DNA of 64,000 bases from a virus. Below the pieces are notes generated by a model. That model saw only the letters and a program-made list of their open reading frames with translations, was not told where the DNA came from and did not search any database. The stretch spans positions 96,001 to 160,000 of the IMG/VR virus record IMGVR_UViG_3300019850_000189. One strand, 5' to 3'. Below, piece by piece: positions 1-64,000 of the stretch. A program made the translations under genes and the position numbers. The first letter of the stretch is position 1. Every line of letters begins with the position of its first letter.

Positions 1-250
1 TATGCGAGGAAGAATGGCAGATAGTAAAAGCGATGCTAAAAAGGCATACATATTTGTACTTAAGAAAAAGAGGATGTTGAAAGATTCTTGGTGGCAAGTA
101 GCTCAGCCAAACGCTCGCGGTTCTGAAAAACTTGCAACTTACTACAAATTAACTCCGATTGCATATGTTGCATTAGCTAAATATTTTGATATAGAAATTC
201 CAAAGGAATGTAGAAGAGAAGCAGCAAAATTGATTTTAAATGAAGGATGA

Positions 251-332
251 GCCGGTGTGGCGTAATTGGCAGCCGCGCCAGATTTAGGATCTGGTGCTTA
301 CGGGCGTGGAGGTTCGACTCCTCTCACCGGCA
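251..332 (+). tRNA. tRNA-Leu(TAG), class II
   Basis: Acceptor GCCGGTG/CACCGGC; anticodon arm CCAGA-TT TAG GA-TCTGG; long variable arm; T-loop TTCGACT. Confidence 0.93.
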
Positions 333-398
333 AAACACGAAACAGATGATTGAAAATGCTATCAATGAAATCTATACATGTAGAAACATAAATCACAA

Positions 399-474
399 AC
401 CCCTGTGGGCTAATCTTGGTAACGCCATCAGATTTAAAATCTGTTGAATCTCGGTTCGAGTCCGAGCAGGGGTA
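399..474 (+). tRNA. tRNA with TAA anticodon (Leu), short variable loop
   Basis: Acceptor ACCCCTG/CAGGGGT; anticodon loop TT TAA AA; T arm CTCGG-TTCGAGT-CCGAG; 5-nt variable loop. Confidence 0.82.
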
Positions 475-496
475 AAGATAACTCAAGGAGAGACTC

Positions 497-1075
497 ATGG
501 TTAACCTATACGCGCCAGTTTTAGCACTTAATTCAGGAATGGTGCCAATTGATGTTTATAATGTTAAAGAGGCTGTATGCTCACTGGTTTCGGGCAAGTC
601 CCGCTCAATCCGGAATGATGAAGACCAGCCAATTCGATCACAGTATCTATCAATTCCGTTACCAAGAGTCATTATGCTTTTGAATTTCAATAAGATTCCA
701 AAGCGGAAGGTTGTATATTCTCGATTAAATATCATATATCGCGATGATATGAAATGTATGTATTGCGGCAAACGTTTTAAGATAAATGAACTCACCATTG
801 ACCATGTTATCCCCATTAGTAGATGGCGAGAAATACCATCAAGAGCCAAACCGGATCATGTCAACTCCTGGGAGAACCAGGTCGCGGCTTGTATGGAATG
901 TAACAGAAAGAAAGGCAACAAACTCCTCAAGGAGGCTAATATGCATTTGATTCGGAAACCATTTGAGCCTAAATACATGCCTTTCCTTGTAATTTCAAGA
1001 GATAAGGCAGAGAAATTTGGATGGATGGATTTTTTGAGTTTCAACGCCAGAGTTGTTGAATCTATTGAGACATAG
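497..1075 (+). CDS. HNH endonuclease (McrA/HNH_5-like)
   Basis: RDDMKCMYCG...LTIDHVIP...SWENQVAACMECNRKKGNK; GGAG RBS upstream. Confidence 0.9.
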   Translation: MVNLYAPVLALNSGMVPIDVYNVKEAVCSLVSGKSRSIRNDEDQPIRSQYLSIPLPRVIMLLNFNKIPKRKVVYSRLNIIYRDDMKCMYCGKRFKINELTIDHVIPISRWREIPSRAKPDHVNSWENQVAACMECNRKKGNKLLKEANMHLIRKPFEPKYMPFLVISRDKAEKFGWMDFLSFNARVVESIET

Positions 1076-1082
1076 ATAGATA

Positions 1083-1265
1083 ATGATGAAGAGTCTAAAA
1101 GCAAAATTGTTGTTGCAGGAAATTGAACCTTCCTGCAACAGCTGCGATTATCTACGGCCTATTACAGAACAAGGACCATGGAATTACTGTCGCTATCATA
1201 GAGAAAAACCAGACAATGAATTATGTATTCATTGGAAACATGGAAGCGAAAAGCAATCAAATTAA
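1083..1265 (+). CDS. small Cys-rich hypothetical protein
   Basis: CxxC plus C/H residues; fills the gap between the HNH gene and a tRNA. Confidence 0.5.
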   Translation: MMKSLKAKLLLQEIEPSCNSCDYLRPITEQGPWNYCRYHREKPDNELCIHWKHGSEKQSN

Positions 1266-1268
1266 AGC

Positions 1269-1345
1269 GGCCCTGTACTCCAACTTGTGGCAGAGAGGCT
1301 GGATTCAAAACCCAGATGTTTGCGGTTCGACTCCGCACAGGGCCA
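1269..1345 (+). tRNA. tRNA with CAA anticodon (Leu), short variable loop
   Basis: Acceptor GGCCCTG/CAGGGCC; anticodon loop TT CAA AA (A31-C39 mismatch); T arm TGCGG-TTCGACT-CCGCA. Confidence 0.82.
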
Positions 1346-1388
1346 ATAAAAATTTAAGAAGTGCATTTAAATGCACTTGGAGGTAAAA

Positions 1389-2174
1389 ATGAGTAATAGT
1401 ACTCTGAAAACTTATGTCGCTATTATTTTAGATAAGAGCGGTAGCATGGATGGTATTCGAAATGAAGCTCGAAACCATTTTAATGAGCAGATTGAAGCGC
1501 TCAAGGAGGAATCTAATTCTCCAGCAAAAGTAGCAAAAAATCTATTGAAAGGAAAAAAGACCCAAGGTTTAGAAACAAAGGCGACTTTTGTAACATTCAA
1601 TGAGAGCATAGACATGCCAATTTTCAATGAAGATGTTAACTCTTTGAATGAATTAAAACCTAAAGATTACATCCCTGGCGGCATGACAGCTCTTTATGAT
1701 GCGATGGGATTTACTATCCATAAGTTTCTTGACGAAATTCCAGATATAAATGATCCCAATGTTGCTGTCCTCTTTACAGTAATCACTGATGGACAGGAAA
1801 ATGCATCATCCGATTACAGTGGCGAGGAAGGCCGGAAAAAGCTAAAGTCACAAATAGAAGATTTGCAGGCGACTAATCGCTGGACATTTACATATCTCGG
1901 GGCAAATCAGGATGTATTAGAAGAGGCTGTTAAAGGGCTGTCATTTATGGCGAATAATGTGCAAGCCTGGGTTTCTGATCCTTCAGGTACGCGTAACGCA
2001 ACAATGAGACAAATTAGCGGAACGAGAAGTTATTATACAGCTAGAAAAATGGGTCGTACTTCCGTGGCTAATTTTTATGATGTCCCAGATGCGGATAAGG
2101 ATGATGATGTTTCAAAGACAGATAGTGCCTTGACTGCGGAAACGACTATTAACAAAAAGCCCGCTGTTAAATAG
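1389..2174 (+). CDS. von Willebrand factor A (vWA) domain protein
   Basis: MIDAS motif ILDKSGSM, TALYDAMG, ITDGQENAS; GGAGG RBS precedes ATG 1389. Confidence 0.88.
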   Translation: MSNSTLKTYVAIILDKSGSMDGIRNEARNHFNEQIEALKEESNSPAKVAKNLLKGKKTQGLETKATFVTFNESIDMPIFNEDVNSLNELKPKDYIPGGMTALYDAMGFTIHKFLDEIPDINDPNVAVLFTVITDGQENASSDYSGEEGRKKLKSQIEDLQATNRWTFTYLGANQDVLEEAVKGLSFMANNVQAWVSDPSGTRNATMRQISGTRSYYTARKMGRTSVANFYDVPDADKDDDVSKTDSALTAETTINKKPAVK

Positions 2175-2222
2175 AAATGTTATGATTGCCGGCCTTGATG
2201 ATATAATTTATCAGGAGGAGTT

Positions 2223-3203
2223 ATGAAAAGTGAAAAGCTTTGGTTAAGGCATCGGATAAATAATATATTAATTGTTGAAGACGAATCCGACACTATGGGC
2301 GTCCTCACTTACGCTCTTAAATCTTTTTTGGAAGACGATATAAAAATATATCAGGCGGGCGGTTGTCAAGAGGCTATTGGCATTTCCCATAGGATCGATT
2401 TAGACTTAGCAATCATAGATTACAAGTTGCCTGATGGATCTGGTATAGAACTCATTAAAGAAATAAAAAAACAAAATAATCTTTTACCTGTTCTGATGAT
2501 TACAGGGTATGGTAATACAGTCAAGGAAGACGCTCTGGAGTCAGGCGTCAATGTGTTTCTCGACAAACCTATTGAATTAACTGAATTTCTGAGTTTGAGC
2601 CGCAATTTATTATCGCTCAGTAGGACAAGAAAAAGACTTGTTGACGCTGAGAATATGATTACAGCACTTAACCGTGCAATTGAAGCTAGAGATGTGTATA
2701 CAGAAGGCCATTCTGCCAGGGTTGCTGCTTATAGTTTAATAATATTTGATAATGCTAATATCGGCAATGGCGATAAACGCGAGGCATTACACATGGGATG
2801 TATTTTACATGATATAGGAAAAATTGGTATACCAGATGAAATTCTCAAATCCAATAAAACACCGCTATCGTCATCCGAATATGATGTCATTAAACAACAT
2901 CCAACTAAGGGCTATGATATATGCAAGGATTTGAGTAGTCTTAAGGCCTCTTTGCCGATTATAAAACATCATCATGAAAAGTTGGATGGTTCCGGGTATC
3001 CGGATGGATTAGTAGAAAAAGAGATTCCAGAGATTGTACAGATATCGACAATCGCTGATATTTATGACGCTTTAACTTCAGATAGGAGCTATCGTAAGCT
3101 CAATAGTCCTAAAGAAGCCATTGATATAATGCAAAAGGAAGAAGTGGATGAAGGTAAACTTAATAAAGATTTTTTCGATATATTAAGATTTAAAATGATT
3201 TAG
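2223..3203 (+). CDS. response regulator receiver + HD-GYP phosphodiesterase (RpfG-like)
   Basis: REC: ILIVEDE, IIDYKLPD, ITGY, DKP; HD-GYP: HSARV, HDIGK, HHHEKLDGSGYP, ADIYDAL. Confidence 0.93.
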   Translation: MKSEKLWLRHRINNILIVEDESDTMGVLTYALKSFLEDDIKIYQAGGCQEAIGISHRIDLDLAIIDYKLPDGSGIELIKEIKKQNNLLPVLMITGYGNTVKEDALESGVNVFLDKPIELTEFLSLSRNLLSLSRTRKRLVDAENMITALNRAIEARDVYTEGHSARVAAYSLIIFDNANIGNGDKREALHMGCILHDIGKIGIPDEILKSNKTPLSSSEYDVIKQHPTKGYDICKDLSSLKASLPIIKHHHEKLDGSGYPDGLVEKEIPEIVQISTIADIYDALTSDRSYRKLNSPKEAIDIMQKEEVDEGKLNKDFFDILRFKMI

Positions 3204-3205
3204 TT

Positions 3206-3234
3206 TTACAATTCGTCAAAAGTGTGTTACAATA
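3206..3234 (+). promoter_or_regulatory. sigma70-type promoter
   Basis: TTTACA-17 nt-TACAAT, followed by GGAGG RBS of ORF 3253. Confidence 0.7.
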
Positions 3235-3252
3235 TATTTAGGAGGAGTTAAA

Positions 3253-3573
3253 ATGCAAAAAAAATATTGGATAGCACATTTTGAGAGGTTAGCAATGAAG
3301 AATATGCATCAAAGGCGCCTGGAGCTTTCTAAAAAAATCAGATCCATAATGGCTAAGTGGTCCGAAAAAGAGTCAAAGCCGAATATACGCGAAATGAAAA
3401 AGCTTATGACACAAGCTAAGAAAAAAGATGAAGCTTTTTCGAAATTGATGCGTGCATTAATGGAAGATGGTAATTTATTAATGGATATATATCTCAAGAG
3501 TTGGTCTCTCTTTGGCTCTAAGCCGAGGATAGCAAAATCATCACTGTTAACAATGATGCGACGTTCATTATAA
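3253..3573 (+). CDS. hypothetical protein
   Basis: Promoter and strong RBS directly upstream. Confidence 0.7.
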   Translation: MQKKYWIAHFERLAMKNMHQRRLELSKKIRSIMAKWSEKESKPNIREMKKLMTQAKKKDEAFSKLMRALMEDGNLLMDIYLKSWSLFGSKPRIAKSSLLTMMRRSL

Positions 3574-3613
3574 AAGATAGTAGCAGACGTTTAAGGATGT
3601 GCAATAATCCAAA

Positions 3614-3694
3614 GCCTGGATGGCATAATAGGTAGCCGCGCAAGATCGAGATTTTTATAATCTTGAATTGTAAGAGCTCGAATTTCTCCGGGCA
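3614..3694 (+). pseudogene. degenerate tRNA-Leu(GAG)-like sequence
   Basis: Acceptor GCCTGGA/TCCGGGC; D arm resembles the Leu(TAG) tRNA at 251; loop TC GAG AT; long variable arm; C54 and shortened T stem. Confidence 0.55.
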
Positions 3695-3738
3695 ATTAAG
3701 GATAAATAATTGAATACTTAAAATCCATAGGGAATGCA

Positions 3739-3963
3739 ATGCGAATAATTGATGCTCGCTGGACAAAACATGTAAATTATTTATTAATTGAATGTGAATG
3801 TGGTAATAGATGGTGGCACAGGGCAGATCGTCGCAAAGTTGTATGTAACAAATGCTTGTCAATGGAAGATTTATTAGATTTAAAAGCCAACAAGGATGTT
3901 AATATGAAAGGTATCTTTGATAAGGATATGGACCAGAAAGATTTTGATAAAGAACAAGATTGA
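3739..3963 (+). CDS. small zinc-ribbon protein
   Basis: CECG...VVCNKC. Confidence 0.55.
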   Translation: MRIIDARWTKHVNYLLIECECGNRWWHRADRRKVVCNKCLSMEDLLDLKANKDVNMKGIFDKDMDQKDFDKEQD

Positions 3964-3975
3964 GTTAAGAATAAA

Positions 3976-4052
3976 GGCCAGGTGGCTGAAATGGAATAGG
4001 CACTCGGTTGCAACCCGAGATTATGCAGGTTCAAGTCCTGTCCTGGTCTCCA
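3976..4052 (+). tRNA. tRNA-Cys(GCA)
   Basis: Anticodon arm CTCGG-TT GCA AC-CCGAG; U73 discriminator; encoded CCA. Confidence 0.95.
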
Positions 4053-4126
4053 GCCCCCGTAGCTAAACGGAACAAGGCGCTGCGCTTCGAACGCAGATAT
4101 TCCAGGTTCGAATCCTGGCGGGGGTA
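4053..4126 (+). tRNA. tRNA-Arg(TCG)
   Basis: Acceptor GCCCCCG/CGGGGGT; arm CTGCG-CT TCG AA-CGCAG; abuts tRNA-Cys with no spacer. Confidence 0.93.
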
Positions 4127-4142
4127 ATAAGAAGGAATCAGT

Positions 4143-4388
4143 ATGGATGCTAATAAACTTAGTAGGCTTCAAGAAATAAATTATAGAGTTTGTAAGGTAT
4201 GCGGTCTTTGTCAACATGGAAACTTCCCGAATAATGAATGGGGAACTTGTGATTTATATAATTATGAGCACTTAAAACACAGCAAAGTATTAAGAGAACT
4301 AAGTATCAACAAATCGGGCTCGTGTGATCATTTTGATTTAGATGAAGTAAAAGCCACAAAATTAGGAGCTTATAAAGGTCTTATTTAA
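4143..4388 (+). CDS. Cys-rich hypothetical protein
   Basis: CxxCxxC-like cluster; AGGA RBS. Confidence 0.6.
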   Translation: MDANKLSRLQEINYRVCKVCGLCQHGNFPNNEWGTCDLYNYEHLKHSKVLRELSINKSGSCDHFDLDEVKATKLGAYKGLI

Positions 4389-4421
4389 CGGAACACAACT
4401 AGTTCAATAAATGGATAGAAT

Positions 4422-5228
4422 TTGATTATAGTGAAACCGATGCAGATGCTTTGGGACATATATAATGGAGGACATAATAGAGTTAATGCGAGATATTGCG
4501 AGGGATTTGCGGTATTTCCAAAATATAAATATCGCTTAAGGAAATTATCCATGGAAACTAAAGGAAATGAGCATTTACCGGATTACTTAGATGATAAGAC
4601 GCCATTTTTAACCTTAGTGAGGTGGAAATTAGAAAACATATGGTATTCTTTGAATAATGTTAAATGGTTTTTTCAGAAGGTTTTTAGAACTTATCACGCT
4701 TCTGATAGCGATTTATGGGGATTATATGAACACCTGGCTCCAATAATTTTGAAAAAATTAAAAGCCTTTAGATCATATCCGCTATCTGGATACCCTACGG
4801 ATTTTTCTGAATACGCAGAGAACGAATGGAAATCTAAAGATGAGTATGATAAGGCGAAAGCTGATGGCCAGTTTGTCGGTGGCGAGATGGAAGCGTGGCT
4901 AGCCACTCTTGACAAAATGATCTTTGCGTTCGAATTTATTATTATGCACGACCATCGTAATGAAAAGAAGCGCCAGAAACTTTTTGACAAATATGGACTC
5001 AAAGACCCTAATGCCATGATACCAGAAAATAAACATGTTAGTTATATTTATAGAACCAGTGATGGCACAACAACTTTTTTGAACCGGGCCCCAGAGGAAG
5101 AAAAAGATAAGACATATTTGGGCGAGAATGTTTTTTACTACAATGTGGATCTTGAACAACAGTATTGGGATAGAGTTCAAAAGGGACTTCACCTATTCGC
5201 CAAATACTTTCTGGGTCTTTGGGATTAA
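4422..5228 (+). CDS. hypothetical phage protein
   Basis: Long ORF filling the space between tRNA genes; no family recognised. Confidence 0.7.
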   Translation: MIIVKPMQMLWDIYNGGHNRVNARYCEGFAVFPKYKYRLRKLSMETKGNEHLPDYLDDKTPFLTLVRWKLENIWYSLNNVKWFFQKVFRTYHASDSDLWGLYEHLAPIILKKLKAFRSYPLSGYPTDFSEYAENEWKSKDEYDKAKADGQFVGGEMEAWLATLDKMIFAFEFIIMHDHRNEKKRQKLFDKYGLKDPNAMIPENKHVSYIYRTSDGTTTFLNRAPEEEKDKTYLGENVFYYNVDLEQQYWDRVQKGLHLFAKYFLGLWD

Positions 5229-5236
5229 ATATATAA

Positions 5237-5308
5237 GCCCGCGTAGCCCAACGGAGAAGGCTGCAGTCTTCTAAACTGCAGATGGTGGTTCAATTCCACC
5301 CGCGGGCG
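5237..5308 (+). tRNA. tRNA-Arg(TCT)
   Basis: Acceptor GCCCGCG/CGCGGGC; arm GCAGT-CT TCT AA-ACTGC. Confidence 0.92.
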
Positions 5309-5350
5309 CTCGGCCAGTTGGCCGGAAATTTATTTGGAGGTTTAAGTTTT

Positions 5351-5551
5351 ATGCAGGAAGGTTACGTGAAATGGTTTGATGAAAAGAAGGGATTTGGCTT
5401 CATTAGCAGAGATGATGGCGATGATCTTTTCGTTCATTATTCCGAAATTCAGAATGAAGGATTTAAAACATTAGCCGAGAATCAAAAAGTTTCTTTTGAA
5501 ATAAAAGAAGGTCCTAAAGGTTTGCAAGCTTCAAATGTAAAAATTCTTTAA
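5351..5551 (+). CDS. cspA: cold-shock protein (CspA family)
   Basis: RNP1 KGFGFI, RNP2 LFVHYS, KWF...EGPKG.QA.NV; GGAGG RBS. Confidence 0.96.
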
Positions 5552-5554
5552 TCG

Positions 5555-5588
5555 AAAAGATGGCCCCAATATTGGGGCCATCTTTTTT
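5555..5588 (+). terminator. intrinsic terminator (possibly bidirectional)
   Basis: AAAAGATGGCCCCAA/TTGGGGCCATCTTTT inverted repeat followed by a U tract. Confidence 0.85.
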
Positions 5589-5821
5589 AAATGGAAATAA
5601 TCATGAAATTTAATTTAGGTGATGAATTGAAAATTAAAGCTATAAGAGAAAAAAACAACCAACTCAAAAGCCAGATTTTATCCGCTTCAACTTCGGAGCT
5701 GCCTTTGGAAATTGCGCATATCTTTAAGTTCCTGGAGAATATTAATGAACAAGTTAGAGAATTATTAGAATTACTCAAAAAAGCTAATTCAAATGGCATG
5801 AGCCATATGAAATCAGATTGA

Positions 5822-5894
5822 GCTCCTGTAGTCTAGCTGGAAAAAATGCGGGTTTCCTAAACCTGATCCGCGGGTTCGAATCCCGCCAGGAGCA
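5822..5894 (+). tRNA. tRNA-Arg(CCT)
   Basis: Acceptor GCTCCTG/CAGGAGC; loop TT CCT AA; T arm GCGGG-TTCGAAT-CCCGC. Confidence 0.9.
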
Positions 5895-5930
5895 AATTAA
5901 TTTAATATAAAATATTTTAGGGGAGTTATT

Positions 5931-6848
5931 ATGCATGTTTTTTATCACTGCAGAGATCTTGACGGGCGTTGTTCCGGCGCAATCGCCAGATACTATCATG
6001 AGAATACAAAAAAAAATAGTAAAGTTGTAATGCACCCATTTGATTATGGATATTCATTTCCATTTGATGAAATAACTGACGGCGAGAAAGTATGGATGCT
6101 TGATGTATCTACCAATCCATATGATATAATGTTAGAAATTAATAATAGATATGATCTCACGGTTATAGATCATCATGCATCATTTATAAATTCTGGAATC
6201 CCTGAGAAATTAAATGGAAAGTTTGAAATCGGCAAGGCTGCCTGCGAACTTACTTGGAAGCACTGTTATGGTTATGGTTCTGGGATGCCAAGATTGGTTC
6301 ACTTATTAGGACGCTATGATGTCTGGGATAAATCAGATCTAGATATTTGGAACAAATACATTCTTCCAACACAGATGGGCGTACAACTGAAAAATGTGGA
6401 TCCAAAAGATGGTTTCGAATTCTGGAAGATGTATTTTGATGATCATTTTGGAACAGGCGACACGGGTATTGTTGAAACTACGATAAATAAACAGGGTTCT
6501 ATTGTTTTAGCTTATCAATATCAAATGGACAAAAAAAATGTGAATCTGAATTCTTTCGCTGCTAAGTTTTTAGATTTTAATGCCATATGTTTAAACTCGG
6601 CGCGTTCCAATTCACAAGTTTTCGAATCCGTATGGGATCCTAATAAATATGATCTTATGTTTTTCTGGAGTAGCGTAAAGGGAGAAAGATACACATGCTC
6701 TATAATTACCGATAAACCCAATATAGATGTCAGTAAGATAGCAAGTGCCTTCGGCGGAGGTGGCCACAAGCAGGCGGCAGGATTCCAATGCAAAAATGTA
6801 GTGATTTCTTCAGAATCAGAAGGTAAAAGAATTATCATAAATATGTAA
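5931..6848 (+). CDS. DHH/DHHA1 family phosphoesterase
   Basis: YHCRDLDG, VIDHH, RYDVW, GGGGHKQAAGF. Confidence 0.92.
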   Translation: MHVFYHCRDLDGRCSGAIARYYHENTKKNSKVVMHPFDYGYSFPFDEITDGEKVWMLDVSTNPYDIMLEINNRYDLTVIDHHASFINSGIPEKLNGKFEIGKAACELTWKHCYGYGSGMPRLVHLLGRYDVWDKSDLDIWNKYILPTQMGVQLKNVDPKDGFEFWKMYFDDHFGTGDTGIVETTINKQGSIVLAYQYQMDKKNVNLNSFAAKFLDFNAICLNSARSNSQVFESVWDPNKYDLMFFWSSVKGERYTCSIITDKPNIDVSKIASAFGGGGHKQAAGFQCKNVVISSESEGKRIIINM

Positions 6849-6937
6849 TATATATATTATTAAACCACCAAGAATACCAAGATAAACTTTCTATCCCTTA
6901 AAGTAAACAATGCTTACTTTAAAAAGTAGGGTGGTGT

Positions 6938-7024
6938 ATGGCAAAAACCATTAGCGCGAAAAATAAAAGACAAGAATTTTTCTGTAAATATTGTGGTGGC
7001 AAAATAGATGTCTTCGCAGAATAA
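6938..7024 (+). CDS. 28-aa CxxC microprotein (not in the ORF track)
   Basis: MAKTISAKNKRQEFFCKYCGGKIDVFAE; GGGTGG RBS-like sequence upstream. Confidence 0.35.
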   Translation: MAKTISAKNKRQEFFCKYCGGKIDVFAE

Positions 7025-7057
7025 AAAAAAACATATAGAAGTCAAAGGGAGTGGTAA

Positions 7058-7303
7058 ATGAGTTGGACAGTTATGTGGCGTGATATATTCACACCTATTG
7101 TTTTAGTCGGTCTCTTTTCTATGAATTTTATTACTTTATTCATAGCTATTCGTCGAGAGAAAAGGGATACCAAAAGAAACAGAGAAAATATAGTAAGAAA
7201 CGCGAAGCAAATTGCGAGAAATTACAAATTGTTAAAAGAAGCTTCGCGTGGCCACGCAGCACTAGAAAAAAAGCAGTTAAAACAAAACCTTCCTATGAAT
7301 TAG
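7058..7303 (+). CDS. single-TM small membrane protein
   Basis: Hydrophobic N-terminal helix then a basic coiled-coil tail; GGGAG RBS. Confidence 0.6.
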   Translation: MSWTVMWRDIFTPIVLVGLFSMNFITLFIAIRREKRDTKRNRENIVRNAKQIARNYKLLKEASRGHAALEKKQLKQNLPMN

Positions 7304-7363
7304 CATCGGAAATTTATCTGAAAAACGGACGTTAAAAAGCTGAGTAAGAACTTAAACAACATT

Positions 7364-7696
7364 TTGCTCAAAGATAACTGTATGAAGCTAAAGATGGGTG
7401 ATATAGTAATAAAACAAATGAGCAGTCCGAAAGGCCGTAATATTTATGTGTTTATAAAAAAGGAACATAATTCTCCTTTCTCCAAGGTATTCTATATCGG
7501 AGATACTCTATTTAAAACAGATGAATCGAGTGCTATTATATTTAAAAGGCCCAGTGACATAAAATATTTTAGTATTATACTACATAGTTTTTGGAAACCA
7601 ACTCCAGAGGAATTAGCTGAATTATTCCATGGAAAATCGTTATTGGTACCAAAGCAGACTATTGTTAAAATTATGACGCAATTAGATGAATTCTAA
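7364..7696 (+). CDS. hypothetical protein, paralog of 11745..12044
   Basis: Shared GD(I/L)(V/L)I...SAII(F/Y)KR...TP.E pattern. Confidence 0.6.
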   Translation: MLKDNCMKLKMGDIVIKQMSSPKGRNIYVFIKKEHNSPFSKVFYIGDTLFKTDESSAIIFKRPSDIKYFSIILHSFWKPTPEELAELFHGKSLLVPKQTIVKIMTQLDEF

Positions 7697-7707
7697 TATG
7701 TTAAGAA

Positions 7708-7977
7708 GTGTTTAAAATGAATTTTAATAATGCCTTAGAAGAATCTTCATGGGTTCAAGGAGTTACCACATCATCAACTTCTCCACCAAGGGGTATTTTT
7801 TCTAAAAGTGCTGAAGAGGTTGCCAAGGTTATGACAAAAAAAAGTATTAGCCCGAAAGGTCCTGGATCTGCCATTAAAATGATTCAGTATTTTATTAATA
7901 GAGCCGGCAAAAAATTAAGCGCAAAAAGAAAACGAGAATTAGAAAAAGCTAAAAAGATAATTCAGACAAAATCATGA
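7708..7977 (+). CDS. DUF3175-like small basic protein
   Basis: SAIKMIQYFINRAGKKLS.KRK..LEKAK resembles the DUF3175 consensus as recalled. Confidence 0.55.
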   Translation: MFKMNFNNALEESSWVQGVTTSSTSPPRGIFSKSAEEVAKVMTKKSISPKGPGSAIKMIQYFINRAGKKLSAKRKRELEKAKKIIQTKS

Positions 7978-8099
7978 TACATATATATAACCGTGATAAT
8001 TCTTACGGTATATGATGGGGGACACAATGACATAGTCAGCAAGAGGACCTTGAATATCTCCTGTTTGCCAACCTAAATTAAACAATAGGAGATATTAAA

Positions 8100-8570
8100 A
8101 TGACGAAAGAAAAATATTTAGAAATTAAGCAGGAACTTAAAAACCTCGCAAAAAAAATCAAAAAAACAAAACCAATCTTTAGGCGAGCTCAGAGAGATTT
8201 TTCACTGTTCCAGAATGTCAATGGCACATATGCGCAGCTGATGAATTCTGGCAAATGGTCTAGAATAAGAGATGAATATCGTGAACTTGAAGATGCTCCC
8301 AGTGAAACAAATCTCAAACATTACCAATTTGTATATAGGCATAAACACATTGCATACTGTTTATTGCGAGGAAGAACTCGCGATGAGATTGAACGGCCTA
8401 GCAATAGCAATAGCAATATGCCATCTGAGTATGAGATCATGATGATCCTTAAAAAATGGGGTGTCAGCACAAAGCAGACAAATGGTCGCAACATTATTGA
8501 TTGGGCAAAGGAAGAATTTGTTCCAAAGAGAGCAAGAAGATCAGTCGCGAAAGAGGCCTTGAAAGTATGA
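8100..8570 (+). CDS. hypothetical phage protein
   Basis: AGGAG RBS; YRHKHIAYCLLRGRT motif. Confidence 0.7.
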   Translation: MTKEKYLEIKQELKNLAKKIKKTKPIFRRAQRDFSLFQNVNGTYAQLMNSGKWSRIRDEYRELEDAPSETNLKHYQFVYRHKHIAYCLLRGRTRDEIERPSNSNSNMPSEYEIMMILKKWGVSTKQTNGRNIIDWAKEEFVPKRARRSVAKEALKV

Positions 8571-9136
8571 AGGTAAAAGATTTCATAGCTATGCTCCAGA
8601 AAGAGAACCTTGAGGATCACGTCAGGGTTCCCGGTGGGGCTGTGCTTTTTGCCGAGTCGAAGCCAGGATATTGGGATGGCGCTTACAGCTATCGCGATGG
8701 CGAGAATTTTGTTATCTCCACACGTGGGTCAAAGGTTGATATTATTACTCAAGATGCTGATGATTTTATTTGGGAAAATGATGGCGATTATTCAAAGATT
8801 ATTTTGGATTTTCATGGTTATAGCGGAGAAACATTAAAACGTCACATAAAGAAATATAAGGATAAATTTGAAGAAACAGCTCAGCAAGTTAAGCAATTTC
8901 ATCAGCGTTCTTTAGAATCACATTTCTATGCTGTGGCAAAGAAGCTGAAAGAAGGTTGGAAAATCCGTGAGGATAAGAATGAAAAATCACGGTCAAAAAT
9001 GACTATGTCTTATGTTAAAGATGGAAAGAAAGACAAAAGAATGTGTATGGGTGATTGCCAAACTGTGCACAAAAGTGGCTTATTTGTGTCTTATGATGAA
9101 GGTAAAAGATACAGGTATTGGAAAATAGCCGCATAA
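8567..9136 (+). CDS. hypothetical protein
   Basis: ATGA overlap with the upstream stop codon. Confidence 0.7.
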   Translation: MKVKDFIAMLQKENLEDHVRVPGGAVLFAESKPGYWDGAYSYRDGENFVISTRGSKVDIITQDADDFIWENDGDYSKIILDFHGYSGETLKRHIKKYKDKFEETAQQVKQFHQRSLESHFYAVAKKLKEGWKIREDKNEKSRSKMTMSYVKDGKKDKRMCMGDCQTVHKSGLFVSYDEGKRYRYWKIAA

Positions 9137-9148
9137 AGCGCGCTGTGT

Positions 9149-9220
9149 GTGCCCGTAGCTCAGTTGGTGTAGCTGGAGGCTCTAACCCTTCGTGTGTGGG
9201 TTCGAATCCCACCGGGCACT
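9149..9220 (+). tRNA. amber suppressor tRNA (anticodon CTA)
   Basis: Acceptor GTGCCCG/CGGGCAC; anticodon arm GGAGG-CT CTA AC-CCTTC; T arm GTGGG-TTCGAAT-CCCAC; U73. Confidence 0.88.
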
Positions 9221-9229
9221 AATATTCAC

Positions 9230-9258
9230 TTTACAATATGTAAGATATATATTATAAT
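9230..9258 (+). promoter_or_regulatory. sigma70-type promoter
   Basis: TTTACA-17 nt-TATAAT upstream of ORF 9277. Confidence 0.8.
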
Positions 9259-9276
9259 AAGAGTAGGAGAAAACAG

Positions 9277-9687
9277 ATGGGCAACTGGTCAACTTTCATT
9301 ATTAATAGTTATGGCAAGGTTACCGATAAAATCAAATTTAAAAACATGCGCGTAGAGTTTAATAGGGGACATCTTGTTTTTCATGAGAATAGCATAAAGA
9401 GAACTAATTTGGCTGTGAATGAAGGTATGCTATCTTACAGGGATTTGATTATATTAGTCAGAAGATATGGACAATGTTCCTTCTTTACTCTATGGAGCAA
9501 TAATAGAGGCGTTGTTGGCATCAATCGTCGCAATATAGATGATGATATACGTAAAAAAGATATATCGCAGCTCAAAAAGTTCCTTAATACTTACAAGGAT
9601 AACATTCCTGAAAATTTGTCTGAAATAGATGTGGTCGGGGTATATAAGGCTTATATTAAAAGGAAAAAAAGTGCAGATAATAGATAA
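9277..9687 (+). CDS. hypothetical protein
   Basis: Promoter and AGGAG RBS upstream. Confidence 0.7.
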   Translation: MGNWSTFIINSYGKVTDKIKFKNMRVEFNRGHLVFHENSIKRTNLAVNEGMLSYRDLIILVRRYGQCSFFTLWSNNRGVVGINRRNIDDDIRKKDISQLKKFLNTYKDNIPENLSEIDVVGVYKAYIKRKKSADNR

Positions 9688-9990
9688 AATCGTTGACAGA
9701 ATGTGGGATTATATTGTGTCGCGTCCTATGGAGCGCAGCTTAAAATATATGGATGAACACCGCGGTGGGAAACAGAATCTAAAAGTTCAATCTAATTGTG
9801 ATAAATTGGCTTCCATGGGACTGGGTATGGATACATATATTGGGCTTCAGGCTAAAGCCCAGGCTAAAGCCGAATCAATTATAGGCAATATGAGCAATAG
9901 TAAGCTATTTAAATTTTACTTTACTTTATTTTTTCATTTTTATAGGATTCTAGCCTGGTTCAAGAGACCATTCTTTCTGTTTGAGATATT

Positions 9991-10377
9991 TTAAGCCTCT
10001 TGGTAAAATGGCCTTGATTTCCTCTTAGCAGCACCTTTCATTTTTAAACCTATTTCTCTTTTCTGTCGGTTCATTTCTTTTTCATATTCCACCTTTCCCA
10101 TGTAGCTGGAAAATGTTCTGTCGGCAGCTGCCTGTATTTTTTGAGCAGATGGATCATCCTCACTCATACCGGCATTTGTCAGCCTTGATATAACTTGATT
10201 ACCAGAAAGTGGTTTCCCAGTTGCATCATCTCTAACAACTCCTATAAGTCTGACAAGAGCGTCTATACCGACTGGAATTCTTTTGGATTTCCATAGAGAA
10301 ACAACTTGACTTATTTTAGATTCATTAAGTCTCACAATTTCAGAGACTATTTCATTTAATTTCATATTTTTATCCAT
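9991..10377 (-). CDS. hypothetical protein, possible capsid-internal protein
   Basis: MKLNEIVSE N-terminal motif after an internal Met. Confidence 0.6.
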   Translation of the reverse strand: MDKNMKLNEIVSEIVRLNESKISQVVSLWKSKRIPVGIDALVRLIGVVRDDATGKPLSGNQVISRLTNAGMSEDDPSAQKIQAAADRTFSSYMGKVEYEKEMNRQKREIGLKMKGAAKRKSRPFYQEA

Positions 10378-10727
10378 CCCTTGAAGACTTCAATTATAGC
10401 ATTTTGTTTATTGTATGATGTCACGCCATTTTCACCTATAAAAACCCAGTCGCTTCTATCAATTAAATTGCGCATCAAATAGAAATTAGGACCTTTCGGA
10501 TGTTTGAACTGCATAATCTTTTCATAAGGAAATTCATGCCTGGGCAGTTTATTTTTTGCTTCTTCGGAATATCTCTCTATATCAACACGAAGATCTTTTG
10601 GCACCTTTTGCCATTTTTCATGAGGAATGTAATATGTCTCTTCTGGAACACCCAAGAAGATTGTGTCATATACCCAGTCATCATTTACTATTTGATATAT
10701 TTGTGGTCCTGTTTTATTTGATTTCAT
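10362..10727 (-). CDS. hypothetical protein, paralog family A
   Basis: IY.I...Y..IF...F.H...L.D.S.WVF.G motif. Confidence 0.7.
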   Translation of the reverse strand: MKSNKTGPQIYQIVNDDWVYDTIFLGVPEETYYIPHEKWQKVPKDLRVDIERYSEEAKNKLPRHEFPYEKIMQFKHPKGPNFYLMRNLIDRSDWVFIGENGVTSYNKQNAIIEVFKGWIKI

Positions 10728-10763
10728 ATTTTATCCGCATCGACAATTCGCCACTTTTTTCGA

Positions 10764-10958
10764 TTATTCTATTTCCTTAATTATCTTAGTTTTGGCAGCA
10801 CTTTTGACGGCCTTTATTCCATTTAAACATGCTTGATACGAATTATATGATTCTCCAATAGCCACTATCTCATGATTAGTAGCCTTGAGGCGAAATCTCC
10901 ACTTTTTATTTTTATCTCGGATTATTTCGAAATAGCCTTTTCTTCTTCTAAGTTTCAT
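10764..10958 (-). CDS. YegP/DUF1508 family protein
   Basis: FEIIRDKNKKWRFRLKATNHEIVAIGESY...CLNGIKAVK. Confidence 0.85.
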   Translation of the reverse strand: MKLRRRKGYFEIIRDKNKKWRFRLKATNHEIVAIGESYNSYQACLNGIKAVKSAAKTKIIKEIE

Positions 10959-11302
10959 TTATATCCTCTTTTGAATGTATAAATCATAGCGTCTTTTTTA
11001 TTTTTCGTTGTCAAACCCTCAAAACCGATAAAAACCCATTCGGAAGGGTCTAATAACTCCTGTAAGAGCGCGATGTATACATCATACTTTTCTACACTCG
11101 AAGGGTGTTTGAATTTAGTCACTAATCTATAAGGTCTATATTTTTTCCCGTGTTTTCGAGCACAGCTTTTTGATGCTTGAGAGATTAATGTTTTAAGCGG
11201 CTCAGATAATTTGTCAACAATGTGCTTAAGGTAGTCCCCGCAGAAAATGTTGCTGTATGTAAATCCAGGTTTTTCTATATAATATATTTTATCATAGTCC
11301 AT
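10955..11302 (-). CDS. hypothetical protein, paralog family A
   Basis: LLDPSEWVFIG motif shared with neighbours. Confidence 0.7.
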   Translation of the reverse strand: MDYDKIYYIEKPGFTYSNIFCGDYLKHIVDKLSEPLKTLISQASKSCARKHGKKYRPYRLVTKFKHPSSVEKYDVYIALLQELLDPSEWVFIGFEGLTTKNKKDAMIYTFKRGYK

Positions 11303-11642
11303 GATGTCTGCCCTCTATCAGCTTTTGTATAGCATAAGGTTTTGTTACTGCTTTTACGCCACTTGCACCAACAAAAACCCAATCAGAGGCATCAAAGAGA
11401 CTTTGTAATAATATAACTTTTACAGATTCATGTTCCTTAAAGTGATTAAAACTAATTATTTTTACATAGGGAACATCCAGCGAGCCCATGCGGCTTTGGT
11501 CTGTTTTGCCGGCACGAATAATAGATGATTTAAGCTTCTCTGGAATTTTATCGAGGATGCTTTTAATGAGAGCAAGACTATGGAAAATTATATCGTAAGT
11601 ACTGCCAGTATTTGTTATAAAATATATTCTTTGCATTATCAA
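11292..11642 (-). CDS. hypothetical protein, paralog family A
   Basis: LFDASDWVFVG motif shared with neighbours. Confidence 0.7.
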   Translation of the reverse strand: MIMQRIYFITNTGSTYDIIFHSLALIKSILDKIPEKLKSSIIRAGKTDQSRMGSLDVPYVKIISFNHFKEHESVKVILLQSLFDASDWVFVGASGVKAVTKPYAIQKLIEGRHHGL

Positions 11643-11744
11643 TTTATCTTTGGAATTACACCAATATATTTTAATGTTTGCGAAAGATAATGTAACGAAG
11701 TCATGGTCTCATAATTGATTTTTCGAAGGCGCGGGAGCAATTAA

Positions 11745-12044
11745 ATGGGGTTCGAAATTGGAGATTTACTTATTCAAGGGGATGAGAGTCGTCCACCAGG
11801 TTCTTCTAGAGCTATACTTTTTGTTATCCGTAAAGCAGGAAGATTTAAACCGTCTTTTTTGATACTTGGAAGGTTTATTTACGATCAATATCTTAAAAAA
11901 AGTGCTATAATTTACAAACGATATCAAGACCTTTATAATACCAATGATATAAAAAAGATAACTCCAGGTGAGAGGAAACTTATTTATAAGGCAATGTCCA
12001 AAAAACCGCAATTTAAAAGAAAAATTATAGATTTTCTATTTTAA
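11745..12044 (+). CDS. hypothetical protein, paralog of 7364..7696
   Basis: GDLLI...SAIIYKR...TPGE. Confidence 0.6.
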   Translation: MGFEIGDLLIQGDESRPPGSSRAILFVIRKAGRFKPSFLILGRFIYDQYLKKSAIIYKRYQDLYNTNDIKKITPGERKLIYKAMSKKPQFKRKIIDFLF

Positions 12045-12174
12045 GAGTAAGTAGTGAATAAGTGGATGGATGCTATGATATTATTTATTCCTGGTTTCCG
12101 AAAAAGCACAAAATGAGATTTTATAAAAGTATTTAATATTTATCTCAAAGATAAGACATAGATATATATCGTAG

Positions 12175-12519
12175 GGGGGTGAATTGGCTTCGACAGAGAG
12201 TAACTGACACTAAAATTTATGCCAAGGTTCGCCAGGCCTTGTAAAACAGGGCGACTTATTAAAATAAATGCTGATGAAAATTTAGCACTTGCCGCTTAAT
12301 TAGCGGCTGTTCTTCTATTATTTGTTTTTGGTAGTAGAAAGAGCATCAGAAACAAAAACTCGTCAACTTACTCAAACTTGTAGGTAAGATGATTAAATTA
12401 TCCAAGATATTCTTTCTTTGGTCGCTTGAGAACCAAGATAGAAGAAAATAATCTCAAGATAAGCATATAAAAAGTAGTGGATTTCTCTCTGGACTCCGGA
12501 TCGTTACCGGACACCTCCA
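12175..12519 (+). ncRNA. ssrA: tmRNA
   Basis: Acceptor GGGGGTG/CACCTCC with G3-U70; 5' GGCTTCGAC; tag ORF 12270-12299 ADENLALAA* with a stop-codon hairpin; 3' GGACTCCGG...CCGGA T arm. Confidence 0.93.
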
Positions 12520-12583
12520 TATTATTAACCATTATAGGAGAATATTATAAAGTGTATGCTTCAGCCTGTTCCCAGGGGTATTA

Positions 12584-12889
12584 ATGCCATTAAAAAAAGA
12601 TTATTCAAAACCTAAAGTAGGTGATGTTCGATATTATATTTTTGGAAATCCCGATCCGTTTCAAATGACAATGATGGTTGTAGATGTGGTGGATGTAATA
12701 AGAAGTCCAGCTTATTTTAGAATGGTCGATGTTGAAGTAAAAAATGTGATAATAGACGACAACCCAATAGAAATACGAGAGCCGGGTTCTACCTTTGAGG
12801 CTCCGCGGGAATATTTGGTAGATACACTACAAAATGCCAAGCGTCGACTTATACAAATGACTTTGGCCACGAGACAATATAAAAAGTAA
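12584..12889 (+). CDS. hypothetical protein (KOW/SH3-like N-terminus)
   Basis: PKVGDVRYYIF. Confidence 0.55.
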   Translation: MPLKKDYSKPKVGDVRYYIFGNPDPFQMTMMVVDVVDVIRSPAYFRMVDVEVKNVIIDDNPIEIREPGSTFEAPREYLVDTLQNAKRRLIQMTLATRQYKK

Positions 12890-12912
12890 AAAAATAAAAG
12901 AAGGAGAATAAT

Positions 12913-13137
12913 ATGAAACTAGACGAATTATTAAAAAAACTAGCCGAAGGATTTAATCAACGAGGAGTAAGAGATGGCACCGGGCCCTTTAAAGGCAGTG
13001 CTATGGCATCTTCTGGGAGAGTAGGTCCAAGAACGGGAAGACAACTTGGCGATTGCCCAATACGAAATGATTTTAAGAGTGATGAGGAATACAATAAGGC
13101 CCTTACTAAATGGAAGAAAACGCAAAAACAATCTTAA
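12913..13137 (+). CDS. DUF5320-like small Gly-rich protein
   Basis: RDGTGP...GPRTGRQLGDCP. Confidence 0.55.
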   Translation: MKLDELLKKLAEGFNQRGVRDGTGPFKGSAMASSGRVGPRTGRQLGDCPIRNDFKSDEEYNKALTKWKKTQKQS

Positions 13138-13826
13138 TATTTTTCGTAATCTCCATCGATTTCCTTAGGCCCAGGAGTTACTGCTATTTCGATATCAGAT
13201 AGTTCAAATGGTGATGTCAATAAGTCAAGTTTATCCATATACTTATCCGATTCTTCAACATCAAATTCGAAAATCGCATCTAGAATTTCACTTACGATTT
13301 CTTTCGCATAATCATCAAAAGTATATGGGTAACTATCTATAATACGCTCGAGAGTTCGAGACCATACATCCATTAGGCTCTGAATCTCTTTATTGTTTTT
13401 GGATACTATTGGTTTTATAAAATCTATACAATCCTTGATTGCTTCCAATTCATCTTTACTGATCTCATTGAAGTTTTTATTAAGACCAAAATCATATCTA
13501 TCATATAATGTTCCCTCGCGCAGGATGTAATTGGTTTGATCGAAAAATTCTTTGAGACTTTTGCCTCCCTTTCTATTTTTCTCTGCTTCTGCCTTTTCCT
13601 TTTTTATGCTCTTTGCCATCGCAAAAACATCCTTGACGGATTTCTTCAACTTTTTAGCCCGTTCAATCTTGACAGCCGCTTTTCTGAGAGCATCAATCAC
13701 TTCATCCCTCATAGTTTGCCATAATCTTCGCTGTTTAAGGGCACCGAGCTGGTCATTTTCCAGTGTGTCAATTTTGTCAATTGGATCGTCTTTAATTGGT
13801 TCAGATTTTATTTTGGATAAGTCCAT
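13134..13826 (-). CDS. hypothetical protein
   Basis: Long ORF with GAGG RBS. Confidence 0.7.
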   Translation of the reverse strand: MDLSKIKSEPIKDDPIDKIDTLENDQLGALKQRRLWQTMRDEVIDALRKAAVKIERAKKLKKSVKDVFAMAKSIKKEKAEAEKNRKGGKSLKEFFDQTNYILREGTLYDRYDFGLNKNFNEISKDELEAIKDCIDFIKPIVSKNNKEIQSLMDVWSRTLERIIDSYPYTFDDYAKEIVSEILDAIFEFDVEESDKYMDKLDLLTSPFELSDIEIAVTPGPKEIDGDYEKY

Positions 13827-13892
13827 TTATTCTTCCTCACTTAAATCTATTTAGTATTATCTTTTTTAATAAGTGGTCTTTGGTGACAATAT

Positions 13893-14459
13893 TCACTGGA
13901 TACTTCGCAATTTGTCTAGTATGCCCTTATATCTTTGTAAGCAAGCTATGAAAGGTTCTACTGCGGATGGCTTTCTTATTAGGTAAGATGGGTGATATAG
14001 TGGCAGCCACAGAAACCAAAGACCGCACCATTTTGCTTCTTGCATTTTGTATATATTATAAGATTGATTAACTATTCTTGATAACCAATCCGATGGAACA
14101 CGGCCAGCTGTTAATACTAGTTTTGGTTTAATTATAAAAAATGTTGCTTCAAGGTGTGGAAAACAAGCTTCCTGCTCCTGTGGCTTTGGATTTCGGTTAT
14201 CGGGCGGCCGGCACAAAACCGTATTGGATACCCATGTATCTTTTTCTAGGTCTAAATAATCAGATAATATATCCCGTAATTTCTTGCCGGACCTTCCAAC
14301 GAATGGCTTGCCTGACATTGACTCATCTTTTCCAGGAGCCTCCCCCATCAATATTATTTTGCTTGCTGGGTTACCAGTTCCCCATACGATCTTACCATGA
14401 TTTTCTTCTCTATATTTGCCAAGATCACATTTCATACAATTTGTCATTTTTCTAACCAA
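13893..14459 (-). CDS. uracil-DNA glycosylase family 4
   Basis: GEAPGKDE, PFVGRSG, NTVLCRPPDNR, YHPSY; Fe-S-type Cys residues. Confidence 0.93.
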   Translation of the reverse strand: MVRKMTNCMKCDLGKYREENHGKIVWGTGNPASKIILMGEAPGKDESMSGKPFVGRSGKKLRDILSDYLDLEKDTWVSNTVLCRPPDNRNPKPQEQEACFPHLEATFFIIKPKLVLTAGRVPSDWLSRIVNQSYNIYKMQEAKWCGLWFLWLPLYHPSYLIRKPSAVEPFIACLQRYKGILDKLRSIQ

Positions 14460-14671
14460 ACACCAGCTTGACTATTCTTTTAGCCAGGCCATTGCTTACC
14501 TCCCATTCCAAACTGTCACGATCTTGTAATAAAGCTATAGCGAATTCCCTTTTAAAATCTAGATTATCATGGATCAAACAGGAGATATTTGCAACATAAG
14601 CAAATTCAAAATTAGGATCTTTTTCAAATGCCTCACGAATAGTTGCTCTCGCTTTTTTAATTTCGTTCATA

Positions 14672-14971
14672 TCATTCACTTGTTATTGGATTTGCTTTTT
14701 TTTCATTATTTCTATACCAACTTAGTGCAATAATTCCGAGAACAATTATATCTTTCATTGTGTCCTCTAGTGTTTCATCTGAAACATGTATCTTTTTATT
14801 TTCCCAGACATTGAAAAGCCTGACTGCTTTATCAACCAATCTGGTAGATATGCCGGTTAGACCTGTAATTCTGAAATTCAAATATGGATCTTCTTCCGAA
14901 GCATAATCTGAGGATTTAATTTTGTGTAGTTCGCGGCATTCTTTAACAATATCATCAAAGTCTTTTATCAA
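14672..14971 (-). CDS. DUF1599 / nucleotide-modification-associated helical domain protein
   Basis: K..DY...N....R..DK..RL...ETLEDT..DI pattern. Confidence 0.7.
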   Translation of the reverse strand: MIKDFDDIVKECRELHKIKSSDYASEEDPYLNFRITGLTGISTRLVDKAVRLFNVWENKKIHVSDETLEDTMKDIIVLGIIALSWYRNNEKKANPITSE

Positions 14972-15017
14972 TTTTATCTCCTGTGGATATATTGTCTATA
15001 TATGTATTGGTAGGGCA

Positions 15018-15821
15018 TTATTGGATTGTGAATTCCGGCACCAATTCATTGATTTTATCTATTAATTCATCATAATCAGCTTCTGGATTTTCCTTGAAAG
15101 CTTTATTTAAAGCATTCTCAACTTCGGGCTTTAATGGACCGGCTTTGAAAGGGGCCTCGAGCCCGGTGAGGAGTTCTTTTTGGACTTCTTTATAAGCTTG
15201 TGTTTTCTTTACAGGCTTACTGGTTGTCGCCGGTAGCTGCTTTGGCGCTTCTTCTTTTGCTTTTTTAACTTCCTTTTCTATCTTTTTTTCAACTTCCTTT
15301 TTTACTTCCCCTGGCTCTTCTTTTACTTTGCTATCTATATAAGATTTTAAGTTCGCGGTTATCTCTTTTTGCATTTTATTCAAGAATCGTTCCAGATCAC
15401 CTTTTGTTGCCGGCGAAGACTTACGCGCGGTCATTGGATGGTATTTTCGTCTTAGTTTAGCGGTAGATATTATATTATTCTCTTCTGGTTCAGGCTCTTC
15501 GGCCGAAGTTTCCGGTTTCGGAACCGGATTAATGTGTTCTTTATATTTTTCCAAAGTTTGGGTAACGTTGTTTTTTTTATCTTCGAGGTCAGAAATAGCT
15601 GAATCTAGACCTGCTATCTGACCAATCAGTTTAGCCGCTTTCTTAGATTTTGCTGACGAAAGTTGCCGTTTAAGGCGAGCTCTCTCGCTCTTCATCTTAT
15701 TAATTGACTTGTTATATTTATTTATTTTATTATAGAGTTCGACAGTTCGTTTGCTCAATGCTTTTTTAATCTGCCTGGACTCATGCTCGATCGATGCCTC
15801 AACTATATCAGAAAACTTCAT
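15018..15821 (-). CDS. coiled-coil protein, possible virion-internal protein
   Basis: MKFSDIVE N-terminus; extended heptad region. Confidence 0.7.
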   Translation of the reverse strand: MKFSDIVEASIEHESRQIKKALSKRTVELYNKINKYNKSINKMKSERARLKRQLSSAKSKKAAKLIGQIAGLDSAISDLEDKKNNVTQTLEKYKEHINPVPKPETSAEEPEPEENNIISTAKLRRKYHPMTARKSSPATKGDLERFLNKMQKEITANLKSYIDSKVKEEPGEVKKEVEKKIEKEVKKAKEEAPKQLPATTSKPVKKTQAYKEVQKELLTGLEAPFKAGPLKPEVENALNKAFKENPEADYDELIDKINELVPEFTIQ

Positions 15822-16117
15822 TATAATTCTGCTCCGACCTGAGATTTGATAAATTTAGTAACTTCTTTCGATACAATTTCCTTTATTTGTTTTATCTGAT
15901 CGGCGGTAAATGCTGCCACAGCTTCTTTTTTAGGTTTTGGTGCTGGCGGCGCCGGTGGGACTTCCGCGACTTTACGAGTTGGAGCCTGTGCCGGAGTTGG
16001 AGCCTGTGCCGGAGCTTGCGCCGGAGATGTTGTAGCTTGGGTGCCTGGTGCTCCTCCGAATCCTGTTTGTTGAGTTGGTTGTTCTGATATTATATTCAAA
16101 AATTTGCTTATTTTCAC
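15821..16117 (-). CDS. Pro/Ala/Gln-rich small protein
   Basis: APAQAPT repeats; MKISKFLNIISE N-terminus. Confidence 0.7.
   Translation of the reverse strand: MKISKFLNIISEQPTQQTGFGGAPGTQATTSPAQAPAQAPTPAQAPTRKVAEVPPAPPAPKPKKEAVAAFTADQIKQIKEIVSKEVTKFIKSQVGAEL
15977..16012. repeat. 18-bp tandem repeat x2 (coding PAQAPT)
   Basis: GAGTTGGAGCCTGTGCCG twice. Confidence 0.85.
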
Positions 16118-16120
16118 TGT

Positions 16121-16600
16121 CTAAACCCCCATTTGTTGAATCATACGAAGCATCAATGATCTTGCTTTCTGATCGCCTTGATTTGCTCTCGAGACTATAC
16201 TTGACGTTCCTTTCTGAAATTTAGCCGCAACCGCTGGAGAAACAGGTTGCGCTTTTTTAGGTGCTTGTGCCGGTGCTTGTGCCGGTGCTTGTGCCGGTGC
16301 TTGACCAGTTGCAGCCGCCGCTTGGCCTACCGGTTGCTCTGCAGGTTCTGCTTTATATTGTTGAGCCGCATTTTGTCTTTGTTGCAACAACGCGTTGCGT
16401 TGAGACATTAATCCGGCACGCTTTTTACCTTCCGGCGTAGTTCTTAATTGGGTATCCAATTTTTGTATCTGTTTATCTATAGAACTTATTGCCTGGCCTT
16501 GCTCGCCTAATTCCTGCCTGTTCATACCATATGTATCATATAAACCTTCAGTATAAACATCCTCAATTATTTCATTGATTACATCTAATTCGTATCCCAT
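16121..16600 (-). CDS. Gln/Ala/Pro-rich coiled-coil protein
   Basis: (APAQ)n linker. Confidence 0.7.
   Translation of the reverse strand: MGYELDVINEIIEDVYTEGLYDTYGMNRQELGEQGQAISSIDKQIQKLDTQLRTTPEGKKRAGLMSQRNALLQQRQNAAQQYKAEPAEQPVGQAAAATGQAPAQAPAQAPAQAPKKAQPVSPAVAAKFQKGTSSIVSRANQGDQKARSLMLRMIQQMGV
16261..16303. repeat. 12-bp tandem repeat x3.6 (coding APAQ)
   Basis: GTGCTTGTGCCG repeated. Confidence 0.9.
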
Positions 16601-16835
16601 TTTTTTATCCTGTAGAAATTGATGTTGGTGGAGAAGATTGAATTTTGCCCATTTCAGCTTTTGGTGTCTTATCTGGGTCTAAAGCAAACATAGTTACGCC
16701 TTTTTCTTTATCTGAATCTTTTTCCTTCTTTTTGTTTAACTGCTTTAACAACTTCTCTAAATCCATAATTATCTCCATTGTTTTCTATTATCTTTATGGA
16801 AACATATATAATGATGTATAGTAATGTGACAAATC

Positions 16836-18134
16836 GTGAGGCACGCATTGAAACAATCCCCAGAATTCAGTTACGAGTTAGAACTTGAAATATTAAACTA
16901 TTCATTACATGATCGATCTTTTTGGCTTTTGATGGTGAATTCTTTACAACCGCATTATTTTGATAACCGCATAACAAAATCTATTTTCGTTGCTTTTCGT
17001 GTATCTTTTGAGAAGTATAATAAACTGCCGGGCCGCTCAGTTCTTCATGACCGCCTAAAGAAGCTTGGTTTGGATGATAGTCTACAGCAAAAAGCTTTTG
17101 ATGTTGTTTATGATACTGATATGTCTCAAAAGGATAAACAATACCTGTTAGATGAAGTAAAAAGCTTTGCTAAAAAAGCCAGGATGCGCGATGCGCTTTA
17201 TAAATCAGTTGATTTACTTCAAAAGGATCAATTTGATGAAATAAGCGAATTGGTTAAGGACGCTTTGTTATTCAATGTAGATATAAATTTGGGCATTGAT
17301 ATATGGAAAATAGATGAACGATATGAAAAAATAAATCAATTACATCTAGATAAGGTCACCACAGGCTGGAGCCTTTTGGATAAAATTCTGGGAGGAGGTG
17401 TGGAGAAAAAGGGTTTATTTTGTTTTGGTGCTCCTGCCGGAATCGGCAAATCTATTTTTCTTGTCAATATAGGCGCAAATGCTTTGCTTGCTAATTACAA
17501 TGTCGCTGTCTATACCCTTGAAATTTCTGAAGAGCGATTAAGTATGCGATATGATGCCTGCCTGAGTCGAATTCCTTCGCACGAATTAAGAAGTCAGATT
17601 CCCGAATTAAAGAATAAAATGAATGAAATAAAAGCTCGTACCAATGGTAAGCTGTTTATTAAAGAATTCGCAACAAAGCAGGCATCAGTAAATACTATTA
17701 GGGCGCATTTAGAAAAATTGATCGTTTATGAAGAATTTGTGCCTGATATAATAATAGTTGATTATGCAGATATACTCCGGCCATCACACAGATATGGTTC
17801 CAAATACGAAGAGCTTGGCAACATATATGAAGATCTGCGCGGTCTTGCTGTTGAGATGAAAGTTCCAATCGTAACAGCATCTCAGACAAATCGTGAATCA
17901 ATGAGCAAAGACGGCGGGACAAAAGAAATCATAAGCGGAGCCCTAATTGCTGACTCTATCATAAAGTTGCAGATATTAGATTTCTTTGCCACAATAAGCC
18001 AAAGTATTGGAGATAGAGGTCAAAACAAATTAAACTTATTCATCGCCAAAAATAGAAATGGTGAAGCCAGTAATACAATTGAATTCAGCATTGATTATGC
18101 CACATTTCGTTTAACACAATTGTTAAGCTCATAA
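16836..18134 (+). CDS. dnaB: replicative DNA helicase (DnaB / T4 gp41-like)
   Basis: Walker A GAPAGIGKS, Walker B IIIVDYAD, TASQTNR, KNRNG. Confidence 0.92.
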   Translation: MRHALKQSPEFSYELELEILNYSLHDRSFWLLMVNSLQPHYFDNRITKSIFVAFRVSFEKYNKLPGRSVLHDRLKKLGLDDSLQQKAFDVVYDTDMSQKDKQYLLDEVKSFAKKARMRDALYKSVDLLQKDQFDEISELVKDALLFNVDINLGIDIWKIDERYEKINQLHLDKVTTGWSLLDKILGGGVEKKGLFCFGAPAGIGKSIFLVNIGANALLANYNVAVYTLEISEERLSMRYDACLSRIPSHELRSQIPELKNKMNEIKARTNGKLFIKEFATKQASVNTIRAHLEKLIVYEEFVPDIIIVDYADILRPSHRYGSKYEELGNIYEDLRGLAVEMKVPIVTASQTNRESMSKDGGTKEIISGALIADSIIKLQILDFFATISQSIGDRGQNKLNLFIAKNRNGEASNTIEFSIDYATFRLTQLLSS

Positions 18135-18215
18135 AAAAAATTAAAAAACGTGACAAGATAATATCAAAAAGAATATTAAAAAAGATATTCCAAAAACTAG
18201 TAAGGCAAATATCAC

Positions 18216-18244
18216 TTTACAATTTCTTCGGACTGTGGTATAGT
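18216..18244 (+). promoter_or_regulatory. sigma70-type promoter
   Basis: TTTACA-17 nt-TATAGT, immediately upstream of a tRNA-like element. Confidence 0.75.
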
Positions 18245-18251
18245 ATAGTTA

Positions 18252-18314
18252 CGGCAATCTTGGAGATGTCCTGTAAAAAGGGATAGGTCATGGTTCGACT
18301 CCTGGCATTGCCGC
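18252..18314 (+). ncRNA. D-armless tRNA-like small RNA
   Basis: 7-bp stem CGGCAAT/ATTGCCG; central hairpin TGTCCT-GTAAAAA-GGGATA; T-loop GGTTCGACTCC. Confidence 0.5.
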
Positions 18315-18518
18315 ACTCTTAAAGGGGGAATTAATTCAATGCATGATTATAATGAGAGGAAAGCTAAAGTTCTGGCCAAGCTTATTGTCAAATGGCGAAA
18401 AGAGGGCAAAGTTGAATTAGCTGAATTTCTCAGAGAAAGATTAGAAAAAAGAGGCGATTTGTCTTACGAAGAAATAGATGCTTTTGGCAAGTAAATGTCT
18501 GAACAGGTTAACAGCCCC

Positions 18519-18565
18519 GGCAAGAGTGTTTACCGTGAGAAGCTTTCCAAACTCTTGCCTCTTTT
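18519..18565 (+). terminator. putative terminator-like hairpin
   Basis: GGCAAGAGT/ACTCTTGCC 9-bp stem, large loop, followed by TCTTTT. Confidence 0.4.
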
Positions 18566-18593
18566 ATTTGTCCTTGAAACATATATAGGTTAA

Positions 18594-19490
18594 ATGGATC
18601 ATTTATTGACTAATATTAAGATGCGCAACAGAACGATTGTAGATTTGCTGGCTACCAAATATCAAAACGCATCTGATATTAAAAACAGAAATATCCAGCT
18701 CTTTGTTGATTCAATCTCCAGATCAGTTTACTACCAGATCAAAGGTTTAGTGGCAAATACTAAATTTATACTTAAAGATGCCAACTTTTTTTGGGACCAA
18801 ATACTTGAGGTTAAAAAACCATCTCATTATATACTTGATCATTATAACAATTATTGGACGGAGAACGATTGTATTTTTTTCGACAAAATGTATAACCTTA
18901 TAGATACAAAGATCGGAAATGAGTATATACGCGCGTTTCTCTTTTCTGCTTTAATTGAGCTTATGATAAATCAGTCAATTTATGGTAGATTTAATATTTC
19001 CACTGAAGGATATATGTCAGAGAAAGAATCGTTAACAAAAGATAAATTTTTATTTATCATTGAAGACTTAAAGAATAAGATAAAAAGTGGCGGGAATGTG
19101 ACAGTAGTCAATATGCCAATAGAAAAATTCATAAAAAGTATAAGCAATGCCGGAATTATTTATTTTGAAACCCCAACTAGAAATGTCTTCTATGACTACC
19201 ACCCAATATATGATGTTTTCGAAAATTACAACAAGGGCACATTTATTGATAAAAAGTTACACATTTCACAGGAAATAAAAAATAAAGCTGATCATTATAT
19301 ATATCGCGGTGACAAGTTTATTAAAAGATGGTCCAATTTGTTATATTATGTTATGGATGTTGATTTTGAATATCTGATCTTCGGCCTGAATAACAAAATG
19401 GATATAGAGAAAGAGTGGCTTCATGAAAAACTTGCCAAGTATGGCAGAGCAGAATATATAAAACCTAATTATGTAATGTTAAATAAATAA
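18594..19490 (+). CDS. hypothetical protein, possibly a degenerate adenine DNA methyltransferase fold
   Basis: V...N...F...GIIYFETP resembles the motif IV region (LDPPY) but the catalytic residues differ. Confidence 0.35.
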   Translation: MDHLLTNIKMRNRTIVDLLATKYQNASDIKNRNIQLFVDSISRSVYYQIKGLVANTKFILKDANFFWDQILEVKKPSHYILDHYNNYWTENDCIFFDKMYNLIDTKIGNEYIRAFLFSALIELMINQSIYGRFNISTEGYMSEKESLTKDKFLFIIEDLKNKIKSGGNVTVVNMPIEKFIKSISNAGIIYFETPTRNVFYDYHPIYDVFENYNKGTFIDKKLHISQEIKNKADHYIYRGDKFIKRWSNLLYYVMDVDFEYLIFGLNNKMDIEKEWLHEKLAKYGRAEYIKPNYVMLNK

Positions 19491-19530
19491 CATTTCCTCA
19501 AAGTGTCTGAGAATATAAGGCGATGAATAT

Positions 19531-20601
19531 ATGAAATTTCCATCCAACGTCATCGAAGCTTTTCTTTATGACCATTTTAATAAGTATATCGTAAAGAATG
19601 GCCCTAATGGACGAGAACTTTGCTTTAATGGACCATTTGAACCCGATACACGATTTAGAATGTCTGTGAATGTCCCGCTTAACCTTGCCCATGATTTTAA
19701 TACTGGATATTCGAATAATTTTATCGGCTTTGTAGGAGATTTGTTAGATATGTCTCCAGAACAAGCACAACGTCATATTATCAAGACTTATTTTGAATAT
19801 TTGTCGTTCAAGGAAATTATTAAGCCATACAGACTACCGATAAAAGTGATAGAGCTGGCAGAAATAAATGAACCTCCAGGCTTATCTAAAATCACAAATA
19901 AAACCGAATTGGGCATAATGACAATTCAATTTCTCTATAGAAAGAATATCGCTCCAGAACTGATTAAACAAGCCGGCCTCAAGTATTTCTCAAGTGGATA
20001 TTACAAAGCCAGATTATATATACCATTCTATATGAACGGCAAACTTGTGTTTTTTCAGGCGCGCGATATACTGGGAACGAAATTATTCTTTAAAGTACAT
20101 AAACGCAAAAAAAAGTATCAAAAGTATCTTAATCCAAAGGGTATTCAAAAGAGCCAAATAATATACAACTACGATTATATTAAAAAGGGAAAAGATGTTG
20201 TTGTTGTCGAAGGTCCCTTTGATGCAATGACAGTAAATAATGGTATTGCTATGCTTGGTCATACTATTTCAAAAGCCCAAGCAAGAAAGATTATTGATAA
20301 ACAACCCAAAAAGATTATATTTATACCGGACAATGATAAAGCAGGACAGGATACTCTCGAAAGAAATATCAAAACAGTTCGTGAATTGGCGCCAGATTTG
20401 GAAGTCGGTTATTATGAGTTAGATAAAAAATATAAAGATGCTAATGAAGCTGGATTAAAAGAAATAAATAGTGAAGAAATCAAGAAAGATGCCAGGTTGG
20501 AAAGAATAAAGTCGAATCTAAAAAACACCTCAATAAAAAGCTTTGCAATGGCTAGCAATCCAGATTTTGAAACAATTAAGAAGAGAATCCAAAAAGTATG
20601 A
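19531..20601 (+). CDS. DNA primase (TOPRIM; DnaG / T4 gp61-like)
   Basis: RLYIPFY..GKLVFFQAR, VVEGPFDA, IPDNDKAG, YKDANE. Confidence 0.9.
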   Translation: MKFPSNVIEAFLYDHFNKYIVKNGPNGRELCFNGPFEPDTRFRMSVNVPLNLAHDFNTGYSNNFIGFVGDLLDMSPEQAQRHIIKTYFEYLSFKEIIKPYRLPIKVIELAEINEPPGLSKITNKTELGIMTIQFLYRKNIAPELIKQAGLKYFSSGYYKARLYIPFYMNGKLVFFQARDILGTKLFFKVHKRKKKYQKYLNPKGIQKSQIIYNYDYIKKGKDVVVVEGPFDAMTVNNGIAMLGHTISKAQARKIIDKQPKKIIFIPDNDKAGQDTLERNIKTVRELAPDLEVGYYELDKKYKDANEAGLKEINSEEIKKDARLERIKSNLKNTSIKSFAMASNPDFETIKKRIQKV

Positions 20602-20731
20602 AGACATAAAATGACTAGTTTTCTAAGTGATCCGGATGAATAAAATAGCTGTTTTCATTATACAAACCTTCAGTCTTTGTTGGGGGCTGCAGATAACATA
20701 AGAAAAAACAATAAATACTAAAATAAAAAGC

Positions 20732-20760
20732 TTTACTTTTTTTAAAAACTATGTTATAAT
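20732..20760 (+). promoter_or_regulatory. sigma70-type promoter
   Basis: TTTACT-17 nt-TATAAT, then AGGAG RBS. Confidence 0.75.
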
Positions 20761-20782
20761 ATAATAAAGGAGAGAATAAAGC

Positions 20783-21112
20783 GTGCATAATATGCTGAGT
20801 GCATATGATATAATATATGATGCGGAGTATAAAGAGTATTGGTGTATTGTTGGTTTTGGTACTCTAAAACACCATAGGCCCACAGATGATGAAGATTTAC
20901 ATTATCCTGAGACTGTGGTAACCACTTTACATTATTTGTGCACAAATGGACGGGCCCGGATCCGGACGGCACCGGAAGACTTTGTGTATATACGTGCTAT
21001 GACATGGGTTAACGATAATATGACTTCGGGGAGATTGAAACTCGCTTCTAATAGCGAGGCTAAGAAGGTGTTGGCGAAGATATTGTTAAAGGAGGCACTC
21101 CCGATTGTCTAA
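20783..21112 (+). CDS. hypothetical protein
   Basis: Promoter and RBS upstream. Confidence 0.65.
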   Translation: MHNMLSAYDIIYDAEYKEYWCIVGFGTLKHHRPTDDEDLHYPETVVTTLHYLCTNGRARIRTAPEDFVYIRAMTWVNDNMTSGRLKLASNSEAKKVLAKILLKEALPIV

Positions 21113-21462
21113 GAAGAAAAGGCAAGCGAATTTTAATACATATAAACCCTTTTATGATTATTTTAAGGATAAAGAAAGTACTATAATTAAGTCATTTGAG
21201 GGAGAAAAAGTTGAGGAGACCAAAAATAGGGGACATGCTAATAAGCAAGAGCGCGTTCGAAATAGACCTGGTAATAGAGGCAAAACGGAACCACGTTCTG
21301 ATACAAAGACCCGGCATGAGGATAAAAATCCTGAAAAGCGCGTATGAGAATTTGCTCAATAGAAAACTCTTTAAAATAACAAGCAAGGGAGAAAAGATAA
21401 AACTTTTTTTACAGCTTGGCCAAATTAAAAAAAATGATTAAAAATTATTTACTGGAGATAAT

Positions 21463-21957
21463 ATGAATATTAATAAGAAAGCTATGGATATGCTTTACAA
21501 GCAACGGCAGGATCCTGAGAAAATGCAAAAACTTCTTGAGAATTTCTATGAAATGGGTAGCCAGATAGCGCATCATTTCGATATTCCTTATTCGATGCGC
21601 GCCGACTATATCCAAAGCGCAGTCATTTTATCCTGGAGAAAATTGGATAAATTTGATCCTATAAAGAATAAGCACGCGTTTTCTTATTTCTATCAAGTTA
21701 TCCGGCGAGATTTTATGGACAACATGCGCAAGGCTAAAAAGCGTAGCTCTATAGCCAAAATGATTAGCTCTGATGATTCGAGGAATGACTGGTTAAAAAA
21801 TATGAAATATTTTGATCATCAATATGAAGTTGTGGAACACGATTTTAATAAACAGATATTAACAGGTCTTAAAAAAATAATGTGGACAGAACTCGACAAA
21901 ACGTCCTCCGATAAAAAAACTTCCGATAATAAAACATCTGTTGTATCATCTCCATAA
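21463..21957 (+). CDS. phage sigma factor (T4 gp55-like, sigma region 2 only)
   Basis: DYIQSAVILSWRKLDKFDP...AFSYFYQVIRRDF; no region 4 HTH evident. Confidence 0.7.
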   Translation: MNINKKAMDMLYKQRQDPEKMQKLLENFYEMGSQIAHHFDIPYSMRADYIQSAVILSWRKLDKFDPIKNKHAFSYFYQVIRRDFMDNMRKAKKRSSIAKMISSDDSRNDWLKNMKYFDHQYEVVEHDFNKQILTGLKKIMWTELDKTSSDKKTSDNKTSVVSSP

Positions 21958-22231
21958 TATCATTCCGGAAATGGTATTTGTGGAAGTTACTGCTGCTAAT
22001 TTTCCTTCGTAAAACCAGGGAATATTTCCGTTCTTGGCACTCTGTGATTATAGCCGAGCGAAACAACTTATCGCAACGCTTAAAAACAGTAATGCCAAAA
22101 AAAATATTTTTTTATATGGGCCTCCTGTTTCTGAAACATATATATAGGAAAACTATTGTTATGCATATGAATGAAAACCTAGAGAGAAAGTTGTTTGATC
22201 GGTTTGATTTTTTACATCAGAAAGAGGTATA

Positions 22232-23461
22232 ATGGATAAATTTATTAATTTGCATGTTCACACAGATTCCAGCACGTTGGATGGATTTGGCACAAAAGAA
22301 GCGCGATTTAAATATGTTATCGAGGTCTTGGACCAATCCGCGCTGGCTATTACAGACCATGGAACGATGTCTGGTATATACGACTTCTGGAATATAGCGC
22401 AACAATATAATGTGAAGCCACTATTGGGAGTAGAAATATATTTTGTAAATAATCTCAAAAAACGCGAGAAGAAAGAAAAAAGATATCATCTTGTATTACT
22501 GGCTAAAAATTTAAAAGGCTACAAAAATATAATGCAAATTCAATATATAGCACATAAGTATGGTTTCTATAAAAAGCCAAGGGTGGATCGTGATGTACTA
22601 AAAAATTATTCTGACAATGTCATATGCCTATCGGCATGTGCTGCCAATGATATTAGTGTGGCGCTTGCAGATAATGATATAGCCCTCGCGAAACGGCGAA
22701 TAGATTGGTATAAGGAAACATATGGTGATGACTTCTACTTAGAGTTCCAGCCATATCAATCAGAAAAGTTAAGGCGGATAGATATAAAGCTTTATAAACT
22801 ATGGAAAAAGATACATCATATTAAAGCTGTCATAACCTCTGATGCTCATTATATACAGAAAGAGCAGAGCGAGGATCATGCTAAATTGCTATTAATTAAT
22901 ACAAGGGGAAAAGTTAATGACAATGGCTCTAATAAGTTTAGTTTTAACGAACATAATCTATATTTGCATTCCAGAAATGAGATTATAAATGAGGGATTCC
23001 AAACAGGATACGACAAAAATGATATTGAACAATGGTGTGATACTACAATTGAGGTTGCTGATAAAATTGAAGCTTATGATATAAGACAACAGAATTATAT
23101 AGTTCCGCCAATTCCTGAATTTATGGGTGCCGATCTAAATAAAATATTACGCAAGAAATGCCTTGAGGGATTGAAACAGAAAAAACTATTCGATGATATC
23201 TATATGAAAAGATTGGCTTATGAACTTAAAATAATATATAATGCCGGTTTTTCTTCTTACTTTCTAGTAGTAGCGGACATAGTTAATTGGGCCAAAAGGG
23301 AAGGTATTTATGTGGGCCCTTCCCGCGGATCCGCTGGCGCCTCGCTTACTGCTTATGCTCTGGGGATTACAGCTGTGGATCCTATTAAGCATGATTTACA
23401 ATTTGAGCGCTTCCTCAATCCGGAGCGCCTGGGTGGCAAAGTACTTAAATTTATTGAATAG
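22232..23461 (+). CDS. dnaE: DNA polymerase III alpha, N-terminal part (PHP domain + start of palm)
   Basis: LHVHTDSSTLDG, TDHG, SDAH, GPSRGSAG, FERFLNPER. Confidence 0.93.
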   Translation: MDKFINLHVHTDSSTLDGFGTKEARFKYVIEVLDQSALAITDHGTMSGIYDFWNIAQQYNVKPLLGVEIYFVNNLKKREKKEKRYHLVLLAKNLKGYKNIMQIQYIAHKYGFYKKPRVDRDVLKNYSDNVICLSACAANDISVALADNDIALAKRRIDWYKETYGDDFYLEFQPYQSEKLRRIDIKLYKLWKKIHHIKAVITSDAHYIQKEQSEDHAKLLLINTRGKVNDNGSNKFSFNEHNLYLHSRNEIINEGFQTGYDKNDIEQWCDTTIEVADKIEAYDIRQQNYIVPPIPEFMGADLNKILRKKCLEGLKQKKLFDDIYMKRLAYELKIIYNAGFSSYFLVVADIVNWAKREGIYVGPSRGSAGASLTAYALGITAVDPIKHDLQFERFLNPERLGGKVLKFIE

Positions 23462-23487
23462 TACAACTTTAAGAAGGAGTGATTATC

Positions 23488-23991
23488 ATGAGACCATCTT
23501 GGACCGAGCTATTTTTAAATATAACGCGTCTTGTTGCGCAGCGAAGCACATGTGCGCGCCTGAAGGTGGGCGCCGTCCTGGTAAAAGATAATCGTATCAT
23601 TTCTATGGGATACAATGGTGTTCCGCAAGGGCTTGAACACTGCGAAGATCACTTCAGGAAAATATACAATAACAAGGTTAGAATTCAAGACATGTCATGG
23701 GAAGAATATATAGCATCGCCCTTTTTTATGCAGGAACATCACGAATTTTCTACTCATAATGAAATACATGCGGAAACAAATGCGCTAATGTTTGCAGCGT
23801 ATAATGGTGTTAGTACAAGAGGAGCCGATATTTACGTATCATATACGCCGTGCATCCATTGTTCAAAACAAATTCTGCAAGCTGGTATCAACCATGTTTA
23901 TTATGATAAGCCGTATGATCGCGATATGACTGCGATAAAATTTCTTGAAGAGAACGATATAGCGTGCCAGCAAATTGGGGATGACAGTTGA
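23488..23991 (+). CDS. dCMP deaminase
   Basis: RSTC..LKVGAV, GYNG, HAETN, PCIHC. Confidence 0.93.
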   Translation: MRPSWTELFLNITRLVAQRSTCARLKVGAVLVKDNRIISMGYNGVPQGLEHCEDHFRKIYNNKVRIQDMSWEEYIASPFFMQEHHEFSTHNEIHAETNALMFAAYNGVSTRGADIYVSYTPCIHCSKQILQAGINHVYYDKPYDRDMTAIKFLEENDIACQQIGDDS

Positions 23992-25868
23992 TTATTGACA
24001 AAAACCGATTTAAAACAATTATGGATATTCTGCAAGGCTGGTATTGGGAAATTGACGAAAATAACGTTTATGTTTATTCCGCCGGCAAATGCAAAGAATT
24101 ATTGGGAGTTGAGCCAGAATATGTCTTGGGAAAAACTATATTTGATTTTATGGATGATGAAGAGGCGATAAGAATAGAAAAAGTTCTCAAACAATTCCGA
24201 GACGAGAGAAAAGATTTTACATCATTAGAACACGAGCTCATTAACAAAAATGGTTCCGTGATTACAGTTGAGAGCTGGTGCGCACCCATTTTTAATGATA
24301 AAGGTAAATTCGATGGATATTCTGGAATTGATTATAATATTACAGAACGTAAAAAGTGGGAAGAGGGCTTTCGCGAGCGTGAGAGAAAATTAAGTGTAAT
24401 AATTGCCAGTATAAGCGATGCAGTTATTGCGGTTGATTCGAAAGGGAATATCATTTTATTGAATCAGCGCGCTGAAGACATTTTAGGATGGCAACAGGCA
24501 GATGTTGTTGGCAAGAATCATGATGCTATAATTAATTTATTTGATTGCAATAACGATATTATGAACAGTCCATTGAAACAGGTTTTAGAAACGGCCAAAA
24601 TGGTCACGATAAAAGATAATACCACTTTAATTGCTAAAAATGGTAAAAATATAATGGTGGGCGCTGTTGCATCTCCTGTAAAATTGGATGGCAATATTAT
24701 TGGCGCCGTTATGATTTTTCGTGATGTTAGTATGCAAAAGATGGTAGAAATAGAACTATCTAAAACACAGAAACTCGATGCCGTTGGGGTCCTGGCTGGC
24801 GGCATGGCTCATGATTTCAATAATATATTAACAGCGATAAGTGGCCATATGGAAATTGCCAGGATGTTATCTCATGAGGATAAAGTTGTTGAACATCTCA
24901 GAGAAGCGCTTGGAGCCTGCAAGAGGGCAAAAAGCGTTACGCAACAATTACTCACATTTTCAAAAGGCGGTATGCCACTTCCCAAGCCTACTTCAGTTTC
25001 CAGCGTTATTAAAGATACAGCAAAATTTATTTTAACTGGTACAAATGTCGCAATTGAATATAATATAGATGAAAATATATCTGCTATTGATGTTGATGCC
25101 GAACAAATTTCGGAAGTGATACAAAATATAATAATAAATGCAATTCAGGCAATGCCAGATGGTGGGGTAATGCAACTAAGTGCACAGAATATTTATACTC
25201 CATTCAGAAATCTATGTGATAACTATGTGTCACCAGGTAAGTATGTTAAAATATCAATATCTGATACAGGTAGAGGAATTCCTAAAGAGCATCTATCCAA
25301 GATTTTCGATCCTTACTTTACCACCAAAAGCACCGGGAATGGTCTTGGCCTGTCAGTCGCATATTCTATTATTAAGAAGCATGGGGGATGTATATACGCC
25401 GATTCGAAAATTGGCCACGGCTCTATTTTCAATATATATCTTCCATCAACTGATAAAAAGGCAGAAATAGTAAGCGTCAAGAAGCCTATTAGAGGTACCG
25501 GCCGAATACTGTTTCTGGATGATGAATATTCCGTGAGAGAAACGGGCAAGGTATTGATTGAAAGTTTGGGATACACTGTAGATGTCGTTCGGAATGGTAG
25601 ATTGGCTGTTGAGCACTATAAAAAAGCACTTGAAGATGGGCAACCATTCAGAGCTATTATTGCGGATCTTACAATTCCAGGTGGTATGGGCGGCGTTGAA
25701 GCTATAAAAGAAATCAAGAAAGTAGATCAAAATGTAAAAGCTATCGTTTCAAGTGGCTATTCTACCTCTAATGTCATGAGCGAATACAGGAGCTACGGAT
25801 TTTCGGGGGCTCTCAGAAAGCCATATGATCTCGCAGAACTATCCAAAGCACTTCACGATGTGACATAA
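23988..25868 (+). CDS. PAS-PAS hybrid sensor histidine kinase with C-terminal receiver
   Basis: Two PAS/PAC domains; H-box AHDFNN; N, G1, F, G2 boxes; REC ILFLDDE, IADL, SSGY, KPY; no TM segment. Confidence 0.95.
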   Translation: MIIDKNRFKTIMDILQGWYWEIDENNVYVYSAGKCKELLGVEPEYVLGKTIFDFMDDEEAIRIEKVLKQFRDERKDFTSLEHELINKNGSVITVESWCAPIFNDKGKFDGYSGIDYNITERKKWEEGFRERERKLSVIIASISDAVIAVDSKGNIILLNQRAEDILGWQQADVVGKNHDAIINLFDCNNDIMNSPLKQVLETAKMVTIKDNTTLIAKNGKNIMVGAVASPVKLDGNIIGAVMIFRDVSMQKMVEIELSKTQKLDAVGVLAGGMAHDFNNILTAISGHMEIARMLSHEDKVVEHLREALGACKRAKSVTQQLLTFSKGGMPLPKPTSVSSVIKDTAKFILTGTNVAIEYNIDENISAIDVDAEQISEVIQNIIINAIQAMPDGGVMQLSAQNIYTPFRNLCDNYVSPGKYVKISISDTGRGIPKEHLSKIFDPYFTTKSTGNGLGLSVAYSIIKKHGGCIYADSKIGHGSIFNIYLPSTDKKAEIVSVKKPIRGTGRILFLDDEYSVRETGKVLIESLGYTVDVVRNGRLAVEHYKKALEDGQPFRAIIADLTIPGGMGGVEAIKEIKKVDQNVKAIVSSGYSTSNVMSEYRSYGFSGALRKPYDLAELSKALHDVT

Positions 25869-25881
25869 CATATATATTAAT

Positions 25882-28521
25882 ATGAGAAAAAAATTATATG
25901 AACATCTGAAAGAAAAGGGTATAGATGATGCCAAACATCGCGAACGTCTTGAAATGGAACTTAAAGAATTTAAAAAGTATGAAACTATTAATCACACTAA
26001 ATTGATAGTTGAAATAGACAATGGTGCGGAACCAAGCAAAAGGATTCTGATATGGTATTTGTTGGGGTATATCCATAATGACCCTATTGATAAAATTCCG
26101 GAAAATATAGTGGTACCTGGAAAGGCGCCAGATATAGACCTGGATTTTGAAGATGCCGAAAGAGGCAGAGTTATTGATTATATTAAGCGTCGATTCGGAT
26201 ATAATAATGTTGCTCAGGTTTGCAATGTGGTTACCTACTCTATCAAATCTGCTTTTCAAGATGCCGCCCGTATATATGGCATCCCGGCCCAAAAGGCTAT
26301 TTCCATATCCAAAAACATCAATGATGATAACTGGAATCAAAGCGATGCTTATACGCGATATCCTGAAATTTTTAAGTTCGCAGAACATCTCCTCGGTCAA
26401 ATGCGAAATTATGGCAGACACGCCGCGGCAATCATAATAACAGATAAACCAGTTCAGAAATATATACCATGTCAATATAATAAAGATGATGATATTCTGC
26501 TGGCCGAATTTACCGGTGCAGCTATTCAAGATATTAAATTATTAAAACTTGATATACTCGGGCTTTCAACTTTAAAAATTATGAAAGACACCATCGAACA
26601 TATCAAAGAACGCCATAATAAGGAAATATCATTAGGAGATATAGATTTTAACGACCTATCTGTTTTTAAGTTATTCAGTCACGGTTTAACTACCTCTATT
26701 TTCCAATTTGAAAGTCCATCTATGAAGGGTTATCTGCAGAAGCTTAAACCGAAAGAGCTAGAAGATATAGTAGTAATGAATGCTCTTTTTAGACCAGGCG
26801 CTATTCCAATTATTAATAATTATATTAAAAGAAAGCATGGCAAAGAAAAAATAGAATACGGGCACTCTGTATTAGAAAAAGTTTTAAAACCAACTTTTGG
26901 TCTTCTGGTATTCCAGGAAGAAACTATTATGATAGCTCATCTTGCATCCGGAATAAGCTTAGGTAGAGCTGATATGCTGCGCCGCTATATGGAAAAATGG
27001 AATTCCAAATATAAGAATGATATTAAGGGAAAGAAAAAATGGGAATCAGAATTTTTTCAAGGTTGCCAGAAGCAAGGCTTGAATTCAAAGGAATCAAAAT
27101 ATATTTGGGATTACCTGATTAAACAAACCGGATACCAATTCAATCGCTGCGTGTCTGGAGACTGCATCATCGATGCCGATACATCTAACAAATGGCGGCC
27201 TACTATTGGTGAGATGTATCGTATTAAAAATGATACTAAATATGCCAAAGAAACAAATCATTACCCGTTAATGAAACGATATTGTGGTAAAAAGGGCTAC
27301 GGTAAAAGTTATTCATTGTGTGAAGATGGACTTTTACGACTAAACAATATAGTAGATATCTATTATGAAGGTGACCGCGAAGTATTTGAAATTCTTCTGG
27401 AAGATGGTAAGAAAATAGAAGTGACAGGCAATCATAACTTTCCACTCCCAAATGGCCAAAAACTTAATATAGATAATGGGCTGAAGGCTGGGGACCATCT
27501 CTATGTTAACGAAGGATATAAGAAGAGACCCAAAGGACAAAAAGTCAATGAGCCAACCTTGAGACAAATTGTATCAATCAAAAGCGTAGGGATCAAGGAT
27601 ACGTACAATATAGAAATGGCAGCTCCTAATCACACTCTATCTATTAATGGCATTATAACTTCTAATTCTCATGCTCTTTCATATGCCGTCATCGCATATC
27701 AAACGGCATGGCTGAAGGTACATTATCCTGTTGAATTCATGTGTGCATCTCTCAATTCAGATAAAACCCCTATTGACAAGCTCACAGCAGAATGCGCACA
27801 GTTGGGGATTAAGGTGCTATACCCTAATATAAATAAGAGTAAAATAGGATTTAGTATTGTGGATGATAGAACCATTATTTATGGATTGAGCAGTGTTAAA
27901 AACTGTGGCGAGGTTCCGGCGCAATGGATAACTGCGCATGCGCCTTACGAAAGTGTTACCGAGTTTTTTACAAAGCTCAAAGATGATAAATTTGGAACAA
28001 AGGTGAATAAAAGAGTATTGGACAGTCTCATTCTATCCGGCGCATTTAGCGACCTTTATAAAAATACTAAAACATTATTTAATAATTATAATGAGTGGCG
28101 GAAGAAATGGGGCAAGACTGATTTTGAAACATACATAAAAGGCAAAGAAGTTGAAGACTATAATGATGATGAAAAATCGAATTTCCTTCAGGATTTACTA
28201 AGTATCGATACATCCATGGCATTATTTGAGAAGAAAAGCAAAGAAATTAATCAACTTAGGCAATTACTTGGAAAAGGATATATAATTGGGATTATTACGG
28301 ATTTTGTCCGAAAACGCGACAGAAACGGAAATATGATGGCTTTTGTGAGCATAAGAGATGGCAATGGCATCAGACGATATCCTCTTTTCGCCAGGCAATT
28401 TGCGAATAATAGTAAAAATTTGATTAAAAATAAAATATTAGCATTTAAAATGTCTAATATGAGAGATGGAGATCGCTTGATAACAAGTATCATGCAACCG
28501 GATACATCAATCAATGGGTAA
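25882..28521 (+). CDS. dnaE: DNA polymerase III alpha, C-terminal part (catalytic palm, fingers, HhH, OB), contains an intein
   Basis: PDIDLDF, GRHAAA, KLDILGL, FQFES, ALFRPG, FQEE, FNR/SHA. Confidence 0.94.
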   Translation: MRKKLYEHLKEKGIDDAKHRERLEMELKEFKKYETINHTKLIVEIDNGAEPSKRILIWYLLGYIHNDPIDKIPENIVVPGKAPDIDLDFEDAERGRVIDYIKRRFGYNNVAQVCNVVTYSIKSAFQDAARIYGIPAQKAISISKNINDDNWNQSDAYTRYPEIFKFAEHLLGQMRNYGRHAAAIIITDKPVQKYIPCQYNKDDDILLAEFTGAAIQDIKLLKLDILGLSTLKIMKDTIEHIKERHNKEISLGDIDFNDLSVFKLFSHGLTTSIFQFESPSMKGYLQKLKPKELEDIVVMNALFRPGAIPIINNYIKRKHGKEKIEYGHSVLEKVLKPTFGLLVFQEETIMIAHLASGISLGRADMLRRYMEKWNSKYKNDIKGKKKWESEFFQGCQKQGLNSKESKYIWDYLIKQTGYQFNRCVSGDCIIDADTSNKWRPTIGEMYRIKNDTKYAKETNHYPLMKRYCGKKGYGKSYSLCEDGLLRLNNIVDIYYEGDREVFEILLEDGKKIEVTGNHNFPLPNGQKLNIDNGLKAGDHLYVNEGYKKRPKGQKVNEPTLRQIVSIKSVGIKDTYNIEMAAPNHTLSINGIITSNSHALSYAVIAYQTAWLKVHYPVEFMCASLNSDKTPIDKLTAECAQLGIKVLYPNINKSKIGFSIVDDRTIIYGLSSVKNCGEVPAQWITAHAPYESVTEFFTKLKDDKFGTKVNKRVLDSLILSGAFSDLYKNTKTLFNNYNEWRKKWGKTDFETYIKGKEVEDYNDDEKSNFLQDLLSIDTSMALFEKKSKEINQLRQLLGKGYIIGIITDFVRKRDRNGNMMAFVSIRDGNGIRRYPLFARQFANNSKNLIKNKILAFKMSNMRDGDRLITSIMQPDTSING
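27148..27666 (+). mobile_element. mini-intein (173 aa, no homing endonuclease)
   Basis: Starts CVSGD after GYQFNR; block B EVTGNH; block F DTYNIEM..PNHT; ends TSN before Ser of SHALSY. Confidence 0.92.
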
Positions 28522-28844
28522 AGTTCATGATAAAATACTACTGTGATTTTTTGTTCAGCAGAAATGAACGAAAATAAATATAAGCGAAACTCTAAAAAAT
28601 TGATGGATATAATCTATGAGCATCGGGCTTCATATTTGTTGTATGAGAATAAATTTCAGAAAACTCCTGAACACTGTGCATGCGATGAATGTCTCGCTTT
28701 CATTGAAGAAAAAATGAACAAGTTTAATATAGATCAAAAGGAATTTTTCGATAATTGGAAAAAGGAATTTATCAGAGATGTCAAACTTCATGCTGCACCA
28801 ACAAAAACAGGCAAAGCAAAAGTATTATTGGATGGGGAAAATTC

Positions 28845-29201
28845 ATGAATATAATGATTTTGGAAGATTCACCAGAGCGTTGTGAATTCTTTCGAAAATT
28901 TTTGAGCGGCAATGTTCTGTATTTTTATGATAATGCAGAGGCTGCAAAGACGGCCCTGGAAGTTCAAGAATTCGATATGATATTTCTGGACCATGATTTA
29001 GAAGGCCAGGTTTATGTTAATTCTGATTACGAGAACACTGGTTACCAGGTGGCAAAATATATTGCGGATAAAAATATAAAAACTCAAGTAATTATACATA
29101 CGATGAACTATTCCGGAGCCCGTCGAATGCTGTCTGTTTTGCCAAATTCAAAATGGGTCGCTTTTAATCAGCTGTTGGAAGCATATAAAATTGACAGATG
29201 A
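28845..29201 (+). CDS. stand-alone receiver-like domain (cyclic-phosphate-processing REC type)
   Basis: MILEDS, IFLDHDL, IIHTMN.SGA..M. Confidence 0.8.
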   Translation: MNIMILEDSPERCEFFRKFLSGNVLYFYDNAEAAKTALEVQEFDMIFLDHDLEGQVYVNSDYENTGYQVAKYIADKNIKTQVIIHTMNYSGARRMLSVLPNSKWVAFNQLLEAYKIDR

Positions 29202-29886
29202 GACATATATAAAAGTATATGGATAGTGATTGGAGCGTATTGTGAGTGATAAGAGTGAAGTGGCATTTAGCTGGTTCTATAATCAGGCTGAAAAAAAGAT
29301 TATATTTGTCGGAATGACCGGAAACCAACCGTCTTGGGTTTTGCCTAATAATGAAAAGAAAAGGATAGTGGCCAAAAATCTTCTTAGGAAGTATAATAAT
29401 GACAAAGCAGATAACTAAAGCGGCTAGGAACTTGCTCAAGACGAATCATATTCAACTTATTAATCAAGCTCCGCATAGAATCACTTTGCGTATTAAAGGC
29501 AAAAATTATATATTGGAACCAGCTGGCACACTCAAGACGGAAGGCTACACTCCAGAAATAAAACGTTTATTGAGAGATGGCATACTGGGAATATATGGTT
29601 CTTGATAATATCTTTGAAGTAAAAACCGAAGCTATTAAAGCCTTGTTTAAAAATGTTCCAATTAAAATTGTAGAGGCCATCCTATACAAAAAAAAGGAAA
29701 TATGGGAGAATAAGATGAAAATGCCATTTGCCAAAGGCAAAACTATAAAAGACGCTTCTGAAAAGCCTAAAGAAGATACACACATATTAAAGGTGGTTTC
29801 TAACTTCAGGAAATTGTATCAAAAAAAGAATTCTAATGAAACATATATAGAAAGTAAGAAAGAAAAATTAGAGGAGCAAAACAAAA

Positions 29887-30729
29887 ATGAATTCAAGAAG
29901 AACAAACATCGAAAAACTCAGAGAAATGTATGAGAAGTCTAAGACGAATAGCAACTTTTCAAATAATTTTTGGTATCCTCCCGATGAGGAGAATATAATT
30001 AGAATTCTCCCTCCGCTAGAGGGCAAGGATGTATTTTACAAAGCAACGGGGACCCATAAATTTGGAGACTATTTCTTTTGGTGCCCAAGATTAACGGAAG
30101 GTAAGCGATGCCCAATTTGTGAAGAGAGAAAGCGCAGGTATGAATCTGGCACCGATGTGGATCGCGAAGTTGCCTACAAACTTAAAGGAAAGAAAAAGTA
30201 TATTTACAACATAATAGACCGAAAAGGTGATGATCCTATAAAGGTGCAACAGTATATTACAGGTCCCAAGGTCTGGGAAAAAGTTCTTTCGTATTACTTT
30301 GATGAGGAATATGGAGCTCTAGATGATATAGAAAAGGGCTACGATTTTAAGTTGATTAAAAAAATGATTTCTTCGTCAGAGGGAGAATTTGCCAATTACG
30401 ATGATTCTCGACCAATGAAGACCGCCTCCAAGCTGGCAGATAGCGATGAGGACATTGCGGAGATACTTTCTAATTTGAAAGACCTGGATACAATAATCAA
30501 TCTGAAAGATTACGACACAATGAAAGCCGCTTTGGACCGCTTCCTGGTAGAATACTATAATGCTAGCACTTCTGATAATGAAGAAATAGTTTCCACCCCC
30601 GAGATTAAAACCAAATCAAAGGATAAGAAAAAGCCCGAACCAACACCAACTATCGAAAATGAAGATGAAGCAGATATTGATGATTTTGAAGCCAAGCTGA
30701 TGAAAGAACTCGCTGAAGATGATGAATAA
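29887..30729 (+). CDS. single-stranded DNA-binding protein (T4 gp32-like)
   Basis: IIRILPP, H...C...CPICE Zn site, G.DF.LIK, YDDSR, acidic C-terminal tail. Confidence 0.85.
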   Translation: MNSRRTNIEKLREMYEKSKTNSNFSNNFWYPPDEENIIRILPPLEGKDVFYKATGTHKFGDYFFWCPRLTEGKRCPICEERKRRYESGTDVDREVAYKLKGKKKYIYNIIDRKGDDPIKVQQYITGPKVWEKVLSYYFDEEYGALDDIEKGYDFKLIKKMISSSEGEFANYDDSRPMKTASKLADSDEDIAEILSNLKDLDTIINLKDYDTMKAALDRFLVEYYNASTSDNEEIVSTPEIKTKSKDKKKPEPTPTIENEDEADIDDFEAKLMKELAEDDE

Positions 30730-30756
30730 AGGACAAATTTAGGTCCTAATCCCACC

Positions 30757-30785
30757 AAATGCCCGGATGTTCCGGGCATTTTTTT
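30757..30785 (+). terminator. intrinsic terminator
   Basis: AAATGCCCGGA/TCCGGGCATTT plus U tract. Confidence 0.88.
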
Positions 30786-30786
30786 A

Positions 30787-30815
30787 TTTACAAAAGTTGT
30801 CTTCTGCTATATAAT
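30787..30815 (+). promoter_or_regulatory. sigma70-type promoter
   Basis: TTTACA-17 nt-TATAAT, then CAGGAGG RBS. Confidence 0.8.
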
Positions 30816-30835
30816 ATTAACAGGAGGTAAACATA

Positions 30836-31801
30836 ATGCCACAGGAACATCAAGTTGAAGTTAAAAAATATATTTTTAGAGCTCGAGTTGGTTCTCACCT
30901 TTATGGACTTAATACTCCAGAATCAGACGAAGATTTTGTGAGCGTATTTATTCCTGGGGAGGATTATATTCTTGGTCTCAAAAATGTGGATGAGATTGAT
31001 CGCTCCACTAAGAAATCAGATGCCAAACGTCGAAATAGTCCAGAAGATATCGACGATAAAGCTTATAATATTCAGAAATTCCTCAAACTTTTAATTAACA
31101 ATAATCCCAACATTGTGGAGATCTTATTTGCTAGGCCCGAAAATATTATAATCTTAGAACCAGAGTTCAAAGAGCTTATCGATAATTATGAAAAAATTGT
31201 CAGCACTCGTGCCTTTTGGACTTTTACTGGTTATGCTTACTCACAGAGAAAGCACCTTATTATAAAGAGCGAGCGTTTCAGAGGTCTCACTGAAGCTGTA
31301 GAATATCTTGAGAGCATTGGTGTTAATCCGCGCGAGATCACTGAGCTTGAATCTTCAGAGCTCAATCATTTTCTTAAGTTCTATAAGGGGGAAAAAGGTA
31401 ATACAGAATTTTTCCACAAAGGAATGCCTCTTGAGCATATTTATAACCGTGTTAAGTCCGAGCTTGATATGTATGGCTATCGGATTAAGGAGCTTAACTT
31501 TACTGGCAAAGGCGGAGAGCTATATGATTCTAAATTCGCTTACCATTTAATTCGGCTTCTCGATGAGGGTAGACAGCTTCTTGAAACAGGCCATATTGAA
31601 TTTCCAATTTCTGGAAAAGCTCGCGATGATATTCTAAAGATCCGAAATAAGGAAGTGCCTTTTGAGGATCTCCTGGAACTTTATGATAAGTATAACTCCG
31701 AAATTAAAAAAATTAATGAGAAATCTCCTATCCGCAAAAAGCCAGATTTTAACTGGGCTAATAAATACCTTGTGAGGATTTTGAAAGAGAGTCTTTTGTG
31801 A
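30836..31801 (+). CDS. DNA polymerase beta superfamily nucleotidyltransferase (RlaP/YcgL-like)
   Basis: VGSHLYGLNTPESDED, NPNIVEILF, YHLIRLL. Confidence 0.88.
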   Translation: MPQEHQVEVKKYIFRARVGSHLYGLNTPESDEDFVSVFIPGEDYILGLKNVDEIDRSTKKSDAKRRNSPEDIDDKAYNIQKFLKLLINNNPNIVEILFARPENIIILEPEFKELIDNYEKIVSTRAFWTFTGYAYSQRKHLIIKSERFRGLTEAVEYLESIGVNPREITELESSELNHFLKFYKGEKGNTEFFHKGMPLEHIYNRVKSELDMYGYRIKELNFTGKGGELYDSKFAYHLIRLLDEGRQLLETGHIEFPISGKARDDILKIRNKEVPFEDLLELYDKYNSEIKKINEKSPIRKKPDFNWANKYLVRILKESLL

Positions 31802-32314
31802 GGAAGAGCAAAAAAATAGATATAGCAAAAACCCTCCTAAATGGTGGGATATGGGTTAAGCCCACTCCCGTCAAAAATTTCTTTATCAAACTGAAAGAGA
31901 GAACTATAACGAGAATAGAGTGTGGGCTATGGATATATAGGAATTACTTTCTGTTTGTACTTAGCCTACTATTTAGCTGGTAGCCATAATTTGTATTATA
32001 TTTTTTATTGCTAACTCACTCACTAAGACATATATATAATCGATATGAAAAAAGAAATAGCAAAATCATTCCTCAAAGATAACATCTTAACTATCGGATA
32101 TATGACTTCAATACAAATATCGAGCAAGAATGGGCCAACCATTGGCAACGGCCGATTACCAGGTGCTGTCCAGGTTCCTAATGTATCGCCAAATTCACAA
32201 GGCGAGCGATTTAAATTAACTATCACATTAGAATGCTCTCCTGATGATCTCAAGCCTGTCTATTCTGAATTATTACCTTATGGAAAAATACTAATATTGA
32301 AAATGGAATAAATC

Positions 32315-33001
32315 ATGCATGATATGTATAAGCTTAAACTTAATCCGCGGGATTTGGCTATTTATGATATGGCCAGAATATTTTACAATATGATGTCAAG
32401 CCATGATCCTAAATCGCATGCACAATGGGCTAATTTTTATAATGCCAGTTATCCACAAAAAGGCAGAAACTGGAAATACTTTGAGGAACTTTATGAAGTA
32501 ATTAAAAATGACAGCCATTTTAACATGAGATGGTTTGTAAATGCTCAGTTAGTTTACCTTGAAAAAGGAAAAACCATATGGCCGGCTCAATTGCTAACCA
32601 AAAAGGCGATGAATAATTATTTTGAGTATTGCAATAACCGTCGCATAACAATTAAGGGCGACGGTACTAAAGATATTATAGCGGCTCTTGTTCATGATAA
32701 AAAATTCATGCGAGAATGGCTTAGTGATCATCCAGAAAGCGACTACGCAGATTTCTTTGGCCGAGTGCCGGAAGGACTGGTAATGTCAGATGGAATTTAT
32801 TACGCAATTCAAGGAATGCTATCTGTATTCTTTTTATCAATATCCAAAAATTTCAACATAGTTTACTTAAACCTGGAACCGGATCTACGAGAAGAAATTG
32901 CGACAAAAGGGAGGATTTTAATGTCGCGAGATAAAGTTAGGCTTAATAAGCGGGCCCTGGAGTTAGCAAGAAAAATATTCAAAGAGGAAGTGCTATTATG
33001 A
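32315..33001 (+). CDS. hypothetical protein
   Basis: Long ORF in an operon; no family recognised. Confidence 0.7.
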   Translation: MHDMYKLKLNPRDLAIYDMARIFYNMMSSHDPKSHAQWANFYNASYPQKGRNWKYFEELYEVIKNDSHFNMRWFVNAQLVYLEKGKTIWPAQLLTKKAMNNYFEYCNNRRITIKGDGTKDIIAALVHDKKFMREWLSDHPESDYADFFGRVPEGLVMSDGIYYAIQGMLSVFFLSISKNFNIVYLNLEPDLREEIATKGRILMSRDKVRLNKRALELARKIFKEEVLL

Positions 33002-33607
33002 CAATAGAATTTTTTACGTATTTGCTTGGATTGGCATTGATGCTTTATAGAGCTGAAATCATAGATTCTAAACAGATACAGAAACTTGTAGAGGTGTGCA
33101 AGGACAACTCAGACAAATCTATAGAAGATTTATTAACGGAGTTGGAAAGTATTAATAAAAAATAATACTGAAGAATCGTATGTCAGATGTCATTAAAGAA
33201 ATTGATACTGTAGTTACAAAATATGAGGTTAAACCGTCAGTAATGAAAGATATTACCCAAAATTTTGAGCATTCCTTCAAAGCCACAGAAAATATCGATA
33301 AATCCAAGCAGGAAGATATGGCAAAAATTTATGCCAGAGATGGCATCATAATAAGGGGATAAAATGAAAATTCAACATTTTAATTACACAAGGATGGATG
33401 GAGAAGAATCAGAACACACTGTTATTATATTAAAAGAGGACAATGCATATATTGAAGGAATAGATTTGACAAAGCTTGCAAAACCAGAGCAGCAAAGCAT
33501 TATCGCGATTCAGAAAGAATATGAGGAAGCATTATCTTCTTTTATGCCATCTTATCGCAAGTTTATTAAAGATAATATCAAAGTCCTATAATGAATGGAG
33601 AGCCGAG

Positions 33608-34396
33608 GTGGAACTCACAGGTAAAAAACTCAATATTATAACAAGTTGTTATAATAATTTAAATTGTAAACATTGCTATGTTGATGCATATCTGCCATTG
33701 ACGGATAATGTATATAACAAGAGGGAAATCGCCAGAATTTTCGATTATTTTAATTCCAAGGGTGTAAATGACGTATCATTTATCGGTGGCGAGCCGCTAA
33801 TGAATACCTTTCGTCTCATGGAAATGTTGAAAATGGGATTAAATTATTTTCAACATTTCTCCTTACTTACCAATGGCATAATGCTGGAAGAAGCGTTGCT
33901 GGATCAGTTGATAGAATTGGGTCTCGCAGAATTAAAAATTAGCCTGTTTTCATTTAATGGAGAAGAGTTCAACAGCTTGGCTGGTTTGATTAGAAAAATG
34001 TATATTCCCAAAGATATAATTGCATATGCCAACAGTAAGCTTACAACTATCCTTTATGTTCCTATTTTTAGTTCGGAGCTTGGTTATTTAAATAGTAAGG
34101 TATTTGAAGGCTTTGACGATTTTATGGCAAGCACCAATAGCAAAAATATCACATTCCTATCCACACTTCCAAATCAATTCGAAACTATGGATTTTTATAA
34201 GAATATAACTGCAGCAGGTAAATTGATTAAAGCAGAGAAGCACCTTGAGATATTTAATACAGGCAAGTATAATATTGGATTTTTAGATATTGTCTCGTAC
34301 GTCAATGAACCTGGTAGATTTTATCTATATCCAGATTTAAAAGTTAGAACAAGCCTTGCCACTCTAGACAGCATATACGAAATTTCACAGGGATAA
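33608..34396 (+). CDS. radical SAM protein (CX5CX2C variant)
   Basis: SCYNNLNCKHC, FIGGEPL, LLTNG; GTG start with GGAG upstream. Confidence 0.8.
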   Translation: MELTGKKLNIITSCYNNLNCKHCYVDAYLPLTDNVYNKREIARIFDYFNSKGVNDVSFIGGEPLMNTFRLMEMLKMGLNYFQHFSLLTNGIMLEEALLDQLIELGLAELKISLFSFNGEEFNSLAGLIRKMYIPKDIIAYANSKLTTILYVPIFSSELGYLNSKVFEGFDDFMASTNSKNITFLSTLPNQFETMDFYKNITAAGKLIKAEKHLEIFNTGKYNIGFLDIVSYVNEPGRFYLYPDLKVRTSLATLDSIYEISQG

Positions 34397-35070
34397 TAAA
34401 ATGCCAAAAATACCAATGCATTATGACTATAATGCATTTATGAAAGAACTTGACGAAGAAACGGCCGAGATTGTTGCCGAAATGGATGATAAAATGCACC
34501 GAAAGGGTGTCGGTAAAAGAGACCAAATTAAAGAAGAGCTTGTAAAATCAATCAGAGATCGAAACTTTAAATACAAAAATAAAAAATAGTTTAAATTTTG
34601 TTAATCTAGAAGCATATATAAAATGAAAAGAAATTACTCAAATATAACATATGAGGAATTTGCCAGGCTGAAGTTTCCCTTCTTGGCAAAATATGAAGAT
34701 GAGAATACTTTATATTATATTTACTTTGATAGCGTAATACACATATTGCCCAGCTCGGCGCTGCCGAAACGCTCGGCGGTAAATATAAGAAACAAAGTAA
34801 TGGAATTTAAGACTCGATTGAAATATCATGCTTTCAAATCGTCAAATGAACTTAACATATACATCGGAGCTCCTATAAAAGATTCAATTGGTAATATTCT
34901 TTTTTTACAGAATCTCCATATAGCAAAAACACCAAATGAATTATCCGATATGAAAGAAGGTATAATTCTTGGTTTATTTAAATACGAAAAAATAACTTTT
35001 TTGAAATCGCGATTTGACTGACAATTAAATTATCATTAAAACATATATAGAATCAATAAGGAGTTAATAA

Positions 35071-36069
35071 ATGAAACGTTTAATTCTTGGTTGTGGCCAG
35101 ACAGGTTCACGCCTTGCTGAAATGTTTAAGAGTAAAAATGATGATATTATCACATTTTCAACCGCAGTAGAGGATGCCATCGGCTTAAGTAATAATATTC
35201 AAGTTTCTGATGAAGGCTCGGGACGTAACTACAACATCGGCCTTAGACTATGGGCCGAAAAGAAGGAAGAAATTGCTAAAATTCTTGAGCCTTATGAACG
35301 TACACGTATTGTATATTTTGCCGCTTTAGGCGGTGGAAGCGGCAGCTCATCAATTAGAATTGTTCTTAATCAGTTAACACGTCAAAAAAACAAAATTTTA
35401 TTTGTTGGCATTCTGCCATTCTTAGCCGAGGCAATTCCAGCAACCGCAAATGCAGTTCGGTCCATGCAGTCTCTCGTATATTATCAAGACAAATGTTCAA
35501 TTATGTTATTTCCAAATGAACTAATTGGTAAATTTACAGCAAGAGACTATACGGCTATTAACGATCATATAATAGGCGCCATCAGATGCGTTACAAATCT
35601 TAATAGCGAGCTGAATGATTCCAGTTTATATACACCATTATCCATAGATTATCTTGAAGCGGATTCGATTGCTTATGCGGGTGGTTTTGTCAATGTTTCT
35701 TTTTCAAATTTGGAGGAAGAATCACTTAAATTCATCGGTTATGGCAAGATAAATGAAGCAAAGAATATTCTTGTTGCGCGCTCTGTATACAGCAAAATAA
35801 AACAAGCAGAGGTAGATTCTGAAGCTAACAAACTAATTGAAGTTGTCAAAAAGATAAGTGGTAGAGCCCGCGGGGCAAGGATTCTTTTTGGTATTATCAG
35901 AAATAATTATGATAATATTCTATATATTACCATAGCTGCTGGTCTCAAAATAGGGCACCTGATAGATAAATATAAAAACCTAGCTATTGACAGAGTGACT
36001 AATTACAGAGCAGAAGAAATGCATGAGGATATCATAGATAAAGATGAGAATAAATTCCTTAATGTTTAA
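35071..36069 (+). CDS. tubulin/FtsZ-family GTPase (PhuZ/TubZ-like)
   Basis: ILGCGQTGSRL, GSGRNYNIG, ALGGGSGSS signature loop. Confidence 0.82.
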   Translation: MKRLILGCGQTGSRLAEMFKSKNDDIITFSTAVEDAIGLSNNIQVSDEGSGRNYNIGLRLWAEKKEEIAKILEPYERTRIVYFAALGGGSGSSSIRIVLNQLTRQKNKILFVGILPFLAEAIPATANAVRSMQSLVYYQDKCSIMLFPNELIGKFTARDYTAINDHIIGAIRCVTNLNSELNDSSLYTPLSIDYLEADSIAYAGGFVNVSFSNLEEESLKFIGYGKINEAKNILVARSVYSKIKQAEVDSEANKLIEVVKKISGRARGARILFGIIRNNYDNILYITIAAGLKIGHLIDKYKNLAIDRVTNYRAEEMHEDIIDKDENKFLNV

Positions 36070-36531
36070 GGAGGCTGCATAATGGCCCTAAAAGGCTTTT
36101 CAGGATATAGGCCAGGAGACGGTTCCATACCGCTGTATCAAAAAAACAATAAAAATACTTCATTGCTTGACAAACTGAAATTTTGGAAGTGGTTCGTCAA
36201 TAAAAAACAAACCAAAAATGAATGAGAATAAAAAACTGGAAAAGTTGCGAGACCTCACGCAAGATATCTCTATTATATATAATAATAAATTAGGAAATAT
36301 AACGCACAACCAGGATGATGGTGATACTTTTGCCGGTAGCATTGTTGAAGCGAAAGATAATAACGAAAAAGCAATTGTATTATTATACAGAAGGTCCGGT
36401 TCGGATACGTGGCACGTCAGAGCTATTTCTGAAGCAGATGGCGCAAGAGACACTGGAACAAAACAGTTTACAGATTTTAATGTTGCCGCGGCCGACTGGA
36501 AAAAATTGATATTGAAATTATTGGAAAAATT

Positions 36532-36789
36532 ATGATAACTTATGTTTATAAATGCCCAAATTGTAATAAAGTAAAAGAAGTAAAACATTCCATTAAGGAA
36601 ACTCCAAAGATAATATGTGATATCTGCGGCACAAAAATGAAACGAGTTATACTCGGTGGCCAGGCGACGTTCACCAAAAAAATCGGTGGAGTGGCGGCCT
36701 ATCATGGAGAAGGCAAGGAGAGAAAGGCCGGCAGAAAAAAATGGATAAAAGAAAATCCATATTATGACAAGTTACCAGACTATCTTTAG
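36532..36789 (+). CDS. FmdB-family zinc-ribbon protein
   Basis: YVYKCPNC...ICDICGTKMKRVI. Confidence 0.85.
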   Translation: MITYVYKCPNCNKVKEVKHSIKETPKIICDICGTKMKRVILGGQATFTKKIGGVAAYHGEGKERKAGRKKWIKENPYYDKLPDYL

Positions 36790-37224
36790 GAGGGCTACAT
36801 AATGAGTTATGATGAGCACGATACACATTATGGTGAATTGGAACAAATAATTAATAATAATATTGTGGAAACAGCGGGGTGCGGAGTTAAGAGTTGGGGC
36901 GCAATATCCAGCGCGCTTAAAACAGATCAGTTCAATGCCTGGTTATATAAAAAGGGAGCAGGCACATTAGTGGCATCGGTCTGGCTTGCCTGGAATAATC
37001 ATAAAAACACATGGAGTGTTCAAGCTATTCCAGCTCGTGGTACATCTTTTGTAAGCAGATCTGTTGTAAGAATTTATACCAGCTTTGCTGATGCTAAAGC
37101 ACGATGGCAAACACTTATTAACAATAAAATACAAGAAGCCAGTTAAGGAGACATATATAGATATAAGGACCAGACTTGCGGGCGGTCTTAAAACAAAAAG
37201 ATGTGTTATCTAAGGAGGCACACA

Positions 37225-37659
37225 ATGACAAATTTAATTAATTTAACAGACAGTTTTTTCCACCTCAACAAATTTGATGTACTATTCAGAGATCTATTCG
37301 ACTCTGATATGGCATTCAACTCTATGATCGACGTCAAGCCAAACTATCCAGTAGATATAAAGGAGACCAAAGACAGCCTAGAAATTGACATCGCCGCCAT
37401 TGGGCTCGATAAGAAAGCCATCAAGCTGCAGATAGAAGATAATGACACTCTAATTGTAGAGTACAAAAAGCAGAATGAAACTGAAAGTGATGCGAGATAT
37501 TTATGCAGAGGCATTACTCGTAAAGCTTTTCGGTTTGCCTGGAAAATCGCACCCAAATTCAACATTAATGCGATAAAGGCAGAAATGGAGAATGGACTTC
37601 TTCAGTTGAAGATTCCCGTTTCTCCAGAAGCATCACCAAAATTAATCGATATTAAATGA
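37225..37659 (+). CDS. small heat-shock protein (Hsp20)
   Basis: YPVDIKE, RGITRKAFRFAW, AEMENGLLQLKIP; AGGAGG RBS. Confidence 0.92.
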   Translation: MTNLINLTDSFFHLNKFDVLFRDLFDSDMAFNSMIDVKPNYPVDIKETKDSLEIDIAAIGLDKKAIKLQIEDNDTLIVEYKKQNETESDARYLCRGITRKAFRFAWKIAPKFNINAIKAEMENGLLQLKIPVSPEASPKLIDIK

Positions 37660-37688
37660 CCCAATGCCGCCCGCGGGTCTTTTTTTTT
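37658..37688 (+). terminator. putative intrinsic terminator
   Basis: GACCC/GGGTC stem followed by a long T run. Confidence 0.6.
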
Positions 37689-37698
37689 AGGAGTTACA

Positions 37699-38049
37699 AT
37701 GATGCGCAAGCGAAGAGCACTATATGCGTTCAATTACATAACCATTTCTCTTATGGCATGTTACAGCATAATTAATAATATTTCGATTCTAGCTGGAGTT
37801 ATAATGGTTATAATCAGTTTTATATTTTTATTTCTCCTTGTAACATATATATTCAGTAAAGAAGAGGGAGATTATTATATGGCTTCTGCTGTTTTAAATA
37901 CTATATTAATAATTGTGTTTTTCGGTATTGCAATTCTTGCGAGTGCTATGCATATACCCAAAGTGCTCTACATAATATCATTAATCTTAGGGGTCATGTT
38001 TAGCATAAACTTTATAAGCGTAACAAATAAAAATAATTCCAGGGAGTAA
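37699..38049 (+). CDS. multi-pass (about 4 TM) membrane protein
   Basis: Four hydrophobic stretches. Confidence 0.7.
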   Translation: MMRKRRALYAFNYITISLMACYSIINNISILAGVIMVIISFIFLFLLVTYIFSKEEGDYYMASAVLNTILIIVFFGIAILASAMHIPKVLYIISLILGVMFSINFISVTNKNNSRE

Positions 38050-38051
38050 AA

Positions 38052-38939
38052 ATGAATAAAAAGCTTAATATAAGCTATGAAAAAAGTTTTGAATTAAAAT
38101 GCGGTACCAATGAGCACCAAGCTGCAGCTCTCTATGCTGGGGATGAAATGGACATACCCCGAAAAGTTAGTGGGGGCAATTTAACATACAATGATTTATT
38201 GGATATGGATGTGGCCGCCAACATTGTTGCAGAATTCAAAGAACAAGCTTTCGCAATAACTGAGATGGCTAATCCAGTTTGTGCTTTCTTGTCGGTCAAC
38301 CCAGCCAGAGTACTTTTAGAATCAGCCAGTGACAAGATAAATCTAAATGGCAAATGTATTGCCACTAATATGAAAATGGGCAATGGCATTATTAGGTATT
38401 TTATGGAAAGCGGAAATGTTCCAGAATCGGTTGTAGCTCCCTCATATGATGACTATGGTTTGGAGCTTGCGGTAAAAAATCTTCCGAAGCTCAAAGTTTA
38501 TAATACAAATGTGAGACAAATGGCATTTACCGAAATGCGCGTAACAAGATGGGGAATTCTGTGGCAGGAGGCAGATAACATTCCCGAAAAACTCAATAAT
38601 GATGAAAAGCTGGCGTGGGCGGTTGTTAAACATGCCAGAAGTTATGCTGTAGTATGGGTAAAGAATAATACAACTGTTAGAATTATGCATTCACTTAATA
38701 GCATCAATGATGCTATTTCTAATAATATGAGTGAAATGATCTATACTAATTATAAAAATAAAATGTTTAAGCTATATGATGCCATTGTCGCAACCGATAT
38801 CCCATTCAAGAACGAACAGGCAGCAATGCCCCTCATTCAAAAACACAAAAAAACAATCATATTTCCTGGGACACTATATGGAGATGAGCCTACCAAAAAA
38901 CTAAAATTGATGAAATTCAATCATCTACGTTTAAGTTAA
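38052..38939 (+). CDS. degenerate AICAR transformylase (PurH C-terminal) domain protein
   Basis: LKCGTNEHQAA~LRYGENPHQ, LTYNDLLD~LSYNN..D, VVAPSY~IIAP.Y, AWAVVKHARS~AWKVVKHVKS; catalytic KH replaced by EM. Confidence 0.72.
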   Translation: MNKKLNISYEKSFELKCGTNEHQAAALYAGDEMDIPRKVSGGNLTYNDLLDMDVAANIVAEFKEQAFAITEMANPVCAFLSVNPARVLLESASDKINLNGKCIATNMKMGNGIIRYFMESGNVPESVVAPSYDDYGLELAVKNLPKLKVYNTNVRQMAFTEMRVTRWGILWQEADNIPEKLNNDEKLAWAVVKHARSYAVVWVKNNTTVRIMHSLNSINDAISNNMSEMIYTNYKNKMFKLYDAIVATDIPFKNEQAAMPLIQKHKKTIIFPGTLYGDEPTKKLKLMKFNHLRLS

Positions 38940-38999
38940 ATCTATTTCTTTTTCCATGGTAACTTCTTACAAAAATTCACTTCAGAAAGATCACAGCCT

Positions 39000-39394
39000 T
39001 TAGGCAGTGATTAGTTCACTAACGACATTTAGTTTGGCTTTCACGTCATTATAGGCAACACCTTCATCAACCAACTTTTTAACTCTCTGCAGATAAGATT
39101 TTCAATTTGCGCCAAGCCTTTCGGATGCTTTATTCCATACGATAAGCCAATCGCCGCGCGACAAAGTTTTCTTTTGTGCAATGGATGGTTTCTTCGCTTT
39201 AGTGTCAGCCATTTGAGCCGGGGCTTTTCTACCTCTCATAACTCTTATTGCAATTGTAATGGCCATCTGAGCTTTGGATTCTTCGTCACTCACTGCTTCC
39301 TGTTGGTTCAATATTGAAACATAAGCATGATATCAAAAGGCCTAATTTCGCCTTTGGCGTAATAGGCTTCATCTATAACATTTGTTAAATCCAC
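39000..39394 (-). pseudogene. disrupted hypothetical gene (1-nt frameshift + in-frame TGA)
   Basis: RBS + GTG at 39394; frame breaks at about 39311; TGA at 39102-39104 is followed by 33 more sense codons. Confidence 0.55.
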
Positions 39395-39395
39395 T

Positions 39396-39782
39396 TTATT
39401 TTACCTCGATAGATTTTATTATTGCCCGTTTTATTTCAAAAAAATTAAATGTATCTATTGTTTCAATATGCGAAAAAGCTTTTCTTTTAGATAGATCTAT
39501 TGAGTACTTATCTTCATTTCTAAAAAACCTCATGAATTCTTCAGTTGTAATTTCTATAAGCTCTCTTTGAGATGGATCGACAGCTTCCAGTGAAGTAATC
39601 CAGCCAGTAAGGACGCCTTTATCGCCAGGCTCAGTTGTTATAACAACATCACTTAAGATTAATATTCTATCATCAGGATTATGACTATCTAGCTTATATT
39701 CTCCTGCATATGACCATTCATAGACAAAAACCAGCTCGCCCTTTGAAACACGATCGAATTTACTTCTATTATATATTATCAT
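39396..39782 (-). CDS. hypothetical protein, paralog family B
   Basis: VFVYE...ILSDVVITTEPG..G.LTGW...EAV.P. Confidence 0.75.
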   Translation of the reverse strand: MIIYNRSKFDRVSKGELVFVYEWSYAGEYKLDSHNPDDRILILSDVVITTEPGDKGVLTGWITSLEAVDPSQRELIEITTEEFMRFFRNEDKYSIDLSKRKAFSHIETIDTFNFFEIKRAIIKSIEVK

Positions 39783-39815
39783 AGCTCCTGCCGTTTCGAT
39801 TTAGTGGAAACCCTT

Positions 39816-40184
39816 TCATTTTAGTTCAATACCCTTGATCATTATTTTTTTCAAGTTACTATATTCTGAGCCCTCTAATACCTCAACGTGGCTGAGACTA
39901 TTCACCGCTCCAAAATCCCAACTCCATTGACGCACATCCAGAAAAAAGTCTGACAATGCTTCGCGGGTTATTTCTTTAATATCCTCTTTCGTTGGTCCAA
40001 CCGCCTCCATATGGAAACCCCATCCGGTTAGGTACCCCGGCCTGCCTGGCTGGGTGGTAATGATAATTTCACTTAGCACCAGCACTTGTTCATGCGGAGA
40101 GTCATAATCAAATTCATGTTCATAAACATATACTATACTTCCCGCTTTGATGTTAATAAATTTTTTTCTATCATAGATTACCAT
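39816..40184 (-). CDS. hypothetical protein, paralog family B
   Basis: VYVYE...VLSEIIITTQPG..G.LTGW...EAV.P. Confidence 0.75.
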   Translation of the reverse strand: MVIYDRKKFINIKAGSIVYVYEHEFDYDSPHEQVLVLSEIIITTQPGRPGYLTGWGFHMEAVGPTKEDIKEITREALSDFFLDVRQWSWDFGAVNSLSHVEVLEGSEYSNLKKIMIKGIELK

Positions 40185-40582
40185 AATTTCTGCTGTTTTG
40201 CCTCCTCTGGATAGTATACTTTTTCCAGATAAGCATTAATAACTTTAAGTTTTTCACTATTAGTTTTAGAATTTCTTAGAGCATCCAATATGCCAGATTT
40301 GAAGTATAACTCTGAGGATCCATATAGTATAATTTCATAATTAGCAAAATTATTTTGCTTGGATAATACTCCTAAAATATAAACCACATTCTGTGTTATT
40401 TCATATTCATTATTACCAAGTTTCTTATCTATATAGATAATTTTATTGGCATCATCGATAGATACATTCGCTCCTGCAATCCCGTATTCTGATAGAAATG
40501 ACTGTAAATCACCTTCTGTCATTGAAAATACAGGAATGAATACCATCAAAAATATTATTAATAAAACAACTTTTTTTATCAT
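40178..40582 (-). CDS. secreted protein (Sec signal peptide)
   Basis: MIKKVVLLIIFLMVFIPVFS. Confidence 0.7.
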   Translation of the reverse strand: MIKKVVLLIIFLMVFIPVFSMTEGDLQSFLSEYGIAGANVSIDDANKIIYIDKKLGNNEYEITQNVVYILGVLSKQNNFANYEIILYGSSELYFKSGILDALRNSKTNSEKLKVINAYLEKVYYPEEAKQQKLW

Positions 40583-40842
40583 TATTTTATATCCAATTTG
40601 CCCTTTATTTTGGCTAAGTCAATCCTAATTTCGCTAACATTTGATTCATTCAGCGCTATTCCGGCACCATTTCGTTTGATCTCGGATTGCACTGTTAGTA
40701 AATGTTCCTCTATGCGAATAAGTGTTTCTCTGTTCTTGCGCGAACGGTTTAATGATGTGCTGACGAAAGTCGCCGCGCTTGCTATAATTGCTGCTATTAT
40801 GATCATTGCCAGCTGTTTGTTAAAGTCCTTGAAGAAGCTCAT
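40582..40842 (-). CDS. single-TM coiled-coil protein (holin/XhlA-like architecture)
   Basis: N-terminal TM followed by heptads. Confidence 0.5.
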   Translation of the reverse strand: MSFFKDFNKQLAMIIIAAIIASAATFVSTSLNRSRKNRETLIRIEEHLLTVQSEIKRNGAGIALNESNVSEIRIDLAKIKGKLDIK

Positions 40843-40909
40843 TTTTATGTCCTTTTGGCTTAAGATTCATTATTTATCTTTGTTGCTTGTTACATATATA
40901 TTCGCAAAG

Positions 40910-41236
40910 ATGAAAGAATTAAAATATAAATGTGTTTGTGGTGCCGCTTTTGAGGAGCTTGAAGAGCTCCAGTCTCATCAAATGGTATGTGTGCTTTTTC
41001 GCAAAAGCATAATAAAGCAGATGCCTAAACACAAAGAGAAACAACAGATTAAAGTGGGAGTAAAAAATGTTTCAAATAAGATTATCAAAGACGAAAAACC
41101 TCCGGGAGAAGAAGAGCATATTAAAAGAGTGCCTTATAAAACAACAAGACGCAGCACAAAAAGCTCATCGGGTGCTTCATTGGACAAGAGCAACAATCAG
41201 AAGATTGAAACGCCTGAAAATGAGAAATCCAGCTAA
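40910..41236 (+). CDS. C2HC/C2H2-type zinc finger protein
   Basis: YKCVCGAAF...LQSHQMVC; ACATATATA motif just upstream. Confidence 0.5.
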   Translation: MKELKYKCVCGAAFEELEELQSHQMVCVLFRKSIIKQMPKHKEKQQIKVGVKNVSNKIIKDEKPPGEEEHIKRVPYKTTRRSTKSSSGASLDKSNNQKIETPENEKSS

Positions 41237-42479
41237 CCTGGAAATGGACCATCCATTTGAGTTAGGCAATGAGAAAAAGCTTCATTGGATTGATATAATG
41301 ATAAAATTGCCGCACCTGTTTCGCTGGAAGTGGGATTACGTATATAGCATATATTCCGAAACAGTCTGGAGAGTTCAAGAAAGCGAAGCGCGTGAGCTGG
41401 GATTTGATTACCCAATGAAAAATCCCAAAGATAATGTTGATAAGTTTAGATGCATATATACTGAAGCTGAAGCCATAATGGAGAATGAACTAATTCATTA
41501 TTATGAAGAATGGGTAAAAATTTTTATTCCACAATTTACTAAACGTATAAAAACGGGGACATATGGAAAACGATAATGTTGGAATTAGGGATTGGCGGAA
41601 ACTCACAAGCAATTCGGTAGAAAATTACACAATTAAAGATATGATGTCTGTCATATCTCTGAATCTGGAAGAGTTTCTTCGAAGCAAAGATGAGAATTAT
41701 GTGACAGATGCCTTAAACTTACTTGACACAATTCTTTTGACCTATAAGTGCGAAAAAATAGATGAACATTATCTATTCACGCCCAATCATGAATTGTTTG
41801 TAATTAGCACACCAATATATGTAGGGAGATAAAAAACATGACCAAGGAACAACTTAAGAAAAGGGTCGCAAAATTTCAAGAAGAAACAACAACAAATAAA
41901 ATTGGCGAGGCTGAAATGTTCGCGAGGAGAAAGATGGCTCAATTTCTTATTATGGAGCGTAAATATACGGAGCATATTATAATGAATGGCCTTGAGGCCA
42001 AAGTGAAAATTAATATGGAAATTGAACTTTCGGAGAAAGGTGGTTAATGTGCACGACGCAATAGTTAAAATGAGGAATGAAGAAGTAATAAAAATATCCA
42101 TGTGTAAAGAACACTCTCAATCGGAGAGTGGCACACTTATTATAGAGAATCATCTGGGAGAAAAATATCTATTTTCTCCTTACAATTTTTTGTATGCAAA
42201 ATTCATACCAGCAGACGAGAAGGTAAAATGACCATAAAATTGCATATGATAGATGGCAAAGTTGTCATCAAAAGTCAGCAAGATGATAAATCTCACATCT
42301 TATTCACAGATCCTAAATTTTCTTTAATAGGTCATATTAATAAATTTCACTATGATGGGGATAAACTTATTGTAGATGAAATGAATATCGAACGCTTAAG
42401 TGTGATCCCTGAAATGCCATCGCAGTAAATTTAGAGAGAGCATAGAGTCGGGTTTTATTAAAAATCGAGGGGACATTTC

Positions 42480-43103
42480 GTGGAATTGAGGCAGAAATAT
42501 TTATGTGGAGATATGAAGTATGAGAATTTCGAAAATAAGCACAAGGGACAAACTCTGTATGTAATAGGCACTGGTGCCTCATTGAGGGATTTTGATTGGA
42601 ACAAAATAAGGGATGAAAACACATTGGCCTACAACAAATCAGTATTTCATATTCCATTTTGGCCAACTTATTATTGGATATGGGATAGAAATGGCAATGA
42701 AGAAAACATTTATAATTTAATGGATTTCGCACCGCTTTCCAAGTTCAGTAAATATAGATGGATTCAGGTAAAGAGATTACCAGTAGGAGATCAAAGATTG
42801 TTCGGGTCGGAGGGATTACGAAGAGCGGGTAGTTCAGCCATTTATGCTATAGAGCTGGCGCTTTGGATGGGTTTTGAAAAAATCATTATACTTGGTCAAG
42901 ATATGTATGTTGATCGATGGTATTCATTCTGGCAGAAGGTAGAAACTCCAGCATCGTTCAAGGCCAATAAAGTCAAATGGTTTGGCCGCGAGTTGCTGAA
43001 CGAGTTTCGTAGATTTGAACAAATGAAGGATCGGATATTGGTAGGCCATAGTCCAAGAAGCTTGTTGGTGCAAAATGGCATCTTAAACCATATAGAGACA
43101 TAA
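42480..43103 (+). CDS. DUF115/Maf (MptE-like) family protein
   Basis: HKGQTLYVIGTGASL, S.A.YAI.LA.WMGFEKIIILGQD. Confidence 0.75.
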   Translation: MELRQKYLCGDMKYENFENKHKGQTLYVIGTGASLRDFDWNKIRDENTLAYNKSVFHIPFWPTYYWIWDRNGNEENIYNLMDFAPLSKFSKYRWIQVKRLPVGDQRLFGSEGLRRAGSSAIYAIELALWMGFEKIIILGQDMYVDRWYSFWQKVETPASFKANKVKWFGRELLNEFRRFEQMKDRILVGHSPRSLLVQNGILNHIET

Positions 43104-44196
43104 AGGTTAGCATATGAAACACTTTAAAAAGGGAGATGTGTTTCTCCTCAGCGCCATAAACTCAGACAATCAAATAAGCAGCGAGAGCCTTGTAAAGCTC
43201 ACAAGTGATTCTTCTGCAGGTTATGCTAATGGCATAACGTTAAATGATTATATTATATCTGGCATAGCACATTATGATGATCGCGTATTCATACTTTTAA
43301 ATATGGTAAATGCCCATTTTTATATTAATGAAAAAGATTTTTTAATATCGCAAGATATCAATACTATTATGAACTTCAAAAAGAAATATTTGGATAGTAT
43401 ATTTACTTGTAAAAATAGAATGAAATAGCGGATAACCAAATGGAATTAGAACAACTGAAGAACTTAAAAAAGGGAACTAATTTTGTATTTAGCTACACCA
43501 ACAGCATATTTGTTAATATATTTTTTGCAAGTGTATTAAAGATATCAGAAGTTCGACATGAAAAATATATCTTAAAGCACATCGAGACAGTACATTTCAG
43601 TTTCAATGAAAGGACAAATGAAGCTACAATTATGATTTACAGTAATAATCCATATAGCATACCAATACAATTTGATAGAGGTTTTGCAGAATATTATCAT
43701 ATAGAATCAAACAAATTTAGAGAAGGCAAGCTGGCTATTCTTAGCCAATTATTTGGTGCGAGTACAGTAAAATTTCAATAAAGAAATCAAAGTGAGATAT
43801 GAAAAAAAAAATTATAGAAGAGAATCATTCGCAAGTAATCCTTGAAGAGTTAAAAATAGTAAAAAACATTGCGTATATTATGGCACACACAGAAGAGGAT
43901 GCAGACTATGATAAGTTTCTTCATCGTATTGCAAAAGACAGTCTCAATAATGCAATTACGCTATGGAAACGCGTTAAAAATAAAAACTTCACCTCAGGGA
44001 TTTTAGATGAAAATATCGATAAGAATGGCCGTAAAATTGCCAAGCAAATTAAAAAACATATAAAATATTACGAGGGTGTTTTGGCAAATAAAATAACTAA
44101 GAAAGAAAGAGAACTTTACGAATATATTATAAAGAACAAAAAGAGGCATTTGGCAATTTTAAATCAAGTAATAGAAGATTAATTAAGGAGATAAAA

Positions 44197-44451
44197 ATGG
44201 ATAGAAAACAAAAAAATGCTGTTAAAAAATGTTTTAATGCTGTCAGTGCTCTTGTTCAAGAGCGGAAAGATGTTAATACTCAGATAAATGAAGAGTTTAA
44301 AATAACATCAAAAGATATTGGCTGGTCAGTTCAAGGCCTTAAAAATGGTTTCTCTCTATATAAGAGAGGAGTGAGACTGGAAGACATCAACGAACTATAT
44401 GAGGTGTTCGTTGAAATGGATAGTCCCGACAGCCCAGAAGAAGATGAATGA
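44197..44451 (+). CDS. possible dsDNA-binding protein (T4 DsbA-like)
   Basis: Size, helical pattern and ...SLYK...ELYEVF tail resemble T4 DsbA. Confidence 0.35.
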   Translation: MDRKQKNAVKKCFNAVSALVQERKDVNTQINEEFKITSKDIGWSVQGLKNGFSLYKRGVRLEDINELYEVFVEMDSPDSPEEDE

Positions 44452-46282
44452 AATTGCTGGATAAGAAACAATAAATTATAGAGGAAAATTAATATGGATG
44501 AACTCGGAAAGCTCAGAATACGAGGTAAGGTGCTTAAAAAAAGTCTGGAGCCTAAAGAAAGAGAGAACGCAGTAAAAGAGCCAAAACAAAATGAACCTAT
44601 CTATATTACCATGGAAGAAGCTAAAAAACTGGTCGAGGAAGAGGCTAAAAAACAACTTGTAGAAGTACAAGAAAAAATTCGAAAAATGGAAGAAGATACA
44701 GCAGGAAGAACAGACTTCGCTCATGACAAAATAGATCAGGAACCAAATGAAAAAAGCATTCCTCCATCATACGATCCCGATAAATCGGAGGTGGTAGTGA
44801 CTGCCAGAACTATAGTTGACAAAGGCAACTATTTAAACATCTACCGGCTTGGTACTCTTATCTCACAGGTGGCTGATTTAATTGTTGGTGAATACTCCGA
44901 CATGCAAAGTGTAGTAGCCGAGCATACTGGTAAAATGCTCAAAGAATATACAGCTCATCTTAATGAATTTGTTTCTCGCTTGTAACAAAGTTCTAAATTG
45001 GGAGTAATGATAATGTCAGATGAAACCGAGAGAGCAATGCTGGTTGAGTTAAAGAAAATAAGTCATTTTTTAGAGCTTCTGTATAATTTATTTTCCAAGT
45101 ATGACTCGCAAGCTTTGCTTGAACTGGAGGAACTGCGAGCCGCAGAAGAAAAACCAAGAAAATGATCTCAGCATTGATCAATATTAGTTACCATGTCAAT
45201 ACCTCATCTATAACGCAGATAATTAGAATTGATGCCAAAAGGGGCCACTTAAAATATTTTTTGAATAACAAATATATCGCAGGTAGAAAACTGGATAATA
45301 AGTTGCGCGGCTATTACATAGGAGATGGTACCAATATTATCTTTCAGAAAGAAGCTATACATAAAAATGTAATAGCTATCACATACAAGATAATTGGAAG
45401 CATTAAGAAGAATTTTGATGATATTGAATTTACAATTTTTGCTCCGGTTCCAGGAAAATTTCTTTGTTTGGACTGCCGATATTTCAGAGATGAATATAAT
45501 CGCTGTTTATATTTCAAAAAGATGAATATTAAATTTAAAAAACACTGCGTAGCATATGAACAGAAGTTCTAATAGGAGAAATAAATGACAGATTCGGAAC
45601 GGTTTATGGAGATATTTCACCGCAATATCCTAACCAAATATGAAATAGAAAACGAAATTGTCAGATCTGGGTTCAACACAAGCTTTGAGGAACTGCTTAA
45701 AAAAGGCTATATTAGGCCAACAGGAAGATCATATCAAAATCATGAGTTTTATGCCCCTAATGTCCAATCATGGATAAAGGCAAACTATCCTGTATCCAGA
45801 TTGGAAGCTATAGATTTAGGGGCCAATTACCGAATGCCTCTCCGGTTCGAGAAATGGTTTGTTGATTATTTACGTAATGAGCTTAAGTGGAATCAAAATC
45901 AAATCCTATTGTGGTGGAACTCGGCATTTGGCCGTTCTTTTGCCGATGCTTACATGCCCAAAGCGATAACAGAACTTAATACCAGGCAAAAATTTATAAA
46001 TGAGATTAAAAAAGAAAAAGAGCGTTTTCAGAATGAACTGGCGACCTTACGCAAAGAAGAACCGAATTATAACAAGCAATCTGCAGAAAAATATTATAGT
46101 CAATCCTCCAGTCTAACAGCAAATAATATGATCAGTTCTATTTTTCACAAGGAGGCCATCATAAAGGATGCTGTAACACTTAAATATTTTGCACGGTTTA
46201 AACCTGAATTCATTAAATACACCTTTGAAAAAAGTCCGCACTACATCCTATAAAATACTTATGAATCACAAGGAGATCAAAA

Positions 46283-47152
46283 ATGAGTGTAAATCAAACA
46301 ACAAAATTACCTGGTGATGCGCAGCTGCTACTGCAACATCAAAAAACGCTGTATGATACGAGTATCAAACAACAACGTAAAAATTCATTGATCACAATCA
46401 TAGTTCTGGGCGTTATGCTGTCAATAGCTTTATATTGGTTAGTCAATAACTATCTCAAGTGGCAGATGGAAAAAACCGCCACAACACGCGCCTATGAATT
46501 GGAAATAGAAAAAGTTAACAATAGGGCGCACTATATTAAAAATGCCATTATTGGTGATTATTATATTGACGATAAAAAGAAATTTGAAGATTTTATGTTG
46601 ACGGGCTCCTGGATAATTACAAAAAAATATCATGAGTATAAAAAAAAGATTAAATCTAATAAATTTGCCTCCATGAATAACAAAGAAATAAGAAAATATC
46701 TGGAGATAAGTTTCAAAGGTGCGCAGCTTGTGGGAATTGATCCATATCTGCTTCTGGCTGTGGATAGTGTGGAGAGCGAATATGATAAAAAAGCCAAAAG
46801 CAAGGCTGGGGCCCTAGGGATTTGTCAATTTATGCCGTTAACAGCCAAACTAATTGCAAATTCTTCTACTAATTATACAATATTACAGGTAGATGGTTAC
46901 GAACCAAAAAGGTTGTATGATCCTGTGTATTCAAAAAAGCTACAAATAAGATTTTTACATGATTTATTTGTGTATTTTGATGGCCGAGTTGAATGGGTCT
47001 TACTGGCTTATAATTGGGGCCCAGATGTAACCGCTAAAAAAAAGTGGGCCGATGGTGATGCTGTTTTTTCTGATCTAGACAAGGAACAGCAAGAATACGC
47101 TACAAAAGTACTTAATGTCTATAATCAACTCAAGATGGGAGTCAAGAATTAA
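46283..47152 (+). CDS. membrane-anchored lytic transglycosylase (SLT domain)
   Basis: VES.Y...A.S.AGALGICQFMP.TA, LLAYNWGP; TM near the N-terminus. Confidence 0.92.
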   Translation: MSVNQTTKLPGDAQLLLQHQKTLYDTSIKQQRKNSLITIIVLGVMLSIALYWLVNNYLKWQMEKTATTRAYELEIEKVNNRAHYIKNAIIGDYYIDDKKKFEDFMLTGSWIITKKYHEYKKKIKSNKFASMNNKEIRKYLEISFKGAQLVGIDPYLLLAVDSVESEYDKKAKSKAGALGICQFMPLTAKLIANSSTNYTILQVDGYEPKRLYDPVYSKKLQIRFLHDLFVYFDGRVEWVLLAYNWGPDVTAKKKWADGDAVFSDLDKEQQEYATKVLNVYNQLKMGVKN

Positions 47153-47752
47153 TGAGATGATAGATTATATAATCCCGATGTCTTTGTGGCAATTTGAGAA
47201 GCCAGAGGATAGAGAATTCAAGCAATGCTTGGTTTTAACAAATCTACAACCATTGTGGCCAAAGATAATTTGTGTGAATATAACCACATGGAGGCATAAA
47301 ATGGCACCTTGGGGCATAGCAGATGTAGATAAACACAAAAAAGGTCTCACCAAAAAACAGAAAAAGAAGTGGGTAGCTATCGCCAATGCTATACTCAAGA
47401 GAACTGGAAATGAAGGAATGGCGATCGCCACTGCCGACAAAAGATCAGTAAGTGAAGACATGGCATTTATGATAGAATACATCGCTACCAGTGAAGGTTT
47501 AGCCGGTTCAGATAAAATAAATAAATCTCCCATTGACACTTTTGATATTGGTAATAGACACATGATAAATCTAGATATTCCACTCAAGGCTAAAAAATCC
47601 AGAAAACGTAAAAAAAAAGCATAGCTACACCTACCTTTAAATTCCAAGAGCCAATACGTCAGACCGGTATGGGAAGGTGGCTCAAAGATCCCAATTATTT
47701 CCGTAACATAACCAGAAGCTCTTATTAGCACAAAGCATATATAGGTGGTACA

Positions 47753-48058
47753 ATGACACTTAATAAATATCAAAAACTTGCATGGAAGACTGCATTGTAT
47801 CCCAACAAGAAAAATAATCTTTATTATCCTTCCCTTGGTCTGGCAGGTAAATCTGGCGAAGTGTGTAATATAATCAAGAGAGCTATGCGGGATGACAATG
47901 GATTCTTAACAAAAGAAAAGAGAGAAAAACTTAAAAAGGAAATTGGGGATGTTCTGTGGTATGTTGCCGCGCTATGCAAAGAATTAGATCTGGAGATGGA
48001 AAAGGTTGCCGAGGTTAATATAAATAAGCTTCTTTCAAGAAAGAAAGAAAAGAAATAA
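47753..48058 (+). CDS. MazG-like NTP pyrophosphohydrolase
   Basis: YQ..A..TA.YP, LGLAG(K)SGEV, EIGDVLWY, N..KL.SR. Confidence 0.85.
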   Translation: MTLNKYQKLAWKTALYPNKKNNLYYPSLGLAGKSGEVCNIIKRAMRDDNGFLTKEKREKLKKEIGDVLWYVAALCKELDLEMEKVAEVNINKLLSRKKEKK

Positions 48059-48082
48059 TATTCAGGGAAGTGGTGATGATAG

Positions 48083-48511
48083 ATGAACAGCACTATCAAA
48101 AAGCATGGCAAGATCATATTTAGGTCCAGCCTGGCTGTACGATTAGATTCGCATCCAATTATTTATGCGGTATCATTCAATGATAACCCACAAGATGCCG
48201 AGTGGCAATTATATAGCTATGAAGAAGAAAAATTGTATCCGGCCAAATTCACCAACGTATATAGATTTTACAATGAAATGGCCTGTGTAGTCACGAGATC
48301 AAAACCGCAATACCAATACAACTTTGTAAATAAAAAAGCAGAACTTATTTTTCCAATTGATTTTGACAGTGTGGAAAAAACCCTCTTTATAAAACCCGTA
48401 ATGGGGGCCTTTGTTAATGACAAGCACTTTCAAATAGCCATAACCGGCGGAATTAATGCCACCAAAAAGGAACTGGCGAAACTTCTCTTGGAGTATCATG
48501 ATGCACACTAA
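48083..48511 (+). CDS. hypothetical protein with a WG/KWG-like repeat unit
   Basis: FYNEMACV...YNFVNKKAELIFPIDFD. Confidence 0.5.
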   Translation: MNSTIKKHGKIIFRSSLAVRLDSHPIIYAVSFNDNPQDAEWQLYSYEEEKLYPAKFTNVYRFYNEMACVVTRSKPQYQYNFVNKKAELIFPIDFDSVEKTLFIKPVMGAFVNDKHFQIAITGGINATKKELAKLLLEYHDAH

Positions 48512-48664
48512 TAAAACATCCAAGCGCGGCCCCGGAGCAATTAGCCCACAGGGACCGGCGGAATCAATACCACCAAAAAGGAACTGGCAAAACGTCTCTT
48601 GGAGTATTATGATGCCCGTTAATAAAATATCTACGCGCGGGCCCGGAGCAACTAGGCCACAGGG
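48443..48664. repeat. 111-bp imperfect tandem duplication
   Basis: ACCGGCGGAAT...CCACAGGG at 48443 and 48554. Confidence 0.9.
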
Positions 48665-48930
48665 GCCACCGCCTCCAGGTCAAAAACGCGATGGCGGCCG
48701 CATCGGAATATTGTCAATACGCGGCAGCATGATTACGCTCAATAATGAAGATGTTGGCAGTACTAAAGATCTATCCAAGACTATGAAAAAGCTCCAAAGC
48801 ATTATTGCTAAAAAATTACTGAAAGAATAAATGCTAATCATTTTACAATGGTGCCATTCACTTTCCAGAACTTTATTTAATCCTTTACAAAACCTCCATA
48901 TTGTGATAATATATAATTAGGAGTTAAAAA

Positions 48931-49122
48931 ATGATAAAAGATGAAACAAGATTAGAAGCGGAGATGGAGTTTGAAATTATTGAACATAATAATTATAGTC
49001 CGTCTCAGGAACTTAATGCTGAAGCTGATATTGAGCTAGAAGCTATCCGAAATGAGTTTTACCCTTACAACTCTAATGATGAGTTGAATGCTGAAGCATT
49101 AATGCAGATAGATTCATTATAA
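48931..49122 (+). CDS. small acidic protein sharing its 5' end with the Pol X gene
   Basis: MIKDETRLEAE vs MPKDGTRFLRLEAE; internal ELNAEA twice. Confidence 0.6.
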   Translation: MIKDETRLEAEMEFEIIEHNNYSPSQELNAEADIELEAIRNEFYPYNSNDELNAEALMQIDSL

Positions 49123-49129
49123 AATGTTC

Positions 49130-49158
49130 TTTACAAAATCTCCATATTGTGATATAAT
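49130..49158 (+). promoter_or_regulatory. sigma70-type promoter
   Basis: TTTACA-17 nt-TATAAT. Confidence 0.8.
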
Positions 49159-49177
49159 ATATAATTAGGAGGAGAAA

Positions 49178-49702
49178 ATGCCAAAAGATGGAACAAGATT
49201 TTTAAGATTAGAAGCGGAAAGAAAAATAAAACCTGTCATAGAGATGCTAAACAGAGCAGGATTTAAATATGAAATTTGTGGAAGTTGGCGAAGACAAAAA
49301 GAAGATTTAGGAGACATAGATATTTTAGTAGAAAAAGAAAGTGGAAAATATTTAGATCTTAGTAAATTGAACATAGACTGGTCAGGTGAAGAAAAAGTTG
49401 GATTTGAGATTGACGGAATGCATGTAGATATAAAATTTGTTCCCAAGGAAAGCTGGGGGGCTGGTCTTCTTCATCACACAGGTTCTAATGGGTTCAATAT
49501 TAAATTGAGATCAATGGCTAAGAAAAAGGGTTGGAAGCTTAATGAATATGGGTTATTTGATCGGGAAACAGGTGAAGTCATAGCCCAGAAAAGCGAGATA
49601 GAAATTCTGGAATGTCTCATGAATAAAGATTCAGCACAAAAACTTCTTAATCCAACAAAAAGGAAAACTCCAAATTGGGTAAAGAAATATTGGAAAATAT
49701 AA
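49178..49702 (+). CDS. minimal X-family DNA polymerase (palm + thumb)
   Basis: GSWRR, GDIDIL, VDI, HHTGS, LNEYGLF. Confidence 0.9.
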   Translation: MPKDGTRFLRLEAERKIKPVIEMLNRAGFKYEICGSWRRQKEDLGDIDILVEKESGKYLDLSKLNIDWSGEEKVGFEIDGMHVDIKFVPKESWGAGLLHHTGSNGFNIKLRSMAKKKGWKLNEYGLFDRETGEVIAQKSEIEILECLMNKDSAQKLLNPTKRKTPNWVKKYWKI

Positions 49703-49901
49703 TTTAAAAGGATAAATAGATGACTTTATTGAAAAAGATATTGTCAATATTTTTAATTTTTTTAGCAGGTGGAGTTACTGTTGCGAATCTTTCATATTTG
49801 CGATATCATGTACCAAGTCATTATCATGGCAGCTGGATAAAAGTTGCATGCGCTTGTTGTCTAGCTATAATTTTTGGAATATATATTGCAAGGGGGCATA
49901 A

Positions 49902-50252
49902 ATGAAAAAAGAACTACTATTTTCTGTGACTAAAAAGGATTTAAAGGTTGATTGGTTTTCCGGCAAGGGAGCCGGAGGACAATATAGGAATAAACACCAA
50001 AATTGCTGCAGGATAAGGCATAAAGATTCGGGCGCTATAGCGACAGCTCAGGAGGAAAGAAGCAGGAAGGCAAATTTGGCAAAAGCACTTAAGCGCTTAA
50101 CCGAGACTACAAAATACAAACTATGGACGAACAGGCGGATATACGAAATCTCAAAGCAGGCAAAAATTGATAAAGTGGAAATAGAAAGACAGGTTGAAGA
50201 GGCCATGAAGCCGGAGAATTTAAAAATTGAATGCTATGAAGCTGGAGAATAA
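49902..50252 (+). CDS. peptidyl-tRNA hydrolase / release factor-like GGQ domain protein
   Basis: GKGAGGQYRNK...RIRH..SG......ERS...N...AL.RL. Confidence 0.88.
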   Translation: MKKELLFSVTKKDLKVDWFSGKGAGGQYRNKHQNCCRIRHKDSGAIATAQEERSRKANLAKALKRLTETTKYKLWTNRRIYEISKQAKIDKVEIERQVEEAMKPENLKIECYEAGE

Positions 50253-51276
50253 TATGAAAAATATAAAAGAACAAACCGAAAGTTTAACATTTTGGACAAC
50301 CGGAGAAAACATGACCAGGGTCCTCAGGGATTTCTGGGAGGAAAGAAACTGCATACACGCATTCGAGACTGCAAAAGAGGGTCTCGGAATGAATGAGGAT
50401 CAGGCTATTGATTTATTTGAAGGTAAAATGAAACTCTCTGGAGATACCCGCAAAGATCCTGATCTTCGTTTCATAAATGATAACTATAATGGAATTAGTG
50501 TTGATGATATGATGAATTGGTTTGAACGAAAGTACATTGAGATTAGAACTGATAAACTAAAAGATGATCTCAGTCTTAGAAATAACATGATTAAATATCT
50601 TAACGTTGGCAAAGGCCTTGAAATACGCGATACGCAGCGAGATGCTAAAAATGCTTCCCTCCAGATGGAAAGGAAAACTTTCGAGTATCTCAGAAATTTA
50701 ATGTTTCTCTATAATATAACCAATAGGGCCATTGCAGATTTTGAAGTTAAAGTTGAAGAAGCATTAAGAGATGCGGAGTTCAGTAAAGAAGCAAGTTATA
50801 TAAAAGATGATATGGATGCTCAGAATGCAAAGGTGCTTTTTGATGCTTCATTACGAAAGCTCAATAGTAGCATAGTCGCTGCTCCTAAGACGGTGGATGA
50901 ATTTATTGAAAATGAGAAAAAAATAGATGAGCTTGAAGCGATAAAAGGGAAGCCAAAGGATTCTTCTTCCGGATGGCTCAGTCCAGCTGGAGATTTTTAT
51001 CCCTGCCCTTACTTGGGGCATATAGCTCTTGCAAGTAAGCTGGCAGAAGGAATTGTGGAAGGTGTTACTGATGAGCATGATTTAGAGCTAAAGAAATGGG
51101 TTAAAATATCCTCATTTAGGATATATAATTTGGACGGCCATTTCACGAATAAGCAGAAGAATTTTATATTCGATTTCGCAATAGCACATAAATTAGACAA
51201 AATCAGAATAAATGTGACTTTAGTAGATACTAAAAAATTGTTTGATCATTTTGATACGAAAGCTGGAACATTATAA
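50227..51276 (+). CDS. hypothetical protein
   Basis: Long ORF; C-terminal GWLSP.G..YPC...H motif. Confidence 0.7.
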   Translation: MNAMKLENNMKNIKEQTESLTFWTTGENMTRVLRDFWEERNCIHAFETAKEGLGMNEDQAIDLFEGKMKLSGDTRKDPDLRFINDNYNGISVDDMMNWFERKYIEIRTDKLKDDLSLRNNMIKYLNVGKGLEIRDTQRDAKNASLQMERKTFEYLRNLMFLYNITNRAIADFEVKVEEALRDAEFSKEASYIKDDMDAQNAKVLFDASLRKLNSSIVAAPKTVDEFIENEKKIDELEAIKGKPKDSSSGWLSPAGDFYPCPYLGHIALASKLAEGIVEGVTDEHDLELKKWVKISSFRIYNLDGHFTNKQKNFIFDFAIAHKLDKIRINVTLVDTKKLFDHFDTKAGTL

Positions 51277-52309
51277 ATAAAAATGAAGAAATCAAAAGAT
51301 AAATGAGATCGTACAGAAGGAGATAAGAAAGCAATAATAGCCTATAGGAAAATACGGAGCAATATTAAACAATGGATATAGAAAAAAAACAAATTAAAGA
51401 AGATGATAGAGGAAAGATGGCCAAGGAGAAAACCGCTAGAGCCAAGAGATTTTTAAATCCAGTCAGCTCGACCGCTGAAGATGTTATTCGCCTGGCGGCA
51501 GAGGAATACAAAAAAGAGCTCGATGCCAAAATGATTGAAAAAATACGGACCAAAGATCATACATATGCCGAAAAGAAAGATTAAAGCCGGCAATATATAT
51601 ATGTCTAATTTGGTTCTGAGGCCTTCTCCAGATTGGAATATATACAAAGTATTAAACCGCAGAAAAACGAATAATGGTGATTACATTTATAGAGTCCGGG
51701 TTGCAACTGCAACTGGTTTCAAATCTAAAATAGCTATCTGGAGTGATAGAAGGTTTAAAGCTAAATTGTCAAACAAAATAATAATACCGGCTGATAAAAC
51801 AACTATTTCCAAGAGATTATTAACTCATGACCGCAAATGAAATCATGCTTAATTCTATTGTTGGCAAGTGGTTCCAAAGAATTTATCCGGAGCGGCGCAC
51901 AGAATATCTTTTTGCTAACAAGCTTCAGTTCGGTGGGATACAGATGATTAGTTATCATGCCGACATAGGAAAAATGTCAAAGCAGCACTGGCAAAAGATG
52001 CCGAGTTTTCGCTCACTAGAATTGATCGAAGATCCTAAGATGATTAAAAAGCTGAATAGCAAAAAAGCATTATATTTACTAAAAGAAAGCAATAAGAATG
52101 AAATTAAAGAGGGTTGATTTAAGCAATTGCGATTTTAAATATGTTAAGCCATAACTCAACCTGGCTATCATAGTTATTATTTTGATTTAAGCTTTCTCAT
52201 TCTATGCAATTAAGTGGTGGATTGGATAACAAAATATATAACTATTTCGAAGAGATGCATGAAATAATAGATCCATCTATCAAAGGAGGAGTGGCAAAGG
52301 AGATACTAA

Positions 52310-52615
52310 ATGAAAGTACATGGACTTAAATGCAGATCTTGCGGCGATATCATATACAGTCGCGCGCCGCACGATTTACATTATTGCTCATGTGGCAATT
52401 TTTTTGTAGATGGCGGCCAGGAGAATGATGGCTATAGATATGGGTGGAGTAATATCTATGAGAATTCTTTTGAACTTGTAAGTCTTGAGATAGATGTAAC
52501 CAAAACAGAATTGTATTCTGACTGGAATAATGATATAAACAAATATGGTTGGATATATGGGAAGGATACACCTAAAAGAAAAAAATTCGTAGCTAAGAGG
52601 TTCTTAAAGCAATAA
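52310..52615 (+). CDS. Cys/His-rich zinc-binding phage protein
   Basis: KCRSCGDII.S...HD...CSCG...VDGG. Confidence 0.75.
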   Translation: MKVHGLKCRSCGDIIYSRAPHDLHYCSCGNFFVDGGQENDGYRYGWSNIYENSFELVSLEIDVTKTELYSDWNNDINKYGWIYGKDTPKRKKFVAKRFLKQ

Positions 52616-54088
52616 ACGGATTCAATTTATAAGAAAGATAAAAATGAGAGCGGTTAATGTTTTCGTCAGTATCTTTTTGCTTTGGTGTTACCCGTCAGTG
52701 TTAAGTTTACATCTCGGATACAAAGAAATACATTTAATGAAGATGAATAACTTGTCGTTATAACATATATATAAATAAGAATGATTTGATGAGGAGTCAA
52801 AAATGGAAGCTAATCTTCAAGTCTCATTTAATTTAACCAAAAATGTAGATGACTATGAGAGTGTAAAAATCCAGGGTGGAATAGCGATTCCAATTGAAAT
52901 AGAAAATGAAGATGATTATAGACAGCAGTTTACGCAATGGCTTCGAGTTATTCAGAAAGAAGTAGTAAATGAAACCCACAAATATTATCAAGCCGTTCAA
53001 AAAATAAAATTCGAAAAATTCGAAAAGCACAAAAGAGATGATCTTAAATAAGAGTGCTCCAAAAGAAATAAAAACTAAATTAGCCAAATTTTTTCTGGGT
53101 AAGCAAGCACAGGGATATTGGATGAAATGCAGAATGACTCCACGCCAAGGGGAGCCTTCTTTGTTAAATTCACCGCATTATGCTACTTTGGGCACTATCA
53201 TATATATAGATATAGATTACTCACCATATAAAATGATACTTAATGGCTGGCTGCCATGCATAGGCATATCAAGTACTGCATTGAGCAAATCGTTGGATAT
53301 TAGCTTTCTAAATGGAGATATTCCAGATCTTTCTGATGGGCGGCCACTAACATGAACACTATGTTAGCTATATACATAGTTACTGGAATTATAGCATTCC
53401 TTTTAAGTATGTCAGTATTGTTAGTAATATCCGGTATATCGATGATCGCTATTGAATTAGTAGAAAGGTTTATAAGGTCTATTAGAAGAAAACGTCTTCA
53501 TCGCAAATCGCCCAAACACTTTGATCAAAAATCAGTGATGGGCAATAGTAGTATTAAATTTTTTGATTGATGCAAATGGCTTTTCAGTGCCTATTGCCAC
53601 CCTTTGTCTCATTTTTTTTTCTACATATGCCCAATCTAAAAATGGCATTTGTTTATTCATCCTGATATCTGTCAATTGCCTGAATAAACCTTCCAATGTT
53701 TCGGTAGTGAACATTTTTCCTTGGCAGTATGCAAACCACTTCATTGTGGCGGCTCCGCCCATAATATCATGGATAATAGTATCAGGGGCTAGACCAACAA
53801 TAAGATCTTTCCTCTTGTCTACAATAATTGCTCTCTGTTTTAAATAATATGTATTTTTCAAATCTTTTTTACCAATTGTCTCATTTAAATTCATTTTCAA
53901 TTTCCTCTGAGTACTTGAGAAAATGTATATACATCGCTCGGAAAACATCCTCATATTTTTGATTGTTTAATTTGGGATGAGATTCGGCATATCTTTTAAC
54001 CTGATTGGCGTGTATATATACATCGAGCTTCTTGGTTAGGTGTCTTGCTAATTTAGTATAATCTATCATATTTACTCCTTGAATTGTT

Positions 54089-54289
54089 TTATTTTTTTGG
54101 CATAAGTTTCTGAATCCTAAACTTGTATAATTTTTTTTCGCCCTTGTTTGTTATAACTGTAGGCTGGTTATTTTTGTCTTTATCGAAGCCCTTTACCTCG
54201 GCCTTTTTATTTTTGAATTTGCCCGTTAATATTATATCTCCTATCTTGATGTCGTTTTGTTTCTCTTTGAGTGCCTGTTTAAATTTCAT
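54089..54289 (-). CDS. small KOW-like protein
   Basis: IKIGDIILTGKFKNKK..VK.F.KD..NQP. Confidence 0.65.
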   Translation of the reverse strand: MKFKQALKEKQNDIKIGDIILTGKFKNKKAEVKGFDKDKNNQPTVITNKGEKKLYKFRIQKLMPKK

Positions 54290-54490
54290 ATGTTCTAACC
54301 CTGAACAGAATAATATTCATCTGCCAAATATCTATATTATCTTGGCGCATATACCCGCGTGAAGGGAAAAACCAAACTTGCCAATGCAAATAATAGAATT
54401 AGTTCTAATTGTGTCCCCAAAGATAATATAAAGTTAAATAAAAATGGATAAAACTATGAAATTCAAATTAGTATCGTTGGTAAAAAGAAA

Positions 54491-54907
54491 ATGAACTTAA
54501 AACAATTCCTAACAGAACTCGCATTGACGCTGACAGCTAAAACCCCTATAGGCAAAAAGCTCAAGCAGTATAGAGGCGTTAATTACATTGTATTAGGAGA
54601 AAATGAGCCTCCTGATGTTCATGGTATTCCAAAACAATTGGAAGCTTATGGCCGCGGCTGGCTTAATCCAGATGGCCGAATTGAGGTAGATGGCGGGTCT
54701 CATGGCTCGGCCCAGGGCCATCCAAACAGAGCATCTCAAGGCTTTTATTGGGGCGCAGACTACGATAAAGCCTGGCGATCTCCTGATGGGAAAATGCTCA
54801 AGGGAGTAATTTATGTTAGAGGGCGCGCCGGCACAGATGAAAATTGGATAAAGCGAAGCATATATACTATTCTTAATTTGATTTTCAACAGACTACCAAG
54901 ACCTTGA
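54491..54907 (+). CDS. hypothetical protein, possible capsid-internal protein
   Basis: MNLKQFLTE N-terminus. Confidence 0.65.
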   Translation: MNLKQFLTELALTLTAKTPIGKKLKQYRGVNYIVLGENEPPDVHGIPKQLEAYGRGWLNPDGRIEVDGGSHGSAQGHPNRASQGFYWGADYDKAWRSPDGKMLKGVIYVRGRAGTDENWIKRSIYTILNLIFNRLPRP

Positions 54908-55261
54908 AAATGGTACCAGGATATCCACCTGGCTCAAAAGAAAGACACTTATGTCTAAATACGGAGAGGTATTCAAATCATGATTAAACTAGGCAAAGCT
55001 TATCCTGTAATATCAAAATCTTCTTCTTCACCGTATCAAAGATTAATAGTGATACCATTTGCGCACATTACAGGCACTATGTATCCTAAACAGCTATATA
55101 CCTCTTATATATATCAATTGGATGATAATAAATTCTACAGTGCCCCTATTGTCATGACCACGAATCATATTCCACTTAAGAAAGTCAAGCTAGCCGAAAA
55201 ACAAAGCATGATAAAAAAAATATTCCGCAATGAAGACATTTTCAAGAGCTGGCATTAAGCC

Positions 55262-55290
55262 TTTACAAACATTACTAAAAGCTGTATAAT
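55262..55290 (+). promoter_or_regulatory. sigma70-type promoter
   Basis: TTTACA-17 nt-TATAAT upstream of ORF 55297 and Topo IB. Confidence 0.8.
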
Positions 55291-55610
55291 ATAAATATGA
55301 GAAGATATTTTCATGCACCGGGTTATATTCTAGATGGCAAATTAGATCAGAACTGCGGCCGAGTAATATTATATGATGGATTGATACTGGTTTCTCGAAA
55401 TGTAGCAAATGATCATAACGATTTGCTAAGAGCTTTTGCCAGGCGGTATAACTTTAAACCAAGATATGTTATTTCAAATGCTATTCGAATGTATTACAAA
55501 TATATTCCCGAGGAAGAAGCATATGTAATTTGCGGAGTTCGCCGGATCGACGATGAACTTTTTCTAAAAGATTCAAAGATCTATTCAATATTAATCAAGG
55601 AAGAGTTGAA

Positions 55611-57362
55611 ATGAAGACTGATAATAAAGTAAAATGGAGACAGCTTTCTTATAATGGCCCATCATTCCCCCAAATTTACCAGTTAAAAGGCTACGAAATT
55701 CCGATCAATATGCCATGGTTTGATGATAAGCCAATTAAGGTTAAATTCCCATCAAATATTGAAGAAATGCTTTATCATTGGGCATCTAAAACAAATACGC
55801 AATATGTAAAGGATCCTGTATTTAGAGATAACTTCTTTAAAGATCTTAAAGCGGCTGTCCAAACAGTTTTTATTTCAATGCTACATGAGGCAATGAAAGC
55901 CAAGTTCCCAGACGACTGGGATTTTTCAGTAATAGTTTCCGCTATTGAAAAGAAAAAAGAAGCCAGGAAAAACAGAACCAAAGAAGAGAAGGAAAAAGCC
56001 AAGCTTGAAACAGCAGCTCGGAAAGAAAAATATGGATATGCTATGATGGATGGCCATCGTATAGAAATAATGAATTACACTGTTGAGCCACCTGGTATTT
56101 TCATGGGAAGAGGAAAAAATCCGTTAAGGGGAAGATGGAAGTCACGAATTTATCCCAATGATGTAACGCTTAATTTGAGCAAAGACGCGCCAATTCCAGT
56201 TCCTGATGTTCCTGAGTATATTAGTACTAAATGGAAGAACATAGTCAACAAGCAGGATGCAATGTGGCCGGCTTTCTGGCTTGATAAATTAACAGGAAAT
56301 TACAAGTATGTTATGCCAAGCCCGAAGTCATATATTCGGCAGCAGAAGGATATAGAGAAATTTGAAAAAGCCATGCGGCTAATAAAAAAAATGCCTGAAG
56401 CTATCGAGTTTATTAGTAAAAGAATGCAAACAAAGTTTGATAGAGAACCCGCAACAGTCTGTAGTTTAATAGCTCATATGGGGTTAAGAGTGGGTGATGA
56501 AAAGGACATCGACAGTGAAGCCGAAACTTATGGGGCAACAACATTGTTAAAGAAGCATATTCAAATTAAAGAGAATTTCGTATATTTCAATTTTATTGGC
56601 AAAGACAGTATTCTATACAAAGAAAAAGTTGAGCTTCCAGATCTTACAGTCAAGAATCTTAAAAGCATTATTAAATTCAAAAAACCTAATGAGCAGGTGT
56701 TCAACGTGACATCCAATGACATCAATGAACTTCTTGGCAAATTCATGCCTGGGCTTACCGCCAAAGTTTTTAGAACTGCTATAGCAACCGCGATAATGGA
56801 GAATTATCTTAAACAACATAAAATTAAAAATGCAAGCACCTTGGAAAAAATCAAAGTTTTTAAAGAGGCCAATATTTTGGTAGCTCAGAAACTTAATCAT
56901 CGTAAGACACCAACAGAGAGTGCCATTAATAGCATCTCCAATAAAGAAAATAAATTAGCTGAGATAAACAAGATCCTAAAAACAATGAAGAAAACGGGCA
57001 AAATTGAAATTGTCAGAGCTCTGAAAGAAAAACGTAAAAAGGTTGCAGGATATAAAAAGAAATACAAGAATTCAAGATTAAGGAATGCTATATCCAGAGC
57101 CAATAGTTCTTACGGTGCCAAGAAAAGAAAATGGAAAAATCGAATTAAGAAGCTTGAGGATAGAAAGAATAAGCTTGACTTTCAGTTGGACTTGCAAAAG
57201 AAGACGTTGGATCTTAATCTTGGGACATCACTCACTTCATATGTAAATCCCAGAGTAACTTTTGGATGGGCTAAATCAATAAACCTTGAACTAAGACATA
57301 TATATACAAAAGCAAATATTGAGAGATTTGGCTGGGCCCAGAAAAAGCACAATGTCCTATGA
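55611..57362 (+). CDS. DNA topoisomerase IB, long eukaryote/archaea-like form
   Basis: KWRQLSYNGP.F...Y, EPPGIFMGRG, LRVGDEK, GKDSI, AKVFRT, ANILVAQKLNH, GTSLTSYVNPR. Confidence 0.93.
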   Translation: MKTDNKVKWRQLSYNGPSFPQIYQLKGYEIPINMPWFDDKPIKVKFPSNIEEMLYHWASKTNTQYVKDPVFRDNFFKDLKAAVQTVFISMLHEAMKAKFPDDWDFSVIVSAIEKKKEARKNRTKEEKEKAKLETAARKEKYGYAMMDGHRIEIMNYTVEPPGIFMGRGKNPLRGRWKSRIYPNDVTLNLSKDAPIPVPDVPEYISTKWKNIVNKQDAMWPAFWLDKLTGNYKYVMPSPKSYIRQQKDIEKFEKAMRLIKKMPEAIEFISKRMQTKFDREPATVCSLIAHMGLRVGDEKDIDSEAETYGATTLLKKHIQIKENFVYFNFIGKDSILYKEKVELPDLTVKNLKSIIKFKKPNEQVFNVTSNDINELLGKFMPGLTAKVFRTAIATAIMENYLKQHKIKNASTLEKIKVFKEANILVAQKLNHRKTPTESAINSISNKENKLAEINKILKTMKKTGKIEIVRALKEKRKKVAGYKKKYKNSRLRNAISRANSSYGAKKRKWKNRIKKLEDRKNKLDFQLDLQKKTLDLNLGTSLTSYVNPRVTFGWAKSINLELRHIYTKANIERFGWAQKKHNVL

Positions 57363-57948
57363 ACCAAATAATTCAAATAATAGATATCGCTAGTTCAAGA
57401 GAAAGACAAGAGAAAATTGGCAAAATTGCCGAAGTCGTACAAAGAGTGGTCATAGAATATAATAAGAATATTCAAGAGCCAAGGAATAAGATCGTTGCCA
57501 GCTGGCCCGCTGAACTCCTGAGTAAAAAAAACCAGTTATGCGAAATAGAAGTCGGCACAAGTAAAGCACCACGTTTCTATGACGGGTATTTAAAAGTTGT
57601 ATTTAGTCCCGAAGAAAGTATAGAGGGGGTGATTAGGAAGGTCAAAAGAGCAGTTGCTTTGACTTTCCTGAAAGATGAACCTAGTAAATGAAGTTGACAT
57701 AGTAGTTCGTAATTTATCCGAAGAATTACCGTTAAATATGACTCTCAAAGTAGATCATTTCGAGGATATTCTTGATGAAGAGCAAAAAATATACACGCAT
57801 ATGAGGGTGCATCTTGTACTAGTGGAGCAGAAGTTCACCAGCAATAAGCTAACTGACATTATAATTTTGTGCGACAGAAATAGCCATATATCTAAGATTA
57901 AGAAAATGATCAAGTCGGCTATGGCCAAAGATTTGTTAAGATAAATCT

Positions 57949-59385
57949 ATGCTATGCAAATTAGAACTAACAAACAATTTAATATTTATCACTTCAAGAA
58001 ATTATATTATCCAACATATATCCAAGAATTTTACTTATCGCGATATATCTCAAGCTTTTGTTCACGGCAAATTTCAAAAACACAATGTCCGCATAATTAA
58101 ACTATTGAAGTTTCAAAGTGATAAATATGCTTCACTCCCTATAGGGTTATTGGATGAATTAAAGTATCTTCTTGATAATATAGAAGATATGAATTATAAG
58201 ATTATAGATAATCGCTCAACAATAAAACATAATTTTACTGATGAGCAAATAAAGAATTGCCTTAACACGCCTTTAAGGGATTATCAAGTGGATGCGGCAA
58301 AAACATTTTTCCGGGAACAGCAAATGATCATGAAAGCAGCTACCGGTTCCGGTAAGACGAAAGTAACGGCTGCAATTATAAAGTTATTGGATGTTCCTAC
58401 TTTAATATTAGCTCACAAGAAGGATCTGGTGCATCAAACAGCCAAAAGATTCATCGAAGATGGTCTCACCAATATAGGTATTGTTCAGGGTACAAATATG
58501 CACACAGATAAAGTAACCATTGCAACAATTCAGTCTGCACACAAAATAGATCCTAACATTCGCAATAACTTCAAAATGGTAGTGTCAGATGAATGCCATA
58601 GATGCAACTCTCCTACTTATCAAGCTTTGTTGTCTCAAATGGTGAATACACATTATAAGCTGGGTTTGTCTGCAACTCCATACAACAAAGACAAACTGCA
58701 TAATGCTCTTGTTAAGTCTTGGATAGGTGAGATTAAATTTGATCTGGGAGCAAAAGATCTTATTGCACAAGGATTCCTGGCTGAGCCAGAAATACATATT
58801 ATACCAATCCGCAAAGCTGTCCAAGTGAGGCATTTAAAAAGTGGCTATAAAAAATACTCGATAAATATCGAGGATTATGGCTGGGTTGGTGCGGAGAGGA
58901 ATGGCATTATTCACAATGCATATCGAAATGATGTAATAAAAGTGATTGCTGAAAATGCACCGGGACCTGTATTAGTGCTTGTTAAAAGTATCAAACACGG
59001 TGAAAAACTCAATAAAATAATTTCCAATTCAATATTTATTTATGGCGATACAAAAATCGAAGATCGACAAGAGCATATTAAAGAATTCGAAGAAGGCAAA
59101 AACATAATACTAATCGGCTCCACAATTTTGGATGAAGGAATCGATATCCAGGAACTTAAAACCCTTATTGTATGCGCAGGAGGTAAATCTTTTATTCGGA
59201 CCATTCAAAGATTAGGCCGAGCCTTGAGAAAAACTGAGACTAAACATGATGTATTGATATACGATTTTATGGACACTACAAATAGATATCTTGAAAAACA
59301 CAGTAAAGAAAGAATTAAGGCATATCAAAAAGAAGGATTTCAAAAAATAATTTTTGATAAAGGCTATGACGAAAACCAAAAGTAA
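57949..59385 (+). CDS. uvsW: SF2 DNA helicase (T4 UvsW-like)
   Basis: LRDYQ, ATGSGKT, DECH, GLSATP, QRLGRALR. Confidence 0.85.
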   Translation: MLCKLELTNNLIFITSRNYIIQHISKNFTYRDISQAFVHGKFQKHNVRIIKLLKFQSDKYASLPIGLLDELKYLLDNIEDMNYKIIDNRSTIKHNFTDEQIKNCLNTPLRDYQVDAAKTFFREQQMIMKAATGSGKTKVTAAIIKLLDVPTLILAHKKDLVHQTAKRFIEDGLTNIGIVQGTNMHTDKVTIATIQSAHKIDPNIRNNFKMVVSDECHRCNSPTYQALLSQMVNTHYKLGLSATPYNKDKLHNALVKSWIGEIKFDLGAKDLIAQGFLAEPEIHIIPIRKAVQVRHLKSGYKKYSINIEDYGWVGAERNGIIHNAYRNDVIKVIAENAPGPVLVLVKSIKHGEKLNKIISNSIFIYGDTKIEDRQEHIKEFEEGKNIILIGSTILDEGIDIQELKTLIVCAGGKSFIRTIQRLGRALRKTETKHDVLIYDFMDTTNRYLEKHSKERIKAYQKEGFQKIIFDKGYDENQK

Positions 59386-59423
59386 TAAGATTATAACCGA
59401 GTAACAGCAAAGATAATGGTGTT

Positions 59424-59996
59424 ATGAACTTTAAGTCTATATTAAAAAATATATTATTAGAAGAACATCTGCCGGGGACGGCCCTTTTTGTTGGCCGTAT
59501 GCAGCCACTTACAATTGCGCATTATAATATTATAGATGATGCTAGAAAAAAGTATGATTATATTTTTGTAATTATAGTTGCGGGTAAATCAAAGAAGAAT
59601 AACCCGCTAACTTTCAAACAGCGCATAGAATTGGTATATAAAGCTTTTGAAGGCAAAATTCCAATGTCTCATATTATAAAGGCGCCGAATGCTTTCACGC
59701 CAAGTATCATAGATTATTTGCAAAGATACATCAGTAAAGAAAAACATAAGAATCGGTTTGTAATATTTAGCGGCGAGGATAGGGCCAATGAATATGTCAA
59801 CCAAATCGAAAAATATTATAATGGCAGTGCTCAAGTGAATGTGCATATTATTCCGCGGAAAGAGGAAAGCATATCCGCCACCAAAGTAAGAAAAGCGTTG
59901 ATGAATGATGATATAAGCAGTTATAAACGTTTGATGCCACATACGCTATGGGATGAATACGAAGAATTGAAACAAATAATTAATAATGTTGAGTAA
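59424..59996 (+). CDS. HIGH-family nucleotidyltransferase (cytidylyltransferase-like)
   Basis: GRMQPLTIAH, GEDR, ISATKVR. Confidence 0.85.
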   Translation: MNFKSILKNILLEEHLPGTALFVGRMQPLTIAHYNIIDDARKKYDYIFVIIVAGKSKKNNPLTFKQRIELVYKAFEGKIPMSHIIKAPNAFTPSIIDYLQRYISKEKHKNRFVIFSGEDRANEYVNQIEKYYNGSAQVNVHIIPRKEESISATKVRKALMNDDISSYKRLMPHTLWDEYEELKQIINNVE

Positions 59997-60094
59997 AATT
60001 ATATGCATTATCTGAGCAATAAAGAATATGATTATATGTAATTTATAGCTCTTGTGAGCTCAAGATAATCTACAGATAAAATACACAAGGAGAG

Positions 60095-60538
60095 ATGAAT
60101 ATGCAGATTGAGAAATTTATCGATATGCTGGAACAAAGAGTTGATGAAAAAGCCGCTTCGGCTCTTAATGAAGCTATGATACATGGTGAAAATGTACCTG
60201 ACGCTATTAAAAAGCAATACGGCTTCAAGTGGGCGTATGTGCCAGAGAAATACAATATCCTGATCGGTCTCAAGAAAGACAGTGATGACCTCGAACATGA
60301 CAAATGGGAAGTTATTGCCTTCGAGCCTAAAGTCAAAGCTGCAGCAGTTGCCAAGAAGGGAATGGCGAAAGAATTCGAGAGCATGAATGAAGCCATCGAT
60401 TTCACAACTTTCACAGAAGTTTCCAAGAGTGGCGACATGAATTTCCTTAAGCTTCTCGAACTTATTAAGGATCTTCTTGAGAATAAGACTATTGGAGTAC
60501 TACAGTCAACAGCAGCAAAGCTAAAAACTCGAGGGTAA
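60095..60538 (+). CDS. hypothetical protein
   Basis: AGGAG RBS; part of an operon with the vWA and AAA genes. Confidence 0.7.
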   Translation: MNMQIEKFIDMLEQRVDEKAASALNEAMIHGENVPDAIKKQYGFKWAYVPEKYNILIGLKKDSDDLEHDKWEVIAFEPKVKAAAVAKKGMAKEFESMNEAIDFTTFTEVSKSGDMNFLKLLELIKDLLENKTIGVLQSTAAKLKTRG

Positions 60539-60546
60539 GGTAAGCA

Positions 60547-61674
60547 ATGCCTATATATCCTTATGATGAATTAACACCAATAATTCCCGGAAAGCCCAGC
60601 CAGGCGCCAAGCGGTTCGGGTAGATCTGGCGCCAAAGTGCCAAAAGATGTTGAGATATGGCCAACCAAAGGACAAGGCAAGCCAAAACCTGGAGAGCCAG
60701 GGGCCGGTAATCCAAAACCTGGAGAGCCAGGGCCGGGCAAGCCAAAACCTGGAGAGCCAGGGCCGGGCAAGCCAAAACCTGGAGAGCAAACCGCTGGAAA
60801 ACCAACCTCAAAAAGGACTACCTTAACAGACACAGAGAAAGTTATTGGTGAAAGCGATGGCACAGCCCGAGGAGTTATCAAGCGAGTTTATGACGAAGCT
60901 AAGCGCAAAACGCATAGAATGGCGGGCAAGGCCGGCCAAGAGGCAGGCTCGAGCTTAAGTGTTTTTGAACCATTATTAGAAGCTAAAATCAACTGGCCGA
61001 GATTATTAAAACAAAAAGTAAAATTTTATGCCGATAAAGTTGGAAGAAAGATGAAGCAGCAGCCAAGCTATCTGATGTATCCTTGGAAAGCACAAGCCCA
61101 GGTGGGTATTCTCGCAAAAGCACCATTAAGGAAACCGGAAAAGAATTACATATATTTAATATTCGCATTTGACACATCTGGCTCCATTGGGCAAGATGAA
61201 ATGCAAAATATAGTTAATGAGCTCAATTCAGTCGCAAATACATTTAAGAATGGCACGCAAGGCATCACGGGCAAAGTATTTGAAATGGAATGGGATACAG
61301 CCGTGCATCAATTTACTGAATTCAAGCCATCTCAAAAAATAAAAGTCCTTGGCGGTGGGGGCACCGATCCCACTAGTATTTTTAAATATATAGATAAAAA
61401 AATCAAACGAGAATCTGATGGAAAATATGTACTAGATCTTGGGCCTCAGGATCAGCAGTCAGTAAGAAAATTGCCTGGCACTAAATATACTACAGCACCA
61501 TTTCTAGTTATATTTACTGATGGGGATTTTTTTCGTAATCTAAATAAAGCGTCATTGGGAAAAATATATGGCATAAGTGAAGATAATATATTTTATATAC
61601 TCACGGACACCGATAAATATATTTATCCGCAAAAAGAAGGAAATCATATTTGGTATGATACTCCCAAATTTTAG
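60547..61674 (+). CDS. vWA-like (DUF2201-type) protein with a Pro/Gly-rich N-terminus
   Basis: INWPRLL, FDTSGSI, GGGGTD, VIFTDG. Confidence 0.85.
   Translation: MPIYPYDELTPIIPGKPSQAPSGSGRSGAKVPKDVEIWPTKGQGKPKPGEPGAGNPKPGEPGPGKPKPGEPGPGKPKPGEQTAGKPTSKRTTLTDTEKVIGESDGTARGVIKRVYDEAKRKTHRMAGKAGQEAGSSLSVFEPLLEAKINWPRLLKQKVKFYADKVGRKMKQQPSYLMYPWKAQAQVGILAKAPLRKPEKNYIYLIFAFDTSGSIGQDEMQNIVNELNSVANTFKNGTQGITGKVFEMEWDTAVHQFTEFKPSQKIKVLGGGGTDPTSIFKYIDKKIKRESDGKYVLDLGPQDQQSVRKLPGTKYTTAPFLVIFTDGDFFRNLNKASLGKIYGISEDNIFYILTDTDKYIYPQKEGNHIWYDTPKF
60676..60786. repeat. 30-bp tandem repeat x3.7 (GKPKPGEPGP)
   Basis: GGCAAGCCAAAACCTGGAGAGCCAGGGCCG units. Confidence 0.95.
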
Positions 61675-61685
61675 GAGGAATTGAA

Positions 61686-63980
61686 ATGTCCCTCGGTTTT
61701 GAACATCTATTAGACAAAATGAATGTCGAGCTAAACGAACTTGATGCAAGGGGGGCTCTGCAGAAAACAGGAACAACAATTAAAAGAGCTCTAACAGCCA
61801 TTCCGGCAGCATTAAGAGGACTATATAACAAAATGGCAGGTGTCGTCAAATCTGTTGAAAAAGCATGGTTTAGCTTTCATGCCGCCATTGGCAGATTGAA
61901 AAATAACAAATTCGCATTATTTGGAAGAAATGGAAACAAACTCACTCCAGATCTGGATTTTATGAAAAGAGTTGAATTTAGCGGGAAGCATGTACCAATG
62001 TACAGATATAAGTCTGCAAAATACGGTATGGTAGAAGGATGGCTTCAACCTAATGGCAAAGTTGCTGTAGCTAAAATGCATCATGAAGGTGTGCCTTTAT
62101 TCTATTTAGGTCCTACTGTATTTAACCCCGCCACAATCAAAGTGACCGAATCAATAATAAGTCCAACTGAAAAGATTCTACTAGAACAAATATTGATAGA
62201 GGCTATTACAGGTAAAGAGGCGGAAGCCCAATTTTCGATGACCAGAAAAGAATCAGAAATGGCATTTAATGTGGAGAATCTTGTTAGAGAAGTTGTGAAA
62301 GAAAAAGAAAGGCCATTGAATGAAAGTGTAATCACTGCCGCAGATTTAGAAGATATATTAGATGATATGGCAACAGCAGTAGAGGCAAAAGCGCTTGGAC
62401 GAAGAAAGATGTCATTGCTTCTTTATGGACCTCCTGGCGTTGGTAAGTCTCAGGTAGTTGAGACATTTTTCGAAAAAAGAGGTTTTAAAGTAACGCTATT
62501 AATGATTCAACACGTGCCTATTGAAACTCTCGCTGGTTTTCCAGTTATCGATTTAGAAGGCAAGATGTCAAGCCACAAGGGCGTTACAATGATGGTATCT
62601 GATATATTACCAGAAAGCACAAGTAAAGCCAATCATCTCCTCTTCCTTGATGAATTTAATGCAGGCAGTCCTGAACAGCAGAAGGCAGCAATGAACCTTG
62701 CCTTGACAGGTAAAATTGGAACTTATACTTTACCGGTAAATACAGCAATTATTGCGGCTGGCAATGCAGGCGAAATAGACCGGGCCACCGCAGTTACAGA
62801 ATTAGACGCTCCTACATTTCGAAGATTTGTTTATAAGCTTCGTGTAGAACCTGATTTACCTTCGTGGCTGAAATATTCCAGGAAAGATACTATTATAACA
62901 TATGCCGGCGACAAATTAAACATGGGCCCAGTGCTCCCTATTATTACAAGAAACCTTGTCAAGTGGGCTGAAGAAGTGAAAGATCCTAAAGCTCCATTTG
63001 AAAAAATACTCAAAGGTTTTGGTGGCGAATCCGAGACGGGCTGGACAGATCCTGCCACATGGACAGCCTTGGATGAACAGATGAAGCTTCGAGGCATTAA
63101 AGAATTTAAGAATCTTCCAAAAGCCACTCAAAATAAACTGGTTGAAATCGGTAAGAAACAATTTAAGCATTTGAAAGACGATTTGGAAGCTGGTGCAAGA
63201 GCTTATACGATGGGCAAACAGGATGACATACTCAAAACTGTTGGGCCTAGAATTCTGGGCGCTGATTCTACAGAACTGGTTTCCGAGATGATAGTCAACT
63301 GGGAAGATTTTAAAAGAGAATCTGTACCTACATTAGATGTATTATTAAATTACAAGAATGTAAGAGATAGAGTTGCTAAATCAAAGGCTATTGATGCTGA
63401 AGTTATGATGGCTGAAATGGCCAACGAAATAGTTAACTTCGGCTCGAAAACGGCCATGAAGAAATATATGTCAAACAAGGGCATTGGTTATTATAAATCA
63501 TCTGGAAAAGATCCTTTGGCTCAGGCTCTTATGAATGTTGGGCAGTTTGTCAAAGACTTGGACGTAGGAGCCGAAATAATTACAGCTCACTTTGAAGCAT
63601 TAGCTCCAGCCATTGAAATGAAAAACCAATTGGCACTTGACTGGAAAGCAGGGCTATTGCAGCTTGGCATAGACCGAATTAAGGCCGGCTGGAATGGTTT
63701 CTTACAATCAATAGATAAGCAATTTAAAGATATAGCCGATGCTGATGATAAAGCAAAGTTTGTGTCTATGAAGAATAGTGGCGATTATTTTGAGCCAATT
63801 ATAAAAGCCTCTATGAGAATTAAAGATGCCAAATTAAGACAACAGTTCTTAGATACAGAATCTAAAAACTGGATCTTGCATCAGTCAAAAGCCAAGAAAA
63901 ATGTAAAAAAAGAAGAAGACATTGATGATAATGAAATCGTAATAACCGAAGAGATGCTAGAACTAGCAGGGGTAAAATAA
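61686..63980 (+). CDS. MoxR-like AAA+ ATPase with a long N-terminal extension
   Basis: Walker A YGPPGVGKS, Walker B LFLDEFN, sensor IAAGN, Arg finger FRRF. Confidence 0.88.
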   Translation: MSLGFEHLLDKMNVELNELDARGALQKTGTTIKRALTAIPAALRGLYNKMAGVVKSVEKAWFSFHAAIGRLKNNKFALFGRNGNKLTPDLDFMKRVEFSGKHVPMYRYKSAKYGMVEGWLQPNGKVAVAKMHHEGVPLFYLGPTVFNPATIKVTESIISPTEKILLEQILIEAITGKEAEAQFSMTRKESEMAFNVENLVREVVKEKERPLNESVITAADLEDILDDMATAVEAKALGRRKMSLLLYGPPGVGKSQVVETFFEKRGFKVTLLMIQHVPIETLAGFPVIDLEGKMSSHKGVTMMVSDILPESTSKANHLLFLDEFNAGSPEQQKAAMNLALTGKIGTYTLPVNTAIIAAGNAGEIDRATAVTELDAPTFRRFVYKLRVEPDLPSWLKYSRKDTIITYAGDKLNMGPVLPIITRNLVKWAEEVKDPKAPFEKILKGFGGESETGWTDPATWTALDEQMKLRGIKEFKNLPKATQNKLVEIGKKQFKHLKDDLEAGARAYTMGKQDDILKTVGPRILGADSTELVSEMIVNWEDFKRESVPTLDVLLNYKNVRDRVAKSKAIDAEVMMAEMANEIVNFGSKTAMKKYMSNKGIGYYKSSGKDPLAQALMNVGQFVKDLDVGAEIITAHFEALAPAIEMKNQLALDWKAGLLQLGIDRIKAGWNGFLQSIDKQFKDIADADDKAKFVSMKNSGDYFEPIIKASMRIKDAKLRQQFLDTESKNWILHQSKAKKNVKKEEDIDDNEIVITEEMLELAGVK

Positions 63981-64000
63981 ATTGAGCCTTAAGGGTATTA

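Follow-up and report, generated by a model that had tools for sequence, protein, structure and literature searches.

A long-form topoisomerase IB gene and its flanking features

The window analyzed here, a 64,000-nucleotide stretch (positions 96,001 to 160,000) of the IMG/VR virus record IMGVR_UViG_3300019850_000189, contains on its plus strand an ORF at 55611-57362 that opens with ATG, ends with TGA, and holds no internal stop (Table 1). The earlier note had read this ORF as a full-length topoisomerase IB (TopIB) of the long type, and our analysis bears this out, since the ORF has exactly these boundaries and its product matches three Pfam domains far above their curated cut-offs. Both profiles that the note had put forward as a check gave matches, Topoisom_I_N (PF02919) over profile positions 1-212 of 213 (E = 2.9e-57, 194 bits versus a cut-off of 25) and Topoisom_I (PF01028) at E = 7.7e-51 (173 bits versus 23.7), and Topo_C_assoc (PF14370) matched residues 517-579 (E = 2.7e-13, 50 bits versus 25.1). 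The best matches among solved structures, aligned over the full length, are archaeal 6z01 (2e-96) and human TOP1 (about 5e-72). No NCBIfam model matched the protein, and the one PHROGs match was partial, to the uncharacterized family phrog_23460 over residues 280-430. A search for longer proteins returned six eukaryotic TOP1 proteins only, and no fused phage forms.

The counterparts of the five catalytic residues of human TOP1 had also been assigned correctly, as all five (R293, K331, R388, H430, and Y544) were recovered in a HMMER alignment to the human enzyme. The phage and human motifs in this alignment are LRVGDEK/LRAGNEK, FIGKDS/FLGKDS, AKVFRT, LNH/CNH, and TSYVNPR/LSYLDPR, with LGTSLTSYVNPR around Tyr544 lining up with the human Tyr723 motif. 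This Arg-Lys-Arg-His-Tyr pentad is invariant among 19 close relatives and in alignments of 47 and 65 sequences, the last being the tree set (65 of 65 aligned rows). Altogether, these results suggest that the ORF encodes a complete long-form TopIB that is apparently active, as read from its conserved active site.

Table 1. Features of the TopIB locus in window coordinates.
Feature	Coordinates	Strand	Basis
Match to the sigma-70 promoter consensus, TTTACA-17-TATAAT, within the 38-nt gap ahead of ORF 55297	55262..55290	+	11/12 positions
Upstream 105-aa ORF, stop overlaps TopIB start (ATGA)	55297..55614	+	ORF list; L002 orthologue
Shine-Dalgarno-like AAGGAAGAG, 5-13 nt ahead of ATG 55611	55597..55605	+	Read from sequence
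Long-form TopIB gene, 583 aa plus TGA stop	55611..57362	+	ORF list, translation, three Pfam domains, PDB and fold matches
Cap/N-terminal DNA-binding region, residues 7-235, Topoisom_I_N	55629..56315	+	PF02919; yeast 1ois
Catalytic core, residues 240-461, Topoisom_I, holds R293, K331, R388, H430	56328..56993	+	PF01028; invariance in alignments
Catalytic R293 codon	56487-56489	+	Counterpart of human R488
Catalytic K331 codon	56601-56603	+	Counterpart of human K532
Catalytic R388 codon	56772-56774	+	Counterpart of human R590
Catalytic H430 codon	56898-56900	+	Counterpart of human H632
Linker, predicted antiparallel two-helix hairpin, residues 436-532 (97 residues)	56916..57206	+	DSSP on AlphaFold2 model, composition
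C-terminal domain with active-site Tyr544	57207..57359	+	PF14370; Tyr723-motif alignment
Active-site Y544 codon	57240-57242	+	Counterpart of human Y723
Downstream 110-aa ORF, start overlaps TopIB stop (ATGA)	57359..57691	+	ORF list, sequence
SF2 helicase (ResIII/DEAD/Helicase_C), in the conserved module the first named gene after TopIB	57949..59385	+	Pfam

The 105-aa ORF has a 71% identical orthologue at the equivalent position in L002, a 131-kb contig that has 30 ORFs in common with this genome at 26-80% identity (60% for TopIB). Pfam searches gave no match for the five small ORFs flanking TopIB, the 105-aa and 110-aa ORFs included, and these neighbors supply no functional link to the gene. 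The gene order of the module, namely TopIB, small ORFs, helicase, nucleotidyltransferase, DUF2201, and AAA, is common to L002 and L104, and the TopIB gene module was found again in independent assemblies from other samples at 57-63% identity.

The earlier note had also listed sigma-70 promoters in the surrounding genome and a host-type promoter at 55262. The site at 55262 exists, and its -10 box ends 6 nt ahead of the ATG of ORF 55297, but the region shows no enrichment of sigma-70-like sites (20, versus 35 expected from shuffles), and we therefore treat this one as no more than a consensus match. Expression of TopIB from this candidate promoter is plausible, in which case the 105-aa ORF would be driven first and TopIB would be coupled to it through the ATGA overlap.

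Predicted structure and linker

The AlphaFold2 model of the protein (pLDDT 93.2, pTM 0.86) superposes on the human TOP1-DNA complexes 1rrj_A and 1k4t_A with TM 0.81-0.83 (Foldseek E = 8e-43, about 590 columns, 28-29% identity), and this superposition takes in the linker. The cap matches the yeast N-terminal fragment 1ois with a TMt of 0.89, and the short enzymes reach only TM 0.26-0.32, in line with the claim that this is not a short bacterial TopIB. The phage enzyme is thus predicted to have the closed C-clamp fold of human TOP1 on DNA.

A basic coiled-coil linker had been proposed ahead of the catalytic tyrosine, and the model agrees, with two long helices (residues 436-484 and 487-532 by DSSP, pLDDT above 90) in a segment that is 34% Lys+Arg and has a pI of 10.6. 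The His-to-Tyr spacing that brackets this linker is 114 residues in the phage enzyme, as compared, in the 65-row set, with 59-71 in most archaea, 58-71 in nucleocytoplasmic large DNA viruses (NCLDV), and 84-95 in plant and insect TOP1. Two outliers aside, the closest value among the sampled archaea is that of Nitrosopumilales, at 99.

Carrier genome and its topoisomerase content

The carrier record is 189 kb long (a phage of roughly 190 kb) and about 79% complete. It encodes a gp23-like major head protein (phrog_138, 3.4e-76), a portal (phrog_213), a large terminase (TerL, phrog_2), and a contractile sheath (phrog_23). Head and terminase share 29-36% identity with their counterparts in T4-superfamily phages, relatives that all infect bacteria. 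DnaB, primase, and DnaE (Pol III alpha) are encoded as well, together with bacterial-type two-component and HD-GYP genes. The contig also carries a tmRNA (RF00023, 145.6 bits), for which blastn against GenBank phages gave no match. These findings uphold the bacterial-virus surroundings described in the earlier note and, judged by gene content, the carrier is a genuine T4-superfamily tailed phage of a bacterium.

The TopIB gene does not stand out within this genome, since its GC content of 0.356 equals that of the genome and its codon-usage cosine is 0.94 (genome mean 0.92). Because codon usage is native and the module recurs in independent assemblies, the locus gives no sign of a chimera or of recent transfer. 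The gene is vertically inherited within the phage group.

T4-superfamily phages usually encode a type IIA topoisomerase (PMC2647321). Pfam searches, whose positive controls were cellular genomes only, found PF00521, PF00204, and PF01131 (type IA/IIA) absent from the 189-kb record, although a type II enzyme could sit in the part of the genome missing from it. The same searches gave no type IA or IIA topoisomerase in five related TopIB-bearing contigs, among them a 388-kb contig that is 98% complete. Within the recovered part of the genome, TopIB is thus the sole topoisomerase detected.

Phylogeny and origin of the phage enzyme

The best named matches of the phage TopIB are archaeal, at 35-40% identity, and among 185,579 cellular species representatives no protein matches it above 40% identity. 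In IMG/VR, a single-sequence scan gave nothing, and an alignment-based scan was needed to find relatives. At E <= 1e-30, the phage sequences amount to 1,057 clusters. Maximum-likelihood trees were built from the 65-row set, which covers archaea, eukaryotes, NCLDV, and phages, and were left unrooted because the short TopIB has only about 200 poorly alignable residues in common with the long form. These trees recover two phage clades, A (support 100/100, with the enzyme of the window) and B (100/99), an archaeal clade of 33 rows (100/99), and a clade of eukaryotes plus NCLDV (100/99). The phage enzymes fall outside both of the latter, and the archaeal clade excludes every phage row. Clade A as sister to all archaea receives weak support (84/72), and monophyly of clades A and B is not rejected (p-AU = 0.35).

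The earlier note had offered two explanations for the gene, a cross-domain acquisition or a new phage lineage. As to the first, a recent capture from an archaeon (e.g., a marine or soil member of Nitrososphaerota) or from a eukaryote or NCLDV could account for the archaeal identity of the top named matches and for the linker, which is lengthened in marine and soil Nitrososphaerota too, with the Nitrosopumilales spacing of 99 lying near the 114 of the phage. However, such a source would be expected neither from the 40% ceiling on identity among cellular species nor from the exclusion of the phages from the archaeal clade, and grouping the phages with Nitrosopumilales is rejected by the AU test (p-AU = 0.008, delta lnL = 56). 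In addition, GC content and codon usage fit the phage genome, and diverged phages share TopIB at about the divergence of its neighbors. We therefore regard recent capture as very unlikely. Even less credible is the idea that no bacteriophage carries the gene at all, the carrier being an archaeal virus or the locus an assembly chimera or binning contaminant. While the named relatives nearest to the gene are archaeal TopIB genes and IMG/VR records are metagenomic assemblies, the same contig carries a tmRNA, DnaE, bacterial-type two-component and HD-GYP genes, and T4-like head and terminase genes of bacterial-phage kinship, and the synteny is kept in independently assembled contigs of other samples, with native codon usage.

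A phage lineage is thus favored over recent capture because the phage enzymes form supported clades of their own, the Nitrosopumilales grouping is rejected, codon usage is native, and the module is conserved. Taken together, the sequence comparisons support the view that the enzyme belongs to an old, previously unrecognized, phage-borne branch of the long TopIB family. The expectation that no large set of phage homologues had been described held as well: neither GenBank phages nor BFVD contain a described phage enzyme of the long form, and the literature searched holds no paper on long-form TopIB in tailed phages.

A bolder and rather doubtful extension is that the phage clades are ancient viral lineages lying between the archaeal and the eukaryote/NCLDV enzymes. 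The long enzyme would then have moved between the virosphere and the archaeal/proto-eukaryotic stem, for example with archaeal TopIB or eukaryotic TOP1 deriving from a virus-borne ancestor, and of the viral lineages that survive, clade A would be the nearest sister to the archaeal enzymes. A virus-borne ancestor has likewise been proposed for eukaryotic Topo IIA.

Proposed role

We consider it probable, with good confidence, that the ORF is an intact and functional long-form TopIB and a stable core gene of a large T4-superfamily phage lineage infecting bacteria, with a swivel role suggested by its context. Following the mechanism of its family, the enzyme would clamp duplex DNA, and Tyr544 would cut one strand and form a 3'-phosphotyrosyl bond. 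The downstream duplex would then swivel under the friction of cap and linker before the strand is religated. Given the conserved active site, positive and negative supercoils may both be relaxed in this way, without ATP or Mg2+. In its genomic context, TopIB could serve as a swivel ahead of the phage DnaB/DnaE replisome and of transcription, taking the place of the type IIA enzyme usual in T4-like phages and lessening the reliance of the phage on the gyrase and Topo IV of its host. Because neither this genome nor the five related contigs yielded a type IA or IIA topoisomerase, a replication and transcription swivel would be the most likely role.

Two other roles have to be weighed. TopIB might be a tool of host takeover, expressed early from a host-type promoter, relaxing the negative supercoiling kept by gyrase, and thereby collapsing host transcription and replication initiation, or else countering factors, of the host or of competitors, that work via gyrase. 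The strong sigma-70-like consensus upstream and the array of small unassigned ORFs, typical of early regions, are compatible with this, as is the ability of TopIB to relax negative as well as positive supercoils (PMC2647321). However, the gene is part of a conserved module and stands next to a helicase, in a replication-rich region with DnaB, primase, and DnaE, and since no other phage topoisomerase was found, housekeeping of phage DNA is the simpler reading. We therefore judge host takeover unlikely as the main role, and note that it and the swivel role are not mutually exclusive. Far less probable is a main role in sequence-specific strand transfer, by which the enzyme, like those of poxviruses or like tyrosine recombinases, would for example resolve concatemers or ends or take part in recombination. 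TopIB and the tyrosine recombinases do share a catalytic fold, and Foldseek gave weak matches to integrases and Xer proteins, but the cap, linker, and predicted closed clamp are those of the non-specific long enzymes, not of the short site-specific poxvirus type.

Implications

Reviews of topoisomerase evolution place the long TopIB in Eukarya and some Archaea only, a distribution used to argue that the archaeal-eukaryal ancestor had Topo IB, and list among viruses only the short poxvirus type and a mimivirus enzyme of bacterial type (PMC2647321). A deep and diverse branch of the long enzyme in tailed phages of bacteria would be a new party in this history, to which the window adds the distinct clade A, together with a gene module that is conserved and a formal test that speaks against a Nitrosopumilales origin. 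Given such a branch, inferences about the ancestry of the enzyme have to be drawn afresh, phage sequences included. Our results also suggest that some large T4-like phages may relieve torsional stress by means of a swivelase that needs no ATP, rather than by the usual type II enzyme, and hence a changed dependence on host gyrase. In addition, the phage enzymes are compact (about 540-590 aa), with an extra-long linker and no disordered N-terminus, which would make them handy material for work on how the linker controls rotation and on sensitivity to poisons of the camptothecin class.

Comparison with known systems

The T4-type topoisomerase II (gp39/gp52/gp60) presumably does the same job, the relief of torsional stress on phage DNA, but it is an unrelated, ATP-dependent type IIA enzyme, and neither the record nor the related contigs with TopIB yielded its genes. 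The short TopIB enzymes (Deinococcus 2F4Q/3M4A, variola 2H7F, and vaccinia 1A41) share catalytic fold and chemistry with the phage enzyme; however, they are about 310-350 aa long, lack the long-type cap and linker, and match in the core only (TMq 0.24-0.32, phmmer E = 1e-4 to 1e-3), so that the 583-aa protein, with both cap and linker, falls outside the short bacterial/poxviral class.

Among phage-encoded proteins, the TopIB-like ones of two cultured jumbo phages, Achromobacter phage Motura (QDH83578, 541 aa) and Pseudomonas phage PaBG, have a TopIB catalytic core as here. The Motura enzyme, the sole GenBank phage match (PF01028, 7.6e-22), is 26% identical over this core but has neither the Topoisom_I_N cap nor the linker, and its N-terminal half is unrelated. 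Structurally, both match in the core only (TMq 0.32-0.33), within a different architecture. In BFVD, the viral proteins that match the structure over its full length all come from NCLDV (TMq 0.76-0.81). The long enzymes of NCLDV (metagenomic Dasosvirus, Marseillevirus LCMAC, and GVMAG contigs L012-L014) have the core domains and the pentad in common with the phage TopIB but differ in having about 60-120 additional residues at the N-terminus, often a long extension at the C-terminus, and a short linker, and they group with eukaryotes, not with phages.

Archaeal TopIB resembles the phage enzyme in size, in domains, and in the absence of an N-terminal extension, and CsTopIB of Caldiarchaeum subterraneum (6Z01/6Z03, 35-36% identity) is its best sequence match among solved structures. 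Most archaeal enzymes nevertheless have a shorter linker, and the phage TopIB is not nested in their clade. Eukaryotic TOP1 carries a long, disordered, and poorly conserved N-terminal extension, about 500-750 extra residues, as compared with only 6 residues before the cap in the phage enzyme, and the His-to-Tyr spacing of human TOP1 is 91 (from the H632 and Y723 numbering). Although the phage protein branches outside the eukaryote-plus-NCLDV clade and so does not belong to the eukaryotic subfamily, it has in common with human TOP1 (Topo70; 1RRJ, 1K4T, 1A36) the catalytic pentad, the predicted overall fold, and the domain order of cap, core, coiled-coil linker, and C-terminal tyrosine.

A complete long-form enzyme

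The TopIB gene lies exactly where the earlier note had placed it, and its product contains three strong Pfam matches, in the order Topoisom_I_N, Topoisom_I, and Topo_C_assoc; the first two are the profiles that the note had proposed as a check. Of the solved structures, the archaeal Caldiarchaeum enzyme 6z01 comes closest in sequence (2e-96), and a dozen human TOP1 entries come next (about 5e-72, end-to-end alignment); matches to the short enzymes of variola, vaccinia, and Deinococcus are confined to the core, at no better than 1e-4 to 1e-3. In the alignments, the five catalytic counterparts named from the sequence proved correct (R293, K331, R388, H430, and Y544).

The AlphaFold2 model, computed from an input alignment of 47 sequences, is confident (mean pLDDT 93.2, pTM 0.86). 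In it, the core is joined to the C-terminal domain by a pair of very long helices (436-484 and 487-532) that run antiparallel, and this predicted 97-residue hairpin (34% Lys+Arg, pI 10.6) agrees with the basic coiled-coil linker that the note had described. Foldseek superposed the whole chain onto two structures of human TOP1 on DNA, 1rrj_A and 1k4t_A (E about 1e-42, TMq 0.81, TMt 0.83, about 590 columns). The archaeal structures 6z01 and 6z03 are matched with equal significance, yet their TM is low and the rmsd is near 26 Å, presumably because the clamp has another conformation in these crystals; the match to short bacterial and poxviral enzymes covers the core only (TMq 0.26-0.32). Since the protein combines a helical linker with a whole-chain match to human TOP1, and the short enzymes match in the core only, it has every sequence and structural feature of the long-form architecture claimed for it. 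No model of NCBIfam release 20 matches the protein (P0001) at E<=1e-5, a gap that may contribute to the “hypothetical protein” labels on many archaeal and phage copies in NCBI records.

Features of the TopIB gene, its protein, the carrier genome, and the comparison loci (window positions unless stated otherwise)
Feature	Position	Strand	Details
TopIB ORF	55611-57362	+	583 aa, ATG to TGA, 0 internal stops
Shine-Dalgarno-like AAGGAAGAG	5-13 nt before TopIB start	+	read from sequence
Promoter-like TTTACA-17-TATAAT	55262-55290	+	good consensus match, 38-nt intergenic gap
Topoisom_I_N	residues 7-235		Pfam E 2.9e-57
Topoisom_I	residues 240-461		Pfam E 7.7e-51
Topo_C_assoc	residues 517-579		Pfam E 2.7e-13
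tRNA, anticodon CUA	9149-9220	+	ARAGORN label tRNA-Pyl; Rfam tRNA 55.7 bits
One-piece tmRNA	12175-12522	+	ARAGORN; Rfam RF00023 145.6 bits; tag peptide ADENLALAA
DnaE, first part	22232-23461	+	PHP and start of NTPase domain
Hybrid histidine kinase PAS-PAS-HisKA-HATPase-REC	23988-25868	+	626 aa, between DnaE halves
DnaE, second part	25882-28521	+	remainder; intein-like matches around residues 423-683
Three paralogous large homing/HNH endonuclease genes	carrier genome (G000) 3431-5110, 5288-7162, 41175-43073		outside window (L016, L018)
Clade-B-like long TopIB of L091	contig CAZLSE010000038.1, 3892-5603		binned Gammaproteobacteria; 40% identical
Motura TopIB-like gene	L107, 790-2415		MN094788.1 (Achromobacter phage Motura)

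A native gene in the genome of a bacterial virus

The stop of the preceding 105-aa ORF overlaps the TopIB start, and the start of the following 110-aa ORF overlaps the TopIB stop, each through ATGA; TopIB is therefore part of a translationally coupled array on the + strand. The putative promoter noted earlier at 55262 is present as a good consensus match, and sites of this type show no enrichment here. Its -10 box TATAAT ends 6 nt ahead of the ATG of ORF 55297-55614, with no Shine-Dalgarno sequence between the two (window 55285-55299). Given this spacing, a genuine promoter here would mean that the TopIB operon begins with a gene translated from an mRNA that has a very short leader or none.

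The GC content of the gene equals that of the genome (both 0.356), and its codon-usage cosine to the genome pool is 0.94, vs 0.92 ± 0.05 for the average gene. A 131-kb contig from another metagenome (L002, the same as L005) has 30 ORFs in common with the carrier genome, in conserved order and at amino-acid identities of 26-80%, with TopIB in mid-range at 60%. Furthermore, a module comprising TopIB, small ORFs, an SF2 helicase, a nucleotidyltransferase, DUF2201, and an AAA ATPase recurs in an ENA assembly (L104), and the closest homologue (63%) lies in a comparable small-ORF array of a Logan assembly (L103). Since composition is native, order is kept, and the module recurs, we rejected a chimera or a recent import as the source of the gene. 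Comparison of the sequences shows that the enzyme is intact and has been conserved over the long term.

The window covers bases 96001-160000 of the carrier record, an IMG/VR virus of 189,375 bp that is about 79% complete. Outside the window, the record has genes for a portal, a tail sheath, a large terminase, a ribonucleotide reductase, and a major head protein of gp23-like type (phrog_138, 3.4e-76). Its head and terminase proteins are 29-36% identical to those of T4-superfamily myoviruses of bacteria and uncultured huge phages, the named relatives being Microcystis phage Mel-JY01, Rhodothermus phage RM378, the Flavobacterium “immuto” phages, and the T-even group. Within the window lie eight tRNAs, DnaB, a Toprim primase, a DnaE-type Pol III alpha, bacterial-style two-component and HD-GYP proteins, and the tmRNA, which has no blastn match in GenBank phages. 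Because tmRNA and DnaE are bacterial features, we read the carrier as a phage of a bacterium and rejected an archaeal virus; together with the T4-like head and terminase, they bear out the bacterial-virus genome claimed earlier.

The CUA-anticodon tRNA, at the end of the tRNA array, would read TAG, which is the stop in 46 of the 265 ORFs of at least 100 aa; the TopIB gene has no in-frame TAG. This tRNA may act as a suppressor, either in recoding late genes or in countering the host. DnaE is split over two ORFs (22232-28521, +), between which a 170-aa ORF also lies, and the portal gene (857 aa) has an HNH-like insert. The three endonuclease paralogues (559-632 aa) match phrog_3339 at 1e-124 to 1e-136, and selfish endonucleases seem to have colonised the genome heavily, consistent with its several split genes.

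Distribution of related enzymes

A word-indexed search of 5.8 billion proteins returned 18 clusters at 39-63% identity, then archaeal proteins at 33-45%, and an exhaustive profile search gave 1,057 clusters (50% identity) at E <= 1e-30. The alignment-guided IMG/VR scan recovered long TopIB from large viral contigs (L005-L010, 62-388 kb), the 388-kb contig being 98% complete with the same major-head family as the carrier, as well as NCLDV-type forms (L012-L014) and two divergent short-linker forms (L011 and L015). A representative-library protein of 1441 aa (P0133) reaches 656 bits with the phage TopIB profile, spread over 7 separate stretches and with misaligned catalytic columns; it may come from a phage-like TopIB gene model that is duplicated, fused, or interrupted by introns.

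Scanning one genome from each of 185,579 prokaryote species yielded 541 relatives, of which the best 80 are all archaeal but one, at <=40% identity, and mostly Nitrososphaerota. The exception (L091) is a 16.5-kb contig in a gammaproteobacterial MAG bin, phage-like in its small ORFs, Ogg glycosylase, and radical SAM; the bin label is the only, weak, host hint that we saw. The TopIB gene of L091 is interrupted in the linker: its 504-aa ORF is overlapped by one of 87 aa, which is in a different frame and carries the Tyr domain. Either the break is a frameshift error, or the enzyme is naturally bipartite and resembles the kinetoplastid TopIB heterodimer.

Among 50,697 GenBank phage records, no long-form homologue was found, the sole match being the 541-aa “topoisomerase” of Achromobacter phage Motura. 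In BFVD, full-length structural matches come from NCLDV only, and those to phage entries (Motura and PaBG) are limited to the core.

Phage clades and their origin

The main tree (65 rows, 540 columns, maximum likelihood in IQ-TREE under LG+C20+F+G4 PMSF) is unrooted; its named eukaryotes, a thin sample, are one fungus, two plants, and one beetle, and its archaea were chosen without targeting the Asgard group. Phage clade A, which includes the window's enzyme (7 rows, 100/100), and phage clade B (17 rows, 100/99) stand apart from archaea (33 rows, 100/99) and from eukaryotes with NCLDV (8 rows, 100/99). With regard to the origins weighed in the earlier note, which had called for a phylogeny, a phage lineage with its own clades is favoured over recent import, given the native GC and codon usage and the recurrent module.

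How A, B, and archaea branch relative to one another is poorly supported (84/72 for A as the sister of archaea), and A and B as a single clade were not rejected (AU test, p 0.35). The spacing from the catalytic His to the Tyr, a proxy of linker length, is 113-114 residues in 19 of the 24 clade A and B sequences; it is 59-71 in most archaea, 68-71 in NCLDV, 99 in Nitrosopumilales, and 84-95 in plant and insect TOP1. Since the 113-114 spacing is common to both clades and independent of the tree, these sequences favour a common phage ancestor of A and B. Two outliers aside, Nitrosopumilales are the archaea nearest to the phages in linker length, and grouping the phages with them was rejected (AU p 0.008, delta lnL 56). 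The two divergent short-linker forms, on a 121-kb viral contig (L011, 92% complete, spacing 68) and a 55-kb one (L015, GC 56%, spacing 39), fall inside the archaeal clade on long branches and may belong to archaeal viruses or be independent captures. We make no claim on donor vs recipient because no root was inferred.

The broad tree (203-row FastTree with 50%-cluster representatives) agrees: a phage and archaea assemblage (100), made up of archaea, clade A (7 rows), and a phage super-group of 35 rows, is apart from NCLDV and eukaryote-like sequences. Because this tree is quick and unrooted, with mostly unnamed rows, it serves as a consistency check only. Further representatives on its phage branch have spacings of mostly 103-107; two that were looked up neighbour DnaB, RecA, clamp-loader subunit, and T4 rIIB genes and thus lie in a phage context.

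Proposed function

By analogy with the enzyme family, the C-clamp would close around duplex DNA, Tyr544 would make a 3'-phosphotyrosyl bond, and the downstream duplex would turn under control before religation, such that supercoils of both signs would be removed without ATP or Mg2+. T4-superfamily phages usually encode Topo IIA (PMC2647321), though no type IIA (PF00521, PF00204) or type IA (PF01131) topoisomerase was detectable in the 189-kb record (about 79% complete) or in those related contigs with TopIB that were tested, the near-complete 388-kb genome among them. The main functional rival is a host-directed role, in which TopIB would relax the host chromosome globally. With no type IIA or IA enzyme detected, the simplest reading from genomic context is that TopIB acts as the lineage's swivel for its own DnaB/DnaE replisome and transcription.

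Relation to known enzymes

Altogether, the window's TopIB is a long-form family member on a phage-borne branch, of which we found no description in the literature searched. The earlier note had allowed for many described phage homologues; none of long form appeared there or in the GenBank phage records, and a 2009 phylogenomic review lists viral TopIB from poxvirus and mimivirus only (PMC2647321). The window contributes a distinct phage lineage, clade A, whose module is conserved, along with a linker character common to clades A and B and the formal rejection of a Nitrosopumilales origin.

Family membership follows from the full set of long-form features, combined with the lack of those that define the eukaryotic nuclear, archaeal, and short bacterial/poxviral groups. 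Specifically, the phage TopIB has no N-terminal extension like that of the eukaryotic nuclear TOP1 subfamily and lies outside that clade; it likewise does not fit the archaeal TopIB clade or the short enzymes. The cultured jumbo phages Motura and PaBG (Pseudomonas phage; BFVD S5VM74) have a second TopIB-like architecture of about 540-560 aa, to which phrog_23460 (“unknown function”) may correspond, with a TopIB catalytic core and an unrelated N-terminal half. This architecture has neither cap nor linker, vs the full long form in the window phage.
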